Shown piece by piece: positions 1 to 32,000 of a DNA stretch of 32,000 nucleotides. How positions within the stretch are numbered: position 1 is the first letter of the stretch; each line of letters begins with the position of its first letter. The translations under genes and the position numbers were made by a program. A model generated the notes under the pieces. The model had not been told where the DNA came from, searched no databases, and saw nothing but the letters and a program-made list of their open reading frames with translations. Location of the stretch: positions 3,000,001-3,032,000 of the forward strand of contig NC_010296.1 in the NCBI RefSeq assembly GCF_000010625.1, given 5' to 3'. The stretch comes from Microcystis aeruginosa NIES-843. Lineage in GTDB: Bacteria; Cyanobacteriota; Cyanobacteriia; Cyanobacteriales; Microcystaceae.

Positions 1-1183
1 TTAGTAGCCAATTAAGACAGACATTTAACAAAGCGGCAAATGCCACAGTTGCTGCACTAAATTTAGCATGGCGGGTCATATTTAGCAATAGACCCACGGA
101 ACCAGTCAGAGCGTTAACCAGATAGCCAATACTCAAAATTATCAAAGCTGTTTGTCCCTGTATAAACTCAGCACCAAAAAGCTGTAAGATCGAGTATCTC
201 AATGCAATCAACCCCAAAGTCATGACTAGAGCAAACAAGCTGATTAAACGAGTGCTATGAGTAACCAGCCTTTGCAGTTGTTCCCGCTTTCCCTCTGCAT
301 ACAGTGTAGCAAAAGTTGGCGAAAGGACGTTATTCAATATTCCCAGGGCAAAAACAATCAGAGAAGTGACTCGACTGACTACTGCGTAAACTCCCACCGC
401 ACCCGCACCCTTGAAGGCACCGAGCATCAATATATCGATACGAGAGTTAATCACCGCTAGTCCTCCTAGCAAAATAAACGGTAAGCCGTCCTTCAGCCAA
501 GTCAGAATTTTGTATTCAGGTTTAGCCTGTTTAACCTCTTGGGGAAGCACTCTGGCTAATAGTACCACACCAACGACAAAAGTAATGCCAAGAGATATCA
601 ATTTTAAGCCCATCACCCAGACAGTGATATTTTCTTGATTTCTAAGAAACCAGTAGCTAGAAATCGTCAGGATAATAAAAACTAAGGGAGCTAGTAGATT
701 TTCTGGCATTTGCCCTAAAACCACCCTGTGTAAACCCTTCATCGTCGCTAGTCTCAAGCTAGTTAAAGAGACAATTGGTAAGGAAATCATCGCTACACAC
801 AGAGATGGTAATAAGTCCGGCTCCCTGACTTGTCCCCAGTTCAGAATAATAGCAATAGCAACTAATGCCATTAGGCTAGAAACTATGAAGACAATTGCAT
901 TTGCCCATTGTAATAGACCACGCATTAATCCCCAAGCTGACTGACTACTATAGATAGCCACTTCTCTGACTAATAAGTTATTAAAGCCTAGAGTCGCAGG
1001 AATGCCCAGCAAAGCCGGCCAAGTCATTGCATAAGTATAAACCCCAAAGCCATTTTTACCGAGCCAGCGAGCTAGAATAATACTGGTCAGAAAACTAAGG
1101 GTCATGAAAGCAACTCTTAAACCAAGAGAACCCGTCGCATCTCGAATTAAACGTTCTTTCAGTTTTAAGGGAGTTTTCTTCAT
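1..1183 (-). CDS. Polysaccharide/oligosaccharide flippase (Wzx-like, MOP superfamily); 3' end runs off the window
   Basis: Not in the ORF track because no stop lies in the window. Hand translation from ATG at 1183 (cat at 1181-1183) is open down to position 2: MKKTPLKLKERLIRDATGSLGLRVAFMTLSFLTSIILARWLGKNGFGVYTYAMTWPALLGIPATLGFNNLLVREVAIY... It has many hydrophobic segments and a flippase-like N-terminus. An in-frame check at the ATG at 709 is consistent. It sits next to other EPS genes. Confidence 0.6.
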   Translation of the reverse strand, partial: MKKTPLKLKERLIRDATGSLGLRVAFMTLSFLTSIILARWLGKNGFGVYTYAMTWPALLGIPATLGFNNLLVREVAIYSSQSAWGLMRGLLQWANAIVFIVSSLMALVAIAIILNWGQVREPDLLPSLCVAMISLPIVSLTSLRLATMKGLHRVVLGQMPENLLAPLVFIILTISSYWFLRNQENITVWVMGLKLISLGITFVVGVVLLARVLPQEVKQAKPEYKILTWLKDGLPFILLGGLAVINSRIDILMLGAFKGAGAVGVYAVVSRVTSLIVFALGILNNVLSPTFATLYAEGKREQLQRLVTHSTRLISLFALVMTLGLIALRYSILQLFGAEFIQGQTALIILSIGYLVNALTGSVGLLLNMTRHAKFSAATVAFAALLNVCLNWLL

Positions 1184-1351
1184 CTTTTTCTTTGCTCCAG
1201 AGATGCTACTAAGTCCATCGTGAATAAACTTTTCTGATTTCTTCCTCCGTGTAAAAATGATTAAAGTATTTAGAACTGCACATCTCCTCTACATAAGATA
1301 GTGGTAATTTGAGATTTTGCTTAAATTCTTTATACATATCTCGATAATTTT

Positions 1352-1538
1352 GGCTCTTCGGGACTTGGTATGGTTCGATAGGGGGGCATAAATCGACTCA
1401 ATCCTTATCTGGCAAGAGATTTAATTGATTAGTTCGCTCCAGATCGCCAACAATTGACAAAAATTGCGGCAATGTCTGTCTCTATAAAGGTTTCATTCCT
1501 TATAACCCCGTCCATTGCATAAGACAAACCGAAGAACC
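1352..1538. mobile_element. 187-bp MITE-like element, copy 1 (second copy at 27665-27851)
   Basis: Near-identical ~187-bp sequence occurs twice in the window. Terminal inverted repeats are GGCTCTTCG...CGAAGAACC here and GGTTCTTCG...CGAAGAGCC in copy 2. There is no coding capacity. Confidence 0.65.
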
Positions 1539-2246
1539 ATAATTTTTATCTTCTCCCACGTTCGTCCTTACTAACTTAAATTCTTTTAAACCCAGAAATT
1601 CGGCGATTGCTTTTTCCTTTACACTGTCAGAGGTTTCTAGTTTGAGGATCAATAAATCCACATTATCTTTGTTAATTCTTAAATATCCCTGCTCTTTCGG
1701 AAAAGGATATTCATAAACATCTATCCCTAAAAATGGCTTGAAGTAATTATCGAACCAGTCTAGGGGAGTTGAATGAGGGAAAAAATTGATAAATATATCC
1801 CTTAGCTCTTGGGGAGTAAAATTGGATTGTTCATACTTTTTCCCTGTTTCTCTTTCAAAGTTCTGAAAAAAAGCTGCAACATTTCTACCTATTGGTTCCC
1901 TAGTTAAAGAAATAATTTTTACTTGTTTTTTCGGGGCAATTATTTTGTTATATAAAAATTTACCCTGTCTGAGTAGCATTTCTCTCTCCAGTTTTACGCT
2001 CAAAATTTCGTAAACATTAGGATTGTAAAAGCTTCTATTATCAGCATTTTTGAGTAAAAAATGAACATGAAACAATGGCAAAATTGCTTTTTTTTTTAAG
2101 GATTTCATCACCGAGCTAGAACCAACTTTGCCCATTTGATAGATTATAATAGGTGTTTGATTCGTTGCATAAAGTCTGAATCGTAATTTTATGTCTTGCA
2201 GAACAATCTTCCGCAGATAAGTCAGGTTATCAAGCAATTTAGACAT
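1500..2246 (-). CDS. Sulfotransferase-family protein (putative polysaccharide modification)
   Basis: 248-aa ORF. YQMGKVGSSSV resembles the 5'-PSB PAPS-binding loop and SLTREPIGRNVAAF resembles the 3'-PB motif of sulfotransferases. It lies between the flippase and wzc-like genes. The last ~13 codons and the stop lie inside the MITE at 1352-1538. Confidence 0.45.
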   Translation of the reverse strand: MSKLLDNLTYLRKIVLQDIKLRFRLYATNQTPIIIYQMGKVGSSSVMKSLKKKAILPLFHVHFLLKNADNRSFYNPNVYEILSVKLEREMLLRQGKFLYNKIIAPKKQVKIISLTREPIGRNVAAFFQNFERETGKKYEQSNFTPQELRDIFINFFPHSTPLDWFDNYFKPFLGIDVYEYPFPKEQGYLRINKDNVDLLILKLETSDSVKEKAIAEFLGLKEFKLVRTNVGEDKNYGSSVCLMQWTGL

Positions 2247-3041
2247 TTGGTTTTTGCCTGTAGTTTAATTTTTTTACTCTACACCAGCGATACAGATGCT
2301 GAGTTCTCAATGAGGATAATCTATTTCAGCATCCTTGTCAACCTAGGGTGGTAATTTTGGTAATTCTCAAGATAGTTGCTCAATTATCTCACTTACATTG
2401 AGGACACTAAGCAAACAAACAGCTTTTACTGATTTTAAAGCTGTTTTTAGTCATTAATAAACTATTTTTTCGGCTTTATCCGTTAATTCTCTCTCCTTGT
2501 CCCAATTTTCCCCCTTTGCCCCGAAAAAACTCTTGGTCAACTAACCGCCTAATTATCTATTCCTGAGTGTAGAATGGCTACCTATGGATGTTCTGATTGG
2601 TCGGGGGGATTATCAGCAAGCTTGACCATAAGACGAGGCGGGACAAAAATTAGCAGTTCTGGAAAAACTAGAGTTATCATCGTAGCACGGTGTTATGATT
2701 GAGCGGTGATTGATCTAGCCAGATTGCTACCGCAAAATCTTTTAAACCGCATCCACAGGGAAAACCGTAGTTTGGTTTTTTCGGCTATGATCTTTGCATA
2801 GCAATACTTTTAAGGGTTAATGGCCTGCCAGTGAGATTCCAGTTCTCTAGCTGGTTGCGGTTTATATCCTTTAAAAGTGTCCCGAAGTCAATTTCAGCTT
2901 TAGATGTCATATTCCTTACTCTATAAGGGTTGGGGGCTATTTTAAATAGATACCATGTTTGGACAAATTCCCAAATTATTCTTAAGCTATACTGGCGTAC
3001 TAGATGCGGTTTAATACAGTTATCCCTTGACTATTTGATTA

Positions 3042-5354
3042 ATGATGAACAACCAACAAAACGGGGCTTTGAAAACCCAAAGCCAAGGAAATCTACCAGT
3101 TTTTGCCCAACCAGCTTTTATCCCCTCCCTGACGCAGGAAGAAGAGGAACTCAACCTGCGTCAAGTCCTTTCTGTCGTCAAGCATCGCTGGTGGATAATC
3201 GCTGGCATCACCCTAGGAGTAACAGGTGCGATCGCTGCTTGGACTTTCTTAAAAACCCCTATCTATCAAGGTAGATTCCTGCTGCTCATCGGTCAACCGA
3301 TTGAGGAAAATAAAAATTCTCTCAAACTGGCAGCCCAAGATATCCTGCCTCAGTTGGGTGGAGAGAACATCGATTATGAAACCCAAATCGCTGTCCTGAA
3401 AAGTCCTCAACTCCTTAACCCCATCCTTAGTAAAATAACTCCTCAATATCCCGACTTTACCTACAGTGATTTAATTAGTAAAACTGGCAAATCTGATCTC
3501 AAAATTAGTCAATTAGAAGATACGAAAGTTTTAGAGATCGTTTACGAAAATGCAGAACCAGAAAAAATTAAGCTGGTTTTAGATAATTTAGCCCGTCATT
3601 ACCTAAACTATAGTTCCCAGGAACGCAAGACCGAAATTAATCAAGGCTTGGATTTTGTTAACGCTCAATTGCCCGTGCTGCAGGAACGAGTTAATTCTCT
3701 ACAAAAACAAATGCAGCAATTCCGGCAGCAATACAATTTCCTGGATCCCGACAAGGAAGCCACTCGTTTATCGCAACAGTTAACCAGCATCGAGCAGGAG
3801 TACAGAGTCGCCCAAGTTGCCCTTAACGAAATTAACTCTCGCTATCAAGCTTTACAGCAACAGGTGGGATTGGCCCCTAATCAAGCAATTATCGCCACTT
3901 ATCTCAGTGAATCTCCCGGTTATCAAGATTTGCTCAAGCAGTTGCAAGAAGTGGAAGTGGAATTGGCGAAACAATCGGCAGTTTTTGCCAAGGATAGCCC
4001 GATAATCGCCACCCTAGAGGAAAAACGGGCTAATTTACTGCCCCTACTGCAAAACGAAGCCCAGAGAACCCTAGGGGAAAAACTGCCCCAGACAGTGGGT
4101 AATTCCCCGGCTTTGGTATCACGAAGCGCTTTGCGGGTAGAATTAACCCAGCAATTGGTAGAAGCCGCTAACAGTCGCCAAACCCTAGAAATTAAGGTAA
4201 AATCCCTTGCCCAAGCCCTCGAACAACAGAAAGCCTCGGTCAAAAATCTGGCGGTTTTAGCCCGTCGCTATACGGATTTGCAACGAGAATTGGAAATTGC
4301 CACCACCAGTCTCGGCCGTTTTCTGGAGGAACAACAAAAACTCCAACTCAAGGTGGCACAACAAGTGGTGCCTTGGCAACTAATTTCCCCTCCAGAAGTA
4401 GAGGAAGATTTCGTTTCTCCTAAACCCGTGCGAAATCTCGCTTTAGGGGTTATTGGTGGCCTGTTACTAGGCCTAGGGGCAGCCTTTTTAGCTGAAAGAT
4501 TAGATCCCGTTCATCATAGTGCAGATGAACTAAAAGAAGATACCAAACTGCCCCTTTTAGGCGCAATTCCCTGGCAAAAAGACCTCGATAAGATCGAAAA
4601 AGTGATCACCGCCGCCCTACCCCAGTTAACAGTCGCTGGTCAACAACTTACTATCCCTAATACCACTGCGAAATCAGCCAACGAAAACCCCTACTACTAT
4701 AATTTCTCCCCCTTCTCGGAGGCTTTCCACACTCTTAACACCAATATTCGCCTCCTCGGTTCCGATTCCCCCCTCAAGTCCCTCGTGATTAGTTCTGTAT
4801 CACCAGGAGATGGTAAAACCACCATGGCAATAAATATCGCTAAGGCTGCCGCTCGTATGGGACAAAAAGTCTTACTGGTGGATGCCGACCTGCGACGACC
4901 CCAGATTCACCTACGACTTAATCTCGATAACGACCACGGCCTTAGTAATGTCCTCGCCGAGGGTCTCGATTGGAACGAGGCGATTCAATCCCTGCCCCGC
5001 CACGAGAATTTATCGATTCTTACCGCCGGTTCAATTCCCCCAGATCCAACCCGCTTGCTTTCTTCCCAGAGAATGCAGGAGATGATCTCGCAATTACAGC
5101 AAGACCACGCCTTCGATCTAATTATCTACGATCTACCACCGATCGCCGCCTTTGCCGATGCCAAAATTCTCGCCGCCATGGCCACTGGCCTAATTCTCGT
5201 CACCAAACTGGGCAAAACCGACCGCTTTGTGCTGAAAAATCTGCTCGAAGACCTGAGATTATCCCACATTTCCGTGTTAGGTTTAGTGGCTAATAATGTT
5301 AGTCGGAAAGACCACAATTATCGTTACTATGGCCATTACTACGGCAAAAGATAA
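3042..5354 (+). CDS. Exopolysaccharide co-polymerase / tyrosine autokinase (Wzc/GumC-type, PCP-2a)
   Basis: 770 aa. It has an N-terminal TM segment followed by a long coiled-coil Wzz/GumC-like periplasmic region and a second TM (LALGVIGGLLLGLGAAFLA). The C-terminal CpsD/CapB-type kinase carries Walker A SPGDGKTT, Walker A'/B (LLVDADLRRP, IIYDLPP) and a Tyr-rich tail (HNYRYYGHYYGKR). Confidence 0.85.
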   Translation: MMNNQQNGALKTQSQGNLPVFAQPAFIPSLTQEEEELNLRQVLSVVKHRWWIIAGITLGVTGAIAAWTFLKTPIYQGRFLLLIGQPIEENKNSLKLAAQDILPQLGGENIDYETQIAVLKSPQLLNPILSKITPQYPDFTYSDLISKTGKSDLKISQLEDTKVLEIVYENAEPEKIKLVLDNLARHYLNYSSQERKTEINQGLDFVNAQLPVLQERVNSLQKQMQQFRQQYNFLDPDKEATRLSQQLTSIEQEYRVAQVALNEINSRYQALQQQVGLAPNQAIIATYLSESPGYQDLLKQLQEVEVELAKQSAVFAKDSPIIATLEEKRANLLPLLQNEAQRTLGEKLPQTVGNSPALVSRSALRVELTQQLVEAANSRQTLEIKVKSLAQALEQQKASVKNLAVLARRYTDLQRELEIATTSLGRFLEEQQKLQLKVAQQVVPWQLISPPEVEEDFVSPKPVRNLALGVIGGLLLGLGAAFLAERLDPVHHSADELKEDTKLPLLGAIPWQKDLDKIEKVITAALPQLTVAGQQLTIPNTTAKSANENPYYYNFSPFSEAFHTLNTNIRLLGSDSPLKSLVISSVSPGDGKTTMAINIAKAAARMGQKVLLVDADLRRPQIHLRLNLDNDHGLSNVLAEGLDWNEAIQSLPRHENLSILTAGSIPPDPTRLLSSQRMQEMISQLQQDHAFDLIIYDLPPIAAFADAKILAAMATGLILVTKLGKTDRFVLKNLLEDLRLSHISVLGLVANNVSRKDHNYRYYGHYYGKR

Positions 5355-5416
5355 TTAAATCCCATCTTGCTTACTATTTATCGGTTAAGTAGGTAGGTGT
5401 TAAAAATTTTCAGGCA

Positions 5417-5480
5417 CCCCCCTTATCAAGGGGGGATTAAGGGGGGATCCCCCCTTATCAAGGGGGGATTAAGGGGGGAT
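5417..5480. repeat. 2 x 32-bp tandem repeat; each unit is a C6/G6 hairpin (CCCCCCTTATCAAGGGGGGATTAAGGGGGGAT)
   Basis: Two perfect 32-bp units lie back to back, about 60 bp after the wzc-like stop. It may act as a terminator or insulator between wzc and the cryptochrome gene. Confidence 0.75.
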
Positions 5481-5545
5481 CAGAGGCAAAATCTATCTTC
5501 TATTTAATTATAACCACTTACTTATCAACTTTTAATTGATGTTAA

Positions 5546-7003
5546 ATGCGGGTTTTAATTTGGTATCGCAATGATCTGCGGGTTCACGATCACGAGGCAA
5601 TTTATCAAGCTGTTCAAGAACAATTCGAGATAATTCCCTTCTATTGTTTTGATGAGCGTCAATTTGGTTTTACTTCCTACGGGTTTCCAAAAACTGGCAA
5701 GTTCCGGGCTAAATTTTTATTAGAAAGCGTAGCAGATTTGCGACAATCTCTGGAAAGTTTAGGCGGTAATTTAATTATCCGACGGGGAAAACCAGAAGAC
5801 ATTATCCCACAATTAGTTCAAGAATTGCAGATAGCCAAGGTTTATTATCATCAAGAGGTAACAGCAGAGGAATTAGCGGTAGAAAAAGCGGTAAATAAGG
5901 CTTTATCCGGGGTTCCTGTGCAGATAAAAACTTTTTGGACAGCCACTTTATACCATCCTGATGACTTACCTTTTACCCTTAATCAATTACCAGAATTATT
6001 TACTAATTTTCGTAAACAAGTAGAACGTCATTGGCAAATAAGAGCAACTTATCCCACGCCGAAAAAGTTGACAAAATTGCCTAAAATAGAGTTGGGAAAC
6101 CTTCCCAGTTTAAACGATTTAGGCTTAACAGAATCAATTCTAGACCGGGGAGGTGTTTTGTCGTTTCAAGGGGGTGAAATGGCAGGAAAATCAAGGGTTA
6201 AAGAATATATTTGGGATAGTGATTCCTTAAAAACCTATAAGGAAACCCGCAATGAAATGTTAGGGACTAATTATTCCTCAAAATTCTCAGCTTGGTTAAG
6301 TTTTGGCTGTCTTTCCCCCCGTTATATCTACGAGGAAGTACAAAAGTATGAGCAAACGAGAGTAAAAAATGACTCTACCTATTGGCTGATTTTTGAATTA
6401 TTATGGCGAGATTTTTTCCGATTTATGTGCCGTAAACACGGGAATAAAATCTTCTATAAATCTGGTTTGCAAGAACTTTATTTACCTTGGCTAGAAGATT
6501 GGGAAAGATTTAATCTCTGGTGTGAGGGAAAAACCGGTTATCCCCTTGTAGATGCTAATATGAGAGAATTAGCCGCTACAGGATTTATGTCGAATCGTGG
6601 CCGGCAAAATGTCGCTAGTTTTCTGAGCAAAAATCTCGGTATTGATTGGTGTATGGGAGCAGAATGGTTCGAGTCGTTATTAATTGATTACGATGTCTGT
6701 AGTAATTGGGGTAATTGGAATTACACTGCTGGTGTCGGCAATGACGCGCGAGGATTTCGTTATTTTAATATCCCTAAACAGTCGAAAGATTATGATCCCA
6801 AAGGTGATTATTTACGTCACTGGTTGCCCGAATTAGCCCTAATAAAAGGCGATAAAATTCACGAACCTTATAAATTATCTCCAGAGGAACAAAAGCGTTA
6901 TGGTGTGATTTTAGGGGTTAATTATCCTCGTCCCATTGTCGATTTTTTTCAATCCATCAAACACAACGAAAAAATTTATCTTCAGCATTTCAGTGAACAG
7001 TAA
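5546..7003 (+). CDS. Cryptochrome DASH / photolyase-family flavoprotein
   Basis: 485 aa. The N-terminal photolyase alpha/beta domain reads MRVLIWYRNDLRVHDHEAI. The FAD-binding domain carries DSTYWLIFELLWRDFF, GYPLVDANMRELAATGFMSNRGRQNVASFL, and WGNWNYTAGVGND. This pattern is typical of Cry-DASH (Synechocystis sll1629-like). Confidence 0.85.
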   Translation: MRVLIWYRNDLRVHDHEAIYQAVQEQFEIIPFYCFDERQFGFTSYGFPKTGKFRAKFLLESVADLRQSLESLGGNLIIRRGKPEDIIPQLVQELQIAKVYYHQEVTAEELAVEKAVNKALSGVPVQIKTFWTATLYHPDDLPFTLNQLPELFTNFRKQVERHWQIRATYPTPKKLTKLPKIELGNLPSLNDLGLTESILDRGGVLSFQGGEMAGKSRVKEYIWDSDSLKTYKETRNEMLGTNYSSKFSAWLSFGCLSPRYIYEEVQKYEQTRVKNDSTYWLIFELLWRDFFRFMCRKHGNKIFYKSGLQELYLPWLEDWERFNLWCEGKTGYPLVDANMRELAATGFMSNRGRQNVASFLSKNLGIDWCMGAEWFESLLIDYDVCSNWGNWNYTAGVGNDARGFRYFNIPKQSKDYDPKGDYLRHWLPELALIKGDKIHEPYKLSPEEQKRYGVILGVNYPRPIVDFFQSIKHNEKIYLQHFSEQ

Positions 7004-7014
7004 TCAGTAATCAG

Positions 7015-7153
7015 TAGACCTCTTGCATAAATCCGAAAACAAACGACAGAAACAATAATGGGAGGGACTTTCAGTTAATTATTTATTAGTAGTTGATAAT
7101 CTTCAAAAATGTTGCTGTACAAGGATCGACTTAAGACTTTTGCAAGAGGTCTA
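7015..7153. mobile_element. 139-bp MITE bounded by perfect 13-bp TIRs TAGACCTCTTGCA / TGCAAGAGGTCTA
   Basis: TIRs lie at 7015-7027 and 7141-7153. The same TIRs, with one mismatch, bound the IS5-like element at 27926-29145, so this looks like a non-autonomous derivative. Confidence 0.65.
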
Positions 7154-7238
7154 GTAAACAGTAATCAGTGAAAAGACAGTAGGAAACTGGCATTTGATGA
7201 GGCTCACTTAATCCATACTGCACACTTAAAACTCAAAT

Positions 7239-7336
7239 CTGATAACTGATAACTGATAACTGATAACTGATAACTGATAACTGATTACTGATAACTGATT
7301 ACTGATTACTGATTACTGATTACTGATTACTGATTA
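7239..7336. repeat. Heptamer STR array (CTGATAA)6-CTGATTA-CTGATAA-(CTGATTA)6, 14 units
   Basis: Read directly from the sequence. The last unit contains the nadA stop codon (tta at 7334-7336 on the plus strand). Confidence 0.95.
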
Positions 7337-8320
7337 AGACATTTCTAACATTCTTTGAATCGGCAACAGTGCCTTAACTCTTAAATCTTCAGAAATAGTA
7401 ATTTCTGGAGTTTTATCTCGCATACAGAGATACAATTTTTCGAGAGTGTTCAGTCTCATGTAGGGACACTCATTACAAGCACAGTTATTTAAAGCTGGTG
7501 CGGGGATAAATAGTTTCTCTGGGGCGGATTTTTGCATCTGGTGAATAATCCCCGGTTCTGTGGCGACAATAAAGGTTTTTTCGGAACTTTTCAGGGAATA
7601 ATTTAATAGTGCCGTCGTGGAACCAATATAATCGGCATGGCGTAAAACCGATGCTTCACACTCAGGATGGGCGATAATTTTTGCTTCTGGATGGGCGACT
7701 TTTAATTCTATTATCTTGCGTTCGGAAAAAGTTTCATGGACAATACAACTACCCTGCCAGAGAACTAAATCTCTACCAGTTTGCTGACTGACGTAACGGC
7801 CTAAATTGCGATCGGGAGCGAAGATAATCGGTTGATGGGCAGGGATTTGATTAACTATTTTGACTGCGTTGGAACTGGTGCAGATAATATCACTCATGGC
7901 CTTAATTTCTGCACTGCAATTGATATAGGAAATCACGATATGATCGGGATATTGGGCTTTAAAACGAGCAAAATCTTCAGGATGACAACTATCAGCTAAA
8001 GAACATCCTGCATCTAAATCCGGCAGCAATACCAACTTATCTGGGTTTAAGATTTTAGCTGTTTCTGCCATGAAGTGAACCCCCGCAAATACGATCACAT
8101 CTGCTGGCGTTCGGGCAGCCTGTTGGGATAAACCGAGAGAATCACCAATATAATCAGCTATATCCTGTATGTCAGAATTTTGATAGTAGTGAGCCAGAAT
8201 AACGGCGTTTAATTCCCGTTTAAGCTCTTTAATTGCCGTAAATAGGTCATCAGGTAAGCTCGATCGATTTGTGGGTTGAACAGTTGTGAACACGGCGGCA
8301 TTTATGGTTATTTTTACCAA
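7334..8320 (-). CDS. nadA: Quinolinate synthase A
   Basis: 328 aa carrying NadA signatures: [77 protein letters not shown], and the C-terminal CxxCxYM. Confidence 0.95.
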
Positions 8321-8360
8321 ATACTAAACAAGTTCCTAGATCATAGCAAATTTTTTTTAA

Positions 8361-8460
8361 GGGGAGTGGGGGAGTGGGGAAGTGGGGAAGTGGGGGGCAA
8401 CTTTGATTTATTATCCTGAATTCTGTCTCCGAACTCCGAACCCCGAACCCCGAACCCCCA
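8361..8460. repeat. G-rich (GGGGAGT/GGGGAAGT) and C-rich (CCGAACC) short tandem repeats in the nadA-tatC divergent intergenic region
   Basis: Read directly: ggggagtgggggagtggggaagtggggaagtgggggg at 8361-8397 and ccgaactccgaaccccgaaccccgaaccccc at 8429-8460. Confidence 0.85.
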
Positions 8461-8514
8461 TCCCCTATCAATGCTAGGATAAAGGCTTGAGTAGAGAACG
8501 ATCGAGCGAAAGCC

Positions 8515-9276
8515 ATGTCATCGACAGAAGTAAAAACCCCGCCCCCAGACAGTACCGAATTTCTCGACGAATTGCCCGGAGAAGTGGAAATGTCCTTATT
8601 TGACCACTTGGAGGAATTGCGGCGCCGGATTTTTTATAGTTTAATTGCCGTGGCTGTGGGTGCGGTGGGATGTTTTATCTTCGTTAAACCCCTAGTACAA
8701 GTGCTGGAAGTCCCTGCCCAAGGGGTAAAATTTTTGCAGTTGGCCCCGGGAGAATTTTTTTTCGTCTCCCTAAAAGTAGCTGGATATAGCGGCATACTGG
8801 TGGCTAGTCCCGTCATTCTCTTGCAAATTATCCTCTTTGTGCTGCCGGGGTTAACCCGTCGCGAACGGCGTTTAATTGTCCCGGTAGTGTTAGGATCGAG
8901 TGTCTTATTTTTTGCCGGTTTATTTTTTGCCTATATTGCCCTGATTCCCGCCGCTTTAAACTTTTTTGTCAATTATGGGGCGGAAGTGGTCGAACAAGCT
9001 TGGTCGATCGAGCGCTATTTTGAATTTGTCTTACTTTTACTTTTTAGTACCGGCATCGCCTTTCAAATTCCCGTTATTCAATTGATTTTGAGCTTTTTAG
9101 GCATTATTTCCTCGCAAACGATGTTATCGGGTTGGCGTTTCGTGGTTTTGGGGGCAGTGATTTTAGGCGCGATTTTAACCCCTTCCACAGATCCTCTCAC
9201 CCAATCCCTGTTAGCAGGGGCGGTCTTGGGTCTATACTTTGGGGGCATTGGGGTGGTGAAATTAACGGGACGTTAG
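8515..9276 (+). CDS. tatC: Sec-independent (twin-arginine) translocase subunit TatC
   Basis: 253 aa. It has the [14 protein letters not shown] motif, six predicted TM segments, and [10 protein letters not shown] near the C-terminus. Confidence 0.93.
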
Positions 9277-9342
9277 CAGTTTTTTGATAAAATTTGACGG
9301 CTGAAAACTAATTAAGCCAGAAAGCTAGAGATTGATTCTAGA

Positions 9343-9666
9343 TTGAGTAACAAAGTGAAATATTTTTTCTTAACGGCAGGTTGGACAATAGGACGGGTGT
9401 GGGAATTTGGCGGTTTGTGGGATCACGCGAGTAGTTGGCGACGACCACCGCAGATAGAGCGATTAAATATCGGTATTTTAGAGGGAGAACAGGTTTTATG
9501 GCTTTATAAGGTGGAAGAAGCCGTGATTATGGTAGAAGTTGCCCCCAAGAGTGCCGAAATTGCCGATACTGTCCCCACCATCGGGCAAGTGGTGCTAAAA
9601 CGCTTGATTAGTGCCGAACAAGTCCTCGAAATCCTGCAAAATGCCGAAGAAGTGCTGAGGAAGTAA
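9343..9666 (+). CDS. Hypothetical protein (107 aa)
   Basis: ORF with a non-ATG (TTG) start in the track. Its codon usage resembles neighbouring genes. I recognise no family and the start is uncertain. Confidence 0.35.
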   Translation: MSNKVKYFFLTAGWTIGRVWEFGGLWDHASSWRRPPQIERLNIGILEGEQVLWLYKVEEAVIMVEVAPKSAEIADTVPTIGQVVLKRLISAEQVLEILQNAEEVLRK

Positions 9667-9832
9667 TCAGTTATCAGTTATCAGTTATCAGTTATCAGTC
9701 ATAATTCCCCATCTCCCCACAGCCCACAGCCCACAGCCCACACCCCACACCCCACACCCTACACCCCACACCCTACAGCCCACACCCCGCACCCCACACC
9801 CCACACCCTACACCCTACAGCCCACACCCCAC
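9664..9832. repeat. Composite STR: (TCAGTTA)4-5 followed by ~17 heptamers of CCCCACA/GCCCACA/CCCTACA
   Basis: Read directly. The first array begins at the stop codon of the 9343-9666 ORF and is the reverse complement of the CTGATAA family at 7239-7336. The C-rich array is the complement of the GGGGTGT arrays at 11.67 kb and 27.17 kb. Confidence 0.95.
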
Positions 9833-10051
9833 TCCCTGATCTGGAATATTCTGGCGGAAGACCGATCGCAAAGACTTGAAATCTGTTCTAACAATAGTTA
9901 CACTTCTTTAGAATAGATACACTTTTCAAGGGATAATGTAGGTCGGCTAACTCTTGCACTTAACAGTCGAGATTGTTGGGCTTATATTTTCACCCTGAAT
10001 ATAAAAAGCGTCTAAGTGGACACTAAATTGTCAATAGGAGGAGCGTAGTCA

Positions 10052-11578
10052 ATGGGACTACCTTGGTATCGAGTACACACAGTCGTTCTCAACGACCCGG
10101 GCCGTTTAATTTCCGTTCACCTGATGCACACCGCACTGGTAGCGGGTTGGGCTGGCTCCATGGCCCTCTATGAGCTTGCTATTTTCGACCCCAGTGACCC
10201 CGTATTAAACCCGATGTGGCGGCAAGGAATGTTCGTGCTGCCCTTCATGGCCCGTTTAGGTGTCACTGGTTCATGGGGTGGCTGGAGCGTCACCGGCGAA
10301 ACTGGTGTTGACCCCGGTTTCTGGTCTTTTGAAGGCGTTGCCGCCGCTCATATCGTCTTATCCGGTCTGCTATTCCTAGCGGCGGTTTGGCACTGGGTTT
10401 TCTGGGATTTAGAATTATTTATCGATCCCCGCACGGGCGAATCTGCGCTCGATTTGCCGAAAATGTTCGGTATTCACCTGTTCTTATCCGGTTTACTCTG
10501 CTTCGGTTTCGGTGCTTTCCATCAAACAGGCCTTTGGGGTCCCGGGATGTGGGTTTCCGATGCCTACGGTTTAACCGGTCATGTGCAGCCCGTAGCTCCC
10601 GAATGGGGACCGGCTGGTTTTAACCCCTTTAACCCCGGGGGTGTGGTAGCTCACCACATTGCTGCGGGTATCGTCGGGATTATCGCCGGTTTATTCCATT
10701 TAACCGTTCGTCCCCCCGAAAGACTCTATAAAGCCCTGAGAATGGGTAATATCGAAACGGTGCTTTCTAGCAGTATCGCCGCCGTTTTCTTTGCCGCTTT
10801 CGTCGTGGCCGGAACCATGTGGTACGGTAATGCTACCACCCCGATCGAACTCTTTGGCCCGACCCGTTACCAATGGGATAAGGGCTATTTCCAAGAAGAA
10901 ATTGAGCGTCGCGTCGAGGCCAGCATCGCCAACGGAGCCACCATCGCCGAAGCTTACCAAGCAATCCCCGAAAAACTGGCTTTCTATGATTATGTCGGTA
11001 ATAGCCCCGCTAAAGGTGGTTTATTCCGTACTGGTGCCATGGATAGCGGTGACGGTATCGCTAAATCTTGGTTAGGACACCCTGTTTTCAAAGATGGCGA
11101 AGGTCGCGTCCTTAGCGTGCGTCGGATGCCTAACTTCTTTGAAACCTTCCCCGTTGTCCTGACTGACTCGGAAGGTATCGTTCGCGCGGATATTCCTTTC
11201 CGTCGTGCGGAATCGAAACTGAGTATCGAACAAAGTGGTGTCACCGTTTCTTTCTACGGTGGCTCTCTCGATGGTCAGGTGTTCAGCGATCCTGCTGATG
11301 TGAAGAAATTTGCCCGTAGAGCGCAACTCGGTGAAGCTTTCGAGTTTGACACCGAAACCCTGAAGTCTGACGGGGTATTCCGCACTTCTCCGAGAGGTTG
11401 GTTTACTTTCGGTCATGCTGTCTTTGCTTTACTATTCTTCTTCGGTCATATCTGGCACGGTTCTCGTACCATCTACCGCGACGTATTCGCCGGGGTCGAT
11501 CCGGATCTGGAAGAACAAGTGGAATTCGGTTTATTCCAAAAATTGGGTGATCTTAGCACTCGTAAACAAGAAGTTTAG
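10052..11578 (+). CDS. psbB: Photosystem II CP47 chlorophyll apoprotein
   Basis: 508 aa starting [43 protein letters not shown]... This is an unmistakable CP47 sequence. A strong SD (aggagg) lies 8-14 nt upstream. Confidence 0.98.
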
Positions 11579-11603
11579 TTTTAGCTAAATCATCCCTATA
11601 ACT

Positions 11604-11633
11604 AAAGGAGTCAAGTCTTTGACTCCTTTTTTT
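11604..11633 (+). terminator. Rho-independent terminator of psbB
   Basis: AAAGGAGTCAA-gtc-TTTGACTCCTTT hairpin followed by a T-run, 26 nt after the psbB stop. Confidence 0.8.
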
Positions 11634-11662
11634 AATTAGGGTATGCTGAAAAAGTTTTTCGT

Positions 11663-11723
11663 GGGGGCAGGGTGTGGGGTGTGGGGTGTGGGGAGAAGGG
11701 AGCAGGGAGTGGGGAGCAGGGAG
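11663..11723. repeat. G-rich STR (GGGGTGT)3 plus GGGAGCA-type units
   Basis: Read directly: gggggcagggtgtggggtgtggggtgtggggagaagggagcagggagtggggagcagggag. Confidence 0.85.
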
Positions 11724-11885
11724 AAACAATTCATAACTTGAGAGTTAATCACACTATTAAAAACGGATTTATCCTAAATCCGGTTATTAAAAACTGATTA
11801 TTTATTCTCCCCTTTTTCTGTGCGTTACTCAAGGGATTTAGTATTAGTATAAAGTTCGATCGAGCTTTACTTTTCACCGAATACT

Positions 11886-11924
11886 GAAAAAACCGCTAGT
11901 TATTTCTATAACTAACGGCTTTTT
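11886..11924 (-). terminator. Rho-independent (bidirectional-looking) terminator after psbJ
   Basis: On the minus strand, the hairpin AGCCGTTAGTTAT-aga-AATAACTAGCGG is followed by TTTTTT. It lies 27 nt downstream of the psbJ stop. Confidence 0.75.
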
Positions 11925-11950
11925 GCTGGGGGAAATTACCCGTAATGGAA

Positions 11951-12070
11951 TTACATAGAGGAACCTAAACCGGCGTAAGCTCCGTAGAAGAAAAGACCAA
12001 GCACAGCGATAACGCCTAGACCGGCGATGGTGGCGACTAACCACAAAGGAATACGACCTTCTGCGAACAT
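11951..12070 (-). CDS. psbJ: Photosystem II protein PsbJ (39 aa)
   Basis: Hand-translated; too short for the ORF track. Sequence: [47 protein letters not shown] lies upstream. It is the last gene of psbEFLJ. Confidence 0.9.
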
Positions 12071-12112
12071 GAATAACACCTCCTAATTGCGATGACAATG
12101 AATCGGGACTAA

Positions 12113-12232
12113 TTAGTTAAAGAAATAGCTGGAAAATAAAATTCCCAAGACAGCAACTAGGAGTAAACCTAGGTAAAGAGAAGTACGATTTAACTCGACG
12201 GCTTGCCGATTCGGATTAGGTGTTCTTTCCAT
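12113..12232 (-). CDS. psbL: Photosystem II protein PsbL (39 aa)
   Basis: Hand-translated: [39 protein letters not shown]. This is a canonical PsbL. Confidence 0.92.
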
Positions 12233-12242
12233 AATTGTTCTC

Positions 12243-12377
12243 CTAGCGTTGAATAAACTGCATTGCCGCAATCGCACCGATAAAGAAGACAGTGGGGACC
12301 GCTAAGGTATGAACTGCCAACCAGCGAACGGTGAAAATGGGGTAAGAAATGGGTTGATTGGGATTACCACTAGCCAT
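12243..12377 (-). CDS. psbF: Cytochrome b559 beta subunit (44 aa)
   Basis: Hand-translated: [44 protein letters not shown]. This is a canonical PsbF with the heme-ligand His. Confidence 0.93.
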
Positions 12378-12402
12378 TGTTTTTATCCTTAATTAAAGTA
12401 AA

Positions 12403-12648
12403 CTACTGATTAAACTGCTCGATTTGATTTTTGGCCTCAAAGCGATCATTAATGATCGGTAATTCTTGACGCTCTTGAGTGTAATACTCATCGGGACGGG
12501 GAGTGCCAAAAACATCGTAAGCTAAACCGGTACTCACGAATAACCAACCTGCGATAAACAGCATGGGGATGGTGATGCTATGGATAATCCAGTAACGAAT
12601 ACTGGTAACGATATCGCCAAAAGGACGTTCGCCGGTACTACCTGACAT
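12403..12648 (-). CDS. psbE: Cytochrome b559 alpha subunit
   Basis: 81 aa: [56 protein letters not shown]... This is a canonical PsbE. Confidence 0.97.
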
Positions 12649-12726
12649 GGACGGTTCTCCTCGGAATGATAGGACTTGAAAAATTCAATCTCTATAATAG
12701 AGACTTTGTTGACCCTGAGACAAGTT

Positions 12727-13743
12727 TTAGGCCGGTTCGCTAGGGGGATTATATTTCAGTAAAACCCCATTTTGTCCCAAGACAAAACCCTTGTCGGAAT
12801 TGATAAAAACAATTCGATAGAGATTGGAGGGGACACTTTCCACCGCGCGATCTTTTTGCCAAGATTGGCCGCTGTCATGACTGACCAAGAGATTGCCGCT
12901 ACCACCAGCGACCCAAATTTCTTCGGGACTGCGGTAGTTGAGGTCCAAAAGTCCCCAACTGGTGGAAAACTCTGGGAATACCTTATCTTCCCATGTATCG
13001 AGATCATTGGGGCTAGTAAATTGTAGTTGACCACCCCGGGCCAGGGCCCACAGTTCTCCTTTTTCACCATAACCGACTTTTTGTAAGCGGCGGGAAGAAA
13101 GACGATTGTGGGGTTGCCATTCTGTTGACCCCGGTTCCCAGGTGGAATAAAAGTTCCCGCGTGCGGAAACGGCCACATATTTACCATCATGGGAACGAAC
13201 AATTGTCCGGGCCACACCCACAGCACCTTCCACTAAAGCTTGCCAAGTTTTGCCCCCGTCTTTGGTGCGGTAGATAGCGCCTAAATCCGTGACCATTTCG
13301 GCGGTTTTGTCGTTCAGAGCGATAATTCCGTAGGGGGAACCGGGTAATTTTTCACTTAAGGGGATACGGGACCAGCTGCTGCCCCCGTCTTCGCTATGGA
13401 GAAGAATTGAGGGTTTACCGACAATCCAACCCTCTTGGTCGTGGAAACTGACGGCGCTAAAGCTAACTTTTTCTTCGCCAAGGTTGAGGACTTTTTGCTG
13501 CCAGCTGTCCCCCCCATCGGTGGTTTCAAAGAGGGTAGATTTGGTTCCCACTAACCAACCGTGCTGCAGGTCGTCGGTAAAGGCGATATCGGCAAAAGTG
13601 GAGTCAGTGTCGAGGGTGAGGATTTGCCAAGGACTACTGCTCAGGGATGGCACACTACTACAGCTAAAGCAGAAAAAGGCTACAGCTAGAACTATTACGA
13701 ATTGTTTCAGTTTTCTCATCAATGGTTCAGAGGTATTGGTCAA
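12727..13743 (-). CDS. ycf48: Photosystem II assembly factor Ycf48 (HCF136 homologue), lipoprotein
   Basis: 338 aa. The signal/lipobox-like N-terminus reads VLAVAFFCFSCSS. Beta-propeller repeats follow (GWLVG, TTDGGDSW, SEDGGSSW, TKDGGKTW, SHDSGQSW). It occupies the conserved position between rubA and psbE. Confidence 0.93.
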   Translation of the reverse strand: MTNTSEPLMRKLKQFVIVLAVAFFCFSCSSVPSLSSSPWQILTLDTDSTFADIAFTDDLQHGWLVGTKSTLFETTDGGDSWQQKVLNLGEEKVSFSAVSFHDQEGWIVGKPSILLHSEDGGSSWSRIPLSEKLPGSPYGIIALNDKTAEMVTDLGAIYRTKDGGKTWQALVEGAVGVARTIVRSHDGKYVAVSARGNFYSTWEPGSTEWQPHNRLSSRRLQKVGYGEKGELWALARGGQLQFTSPNDLDTWEDKVFPEFSTSWGLLDLNYRSPEEIWVAGGSGNLLVSHDSGQSWQKDRAVESVPSNLYRIVFINSDKGFVLGQNGVLLKYNPPSEPA

Positions 13744-13825
13744 GGAATCGGGACGGATTAGGGTTTGTACCCGATGGGTTACAGGCTCATAAGAGCCGTT
13801 GGATTAAAGATAATGAGTGCTTGAG

Positions 13826-14173
13826 TTAGTTTAAACCATATAAACTAATAAAGAAAACAAATCCTAGCGCTAAAGCCCCGAAAATCAAAATATTTTTTTG
13901 TGCCGGAGTCAGACGGTTGACTCCAAAACCATAGCTAAGATTTTCTTGGAATCCCGAAGGAGCATCTTTGGCTCCGATGTTGATAAATTGGGAACGACGC
14001 ACACCACACACGGGACAGCGCCACGTTTCTGGCAATTCCTCGAAGGGGGTTCCAGCGGGAGTGTTGGTTTTACTATCTCCCTTGCTGGGGTCGTAAACGT
14101 AGCCGCAGGAGCGACATTCGTAGTTGGCAGGGGCCTGGTCGGCTAGGGTTAGTTCTGGTGGGCGATCGCTCAT
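13826..14173 (-). CDS. rubA: Membrane-anchored rubredoxin RubA
   Basis: CxxC pairs are present ([12 protein letters not shown] and [13 protein letters not shown]), with a C-terminal TM anchor ([20 protein letters not shown]). I prefer the ATG at 14173 (MSDRPPELT..., 115 aa) over the track start at 14251. Confidence 0.88.
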
Positions 14174-16232
14174 AACTAAGATTAAAGGAATTTTCAACAC
14201 TCTGTTACAAATTATCCTTGAAAATTGACCTCTCTCACGGGCAAGCCCCAACAGAATAGCCAGTTTTCAAGCCTGAAAAGGATTAGCGAGGCAGCATATC
14301 GGCTTTAAAAAAAGCAAGATTAATCTATTAGGGCTTAAATGTCTATTAAAACTTTATTAAGTTTATATTTGGGCTATTTACCCTGATTTTGGTACTCAAA
14401 TTTATTCCGAGAAATTGAGAAATTTCAGGCAGGGAAGAAATTAGGGGTCTGATAGCAAATCCTGTTTAAAAGGTAGAGGAGATTGGGGAGTGCCGGAGCT
14501 GCGGAGTAGGGGGAAACAATCCATAACTGGGTTTTTAAAGTTGGATTGGGAGTTAATCATGCTATTAAAAGCGGATTTGGTATCATATTGCATAAATTTA
14601 ATCACTTTTAGCGATCGCTTTTATATTTTGGCATAAATGGGCTGCTCCCTCGCCGTTCCCTGTTCCCGAAAACGAAAACTTCGCACCTCACCATTAAGAT
14701 AACTGCTATCAACCTTATATTATAGGTATATAATCAACCTTAACTATACCTTAAAAAGAGAGTAAAAATTGTGTTCAACCAGCTTGATTGGAATCCTGCC
14801 TATTCAATTGAAACCCTAGAACCAAATACGGTATTTTTTCTATCTGAGCGAGAATCAATCTGTTTTCAAGAGCCGCTTTATTATCGTTTAGTCAGATTAA
14901 TCGATGGTCAACGTAATCTTGATGAAATTATTGATATTCTTCAGTTAGAATTTTTACAAAATCAAGAAATTAATCCCAATAATCCTAATTCGTTTGCAGT
15001 TATTATTAACTATAGTCTGGCAATTCAAAAAGCGATTTTTCAGTTATATAAACAAGGGTTTTTGTTAGAAAAAAAAGAATTATTACCGTCTAATTTAGCA
15101 ATTTTATGCCATCATCTTCAGGTTTCTCAATCCCAAGCTTTTGAACGATTAAGCTAAAACGCACTTAAACCACCTAAAATAGAAATAGTAATTTTAGAAA
15201 AATCCTACTTATGCCAGCAAAAGATTTCCTAGACTTAGAAGAAAAGAAAAACTTACAAAAAGCTCTTAAAGAAGAAGAAAGAGCAGAGGTTAGGGAAAGA
15301 ATTTTAATGTTTCTCTTGCTAAACGACGGAAAAACTCAACGAGAAATAGCTGACTTTATTGGCTGTTCACTCAAAACGGTCGCCCCTTGGTGTGTTCACG
15401 GTGATCCTAACAATTTAGAAAGTCTAGAAGATGGGAGAAAAAATGGAAATCATAAAAAAGCCACAGAGGAATATATTAATTTACTATTAAAAATAGTTGA
15501 TGAAGACCCGAAGGAATTTGGATATGAATTCGGGAGATGGACAGCGGCAAGATTAGCAGAGCATCTAGAAAAGGAAACAAGAATTAAACTGAGTGGCTCG
15601 CAAGTGAGAAGAATATTGAGAAGAAAAAAGTATGTGTATATCTGGGCGAAATATAGTCTAGAAGATAAGCAAGACAAGAAATTAAGAAAAGCATTTAAAG
15701 AAAAATTAGATGAATATTTAAGGTTGGCTAAAGAAAAGCCAGAGTCAATCCAGGTATGGTTTTGGGACGGGGCTTTCAAGGTGGCGACGCAGGTTCGCCA
15801 CACAGCCCCTCATGAGTGTGGATTTAGTTTGAGAGTAATAAGAAGGAGAGCTTGGACAAAAAAAGGAAAGCGAAAAAAAGTGAATGGACAAAGAAAAAGA
15901 GGAAGGGTGAATGTGATGGGAGCCTTAAGATATAATGACAAAAAACGAGTCTGTTTTATGATCAAAAAAGGAAATTCAGAAACTTTCCATGAACAATTAA
16001 AGAAACTTCATGAAGAGATTCGTCAAGAATGGATAAACTTGGGAAATCTGCCCGAAGATTTTCGAGAAAAAGGACCGAAAATTATCATCATATTAGACAA
16101 TGCTAGTTATCACAAAAAGAAAGATGTTATTGAGCAGGTGGAAAAAGAGTTGCCCAATATTAGGCTAGAGTTTTTACCAGCTTATAGTCCAGATTACAAC
16201 CTAATAGAATTAGTGTGGCATTCCGCTAAAGA

Positions 16233-17494
16233 GGGAGCATCTCACCTTTGCAATAAGTAGAAATGCTTAATGATCTCAATAAAAAAGTTAAAAAAGGCAA
16301 CCATTTAGATAAGCACAGCGATGACGAAGGACTTGCGGTACATTACCAGATTCCCAACTTGCACCAGTAATTTTAAGACGATGAGCAATTTGTTTAATTT
16401 TTGATTCGACGGAGCCAGAGCCAATGGAAATCCCCTCTGCCTGCAAATAACCATAATTGACAATTCGATGTTTATGCTTGTTTAAATAAGTAATAAAATT
16501 CTCAACTTGCGGCTCTGACCATCCTTCACAACAAGAGATAGCCGCCTCCACTTCCCCCTTCCAGAGAAAACATTTTACCTCCTCAATTCGCTGGAATGAC
16601 CCGCCAACTTTATAGAGGTTTTCGATTAAATGATACCAATCCAATATTTCAATTCTTTCCTGTTTCTCTCCTATCTCACGAAATAAATTCCAGATACCAT
16701 CATGTCCATCTCCTAAACAAATTAAAGGCTTGGCCAAAACTTGAGAATTAACCAAATCTAATAAAGCTGAGTTATCTTGAAAAAAAGCCGCTACCCCCAG
16801 TTGATGAAAACTCACTGCTTTATAATCACGCCAAATTAAGGCTTTTCCCTTGGCAGTTCTTAGTCGTACCTTACCGCCATCTAGGCTCATTTCTTCCACT
16901 TCCACTTCTGGGTTAGACGGTAATTCTTCAAAAGCATAGCGATGTACGAGGCGTTGTTGGGTACTGTGAGAAACAGCAATCCCTGTCAATGATTTGATTT
17001 TCTGCGCCGATTTCTCGTAGGATTCATCGCCACTTAATAGCAAACAGTTCTTCTCTAACATTGGACTCATCTGAGTCCGAGACTTTATTTCTAATTTTTT
17101 CGCTTGTTTTTCTGTAATTGGTAATTCCCCCAAAATACTTTTCACTTTTCTTGTCCGACCAGCTGTTTCTCCTGTGCTTGTTTTGACAAAAAAATACCGA
17201 TTTCTGGGTTGACATACTGAATCATTAAATCTCTGACTGTCTCCTCTATCTCTCCCAAGTTATTAAATTTATTAATTGGGGATTGCTCATAGAGACATTG
17301 CCCTAACTCTTGACATAACTCTTTAATTCTTTTTTCATTTTCTGATAACATTGAATTATTCCTCCCATCGAGAGCTATTCTGAATTGTAAGTTATAACTA
17401 TTATAATCTCATTTCTCTTTGTGATCAAGTTGAAGATTTTCTAGTTGTTGACGGCTATAAGTATTAATACTCATTGCATAAGTGAGATGCTCCC
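16233..17494 (-). mobile_element. 1262-bp IS element nested inside the IS630 transposase gene
   Basis: TIRs are GGGAGCATCTCACCTTTGCAAT (16233-) and its near-perfect inverted copy ending at 17494. An 8-bp target duplication GCTAAAGA lies at 16225-16232 and 17495-17502. Confidence 0.8.
16288..17351 (-). CDS. DDE transposase of the inner IS (ISKra4/ISLre2-like; family tentative), in two frames joined at a T7 run
   Basis: ORFs 17142-17351 (69 aa) and 16288-17145 (285 aa). The second frame is open upstream back to the homopolymer A7 at 17188-17194 (T7 on the coding strand). Motifs LGDGHDGIWN and ILDWYHLIENL are typical of this DDE group. Confidence 0.6.
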
Positions 17495-19595
17495 GCTAAA
17501 GAGTACATAGCTAATCGAGAATTTGAAAATAAAGAAGAACTGGAAAAAGTAGTCAATCAGCTTTTAAATGAAGGGGGATTGATTATTAAATGGAGTAGAA
17601 AACTTAAAAATAAGGGTAATGCTGTCAATGTAACTTAAATGCGTAAAAGCTTACAATCTCTGAAGGTTACAGTTAAAACCCTAGGCTTAATTCCCCAGCA
17701 AGATTTGATCAATATTTTAAATTCCTTGCAAGTTAAAGTCGCAGATGAAGGGGATTTAACAATTATTTTAACCGATAATTATCTTCATCCTGATTTAGAG
17801 AGTATTAATCAACAAGCTTTAGCCTCGCACAAGCCTTGGTTATTAGTTAATCCCCTGGGAAACCTAGCATGGATTGGTCCCTTATTTGATCCCGATAAAA
17901 CTGGTTGTTGGCATTGTTTGGCTCAACGGTTACGAGATAATCGTCCCGTGGAGGAATTTATCATTAGACAGAGAGACAATAAGATTTCTTTAATTTCTCC
18001 TTTAGGGTTTTCTTCAGCGACAATACAGACGGTTTTAAATCTGACGGCTATGGAGGTTTTTAAGTGGATTATTCAAGGTAAAAATCAACGTTTAGAAGGA
18101 ATGCTAATGACTTATGATACTTTAAATTTACAATTTCAAGAGCATATTTTAGTTAAACGTCCGAACTGTCCTAGTTGTGGATATTCTCTAAATAAAACAC
18201 CTTTACCCGTGGTTTTGGGACATCGTAAAAAGGCTTTTACCAGTGATGGGGGACATCGTTTTTGTTCTCCTGAAGAAACCTTAAAAACCTATCAACATCA
18301 TATCGGTCCTGTTACGGGAATTGTGCGAGAATTAAATAAGATACAAGGGAATGCTTTAGTTCATACTTATGTAGCTAAACATCATTTTCGTAGTGTCTTT
18401 GATGATTTAGACAGTTTACGGCAAAATATTGGAGGTAGAAGTGCGGGAAAAGGCCGTACAGATAGTCAAGCAAAAGCAAGTAGATTTTGTGAAGCTATTG
18501 AGCGCTATTCGGGAGTTTTTCAAGGGAATGAAATCAAAGAAGAAGCGAGTTATCAAGAGTTAAAAGATAAAGCTATTCATCCTAACAAATGTATGAATTT
18601 TAGTGAAAAACAATACCAACATCGAGAAGAATGGAATGGGAAGAATCAAGGATGGTTTCAAAAAGTCCCTGAACCTTTTGATGAAACTAGAATCATTGAT
18701 TGGACTCCTGTATGGTCTTTAACTGCTCAAGATTTTAAGTATTTACCGACGGGATATTGTTATTATGGTTATTCTCAATCTGAACCCTTAGATTGTTGGG
18801 CTGATTCTAATGGCTGCGCCGCAGGAAATACGATAGAGGAAGCGATTTTACAAGGATTTATGGAGTTAGTGGAACGAGATTGTGTGGCTTTATGGTGGTA
18901 TAATCAATTAGTTAAACCTTCCGTTAATTTAGAGAGCTTTAATGAGCCATATTTTGAGCAATTAAAGCAATATTATGAGGGGTTAAATCGGGAGCTATGG
19001 GTGTTAGATATTACCAGTGATTTGAATATTCCCTGTTTTGCTGCTATTAGTCCGAGAAAGGAGCGGGAAGTGGAGGACATTTTGTTAGGGTATGGGGCGC
19101 ATTTTGACCCGAAAATTGCTATTAGTCGGGCGTTAACGGAGGTTAATCAAATCTTGCCGAATGTGTTATCTTTTAAGGAAGATGGGACAACGATTTATAA
19201 TTCTTCTGCTGATCCTTTGGCGGTTAAATGGTGGCAAACGGCAAGGTTAAGCAATCAATCTTATTTAGTTCCCGATAGTAAAATAATACCGAAAAAAAGT
19301 AATGATTATTTACAATTAGCCAGTGATGATTTATTAGCGGATGTTAAATTGTGTCAGCGAATTGTTGAGTCAAAGGGGATGGAAATGTTAGTATTAGATC
19401 AGACTCGTCCTGATATTGGTTTAAGGGTGGCTAAAGTCATTGTCCCCGGAATGCGTCATATGTGGAAGCGTTTAGGGGCAGGAAGATTATATGATGTTCC
19501 TGTTAGCATGGGATGGTTAAAAGAGACTTTGACGGAAGATGAATTAAATCCTTTTCCCATGTGGATGTAATGCTTTGGAATAGGGGAGCTTATCA

Positions 19596-19687
19596 CTGAT
19601 CAGTAAAAGGTGCATCACCGAAGTAACACACCTTAAATAGTGTTGGGTTCCGTACCTCAATCTAACCGATAAGAGAGGCGATCGCAC
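19596..19687 (-). repeat. Island repeat copy A (two-hairpin element ending in HIP1)
   Basis: Sequence ctgatcagtAAAAGGTGCATcaccgaagtaACACACCTTaaatagtGTTGGGTtccgtacctcaATCTAACcgataagagagGCGATCGCac. It abuts the mvl stop codon (19688-19690). Confidence 0.8.
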
Positions 19688-20032
19688 TTAGAAAGTGTAC
19701 TTGATTTGAATAACACTCATGACACCTTCAACAATGGTTCGCCACTGTCCAGTAAATTCTGCACCATAAGATGCTGCAATTTGCGGACCTAATTTTTGTG
19801 CTTCATCGTTGCTCCAGAGAGGTCCAGCTAAAACATCAGTTTTAAATTCATGAATTCCAGTATTTTCCACCTGTAGTTCTACTTCTACTACACTCATTGC
19901 ACTTTCAACTACGGTTGTCCACTGACCAGTAAAGTTTCCTTGATGAGCAGCTGCAATTTTCGGACCTACTTGTTGTGCTTCAGCGTTACTCCAGAGGGGG
20001 CCAGCAGGGATATTAACTTTGTAACTTGCCAT
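19688..20032 (-). CDS. mvl: Mannan/oligomannose-binding lectin MVL (two tandem 54-aa domains)
   Basis: Using the internal ATG at 20032 gives a 114-aa protein: MASYKVNIPAGPLWSNAEAQQVGPKIAAAHQGNFTGQWTTVVESAMSVVEVELQVENTGIHEFKTDVLAGPLWSNDEAQKLGPQIAASYGAEFTGQWRTIVEGVMSVIQIKYTF. From memory this matches the Microcystis viridis lectin MVL. The internal duplication GPLWSN-EAQ-GP-IAA...FTGQW is visible. The 34 extra upstream codons in the track ORF are unlikely to be real. Confidence 0.9.
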   Translation of the reverse strand: MASYKVNIPAGPLWSNAEAQQVGPKIAAAHQGNFTGQWTTVVESAMSVVEVELQVENTGIHEFKTDVLAGPLWSNDEAQKLGPQIAASYGAEFTGQWRTIVEGVMSVIQIKYTF

Positions 20033-20071
20033 AATAGATAATGTCCTTTGAGACTTTTGTTGATTTTGTAT

Positions 20072-20357
20072 CCTCAAGACGATATCAAAAATCCTTTTCT
20101 GAATTTTTTGAGTTAGCCATAATGCCTTAAGCAAAATGTCTTGTCTTTTGGGTTAAAAGTGATTGGTTCAATCACCTTTGATACCAGAATAAGTTTTATT
20201 TTTGGTAATGGCAATCTCTAAAATTAATACTTTTCTAATAGGTTTTTTCGAGCAGAATATTAACTTTTTATGAGATTTATATTAGATTTATATTAGATTC
20301 AAAGGGTCACTTTATGGTATAATTGCGTAATCTCTTAAGTAGAACAAATGAATTAAT
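20072..20357 (-). promoter_or_regulatory. Conserved upstream module (promoter plus long leader) of mvl; paralogous copy at 26831-27118
   Basis: About 290 bp are nearly identical between the two loci. The shared region includes 2.5-3 tandem copies of ATATTAGATTT(A) and the hairpin AAAAGTGATTggttcAATCACCTTT. Confidence 0.6.
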
Positions 20358-20374
20358 CAATCAAATTATAGAGA

Positions 20375-20580
20375 TTGAGTCAAAGGGGATGGAAATGTTA
20401 GTATTAGATCAGACTCGTCCTGATATTGGTTTAAGGGTGGCTAAAGTCATTGTCCCCGGAATGCGTCATATGTGGAAGCGTTTAGGGACAGGAAGATTGT
20501 ATGATGTTCCTGTTAGCATGGGATGGTTAAAAGAGACTTTGACGGAAGATGAATTAAATCCTTTTCCCATGTGGATGTAA
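20375..20580 (+). pseudogene. Detached duplicate of the last 206 bp of the heterocyclase gene
   Basis: Identical to 19365-19570 apart from 2 substitutions, and it ends at the same TAA. The 85-aa track ORF (20323-20580) is this fragment plus unrelated leader sequence. Confidence 0.85.
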
Positions 20581-20614
20581 CCCTTGTTCATGGTCAATTG
20601 TTGATGATTTTAAG

Positions 20615-20914
20615 TTACTTGGTGAAGATTTCGAGTTTAACTTTCATTCCCGTTTTATCTAAAAGACTGAGTAATTTATCAACAGTAAAACGGCTAATTT
20701 CTCCATTCATTAAATCACTAATTTTCGGTTGTGTTTCCTCGAAAAAAGTGGCGGCTTCTTGCTGTGTCCATCTTTTTTCTTGGATAAAAGACCGCAAGGT
20801 TAACATCAAATCGGCTCTAATTTTTAAGTTAGTTGCTTCTTCACTGTTAAATCCTAAATCTTCAAAGATGTTATCGCTACCAAAAGTGATCTCAATAGGG
20901 TTAGATTGTGTCAT
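20615..20914 (-). CDS. higA: XRE-family HTH antitoxin (HigA-like)
   Basis: 99 aa. The HTH region reads RWTQQEAATFFEETQPKISDLMNGEISRFTVDKLLSLL. It lies immediately downstream (3-nt gap) of the toxin gene, in the reversed toxin-first order typical of HigBA. Confidence 0.75.
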   Translation of the reverse strand: MTQSNPIEITFGSDNIFEDLGFNSEEATNLKIRADLMLTLRSFIQEKRWTQQEAATFFEETQPKISDLMNGEISRFTVDKLLSLLDKTGMKVKLEIFTK

Positions 20915-20916
20915 GG

Positions 20917-21261
20917 TTATCCCTCCTGTAATTGTTGTCTAAATTGAATCATTTGTTGATAACATTGTTGTCCAAATTCAATTTCTTTTTTCGAGGTTTT
21001 CTGTGTTTTTTTACCAAAAGCATGAAGGACATAAATCGCTTCTTTAAACCTTGCTACATAAAAGATTCTGTAGGTTTCTCCTGTCCAAATTCTAATTTCT
21101 TCTGTTCCTTGACCAATAATGGGAATGGGTTTAAAATCATTGGGTTTCTCTCCTTGTTGAATAGCTCTCAGTCGAAAACCTGCTTTACGCTTTGCGTCTT
21201 CAGGAAAATCTCTAATATCTTCCCTTGACGTCCCAATCCAGTAAATGGGTTTATCTCCCAT
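20917..21261 (-). CDS. higB: RelE/HigB-superfamily toxin (phage Gp49-like)
   Basis: 114 aa. Signature stretches are IRDFPEDAKRKAGFRLRAIQQGEKPNDFKP, EIRIWTGETYRIFYVARFKEAIYVLHAFGKKTQKTSKKEIE, typical of the Gp49/HigB-like toxin family. Confidence 0.7.
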   Translation of the reverse strand: MGDKPIYWIGTSREDIRDFPEDAKRKAGFRLRAIQQGEKPNDFKPIPIIGQGTEEIRIWTGETYRIFYVARFKEAIYVLHAFGKKTQKTSKKEIEFGQQCYQQMIQFRQQLQEG

Positions 21262-21350
21262 GTTGGGGTTAATGATTAAGGTTGATACCTAATTTAGTAT
21301 AACAGGATCATCAGTTTGTCAATTGTTCGTTAGTTGACAAGCAAGATGAT

Positions 21351-21515
21351 GATCATTTTAGTTTAACTGAATCTAAGTAAAGTGTATCAGGGCAAATATC
21401 TCGTTCATGAGGCCATAAGCAAACTGATTCCTGATAGGTAAAAGGTATGTCAGCGAAGTAACACACCTTTATTAGTGTTGGTTTTCGTTGCTTCAATCTA
21501 ATCTAGAAGAGCGGC
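21351..21515 (-). repeat. Island repeat copy B (core 21431-21515, plus extension with the TTAACTGAATCT motif at 21363-21374)
   Basis: Sequence ctgataggtAAAAGGTATGTcagcgaagtaACACACCTTTattagtGTTGGTTttcgttgcttcaATCTAATctagaagagcggc. It lies 67 nt downstream of the vapC stop. Confidence 0.75.
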
Positions 21516-21582
21516 TGGATCATTGGGAGCTATTCCTTCATATTGATCTAAGATCAATAATATTTTCATTTGTTGAGTTACA

Positions 21583-21966
21583 CTAAATAAGCGCAATCGA
21601 ATATTGACTGAAAATTGAATCACTTGTAATGATAGGGAGATTTTCAGCCATAGATTGAGCAATAATAATGCGATCAAAAGGATCTCTGTGGTGAAAAGGT
21701 AGAGAAGCATTAATTTTTAGATGCTCTAGTTCAAGATTTATTAAAACAATCCTACTTTCGTTCACTTCTTTCTCAATAAACTCTTCATAGGAAGGAACTA
21801 ACCTTAACTTTCCTAAATTATATTTAATAGACATTTCCCAAAGACTGGCGATACTAAGATAACTAAAATTGTTCTCATCTTCAATTAAATCTTTGAGAGC
21901 ATTGCTTAATCTAGGATCGTCATTAACAAACCAAAGAAAAATATGTGTGTCCAATAAAAAAGTCAT
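21583..21966 (-). CDS. vapC: PIN-domain ribonuclease toxin VapC
   Basis: 127 aa. It reads LLDTHIFLWF... with conserved acidic residues (D6, E44 region, DPFDRIIIAQS, ITSD). It overlaps the upstream antitoxin by 4 nt. Confidence 0.85.
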   Translation of the reverse strand: MTFLLDTHIFLWFVNDDPRLSNALKDLIEDENNFSYLSIASLWEMSIKYNLGKLRLVPSYEEFIEKEVNESRIVLINLELEHLKINASLPFHHRDPFDRIIIAQSMAENLPIITSDSIFSQYSIALI

Positions 21967-22181
21967 TCCCTGTAATTGTGAAAGTCTTCAAGAGGTTCAT
22001 CAAAGTCATCGCTCATCCATACTTTTCCCTTAGCACTTCCTCGTTTTAAGGGTCGTTTGATGGGGGAAATTTTGGCTACTGGCTCGTCGCCTTGCATAAT
22101 AACAATTTCTTCTCCGTTAATTGCCAAATCGAGAAGTTTTGAGAGATCGGATTTAGCTTGAGCTATATCTAATTTAGTCAT
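21963..22181 (-). CDS. Phd/YefM-type antitoxin (VapB partner)
   Basis: 72 aa: MTKLDIAQAKSDLSKLLDLAINGEEIVIMQGDEPVAKISP... with an acidic C-terminal tail DDFDEPLEDF. It is translationally coupled to vapC. Confidence 0.8.
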   Translation of the reverse strand: MTKLDIAQAKSDLSKLLDLAINGEEIVIMQGDEPVAKISPIKRPLKRGSAKGKVWMSDDFDEPLEDFHNYRE

Positions 22182-22197
22182 AATGTTAAATCTCTAT

Positions 22198-22419
22198 TTA
22201 AGTTTTCAAAAAATCTTGCAAATGTTCTTCGTCATCAGCTACGATGGTAATCATTCCTTGACATAGTCCAGGGCCCAGGCGTTGGCGCAGTATGGGTATT
22301 GGCCCGATTAATTGGGCAATTGGACGATTGTTGTCGGTGATTAACAATTCTTCCCCCAGTTTGAGATTGTCAATCAGTTCGGGGAGTTTAGCCTGGGCTT
22401 CTTTGAGAGAGATGATCAT
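22198..22419 (-). CDS. Second Phd/YefM-like antitoxin, with no toxin of its own
   Basis: 73 aa: MIISLKEAQAKLPELIDNLKLGEELLITDNNRPIAQLIGP... with tail ADDEEHLQDF. Its architecture matches the adjacent antitoxin, 16 nt upstream of it. Confidence 0.7.
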   Translation of the reverse strand: MIISLKEAQAKLPELIDNLKLGEELLITDNNRPIAQLIGPIPILRQRLGPGLCQGMITIVADDEEHLQDFLKT

Positions 22420-22461
22420 GGATGTTGGGTTCTATCTAACTCATGGTGATAACGCTACAAT

Positions 22462-22526
22462 TTTAACTGAATCTCAGCAAGGAATAGATAAAATACGGTT
22501 GGGTTGAACGATAGTGAAACCCAACC
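22462..22526 (-). repeat. Island repeat copy F (short variant: TTAACTGAATCT motif plus GGTTGGGT...ACCCAACC hairpin only)
   Basis: Sequence tttTAACTGAATCTcagcaaggaatagataaaatacGGTTGGGTtgaacgatagtgaaACCCAACC. It lies directly next to the GC-richer IS110 sequence. Confidence 0.6.
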
Positions 22527-22529
22527 TTG

Positions 22530-22774
22530 TATCTTGAGAAGTAGGCAACCCGTCCCAACCTAGGTAAAAAATACCGCTTTGTAGCTTGGGTGCCTATATT
22601 CTGAAAAAGGGCGTGGACATCCAGTTCAACCGAGGTGCTTGACACCGTTGGGTAGCCACCGGAGCCACGCCGTCATCCCGATGAGACAAGCTCGAACAAT
22701 CGCTGGAGGATTAACCTCGTATTCGCAAGGACGAGTTACCAAAGGGACAAAATAACTTAACCCCAGCATAAACG
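22530..22774 (+). ncRNA. Candidate IS110 bridge/guide RNA region (5' non-coding end of the element)
   Basis: A 245-nt non-coding leader lies upstream of the recombinase. It shows several stem-forming segments (e.g. ggagccacgccgtcatcccgatgagacaagctcg, ctcgtattcgcaaggacgag). IS110-group elements are known to encode a structured RNA here. This call rests on position only and no fold was computed. Confidence 0.25.
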
Positions 22775-23711
<937 letters not shown>

Positions 23712-23879
23712 TCCAGTTTTCCGAACAATTTCATCGCTGACAAAACGGATGACTGGTGCCGTTACTTTGTCTTGCCTATTTGGGGTACAAAAGATTTTCT
23801 TTATTCCCCTTGACTTTTAAGACAATCGCTACACTCTCACGTTAAGGTTAAGTACGAAGATGAATCCAATTTCTAGGCC

Positions 23880-24027
23880 GATCATTCCTCAATTCTAACT
23901 GATCTAAGCAGAAAATAAATAAGCTCTCCTGATGACTGATAGAGAAAAGGTATGTCACCGCAGTAACACACCTTTATTAGTGTTGGGTTTCGTTGCTTCA
24001 ACCCAACTACAAGAGCGGTGATCGCAC
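23880..24027 (-). repeat. Island repeat copy C (core 23936-24027, plus extension with TCTAACTGATCT motif)
   Basis: Sequence ctgatagagAAAAGGTATGTcaccgcagtaACACACCTTTattagtGTTGGGTttcgttgcttcaACCCAACtacaagagcggtGATCGCac. It ends 2 nt from the stop codon at 24030. Confidence 0.8.
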
Positions 24028-24029
24028 TA

Positions 24030-24302
24030 TTATTGAGGAATTAATTTAATTAAACTTCTTAAGGTAGCATTAACGGATTCCGAATTAGGAAAATACTTTT
24101 TAACATCAGGATCAAGAATAATTACATCATTTTGCGCTGGAAAATGTTCAACCGTTTTTGTTCCATCTTCATGATGAATAGTAACGCTATGACCTTCCCG
24201 ATACTGTTGGTAATATTTTCCGCAAACAGGATTTTTAAGTTGACTTAAATCATATTCTTCTCGCAAGTCATCTTCTAATTCATCTTGGATTTTCTCGTTC
24301 AT
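24030..24302 (-). CDS. Putative antitoxin partner of BrnT (BrnA-position gene)
   Basis: 90 aa with an acidic N-terminus. It overlaps the brnT 3' end by 23 nt in a toxin-first operon. Similarity to the canonical BrnA at 29146 is weak, so the family assignment is tentative. Confidence 0.5.
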   Translation of the reverse strand: MNEKIQDELEDDLREEYDLSQLKNPVCGKYYQQYREGHSVTIHHEDGTKTVEHFPAQNDVIILDPDVKKYFPNSESVNATLRSLIKLIPQ

Positions 24303-24567
24303 AATATCTCCTTTCTTTGGGTGTAACTAATCTTGCACTAATTAAACGAATTTTATGATCACGATCCGTATAAGAAACAAATAGAAATTTACTTTGATCT
24401 GATAAACCTATTATAAGATAGCGATTCTCTCCTGTAGAATGGTCAGGATCATCGAAATTTACAGCTAAGGGATCATCAAATACGGTGGATGCTTCTTCAA
24501 AAGAAATGTTATGTTTTCTTTGATTTATTTTTGCTTTCTGTTTATCCCATTCAAATGCTAGTTCCAA
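24280..24567 (-). CDS. brnT: BrnT-family (DUF497) ribonuclease toxin
   Basis: 95 aa: FEWDKQKAKINQRKHNISFEEASTVFDDPLAV...RYLIIGLS...VSYTDRDHKIRLISARLVTPKERRYYE. This is the typical BrnT signature. Confidence 0.8.
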   Translation of the reverse strand: MELAFEWDKQKAKINQRKHNISFEEASTVFDDPLAVNFDDPDHSTGENRYLIIGLSDQSKFLFVSYTDRDHKIRLISARLVTPKERRYYERENPR

Positions 24568-24695
24568 ATCATTGCCACTTTGCCAACTGAAATATCCCGC
24601 ATTGTAGCATATCCTGATGGCGGAATAACAATTTTTCCTGTGCGATCGCGTCTTCCCAAAGTTTGATTAATAGAGAGATATATAAGCGATCGCCG

Positions 24696-24788
24696 CTGAT
24701 AGTAAAAGGTATGTCACAGCAGTAACACACCTTTATTATTGTTGGGTTTCGTTGCCTCAACCCAATCGAGAAGAAGAAGCGATCGCAC
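24696..24788 (-). repeat. Island repeat copy D
   Basis: Sequence ctgatagtAAAAGGTATGTcacagcagtaACACACCTTTattattGTTGGGTttcgttgcctcaACCCAATcgagaagaagaaGCGATCGCac. It lies 37 nt downstream of the orf227 stop. Confidence 0.8.
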
Positions 24789-24825
24789 TGAATTAAGATA
24801 GCTGATGAGTTGATGAGATTGAGTT

Positions 24826-25509
24826 TTATTGCCTAGTTAAAACCCCATTTCCACGTGAATCAAATTTCAAAGTGTAAGTATATCCCATCAGCATAGCCCA
24901 ATTTCCAGTATCGAATACAACAGGATCTCCGATTTCCTCTTGTCCATTTGATCTAACAAGATCGTATGATCCTGCCTTTATGGATAGAGTCGTCTGCGGG
25001 GAACAAAGCACTGAATATCCCCAAGCAATCCATTTCACTCCCATACCAAACCCTACATTTACTGTATATTGTTCAGAATCATATTCGGGAATATGCCAAC
25101 CTTGTTCATCGTGCTGAAGCTCCATGTATTTGTTCAATGACAAGGAAAAATTATCGTTATCCCTTGAGTATGGATGATATGACTGGTTAGGGCTTATATC
25201 GCCTTTTTTGAAAACGGAAGCCATCCAATAAAGGGTTAAATCTTTATTGAAATTAATCATGACGTTTGTATCAACAGTTTGTTGTCCTGCGACTCTTCTG
25301 ACACCATTAGCAATAAACTCTGCTGGTGAAAAAGTCGCTACCAGTTCGATCCCTTGAACATAATCAGTTGTTATCTCTACGATAGTAACAGGTCCTCCCG
25401 TAGCTGGGGTTGCTAATATAGGCCGGAAAAACTCATCCGCATTTTCCAGTTGTGTTTTGGTAATCTCAAAAGGATGCTTTATTATTCCTATAGGTGGTCT
25501 CTTTTCCAT
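24826..25509 (-). CDS. Hypothetical protein orf227 (no recognisable family)
   Basis: 227-aa ORF with a GGAG SD-like sequence upstream. No signal peptide or TM segment is seen. The composition is rich in beta-strand-like alternating patterns (e.g. VNVGFGMGVKWIAWGYSV, YTYTLKFDSRGNG). Confidence 0.65.
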   Translation of the reverse strand: MEKRPPIGIIKHPFEITKTQLENADEFFRPILATPATGGPVTIVEITTDYVQGIELVATFSPAEFIANGVRRVAGQQTVDTNVMINFNKDLTLYWMASVFKKGDISPNQSYHPYSRDNDNFSLSLNKYMELQHDEQGWHIPEYDSEQYTVNVGFGMGVKWIAWGYSVLCSPQTTLSIKAGSYDLVRSNGQEEIGDPVVFDTGNWAMLMGYTYTLKFDSRGNGVLTRQ

Positions 25510-25547
25510 GGAAACAACTCCAATTATAATTTTGATTTTGACAGTAA

Positions 25548-25638
25548 GGGTCTATTAAGGTGTGTCACCGCAGTAACACACCTTAAATAGTGTCGGTTTT
25601 CGTTGCTTTAACCTAGCCTGAAATATTGGCGATCTCAC
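25548..25638 (-). repeat. Island repeat copy E (most diverged)
   Basis: Sequence tctaTTAAGGTGTGTcaccgcagtaACACACCTTAAatagtgtcGGTTttcgttgctttAACCtagcctgaaatattgGCGATCTCac. It lies 17 nt downstream of the orf365 stop. Confidence 0.7.
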
Positions 25639-25655
25639 CGCCCCAATAGAGATTG

Positions 25656-26753
25656 CTAGGAGTTTTTAAATAGAAGCTTTGCTCCAGCTACTAAAAGTTG
25701 TTTGATCTTATCTGCACTTTGAGATCCCGAATATGTGAAGTTAACTGTTTTTCCACCCCCAGTCTGGCTAGTAATCTTAAACTCAACTCCAGTTAATACA
25801 AAGATTCCAAAAGCGGCTGTTAGTGCTGTTTTTACGGTAAGCGTCCCTGCCAAAAACGTATTAGCTTCATCCTCAAACGTACTTGTCCATGTAACGCTAA
25901 TTACTTGATCGTCTTGCGTTTCTCCGAGAGAGCTAAAACCGCTTGATAGGAGATTTGCCTGTTCTTGGTTTTTGGCTGAATGCCATAGATCTGTCAGTGA
26001 CGCTAACAATAATTTATGACTATCAATTAAATTGTCAACGAAATTTAAAGGTGCAGTTAGAAGTTCTTGACTAGGTTTCCCCGGCGAAACCTGAAACTCT
26101 CCTGATGAGGTTAAGATGACAGTGGCCTCACGCCCTTTAAAATCTTTGAGTTCAATAACGGCAGCATCATTAGCAACCTCAGTCCAACTCGCTAGTTCAT
26201 TTTCGCCATAATCCCCCGTTGTTACATAGAATGCCAATTTTGGACTTAAAGTTCTTCTGTCATTAGGACTAGGAGACCAACTCATACCGATGAAACCATT
26301 ATCAGTTTGGATTCCAAAGGACATACTACTATACCATTTACAGTCTTCATTTGCGCTTTGGTCAAAAGCATTAGACTTCAGGGCAATCATATTTTCAGGA
26401 GCAGGTGATTTAATTTGGCTCATGGTAGGAGCTTTTTTTCCTCGGCAGTCCTCCGTCACCGTTACGTAGTCTATCTCCCAAGTCTCTTGTAGTTCTATAT
26501 TGTTACTGACGAAGGCATCAATTTTAATACCTAATCCAACAGCTTTATTGCTTGATCCTCCACCTGCAATATACTGCACTGGGATAGTAAACGTATTCGT
26601 CGCTGGCGAGTTAGGATCAACATCCAAATTAATTTTGGAGTTGGCGAAAACATTAGGATTTCCTTTAAGCTCGTCTGGAGGTTGCAAGAAAGCCCAAAAA
26701 GTTTTTGTTTGTTTGCTCTGATTGACTAAATAGATCGTGTACTCAGCAGCCAT
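25656..26753 (-). CDS. Hypothetical protein orf365 (no recognisable family)
   Basis: 365-aa ORF with a strong SD (AAGGAG) 6 nt upstream. The N-terminus reads MAAEYTIYLVNQSKQTKTFWAFLQPP... No signal peptide is seen. One moderately hydrophobic C-terminal stretch is present (TALTAAFGIFVLTGV). It shares its upstream module with mvl. Confidence 0.7.
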   Translation of the reverse strand: MAAEYTIYLVNQSKQTKTFWAFLQPPDELKGNPNVFANSKINLDVDPNSPATNTFTIPVQYIAGGGSSNKAVGLGIKIDAFVSNNIELQETWEIDYVTVTEDCRGKKAPTMSQIKSPAPENMIALKSNAFDQSANEDCKWYSSMSFGIQTDNGFIGMSWSPSPNDRRTLSPKLAFYVTTGDYGENELASWTEVANDAAVIELKDFKGREATVILTSSGEFQVSPGKPSQELLTAPLNFVDNLIDSHKLLLASLTDLWHSAKNQEQANLLSSGFSSLGETQDDQVISVTWTSTFEDEANTFLAGTLTVKTALTAAFGIFVLTGVEFKITSQTGGGKTVNFTYSGSQSADKIKQLLVAGAKLLFKNS

Positions 26754-26830
26754 GATTGATCTCCTTATTTATTGAGTAAATACCGAATTCGATTTTGAAC
26801 AAACAATAAGTTTGTCTTCCATACGTACAC

Positions 26831-27118
26831 CCTCAAGACATTCTCAAAAATCTATTCGTGAAATTTTCGAGTTAGCCATAGTGCCTTAAGCAAAATGCCT
26901 TGTCTTTGGGGTTAAAAGTGATTTGTTTAATCACCTTTGATACCAGAATAAGTTTTATTTTGAGTAATGGCAATCTCTAAAGTTAATACTTTTCTAATAG
27001 GTTTTTTTGAGTAGAATATTAACTTTTATATTAGATTTATATTAGATTTATATTAGATTCAAAGGGTCACTTTATGGTATGACTACCTCATCCCTGAAAG
27101 TAGAACTAATGAATTAAT
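26831..27118 (-). promoter_or_regulatory. Conserved upstream module of orf365 (paralogue of the mvl upstream module)
   Basis: Near-identical to 20072-20357, with 3 copies of the ATATTAGATTTA unit and the same AAAAGTGATT...AATCACCTTT hairpin. Confidence 0.6.
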
Positions 27119-27165
27119 TGGGCATCTGAAATCCTCAAAACCCTTTTACTCTCTGATTTGAAAGA

Positions 27166-27204
27166 GGGTGTGGGGTGTGGGGTGTGGGGTGTGGGGTGTG
27201 GGGA
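27166..27204. repeat. (GGGGTGT)5-6 tandem repeat
   Basis: Read directly: gggtgtggggtgtggggtgtggggtgtggggtgtgggga. Confidence 0.95.
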
Positions 27205-27424
27205 AGGAAACCTCTTTCATCTGTGGGGGTGAAAATTTTTTCATCGGGACTGATTTGTAGAGTGTCAGGAGATGAAAAGAAGGCAGCAAAAAAGCGATCG
27301 CTTATCCCTCAAGGAAAACACCTGCCCTAAGTAAGGAGATGCTACCACCGGATGATGAGTATAACCTTTCAATTAGTTCTGGCTTTACTTTCCCGTGGGC
27401 AAGTGATTTTACAAGGAGAAAACC

Positions 27425-27640
27425 ATGACAAAAAAGCCTCACATTAAACTTATCCACATTGGAGAGTACATGGCTGAAGTGGAAGTCGAACTGATTGAGA
27501 CTCCCGAAGGATGGTCGCCCTATTTATCATTAGAAGACGCTCAAAAATTAGATGGTGTCCGGGAAGCCCTTCGTCAAGGTGATCTGCAAAAAGCTTCCAA
27601 TTTAGCACATCTTTACAAAATTACCCCTCTTACCGTTTAA
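27425..27640 (+). CDS. Small hypothetical protein (71 aa)
   Basis: ATG ORF with an AAGGAG SD 7 nt upstream. I recognise no family. Confidence 0.45.
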   Translation: MTKKPHIKLIHIGEYMAEVEVELIETPEGWSPYLSLEDAQKLDGVREALRQGDLQKASNLAHLYKITPLTV

Positions 27641-27664
27641 CTAAACTTTGACAAGAAAAAATTA

Positions 27665-27851
27665 GGTTCTTCGTTACTTGGTATGATTCGATATGGGGGC
27701 ATAAATCGACTAAATCCTTATCTGGTAAGAGATTTAATTGATTAGTTCGCTCTAGATCAAAAACAATTGACAAAAATCGCCAAATGCTTTTCTACATAAG
27801 GGTTACATCCCTTATATCCCCCGTCCATTGCATAACACAAACCGAAGAGCC
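27665..27851. mobile_element. 187-bp MITE-like element, copy 2
   Basis: See copy 1 at 1352-1538. TIRs are GGTTCTTCG...CGAAGAGCC. Confidence 0.65.
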
Positions 27852-27925
27852 AAAAATTAAAAAGCGATCGCTATTCCTCAGAACAACACAGCGATCGCCT
27901 AACTTTTAACTATCACAAGCAACAT

Positions 27926-29145
27926 TAGAACTCTTGCAAATTAATTATATGTTATAATGATGGGTTAACTAATTTTCCCCAAAAAATTAGTTAACCAGTA
28001 CATTCGTCCTGAATGAAAACTTGAAGTTTAACTTTTAACTCAAAACTCTTTAGATATGCTTTAATTTGGTTATCAAAACCTCTTTATTTAAGCGGCACAA
28101 ACTATCTCAATTTTTATAATTGAGAATAAATTCTCCTTGACTTGATTAATCTTTAGGCAACTTTTAAGAAGCTGCTATACCTATCCCTAACTCACCGTTA
28201 TAAATAGCCGCCAACAAGTTAACTCTTAAACTATATCTTCGACGACGATTCCGATATTTACAGGATAAGATTTTAAAGATTTTGAGTTTCCTATTTATAG
28301 GTTCAATGATAATCCTTTCTTTGGCTAAAGCCTTGTTATACTCTTTTTCTAACTCTGTTAATTTTCTATTTTTCGATTTCTTTTTCGGTGTATAACTATT
28401 ACTATGGTATGCAGCTATTCCCTGATAACCACTGTCTTCTATGCTGGTAGTTAAAGGATGAAAACGAACTCGACTTTTTTTAAATAAACTAAAATCATGA
28501 CCTCTACCTTTCCCACAAAAGACACAGATAATTTCCTCGGTAGTTTGATCAGCTACTAATTGGGATTTTAAAGTATGATAACCTCTTTTACCCCCCAAAA
28601 AATCTTTCTGTTTCTTTTTGGGGCGTTCAATGGGAGTTTCCGTTACATCCATTACCGTTACGACCGGTATCTCTGCTTGATTGAGTAAAGCTTTTTTTCC
28701 TTTTAAACGGAAGTTTCCCGATTGTAAAAGCATTTTTTCCGTCTTATTTACAATCCGACATATAGTTGATTCTGATAGTTCCCAGCTTGTACCAATGTGA
28801 AAATATGTTCTATATTCTCGCCAATATTCTAACGTTACTAAAACTTGTTCTTCTATAGATAGTTTAGGTTTCGGTCCCCTTTTAGATGGTGAATTAGAGT
28901 CGGCTTCAACACTTTTTACTGATTCTACCATCTTTCTATAGGTTTGTTTATACACACCGAAACGGCGTTTGAATTGTTCATCTGATAAGTTTTGATAATC
29001 CATAATTTTGCTAATAAACATAGCAAAATTATAGATGATTTCCTGACCTAAGATCACATTTTATTCTTTTTTCCACTTCAATCTAAGAATTGAGAAAAAA
29101 GCAAAAACTTATATTATACCATAAAAAAATTATGCAAGAGGTCTA
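27926..29145 (-). mobile_element. IS4/IS5-superfamily insertion sequence (1220 bp)
   Basis: TIRs are TAGAACTCTTGCA (27926-27938) and TGCAAGAGGTCTA (29133-29145). A single transposase ORF lies inside. A perfect 14-bp-stem hairpin at 27963-27996 follows the transposase stop. The right end abuts the brnA stop codon at 29146. Confidence 0.75.
28164..29057 (-). CDS. DDE transposase (IS4/IS5 superfamily)
   Basis: 297-aa ORF. The probable true start is MDYQNLSDEQFKRRFG at 29003. The N-terminal HTH-like region is followed by DDE-type blocks (VTVMDVTETPIERP, HTLKSQLVAD, IEDSGYQGI, AKERIIIEPINRKLKIFKIL). Confidence 0.75.
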   Translation of the reverse strand: MILGQEIIYNFAMFISKIMDYQNLSDEQFKRRFGVYKQTYRKMVESVKSVEADSNSPSKRGPKPKLSIEEQVLVTLEYWREYRTYFHIGTSWELSESTICRIVNKTEKMLLQSGNFRLKGKKALLNQAEIPVVTVMDVTETPIERPKKKQKDFLGGKRGYHTLKSQLVADQTTEEIICVFCGKGRGHDFSLFKKSRVRFHPLTTSIEDSGYQGIAAYHSNSYTPKKKSKNRKLTELEKEYNKALAKERIIIEPINRKLKIFKILSCKYRNRRRRYSLRVNLLAAIYNGELGIGIAAS

Positions 29146-29427
29146 TTATTGGAGGGCTGATAATTCTTCCCGAAGAATACGGCGTAAATCGGACTGAGTG
29201 AGCGATCGCTCAGAAGGAGATTGGATATATTGTTTTAAAGCCTCATTAATTAGGGTTTGATAACCCATTCCTGCGGTTTCAGCCTGTTCTCGAAAATAAG
29301 CTAGAATCTCATCATCTAGATAAATGGTAATGCGTGTTTTTCCCTGAGAGGAAATGAGCGCCCCTCGTTTTCCTTTAGAAAAATCATATTCCTTTCTCAT
29401 AAGTTTTTCTCTCTTGTTTTGTAGCAC
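29146..29427 (-). CDS. brnA: BrnA antitoxin (RHH/CopG-like)
   Basis: The signature EYDFSKGKRG...KTRITIYLDDEILAYFREQAETAGMGYQTLINEALKQYI is a typical BrnA. The likely start is MRKEYDF at 29400. Confidence 0.8.
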   Translation of the reverse strand: MLQNKREKLMRKEYDFSKGKRGALISSQGKTRITIYLDDEILAYFREQAETAGMGYQTLINEALKQYIQSPSERSLTQSDLRRILREELSALQ

Positions 29428-29652
29428 GACGAGCGGAAATCAAGGGAATGACTTCACCCCGCAAAGTATAAATAACCACTAATAGTGATCCCATGTTTCC
29501 CATCCCCACTGCAATAAAACGTTCTTCTGTTATACAATCGGGATCAAGATCATGAATAGCGAGGGGATCAAAAAACACCATTTCAGCTTCTGCAAAGGAA
29601 ACACCGTGCTTTTGCCAGTTGGTTTTTGCTTTTCTGGGATCATATTCAAATG
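29384..29652 (-). pseudogene. brnT: brnT toxin gene, 3' exon only (5' end separated by a group II intron)
   Basis: Reading from 29650 gives FEYDPRKAKTNWQKHGVSFAEAEMVFFDPLAIHDLDPD...VIYTLRGEVIPLISARRATKQERKTYEKG, a BrnT sequence lacking its first few codons. The group II intron 3' end lies at 29653. Confidence 0.75.
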
Positions 29653-30823
29653 ATTAGGGGTCGAGAAGGTCGTCACCGACCTCCCCTCCCATTCAGAACC
29701 GTGCGTGATACTTTCGCATCACACGGCTCCTAGTTTGACTGTTCCCTTGTTAAGGATACAGCTTGACTTCTTTTGGTTGTCATTGTATTATCTATACTAA
29801 CTTCTAATGGTGTTAGCGTAGATGATTTTGGGCTTCCATCAGATGCCGATTTATCATCGTGACAGTGGCGGTGTAGTAATTGAAGGTTCTTGTATTCATC
29901 CTTTCCGCCTAAGCTTAGAGGGTGAATGTGGTCAACTTCAATTAAATCCGATGGGGTGAAATACTGCCCACATCGGCTACACTTGCCTTGTTGCTTTTTG
30001 AGTAGTTTGGCTACTCTTGTCGGTGTGTCGATTGCTTGTCCTCGTCTGGTCGCCCAGTAAGTCCAATTTCCGTCATAAGGTGAGGCGTCGGCGCGTACTA
30101 GGGTATGTCTGACAATTGGTGTCCAATTATGGAAACATAATTGATGACCGTCTTTGGTCTTAAATAACCAAGATTCGTGTCTTTCTTTCCCATTGCTGAG
30201 TTTAACTGTATCCGGTCTAAAATAATTTCTCAGCTTTTCGTAGTTCGCTTTACCGCATCTTGATACTGTCCATGCCCTTAACATTAACCAGGTTGTATTG
30301 TCTAGTTTATTGAAGGTATCCATAGATACTACTCCTGAGTAGTAGTTAGCCCAACCTCTAATGATTGGGTTTAGTCGACTAATCAGGGCTGATTGAGGTG
30401 CTGTTTTGTGTTTTTTGATTACACCTTTAATCGCTTCTGTGTGGGTTTTAACTGCTTTTTGGCTGGGTTTGATGTGGGTTTTGTGACCAATTAATCGTTT
30501 TGCCCCATCTTTCCCAGATTTGTATTTTCCTACTGGATATTGCCTGATATTGAATCCTAGAAAGTCAAAACCGGGTTCTTCCATTTTCCCATTGTATTCA
30601 ATAGGTTTGAGTGTGTGACACACTCTGGTTTTTTCTGGTTTAAGTTCTAATCCTATCGGTTTTAACCATTCGGAAATGGCAGTTTTGCACTGTTCAATGA
30701 TTTCGAGTGATGGGGAAATCACTACAAAGTCATCGGCGTATCTTATGAGAACAGCTTGATTAGTATCTTTCTTTTTGGGAAATAACGTTTCAATTAGTCT
30801 CGCCATTCCATCCAGTGCGATGT

Positions 30824-31965
30824 TATACTTTGCACGGCTACAACTTGCATTTTTTACTCAAGGACAATAATATAGTTTAAGAGTCATAATTAGAAGCAAA
30901 GCACTCATTAAAAACATGATTAACCTAGAATTCACGGAAGAAGAAAAGAACTCACTGTATTATGAAAGATTTCATCATCCCCATCCCCGGGTTCAACTGA
31001 AGATGGAAGTTCTCTGGTTAAAGAGCCAAAAGATACCGCACAAAAAAATTTGTCAGTTAGCAGGAATCTCGCCAAATACCTTATTAACCTATCTTCGAGA
31101 TTATGAAGAAGGCGGAATAGAAAAATTAAAAGAAATCAACTTCTATCGCCCTAAAAGTGAATTAGAGTCTCAAAAAGAAACGCTCAAAAAATACTTCGAG
31201 AAAAATCCACCAGCCACAATAAATGAAGCTGTATATAGGATAGAAGAATTAACGGGAATAAAACGAAGTCCTACCCAAGTTAGAAAATTTTTAAAATCAA
31301 TGGGAATGAAATGTTTAAAAGTAGGTTCTCTTCCTTCTAAAGCTGACCGGGATGAACAAGAGGACTACAAAGAAAAAAAGCTAGAACCCAGACTAAATGA
31401 GGCTAAAGAAGGAAAAAGGGCTGTTTTTTTTGTTGATGCCGCTCACTTCGTCATGGGAGCATTTCTCGGTTTTGTTTGGTGTTTTGAGAGACTTTTTGTT
31501 AAGTCACCGAGCGGGCGTAAACGCTTCAATGTTTTAGGAGCATTAAATGCAATAACTCATGAAGTTATTCTGGTTACGAATGACACTTATATTACAGCAA
31601 CTCAAGTCTGTGAACTTCTTAAAAAAATAGCTGCTTTAGGAATAACTATTCCCATCACTCTAGTCTTAGATAATGCCCGCTATCAAAAATGTAAAATTGT
31701 TGAAGAATTGGCTCTTTCTTTGTCAATAGAGCTACTCTATTTGCCGTCTTATTCGCCTAATCTAAATTTAATTGAAAGGCTGTGGAAATTGGTCAAAAAG
31801 AAATGTTTGTATGGTAAATACTATGAAAACTTTTCTGACTTTTCTTCAGCTATTTATGAATGTCTGAATGATGCCCACCTGAAACATAAAAAAGAACTGG
31901 ATTCCTTGCTCACTCTACGATTTCAGAAGTTTAATAAATCTCAGATTATGAACGTCTAAAGTATA
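30824..31965 (+). mobile_element. IS630-family element inserted at a TA inside the intron RT gene
   Basis: TA lies at 30824-30825 and 31964-31965. TIRs are TACTTTGCACGG and the reverse complement TACTTTAGACGT. The transposase stop lies inside the right TIR. Confidence 0.75.
30916..31959 (+). CDS. IS630-family DDE transposase (intact)
   Basis: 347 aa. The HTH N-terminus is followed by a DDE core (FFVDAAHF, LVLDNARYQKC, YSPNLNLIERLWKLVKK). Confidence 0.85.
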   Translation: MINLEFTEEEKNSLYYERFHHPHPRVQLKMEVLWLKSQKIPHKKICQLAGISPNTLLTYLRDYEEGGIEKLKEINFYRPKSELESQKETLKKYFEKNPPATINEAVYRIEELTGIKRSPTQVRKFLKSMGMKCLKVGSLPSKADRDEQEDYKEKKLEPRLNEAKEGKRAVFFVDAAHFVMGAFLGFVWCFERLFVKSPSGRKRFNVLGALNAITHEVILVTNDTYITATQVCELLKKIAALGITIPITLVLDNARYQKCKIVEELALSLSIELLYLPSYSPNLNLIERLWKLVKKKCLYGKYYENFSDFSSAIYECLNDAHLKHKKELDSLLTLRFQKFNKSQIMNV

Positions 31966-32000
31966 GCTAGTAGTGGACTTATTACCCCTCCTTGTGGTGT

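What the first reader, a model, noticed from the sequence alone, without database searches (positions are those of the whole stretch)
19596..27118. Co-oriented gene cassettes, each closed by a conserved ~90-bp two-hairpin repeat: an integron-like array with no integrase in view
Between 19.6 and 27.1 kb every gene module is on the minus strand. The modules are mvl, higBA, phd-phd-vapC, brnTA, orf227 and orf365. Five are followed on their 3' side by a copy of one repeat:
- A: 19596-19687, 0 nt after the mvl stop.
- B: 21431-21515, 67 nt after vapC.
- C: 23936-24027, 2 nt after the brnA-like stop.
- D: 24696-24788, 37 nt after orf227.
- E: 25548-25638, 17 nt after orf365.
- F: 22462-22526, a short variant upstream of the phd genes; no copy follows higA (downstream of it lies the heterocyclase 3' fragment).
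The plus-strand consensus is CTGATAG-AAAAGGTATGT-caccgcagta-ACACACCTTT-attagt-GTTGGGT-ttcgttgcttca-ACCCAAC-...-agaagag-GCGATCGCAC, which is two hairpins plus a terminal HIP1. I see no copy in the 14 kb of core genome in this window. Three aspects recall sedentary chromosomal integrons or CALINs. Module sizes are 0.75-1.8 kb. The content is toxin-antitoxin pairs plus orphan genes. An IS110-family element sits beside one repeat. The arms GTTGGGT/ACCCAAC literally fit GTTRRRY/RYYYAAC. However, they are in the inverse order and only 12 nt apart, so these are not canonical attC sites. The alternatives are a REP/BIME-like element, a portable terminator, or the recombination site of an unknown cassette-shuffling system.
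Basis: partly seen in the sequence, partly recalled or inferred. Interest (0 to 1): 0.85.

Follow-up and report, generated by a model that had tools for sequence, protein, structure and literature searches.

The report
Microcystis-only repeat punctuating a variable gene island
A roughly 100-base repeat found only in Microcystis sits just after the last gene of each module in one highly variable chromosomal island; gene content differs between strains exactly at these repeats, but it is not an integron and most likely works as an operon-end hairpin that also supplies homology for ordinary recombination.

Summary
There are five co-oriented copies of a ~100-nt repeat (REP), each 0-67 nt after the stop codon of a minus-strand module, and no copy elsewhere in the window. 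"F" is only a look-alike of hairpin 2.

REP is Microcystis-specific and low-copy (about 2-8 per genome). It clusters in one island at a fixed chromosomal site, between a kinase/amidohydrolase flank and a YcaO gene next to psbEFLJ.

Across about 80 related loci I found 163 copies, behind at least 30 different upstream genes. Strains differ by whole modules at REP. A conserved ~270-nt promoter/leader element (P) heads the array, with 12 or more alternative payloads between P and the first REP.

It is not an integron or CALIN. The attC geometry is absent, and no tyrosine or serine recombinase lies in 32 kb here or in about 16-20 kb of over 15 other loci.

Hairpin 1 is kept only on the gene-sense strand through G·U pairs, has cUNCGg loops and is followed by UUUU, so it looks like a terminator. 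Hairpin 2 is decaying.

REP interiors are mosaics with scattered crossover points, and a 211-nt duplication of the YcaO 3' end flanks the mvl module. Both point to homologous, Campbell-type gain and loss.

A dedicated recombinase is not excluded.

The parts
19587..19697 (-). REP A, directly after the mvl stop codon and between the convergent mvl and YcaO genes
   Evidence: nhmmer 103 bits; TAA|GTGCGATCGCC junction
21423..21530 (-). REP B, after vapC. This variant has no HIP1 and a degenerate hairpin 2
   Evidence: It is near-identical at the same vapC-to-higB junction in L004, L010, L011, L031 and L039
23928..24036 (-). REP C, after the brnA-like gene. Both hairpins are intact
   Evidence: sense RNA fold z = -4.0
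24688..24796 (-). REP D, after orf227 and upstream of brnTA
   Evidence: Homology with seven other strains ends at 24787-24796, with a different gene upstream in each
25540..25647 (-). REP E, between orf365 and orf227. It is the most divergent copy, and its tail lacks the U-run
   Evidence: The orf227 ATG lies 31 nt downstream
22489..22527 (.). 'F': a solitary hairpin resembling REP hairpin 2. It is not a REP copy and is the target of the IS110 insertion
22528..23828 (+). IS110-family element with a frameshifted transposase. It is absent from NIES-102, L010, L004 and L021
20072..20338 (-). P, copy 1: conserved promoter/5' leader element heading the mvl module
   Evidence: (D5/D10)
26831..27098 (-). 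P', copy 2 (90 % identical to copy 1): heads the main array upstream of orf365
20375..20585 (+). Duplicated 3' end of the YcaO gene (98 % identical to 19365-19575). It marks the junction of two arrays joined in tandem
   Evidence: D4; L010 joins YcaO directly to higA
17639..19570 (+). ThiF-YcaO ('heterocyclase') gene, the fixed right-hand border of the island. Its N-terminal part is split off by IS elements
   Evidence: a 765-aa intact form is present in other strains
19688..20032 (-). mvl, mannan-binding lectin payload
   Evidence: Pfam PF12151
20615..21261 (-). higB (Gp49) and higA (HTH_37) module
21583..22419 (-). phd-phd-vapC (PIN) module
24030..24567 (-). brnT and its 90-aa partner
24826..26753 (-). 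orf365 and orf227, a gene pair that lies next to YcaO in Leptolyngbya without REP or P

Best explanation
**What REP is.** REP is a Microcystis-specific operon-end element. On the transcript strand it reads, 5' to 3':
- a HIP1-bearing ~25-nt unit that usually starts within 0-10 nt of the stop codon;
- a decaying hairpin 2;
- a conserved core (CAACGAAACCCAACA - spacer - AAGGTGTGTTAC);
- a 12-bp hairpin 1 with a cUNCGg loop followed by UUUU.

**Proposed RNA role (inferred).** Hairpin 1 ends or insulates transcripts between independently regulated modules. These are the payload driven by the conserved promoter element P and the autoregulated toxin-antitoxin pairs.

**Proposed DNA role.** All copies are direct repeats about 80-95 % identical with 25-50-nt identical stretches. 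They therefore also act as portable homology.
- Recombination between two REPs deletes a module or loops it out as a circle.
- Single-crossover (Campbell-type) or double-crossover recombination after DNA uptake adds or swaps modules.

The result is an integron-like array without an integrase.

**Shown versus inferred.**
- Shown: the anatomy, the strand asymmetry, the clustering, module differences at REP, mosaic REPs, and the 211-nt flank duplication.
- Inferred: the terminator function, the dependence on homologous recombination, and circular intermediates.
For: **Distribution.**
- An exact-pattern scan of 185,579 species genomes gave 10 stretches. Nine were in Microcystis assemblies, and one was a contig filed under Flavobacteriaceae whose genes are Microcystis-like.
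- Most stretches carried 2-3 matches per 8 kb. The complete 4.9-Mb M. ichthyoblabe genome had only one stretch.
- Genuine metagenome copies all sit on Microcystis-like contigs.
- There are no copies in the phage, plasmid or IMG/VR collections.

**Position and orientation.**
- 163 full copies are all co-oriented within their locus and follow 36 upstream contexts.
- The stop codon lies 10 nt or less from REP in about 18 of about 25 contexts with an identifiable ORF.

**Hairpin 1.**
- 98.8 % of cells are paired on the sense strand. All one-sided changes are GC<->GU or UA<->UG.
- Distinct variants give 146 Watson-Crick, 29 G·U and 5 mismatched pairs on the sense strand, against 146, 2 and 32 on the antisense strand.
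- The 5' arm is invariant.
- Sense folding energy is -13 to -21 kcal/mol, against -6 to -15 for the antisense strand. Sense z-scores reach -5.
- REP E is followed after 31 nt by orf227 and lacks the U-run. The D02-type copies have no co-oriented upstream gene and also lack it.

**Recombination.**
- L021 lacks brnTA and carries a hybrid REP whose crossover lies in the 5' half.
- L004 has an extra 2-kb module between two REPs.
- Seven strains have different genes upstream of REP D.
- Module order is permuted in L039 and L030.
- Internal polymorphisms are only weakly linked to either flank, and the linkage changes gradually along the repeat, not in one step.
- The mvl module is flanked by a 98 % identical 211-nt duplication of the YcaO 3' end, while the two P copies are only 90 % identical. 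This fits integration of a foreign allele by homology.

**Literature.** Deletion between HIP1 sites, and repeat-mediated plasticity in Microcystis, are established (PMC2779907 and its reference 21). Replacement islands exchanged by homologous recombination are described in PMC4033161.
Against: - The simple terminator scan did not flag any REP hairpin, because only four U residues follow the stem.
- There are no compensatory (two-sided) base changes, so formal covariation support is nil.
- Hairpin 2 varies in the opposite sense: it is better paired on the antisense strand.
- Homologous recombination does not explain why so many unrelated ORFs abut REP within a few bases of their stop codon.
- It also does not explain how a new module first acquires a REP. 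orf365 and orf227 have none in Leptolyngbya or Paludibacterium.
- No transcript or recombination data were available.
Confidence: 0.5

Rival explanations
1. REP is the recombination site of a dedicated but unidentified site-specific recombinase encoded elsewhere in the genome. This would make the array a functional analogue of an integron. P would play the role of the Pc/attI expression site, and hairpin 1 (a 12-4-12, or 11-6-11, imperfect palindrome with one invariant arm) would be the core site.
For: - The repeats are co-oriented, low-copy, clustered, and lie at cassette ends.
- Stop codons abut the repeat as in integron cassettes.
- More than 12 unrelated payloads lie between a sharp P boundary and REP.
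- Module order is permuted.
- The hairpin-1 palindrome has one invariant and one variable arm, as in dif-type sites.
- Hairpin 1 has inverted independently twice.
- In real CALINs the integrase can be absent or distant (PMC4889954).
Against: - No recombinase lies in 32 kb here, nor among about 250 annotated neighbours in other loci.
- The L021 crossover lies outside hairpin 1.
- REP interiors are mosaics with no single switch point.
- The mvl module was joined through 211 nt of gene homology, not through a REP.
Confidence: 0.2
2. REP is a small non-autonomous mobile element (MITE- or REP/RAYT-like) that inserts at gene 3' ends. On this view the array simply reflects repeated insertions.
For: - The orf365-orf227 pair is adjacent in Leptolyngbya and Paludibacterium without REP, yet in Microcystis each gene carries one.
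- REP also follows solitary toxin-antitoxin modules at other chromosomal sites (L001, L007, L009).
- L007 has two REPs with no gene between them.
Against: - There are no terminal inverted repeats or target-site duplications.
- Copy number is about 2-8 per genome, against 20-240 for the known MaeMITEs of 176-429 bp (PMC2779907).
- No RAYT or Y1 transposase gene was seen near any copy.
- No empty-site versus filled-site pair differing by REP alone was found.
Confidence: 0.12
3. REP has no function of its own. It is a passively duplicated junction sequence left by successive tandem duplications and deletions in a recombination hotspot.
For: - Other junction sequences are also duplicated: P, the 211-nt YcaO fragment and the D04 flank.
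- Hairpin 2 is decaying.
- No compensatory changes were seen.
Against: - The central core and the hairpin-1 5' arm are invariant across 60 variants, while the 3' arm changes at about 9 variable sites, most of them wobble-preserving transitions.
- The U-run is lost exactly where termination would be unwanted or irrelevant.
Confidence: 0.15
4. The region is a canonical sedentary chromosomal integron or CALIN with attC sites.
For: - Module size, toxin-antitoxin content and co-orientation fit.
- The GTTGGGT and ACCCAAC motifs match GTTRRRY and RYYYAAC.
Against: - The motif order is inverted relative to the loop, and the arms are only 10 nt apart.
- No RYYYAAC...GTTRRRY pair lies at any REP, and the two hits per strand in the window are at chance level.
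- That hairpin is degenerate in most copies.
- No intI was found.
Confidence: 0.02

Closest known systems
Sedentary chromosomal integron arrays / CALIN (for example the Vibrio VCR arrays)
   Same: - Co-oriented modules of 0.7-2 kb each end in a similar ~100-nt structured repeat that starts at or near the stop codon.
- Toxin-antitoxin cassettes are interspersed.
- A promoter sits at the head of the array.
- Strains differ by whole cassettes.
   Different: - The attC R''-L''/L'-R' geometry is absent.
- No integron integrase is nearby.
- The repeats are mosaics with scattered crossovers.
- Most modules carry their own promoters.
- One junction was made through 211 nt of gene homology.
REP/BIME, ERIC and Correia-type intergenic repeats
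   Same: They are short palindromic elements at gene 3' ends. They can act as terminators or mRNA stabilisers, and as substrates for recombination.
   Different: Those families have tens to hundreds of copies dispersed over the genome. This one has about 2-8 copies, nearly all in one island and all in one orientation.
Replacement/additive flexible genomic islands and Neisseria 'minimal mobile elements'
   Same: - The chromosomal site is fixed between conserved flanks.
- Alternative gene sets are exchanged by homologous recombination after DNA uptake (PMC4033161).
   Different: Here the homology is supplied inside the island by a dedicated repeat after each module and by a shared promoter element. 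Single modules, not only the whole island, are therefore the units of change.
pdif modules of Acinetobacter plasmids
   Same: Small modules, often toxin-antitoxin pairs, are bounded by short imperfect palindromic sites.
   Different: - pdif sites alternate in orientation and match XerC/D consensus.
- REP copies are direct repeats and show no similarity to dif.
- The one mapped crossover lies outside the palindrome.
Phage 'morons' (promoter-ORF-terminator units)
   Same: The P-payload-REP unit is a self-contained expression unit with a conserved promoter/leader and a 3' hairpin around unrelated ORFs.
   Different: The unit is chromosomal and sits at one locus. REP was not found in any phage collection.

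Membership tests
Integron / CALIN | attC sites: RYYYAAC (R'') ... GTTRRRY (R') at the outer ends of a 57-141-nt imperfect palindrome | tested here: not met
   A Python scan found no such pair at any REP, and the window total was at chance level. The GTTGGGT/ACCCAAC arms are in inverted order, 10 nt apart, and degenerate in most copies. The IntegronFinder covariance model was not available.
Integron / CALIN | intI tyrosine recombinase next to the array (complete integron) | tested here: not met
   Pfam on all sizeable ORFs of the window, plus the precomputed Pfam annotation of neighbours in L011-L039 and in other loci, shows no PF00589 or resolvase.
Integron / CALIN | Co-oriented cassettes whose presence or absence differs at the repeat | tested here: met
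REP/BIME (RAYT-associated) | Many dispersed copies per genome | tested here: not met
   There are at most 5 exact matches per genome, in 1-2 loci, and one locus in a complete 4.9-Mb genome.
REP/BIME (RAYT-associated) | Cognate RAYT (Y1 HUH) gene in the genome | not testable with these tools
   No complete Microcystis genome could be scanned. None was seen in the fetched loci.
MITE | Terminal inverted repeats and target-site duplication | tested here: not met
   The ends (AGTGCGATCGC... and ...CTATCAG) are not inverted repeats, and the flanks share no duplication. Size and copy number fall outside MaeMITEa-h (PMC2779907).
Intrinsic (Rho-independent) terminator | Stable G+C-containing RNA hairpin followed directly by a U-run, on the transcript strand at an operon end | tested here: inconclusive
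   The 12-bp stem has a folding energy of -13 to -21 kcal/mol on the sense strand only and is followed by UUUUAC. The consensus scan did not flag it because the U-run is short. No transcript data were available.
Xer/dif-type module (pdif) | 11-6-11 site resembling dif, with alternating orientation | tested here: not met
   All copies are direct repeats. By inspection of the sequence there is no similarity to dif (my own recall of the dif consensus). The L021 crossover lies outside hairpin 1.
Rfam RNA families | Match to a curated covariance model | tested here: not met
   There was no hit on REP or P at gathering score or at E<=5.

The most novel reading that the evidence does not exclude
REP and P together could form a Microcystis-specific gene-capture and expression platform that is analogous to an integron but mechanistically unrelated. 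An unrecognised recombinase, or an RNA- or hairpin-directed activity, would place ORFs precisely between a fixed promoter/leader boundary (...GTCTTGAGGGTGTA|) and a repeat that begins at the stop codon (TAA|GTGCGATCGC). This would give the bloom-former a swappable site for lectins and candidate toxins (MVL, HBL-like, Evf-like and PixA-like proteins), stabilised by toxin-antitoxin cassettes.
Probability: 0.17. Interest if true: 0.85.

Novelty: new variant of a known kind. Interest (0 to 1): 0.55.

Why it matters
- Microcystis genomes are famously plastic, but the units and rules of that plasticity are poorly defined.
- This locus gives a concrete, testable example. It is one chromosomal site, shared by many strains, where single modules are gained, lost and reordered at a private repeat.
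- At the same site a conserved promoter drives at least a dozen alternative payloads. These include a known lectin and several toxin-like proteins that could matter for grazing, colony formation or phage defence.
- If recombination here is purely homologous, integron-like arrays can arise without an integrase.
- If it is site-specific, this would be a new cassette system.

Tried and rejected
- **Rfam.** Searches at gathering score and at E<=5 found nothing on REP or P.
- **tRNA scan.** No tRNA genes were found.
- **Terminator consensus scan.** It did not flag REP.
- **Phage, plasmid and IMG/VR searches.** None returned a copy.
- **Metagenome scan.** The 16-base pattern was too short, and about 80 of the 120 loci were chance matches. 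I removed them with the nhmmer profile.
- **Literature.**
  - Searches for Microcystis integrons, toxin-antitoxin islands and the literal hairpin sequence found no prior description.
  - The MaeMITE families differ in size and copy number, but their sequences could not be compared.
- **Covariation.** No compensatory pairs were found, so the only structural evidence is the strand asymmetry of one-sided changes.
- **Hairpin 1 as a recombinase core site.** I considered this and down-weighted it, because the one mapped crossover lies 5' of it.
- **An attI-like half-site at the end of P.**
  - I saw a weak resemblance between GAGGGTGTAC and AAGGTGTGTTAC.
  - The sequence after P never continues like the 3' half of REP, so I rejected this.
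- **orf365 structure.**
  - The AlphaFold2 model is confident (pLDDT 85.8).
  - Foldseek found no meaningful PDB match, and sequence search against PDB found none.
- **First hairpin-2 pairing count.** It was out of register (second table). I redid it.

Full report
**1.

A direct-repeat search finds a five-member family at 19589, 21424, 23929, 24688 and 25539. A profile built from these copies scores each at 94-108 bits and finds nothing else in the 32-kb window.

The most conserved part (AAGGT-N3-TCA-N4-AGTAACACACCTT on the plus strand) matches five times, against 0.00 expected in shuffled sequence.

All copies have the same orientation. Each lies to the left of a minus-strand gene, that is, 3' of it.

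Pfam confirms the gene names:
- MVL lectin
- Gp49/HigB with an HTH_37 antitoxin
- two Phd antitoxins with a PIN toxin
- BrnT with a 90-aa partner
- orf227 and orf365 have no family

"F" is not detected by the profile. It shares only a GTTGGGTT-N12-AACCCAAC hairpin with hairpin 2 of copy C.

**2. Anatomy, read on the transcript (minus) strand**

From 60 distinct core variants and 59 distinct copies with flanks, the element reads:

[stop codon] - (A)GTGCGATCGCC-N2-TCTT(C/G)T(A/C)G - (G/A)TTGGGTT - GAGGCAACGA - AACCCAAC - A - spacer of 6 or 11 nt - AAGGTGTGTTAC - UGCG/UUCG - GTGACA(C/T)ACCTT - TTAC(C)TATCAG

Four features stand out:
- The first ~25 nt (the HIP1 unit) are sometimes tandemly doubled.
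- Hairpin 1 is almost always paired on this strand: 98.8 % of cells are paired. Every one-sided change is GC<->GU or UA<->UG.
- Among 15 hairpin-1 variants, the sense strand has 146 Watson-Crick, 29 G·U and 5 mismatched pairs. The antisense strand has 146, 2 and 32.
- The G/U-rich 5' arm never changes, while the A/C-rich 3' arm carries about 9 variable sites, most of them wobble-preserving transitions. This is the pattern expected if pairing in the sense RNA is selected.

Other supporting measurements on hairpin 1:
- The loops are mainly cUGCGg and cUUCGg.
- Sense hairpin folding energy is -13 to -21 kcal/mol, against -6 to -15 for the antisense strand.
- Whole-element sense folds reach z = -4 to -5.

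Caveats:
- No pair shows a compensatory double change, so there is no formal covariation.
- Hairpin 2 behaves the other way. Its 5' arm has frequent G>A changes that break sense pairing: 77.9 % of cells are paired in the formal count, and distinct variants show 56 mismatches on the sense strand against 24 on the antisense strand.
- Hairpin 2 has essentially no stability in most variants. I regard it as decaying, not functional.
- The truly conserved block is the centre: CAACGAAACCCAACA - spacer - AAGGTGTGTTAC.

**3. Distribution**

An exact-pattern scan of one genome for each of 185,579 species gave only ten stretches.
- Nine were in Microcystis assemblies.
- One was a 3.8-kb contig filed under a Flavobacteriaceae MAG that carries the same Microcystis sequences.
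- Most stretches held 2-3 matches within 8 kb.
- A complete 4.9-Mb M. ichthyoblabe genome had a single stretch.

About 85 % of known variants satisfy the pattern (my estimate from the hairpin-1 variant counts). Copy number is therefore roughly 2-8 per genome.

A metagenome scan returned 120 loci. Only about 40 are genuine by the profile, and all of those carry Microcystis-like genes.

There is no copy in the phage, plasmid or IMG/VR collections and no Rfam match.

REP is therefore not a genome-wide REP/BIME or MITE. The described MaeMITEs are 176-429 bp with 20-240 copies (PMC2779907).

**4. The locus across strains**

Contigs encoding the same MVL, orf227 or BrnT proteins show that the island sits at one chromosomal place in many Microcystis genomes. 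Its layout is:

1. Left flank: a 1929-aa Ser/Thr kinase, a 330-aa gene, an amidohydrolase, a second brnTA pair and a 71-aa gene.
2. Element P.
3. Variable payload X, followed by REP.
4. brnTA, followed by REP.
5. Optional modules: TacA/GNAT, inverted HepT/MNT, phd-phd-vapC and higBA.
6. Right flank: a 765-aa ThiF-YcaO gene, then rubredoxin, ycf48 and psbEFLJ.

The window is 99.6-99.9 % identical to M. viridis NIES-102 (AP019314.1) apart from the IS110 element and one other indel.

Payload X is different in different strains:
- orf365 + orf227
- three HBL-like genes
- an Evf-like gene
- three genes, one of them PixA-like
- a trio including an Exo_endo_phos protein
- a PatG protease with a Nif11-type peptide
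- a protein with a phage tail-collar domain
- several sets with no Pfam family

P is about 270 nt and 85-90 % conserved.
- It carries a -35 TTGCCA / 17 nt / -10 TATTCT on the array strand.
- This is followed by an invariant hairpin, AAAGGTGATTG-AAC-CAATCACTTTT.
- P ends sharply at ...GTCTTGAGGGTGTA, after which each payload has its own leader and ribosome-binding site.

**5. Gene content changes at the repeats**

- Homology between the window and seven other strains runs through brnTA and REP D and stops at 24787-24796, with a different gene upstream in each strain.
- L004 has an extra 2-kb module between two REPs.
- L021 lacks brnTA and has a hybrid REP.
- In L039 the HepT/MNT module follows phd-phd-vapC instead of preceding it. 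L030 contains a vapC-REP-brnTA junction, the reverse of the usual order.
- Altogether the repeat follows 22 upstream contexts in the first 39 loci and 36 once metagenome loci are added.
- In about 18 of about 25 contexts with an identifiable ORF, the stop codon is within 10 nt of the first HIP1-like unit. In at least 8 it abuts, for example TAA|GTGCGATCGCC after mvl, whose native C-terminus (...IKYTF, from my own recall of the published MVL sequence) is intact.
- REP also follows solitary toxin-antitoxin pairs at other chromosomal sites: DUF433/DUF5615 beside recQ, and DUF4160/DUF2442.

**6. Why this is not an integron**

- The defining attC geometry is absent at every REP. The window total of two hits per strand is at chance level.
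- The GTTGGGT/ACCCAAC arms are in the wrong order relative to their loop and are degenerate in most copies.
- No tyrosine or serine recombinase is encoded in the window, nor among the neighbours of more than 15 other loci spanning 16-20 kb each.
- The only recombination enzymes nearby are DDE transposases, a group II intron protein and the IS110-family element.
- The IS110-family element is a recent insertion exactly at the base of the F hairpin and is missing from the sister strain.
- Definitions of integron and CALIN follow PMC4889954.

**7. How the array most likely changes**

REP interiors are mosaics.
- Copies with the same upstream gene and the same downstream module can carry different internal blocks.
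- Internal polymorphisms are only weakly associated with either flank (adjusted mutual information 0.3 or less).
- Association with the upstream flank decays from 5' to 3', and association with the downstream flank rises, without a step.

The hybrid REP of L021 is identical from HIP1 onward to the REP that precedes phd in L011. It shares about 50 nt of identity with REP D, so the crossover lay in the 5' half and not in hairpin 1.

The mvl module gives the clearest footprint.
- In L010 the YcaO gene is joined directly to higA.
- In the window, [REP A-mvl-P] lies between the full YcaO gene and a 98 % identical 211-nt copy of its 3' end.
- The two P copies are only 90 % identical.
- This is what a single-crossover (Campbell-type) integration of another strain's allele through homology in YcaO would leave.

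Direct repeats with 25-50-nt identical stretches are adequate substrates for RecA-type recombination (general knowledge). Recombination between them would delete or circularise single modules and keep all copies co-oriented.

HIP1-associated deletion, and repeat-driven plasticity in Microcystis, are on record (PMC2779907 and its reference 21). So is homologous exchange of replacement islands (PMC4033161).

**8. What the repeat itself does**

The strand-specific conservation of hairpin 1, its UNCG loops, the following UUUU, and its position at the end of independently regulated modules fit an intrinsic terminator or 3'-end stabiliser.

Two internal controls agree with this:
- REP E lies between orf365 and orf227. 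These two genes are adjacent in Leptolyngbya (49 % and 56 % identity) and Paludibacterium (45 % and 44 % identity). The orf227 ATG is only 31 nt from REP E, and the hairpin is followed by AAUAGACCC instead of a U-run.
- The D02-type copies have no co-oriented gene upstream and also lack the U-run.

Against this reading, the simple terminator scan does not flag any REP, and I have no transcript data.

**9. Origin**

- In Leptolyngbya sp. Heron Island J, homologues of orf365 and orf227 are followed directly by a convergent YcaO gene 66 % identical to the one here. Neither REP nor P is present.
- orf365-orf227-YcaO is therefore probably the ancestral content of the site.
- In Microcystis it acquired P, REPs and toxin-antitoxin modules, and in many strains the original pair was replaced.
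- So REP can be acquired by pre-existing genes. Homologous recombination alone does not explain this, nor the stop-codon abutment.
- This is why a dedicated recombination or insertion mechanism remains a live alternative. I put it at about 0.2 for a site-specific system and about 0.12 for a MITE-like element.

**10. Verdict**

- It is a Microcystis-private, low-copy, array-forming operon-end repeat in a hypervariable island that has a conserved expression site.
- It works like an integron in outcome but fails integron membership.
- The best-supported mechanism is terminator-like RNA function combined with repeat-mediated homologous recombination (confidence 0.5).
- I found no prior description.
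- Interest is moderate to high: 0.55.

Noticed in passing
window 19365-19575 and 20375-20585: A 211-nt segment of the YcaO gene's 3' end is duplicated at 98 % identity on either side of the REP A-mvl-P segment. In L010 the YcaO gene is joined directly to higA. The same fragment-P junction occurs in L011, L025, L030 and L032.
   Followed up: yes
window 20072-20338 and 26831-27098; L003, L004, L006, L008, L010, L030-L039: A conserved ~270-nt element (P) lies ahead of every variable payload. It has a -35/-10 pair, an invariant hairpin followed by UUUU close to the putative start, a sharp 3' boundary, and an extended -10 (TGGTATAAT) on the opposite strand facing a conserved 71-aa gene. It may be an attenuator or a 5' stabiliser.
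   Followed up: partly
L160 (Leptolyngbya sp. Heron Island J) 755-5410; L161 (Paludibacterium) 4001-5909: Homologues of orf365 and orf227 form a conserved pair in distant bacteria. In Leptolyngbya they sit directly beside a convergent YcaO gene 66 % identical to the one in the window. This suggests a functional link between the pair and YcaO.
   Followed up: partly
window 25656-26753 (orf365): This gene has 87 homologues at 40-50 % identity in cyanobacteria, proteobacteria and myxobacteria, and some carry PF27136. The AlphaFold2 model is confident (pLDDT 85.8) and mostly beta with one long helix. No PDB structure matches by fold or by sequence.
   Followed up: partly
window 14771-17145 and 17639-19570: The YcaO gene is 765 aa with an N-terminal DUF4423-like winged helix in other strains. 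Here that N-terminal piece (14771-15157) is separated from the rest by a DDE_3 transposase gene (15211-16260) and a second, weakly transposase-like (UPF0236) ORF (16288-17145), so the gene is disrupted.
   Followed up: partly
L004:3720-3564, L005, L010:4562-4722, L011, L030-L039 (REP after brnA); L001 ~3290-3330: A ~24-nt insert (GCCTACGGCACTGCATAGCAGCA or a close variant) splits the HIP1 palindrome (GCGAT|...|CGC) of the REP in many strains but not in the window. A similar split HIP1 occurs elsewhere in L001. It may be a tiny insertion that targets HIP1.
   Followed up: no
L007:615-455 and two other metagenome copies; one further copy with loop TAAA: Hairpin 1 is found exactly inverted (loop plus wobble positions) in two independent variants, with loops CGCA and TAAA. 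This resembles hairpin-mediated minute inversions.
   Followed up: partly
window 22528-23828: The IS110-family element is inserted precisely at the base of a GGTTGGGTT...AACCCAACC hairpin with no evident target duplication. Its transposase is split into two frames (233 + 151 aa).
   Followed up: partly
window 1346-1545 and 27659-27858; L009 1677-1774: A ~100-200-nt dispersed repeat (89-90 % identical) occurs near both ends of the window and in another Microcystis contig. It may be a MITE.
   Followed up: no
window 7203-7335, 9694-9840, 11655-11736, 27165-27218: Runs of 7-nt tandem repeats, (ACTGATA)n and (CCCCACA)n / (GGGGTGT)n, lie in several intergenic regions, including the one just outside P'.
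   Followed up: no
window 29653-30806: A group II intron domain (Rfam RF00029, 59 bits) abuts an ORF with maturase, HNH and a partial reverse-transcriptase domain. A second BrnA-like antitoxin gene (29146-29427) and a DDE_Tnp_4 transposase gene (28164-29057) lie next to it.
   Followed up: no
L031 1413-3695: In one strain the payload position holds a PatG-type protease and a Nif11-type precursor peptide. These are cyanobactin-like genes that would fit with the neighbouring YcaO gene.
   Followed up: no

Follow-up and report, generated by a model that had tools for sequence, protein, structure and literature searches.

Upstream of the lectin gene mvl and of the unrelated gene orf365, the genome of Microcystis aeruginosa NIES-843 carries two copies of one block of about 290 nt, and further copies of this block, which we call the module, stand before many other unrelated genes in Microcystis. 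Comparison of the copies points to a portable unit of fixed orientation with a minimal core, to crossovers within the module, and to a link between the module and gene arrays that contain a second repeat, D2. The explanation that we favour, and regard as fairly probable, is that the module is a conserved 'expression head' placed before strain-specific cargo, and that this cargo is exchanged by recombination between strains and between chromosomal slots. Full-text literature searches turned up nothing that describes the module, D2 or the arrays, and this gene-swapping slot in Microcystis is apparently undescribed.

The shared block and the genes that it precedes

The window, by which we mean the whole stretch of 32,000 nt that was analysed, holds the module twice on its minus strand: copy A at 20070..20359, 5' of mvl (nhmmer E=1.4e-88), and copy B at 26826..27119, 5' of orf365 (E=1.5e-95). 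The two are 90.2% identical globally over 286 aligned nt with 4 gap columns, and outside either end of the shared block identity falls at once to about 46%, which is the chance level. The initial annotation was thus right that a homologous block stands upstream of two unrelated genes, both on the minus strand; its description of the copies as almost identical was too strong for an identity of 90%. A repeat finder divides the block into the families D5 (20072-20268 versus 26831-27027; 197 nt, 90%) and D9 (20265-20338 versus 27025-27098; 74 nt, 88%), and two conserved sub-patterns of 37-45 nt each have exactly two matches in the window, versus 0 expected in shuffles. A search of the window with a profile built from many copies found no third copy.

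The homology of copy A to some other copies extends to about 20374, where it adjoins a fragment of a YcaO gene. This fragment (D4; 20375..20585, plus strand) is a 211-bp copy of the gene's 3' end, 98% identical to 19365-19575, and the two YcaO 3'-end copies bracket module A, mvl and the D2 of mvl. On the other side, the block stops 39 nt before the ATG of mvl, which lies at 20032 and not at 20033 as first annotated, and 77 nt before the ATG of orf365 (26753), in agreement with the distances of about 40 and 80 nt that had been proposed.

The cargo of copy A is mvl itself (19688..20032, minus strand; 114 codons plus stop, Pfam family MVL). That of copy B, orf365 (25656..26753, minus strand), had been taken for an orphan and instead belongs to a family of conserved hypothetical proteins: cyanobacteria, proteobacteria and myxobacteria have 87 homologues of it, which are 38-55% identical apart from a near-identical one at 93%. 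Its structural model is all-beta and confident (pLDDT 86.7); the fold has no match in the PDB at E <= 0.001, and TM-scores of about 0.13 give no clue to function. Past orf365 lies orf227 (24826..25509, minus strand), a separate cassette with a D2 between the two genes.

Copies, sites and cargo across Microcystis

The search for further copies and for the genes that they precede, which the initial annotation had called for, brought the number of modules to 61 in genomes and metagenomes of Microcystis, with one or two per assembly. A scan for a 22-mer taken from the core in one genome per species (185,579 species) returned 11 loci, again at one or two per assembly; nine are labelled Microcystis, one belongs to a metagenome-assembled genome labelled Flavobacteriaceae, and one to a low-coverage contig labelled Nostoc. 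A hairpin-pattern scan of metagenome contigs gave 42 more loci, one of them a chance match; metagenome copies are not independent strains, and many of these contigs are short. Two viral contigs also matched the hairpin pattern, raising the question of a phage origin. Neither carries the module, the similarity being limited to a 41-nt, 76% match at the palindrome, and the D2 pattern has no match in viral contigs.

A same-strand open reading frame begins 58-274 nt past the hairpin in 59 of the 61 copies, the other two being cut by a contig end. The first genes after the module fall into 25 unrelated families, and the module is always oriented towards them. Most of this cargo has no Pfam family. 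Where a family could be assigned, the cargo comprises MVL, an OAA-family lectin, three HBL-type pore-forming toxin components, a PatG-type subtilase/protease with small peptide genes nearby, an ECF sigma factor, a tail-collar protein and, by a weak match, cytolysin domain 4. The gene for microvirin, mvn, which is the other known lectin gene of Microcystis, does not carry the module.

Positions within the module are counted from the T of TCAAAGG, which corresponds to 20181 in the mvl copy and to 26940 in the orf365 copy. Judged by their upstream neighbours, the modules occupy at least five sites, namely those next to amidohydrolase / BrnTA, phosphoketolase, DnaA / deformylase, glgC and the YcaO fragment, the last being the site of mvl in the window. 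The distal end of homology differs with this context (-59, -194, -290 or -444); one copy retains only -59 onward, and there are partial tandem copies of the distal 80-125 nt. In the window and in locus L053 the cargo at the YcaO-fragment site is mvl; in L009 it is orf365 with orf227, and L022 has a different small protein there. Cargo and slot therefore both vary.

Core, upstream repeats and leader

Only the segment from about -59 to +28 is common to all copies. This core contains an AT-rich tract, the sequence TTGCCA-17-TATTCT and a 25-nt hairpin. The sigma-70-like site of copy A occupies 20186..20214 on the minus strand (TTGCCA at 20214-20209, a 17-nt spacer, TATTCT at 20191-20186), with a predicted start near 20179; that of copy B, with the same hexamers and spacing, occupies 26945..26973 on the minus strand, with a predicted start near 26938. 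Both window copies thus have -35 and -10 hexamers at a spacing within the 16-18 nt of sigma-70-type promoters, and these are kept among homologues. The -10 hexamer is invariant and 32 of 34 distinct sequences keep the -35 hexamer, whereas the spacer has a variable patch of 4 nt; invariance in the core is partly built in, since both collection scans required an exact match of 20-22 nt there and would miss diverged copies. The hexamers agree with the consensus at only 9 of 12 positions, and matches of this quality are equally common in shuffled sequence.

The hairpin, an imperfect palindrome, lies at the predicted 5' end of the transcript. In copy A it reads AAAGGTGATTG-AAC-CAATCACTTTT (20155..20179, minus strand); copy B (26914..26938, minus strand) has the same arms around a loop AAACA. 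The conserved hairpin proposed at the outset is therefore present in both. Its arms are identical in all 11 genome copies, which were found with a search pattern that did not include the arms, and its loop is variable. The stem-loop starts 0-2 nt from the predicted transcript 5' end and is kept even where the remaining leader is lost.

Between copies that share neither context nor cargo, identity is 90.6% in the core, 84.5% in the distal part and 84.3% in the leader. At L019, the most divergent locus, the core is 92.7% identical to a Microcystis copy, versus 80-86% for the adjacent cargo coding DNA and 80.7% for the neighbouring YcaO gene. The core is more conserved than neighbouring coding DNA. 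A comparative argument places the promoter within it, since cargo types that have only -59..+28 or -178..+38 would still need one. We infer that TTGCCA-17-TATTCT is an active promoter from which transcription would start about 7 nt downstream; a literature search returned no primary transcriptome for Microcystis among the matches listed. The range of first-gene families, the single orientation, and a core that combines a promoter-like site with a hairpin strongly support, by comparison, the suggestion of the initial annotation that the block is a portable promoter. Contig ends were considered as a proxy for the transcription start, as three loci (L007, L008, L010) begin at -18 and at +17 to +19. 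The proxy was dropped, since the junction of a shared repeat with strain-specific cargo is a place where an assembly would be expected to break off.

Upstream of the core lies a tandem repeat that had been described as a 12-mer; Tandem Repeats Finder gives a period of 11 nt in both copies. Copy A has 3.9 imperfect units at 81% (ATATTAGATTT on the plus strand; 20257..20299, about -78 to -120 from the predicted transcription start), and copy B has 3.2 units at 100% (27025..27059). The number of units ranges from about 2 to 4 among strains, and the tract is a recurrent target of insertions and of deletions between tandem modules. In AP019314.1 (GCA_003945305.1), which we take to be Microcystis viridis NIES-102 and which encodes orf365 with the same neighbours as in the window, a 1.3-kb insertion sequence, absent from the window, lies within the 11-mer array of the orf365 module. 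A period of 11 bp is one helical turn and keeps the units on one face of the helix; such phasing would suit intrinsic bending or, alternatively, a response regulator bound in tandem. A 10-bp inverted repeat seen by eye in copy B, 5' of the -35 site (AAAGTTAATA / TATTAACTTT), is not preserved in other copies.

Downstream of the hairpin, the rest of the mvl leader spans 20033..20154 on the minus strand; 20072-20154 is common with copy B and 20033-20071 is cargo-specific. Of the cargo-specific part, the ribosome-binding region, along with the first three codons beyond it, is also found at the unrelated cargo of L013. Across copies, homology ends proximally at +28-31, +35-38, +50, +81 or, most commonly, about +114. 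A relic coding frame of 11 codons in the leader (ATGGCTAAC...TGA, 20120-20085) was considered as the remnant of an earlier cargo gene, a hint being that the ORF caller starts an orf365-family protein there in L045 and L060. In those two loci the frame merely lacks a stop and runs into a gene that has its own ribosome-binding site and its ATG 36 nt further on; the peptide shows no conservation, and 5 of 28 leaders have lost the stop or have it elsewhere. The candidate was ruled out.

Two further readings bear on how the core and leader might act. The initial annotation had suggested a long structured leader with a cis-regulatory RNA or an operator; in the first reading, the leader would be such an RNA (a riboswitch, attenuator or thermometer) that responds to a signal and governs all cargo genes. 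Thermodynamics speak for it: the leader folds better than shuffles on the sense strand alone (z = -2.9 and -4.4, versus -0.14 for the antisense strand), a multi-branch fold is common to the copies with 92% of cells paired, one-sided C-to-U changes preserve G-U pairs, and some cargo types have a further two-tier hairpin at the same place with different stem sequences. Against this, none of the 32 pairs predicted by RNAalifold is compensatory, and the covariation analysis that had been proposed as a check gave, for a 42-pair model, values equal to the shuffle means on all measures (for example, 2 pairs observed versus 2.0 expected); with sequences 88% identical, both results have low power. Rfam has no match at the gathering score anywhere in the window, and none that is credible at E up to 10 in the mvl upstream region or at E up to 1 in 23880-27250. 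In 9 of the 25 cargo types (14 copies) the leader extends no further than +28..+81, a 50-nt block of its 3' part recurs within cargo operons where the hairpin is, by eye, apparently not preserved, and the cargo has no common metabolic theme that would suit a ligand sensor. We consider a regulatory RNA quite improbable; much of the leader appears to be dispensable. Somewhat better placed, though still doubtful, is the idea that the palindrome is a DNA operator for a dimeric transcription factor, such as a repressor on the start site, with the 11-bp repeats as the sites of a second regulator; it is compatible with a promoter in the core. Invariant arms around a centre of 5-7 nt that varies in every copy fit a protein-binding palindrome equally well, the centre lies about 13 nt past the predicted start, the 11-bp period places the repeats on one helix face, and the half-sites GTGAT/ATCAC presumably resemble those of the CRP family, with longer spacing. 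Yet the palindrome is imperfect at one position, which gives a G-U pair on the sense RNA only, no regulator gene is linked to the module across contexts, and the 11-mer tract varies in unit number and tolerates large insertions.

We suggest that the hairpin acts either at the RNA 5' end, for example in stability, or as an operator. Some stem-loops at the 5' terminus stabilise mRNA, as in the ompA 5' UTR of Escherichia coli; the stem-loop of the module resembles that case in lying at the predicted 5' end and in outlasting the loss of the leader, and differs in that it could equally be an operator in the DNA. We conclude that the predicted promoter and the first hairpin probably constitute the functional core, and that the remaining leader would be accessory at best.

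Cargo exchange, D2 and cassette arrays

Different parts of the module have different histories. When the same cargo is found in different contexts, the leader is 98.9% identical and the distal part 89.1%; when different cargo is found in the same context, the distal part is 93.7% identical and the leader 86.9%. The leader thus goes with the cargo and the distal part with the site, which indicates crossover within the module. Locus L009 is a visible chimera, in which the proximal part is identical to the orf365 copy while the upstream flank and the distal edge follow the mvl slot. From these crossovers and the chimera it follows that the module would serve as the 5' homology arm in cargo exchange. 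Junctions in the leader are soft, falling into at least five classes with weak similarity continuing beyond +114; many cargo types diverge at nearly the same position, about +114, and the 3' block of the leader is found duplicated on either side of an inserted gene. A comparison of one cargo family behind the module and deeper in an array (F20, L026 versus L043) was abandoned, the copies being too diverged for the junctions to be placed.

D2 is a terminator-like repeat of about 95 nt. In the window it stands, always on the minus strand, after mvl (19589..19687; D2, D8), where it follows directly past the stop codon and closes the cassette, after orf365 (25539..25640; folding z = -4.1), after orf227 (24688..24790; z = -5.8), and after two toxin-antitoxin cassettes, one BrnT/BrnA-like (23929..24025) and one PhdYeFM/PIN (21424..21520). 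The 60 loci contain 66 matches to D2, each in the same orientation as the module; 64 are on its downstream side and 2 on its upstream side, the lengths of sequence on the two sides being roughly equal. D2 begins 0-50 nt past the last cargo stop codon in most loci. All five window copies have a 12-13-bp stem, a 4-nt loop and UUUU(A/C), and for three of the five the flanking segment has a far stronger fold than shuffles. The GC content of the stem is only moderate, the U-run lies partly inside the stem, and a simple terminator scan does not flag D2. D2 resembles REP/BIME palindromes and intrinsic terminators in being a structured repeat right after a stop codon, with a stable hairpin followed by a U-run; it differs from REP/BIME in that, within the 445 kb examined, it is not dispersed and, save for the two upstream matches, is confined to co-oriented positions in arrays downstream of the module. 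In these arrays the cargo is followed by D2 and then by toxin-antitoxin cassettes, and all array genes are co-oriented except the transposases of inserted insertion sequences. Locus L004 lacks one toxin-antitoxin cassette that L006 has, and the join falls inside a D2. An ungapped mapping of crossovers in 53 distinct D2 copies was set aside: it mainly returned the repeat's own left edge, and site-specific and homologous exchange are not separable by it.

In the explanation that we favour, the head would combine a sigma-70-type promoter with the AT-rich tract upstream of it and with phased 11-bp repeats in varying number, and would continue into the first part of the 5' untranslated region, which would open with a stem-loop of 10-11 bp. 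In Microcystis, this head would sit before strain-specific cargo at several chromosomal slots, and recombination would swap the cargo between strains and between slots, one crossover falling inside the head and the other in or beyond the D2 that closes each cassette. It is this exchange of cargo behind the head that would give mvl and orf365 a common transcription start and a common start to their leaders. Co-regulation of the two genes, as originally proposed, is a fair prediction. Its extension to orf227 is doubtful, as co-transcription of orf227 with orf365 is called into question by the terminator-like hairpin of the intervening D2 and by the absence of orf227 after orf365 in L008. A comparable mode of change is found in streptococcal capsule and bacteriocin loci, where variable loci are replaced between conserved flanks by homologous recombination. 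As there, unrelated gene sets occupy the same slot, flanks act as homology arms, and mosaic breakpoints lie in the flanks; unlike there, the 5' arm would be the promoter and leader itself and is present at several slots, so that cargo can change slots, as in L009 and the mvl slot of the window.

Other origins for the shared block have to be weighed against this exchange of cargo. The two window copies lie 6.8 kb apart in one array, as would follow from a recent local duplication or gene conversion in this genome that has no functional meaning. Each of them, however, is 100% identical to a counterpart in other samples (L053, L004) and only 90% identical to the other, so that they are old paralogues with no recent duplication; moreover, the block heads 23 further cargo families in other strains. 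We regard a local duplication as refuted, with next to no probability left to it. Hardly more probable, and largely refuted as well, is that the block is a mobile-element end, such as a MITE or the terminus of an insertion sequence, that came to lie upstream of both genes by chance; the initial annotation had named this among the findings that would overturn its proposal. Microcystis genomes are rich in repeats and insertion sequences, and the module occurs in several genomic contexts with partial tandem copies of its distal part. But it numbers one or two per assembly, keeps a constant orientation to the downstream gene, has variable distal ends and at least five proximal classes in place of fixed ends, shows no terminal inverted repeats or target duplications in alignments and has no linked transposase, and deletions between tandem modules explain the partial copies. 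The Correia elements of Neisseria illustrate the difference: these are high-copy MITEs with terminal inverted repeats and target duplications, found in both orientations. Like the module, they are a short conserved non-coding unit that gives promoter elements to unrelated genes at several loci; the module is low-copy and one-way and lacks fixed ends.

More of the array is accommodated by the proposal that the module and D2 represent two kinds of site in a site-specific cassette system analogous to an integron, the module being promoter and insertion site, D2 the travelling recombination site, and the recombinase being encoded elsewhere. Integrons are recognised by intI, the gene of a tyrosine recombinase, next to the promoter and insertion site, by a resident promoter for co-oriented cassettes, and by an attC site at the 3' end of each cassette, which forms one imperfect palindrome (57-141 bp) ending in RYYYAAC and GTTRRRY. 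The likeness to an integron platform (Pc plus attI), including sedentary chromosomal ones such as the Vibrio superintegron, is considerable: a promoter-like site at the head of the array, co-oriented cassettes that end in a repeat family of about 100 nt, many toxin-antitoxin cassettes, and strain-specific cargo that includes lectin- and toxin-type genes. The absence of a whole cassette in L004 relative to L006 with the join inside D2, the divergence of many cargo types near +114, and the leader 3' block on both sides of an inserted gene also speak for it. In size, position and orientation D2 would pass for attC. By eye, though, it forms two separate short hairpins, the second terminator-like with its U-run, in place of one long imperfect palindrome, and has heptamers like RYYYAAC/GTTRRRY only in reverse order. 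Pfam scans of the window and of up to about 10 kb upstream of the modules examined gave no match to an integrase or any other recombinase; they covered the larger ORFs of the window outside the array (1.5-19.6 kb) and eight upstream ORF families, of which two are the ORFs at 29.7-32.0 kb and several come from other loci, and such a gene may lie elsewhere in the genome. What was found upstream of modules were insertion-sequence transposases, a group II intron reverse transcriptase, and radical SAM, RPE65 and Uma2 genes. Further unlike an integron, the head is present at several chromosomal sites and can recur within one array, cargo takes some of the leader along with it, each cassette ends in a terminator-like hairpin, and the crossover points look dispersed, with soft junctions of at least five classes; homologous recombination between repeats of 85-95% identity would explain the same patterns. 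The array looks like a cassette array with a promoter head, and we do not file it as an integron because no integrase was found and D2 is, by eye, unlike attC. We consider an integron analogue unlikely. We would give a similarly low probability to the broader conjecture that the module and D2 form a new cyanobacterial gene-cassette system, functionally comparable to the integron. Such a system would capture toxin-antitoxin cassettes and cassettes for biotic interaction (lectins, pore-forming toxins, peptide natural products), line them up behind one regulated promoter, and pass them between strains and between slots through a recombinase or a dedicated repeat-guided mechanism.

Microcystis is the main bloom-former of fresh waters, its strains differ greatly in accessory genes, and it is hard to manipulate. 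If one promoter and leader drives rotating lectins, pore-forming toxins and genes for peptide products, then a single regulatory input would control very different, strain-specific surface and defence proteins. The module would provide a cheap sequence marker for such genes in genomes and in bloom metagenomes, and it offers a testable route by which mvl-like genes may move between strains and between chromosomal slots. It is also a candidate for a natural portable expression element in work on Microcystis. More broadly, the layout of the arrays, with a head, cargo, a terminator repeat and toxin-antitoxin cassettes, raises the question of whether an integron-like organisation is possible without an integron integrase.

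The mvl slot and the repeats that close the cassettes

The 3' end of the YcaO gene is present twice in the window, as a 211-bp direct duplication (98% identity, 19365-19575 and 20375-20585) that flanks on both sides the mvl copy of the module, the mvl gene itself and the terminator-like repeat D2 that follows it. The same YcaO-bracketed slot holds different cargo at two other loci (L009 and L022), so this duplication arose long ago and identifies a stable slot.

Copies of D2, each about 95 nt long and in minus-strand sense, lie directly after each cassette in the window (at 19589, 21424, 23929, 24688 and 25539). They combine a HIP1 site with two hairpins, one short and one terminator-like with 12-13 bp. 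Across 445 kb of related loci, D2 is found almost exclusively downstream of modules, and its orientation is constant. Within the cassette array, in the opposite orientation (plus strand), two overlapping ORFs at 22775-23711 encode an insertion-sequence transposase; this split gene looks like a putative member of the IS110 family.

Repeats and mobile elements elsewhere in the window include a group II intron catalytic domain at 29653-29731 (Rfam RF00029, 59 bits), adjoined by an ORF (29730-30806) that carries maturase, reverse transcriptase and HNH domains. Heptanucleotide tandem arrays (GGGGTGT / CCCCACA and CTGATAA) occupy several intergenic sites, at 9694-9840, 11655-11736 and 27166-27203, and also at 7203-7335 and 9662-9702; one such array lies immediately upstream of the orf365 copy of the module. 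Two more direct repeats, of 122 nt (89%) and 40 nt (90%), pair 1346-1545, at the window's beginning, with 27659-27858, which lies upstream of this same module copy.

Genomic context of the module and the orf365 family

The module also occurs on contigs labelled as organisms other than Microcystis. One is assigned to Nostoc sp. UCD121 (L019, coverage 4.5), and its YcaO gene shares only 81% DNA identity with that of the window, so this contig comes from a different lineage, or is a contaminant from such a lineage. The other belongs to a MAG labelled Flavobacteriaceae (L013), which is probably mis-binned. In the commonest upstream context (L023, L030, L031 and L055), a radical SAM/SPASM gene lies 2.9-4.7 kb upstream of the module and adjoins small proteins ending in PYIPVTTT or PYIPLSCL. 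Together these genes look like a putative peptide-modification cluster. The microvirin gene mvn (L066 and L067) has no copy of the module. The string TTAAGGCACTATG is common to the mvn upstream region (about 590-610 in L066, about 2020-2040 in L067) and the module leader, and this sharing may be due to chance.

The protein encoded by orf365 (25656-26753) belongs to a widespread, uncharacterised family with members in cyanobacteria, Sphingomonas, Massilia, Bradyrhizobium and myxobacteria, some of which carry the PF27136 tag. Its structure is confidently predicted to be all-beta, and comparison of the model with the PDB returned no fold match.

Insertions in the 11-mer array and the leader

The tandem 11-mer array of the module is a site of insertion in several loci. 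In AP019314.1, a 1.3-kb ISAzo13-type insertion sequence lies within the array of the orf365 module (L001 4393-5703, corresponding to about 27050 in the window), whereas the window's orf365 module lacks it. The 11-mer tract contains an insert of about 90 nt in L020 and L033, and a partial module duplication of about 420 nt in further loci. Also within the array, on the plus strand at 27025-27054, is a predicted promoter-like match (TTTATA-18-TATATT) directed away from orf365 and facing a divergent 71-aa gene at 27425-27640.

In the leader, an 11-codon reading frame (20085-20120, minus strand, and 26844-26879) has a weak ribosome-binding site and, in the mvl copy, encodes MANSKNSEKDF. Its ATG is invariant, but the encoded peptide shows no conservation, and 5 of 28 leaders have lost or shifted the stop. 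Immediately 3' of the shared block, many cargo types carry a two-tier hairpin (26790-26830 in the window, with equivalents in L014, L016, L017, L021, L034, L035 and L054), in which GGAC or AGAC, a type-specific stem and GTCC or GTCT are followed by AAAGTCSAAT. The stem sequence varies with cargo type and the predicted pairing is retained.

The 3' block of the leader (+62 to +118 from the T of TCAAAGG; GCTAACTC.AAAAATTCA...GTCTTAAGGGTGTA) recurs as stand-alone copies 5' of internal cargo genes, between cargo genes 1 and 2 in L012 and L051 and at two places in L024 and L050. Because this block is found alone before internal cargo genes, its distribution suggests that new genes may have been inserted into the leader, displacing older cargo downstream.
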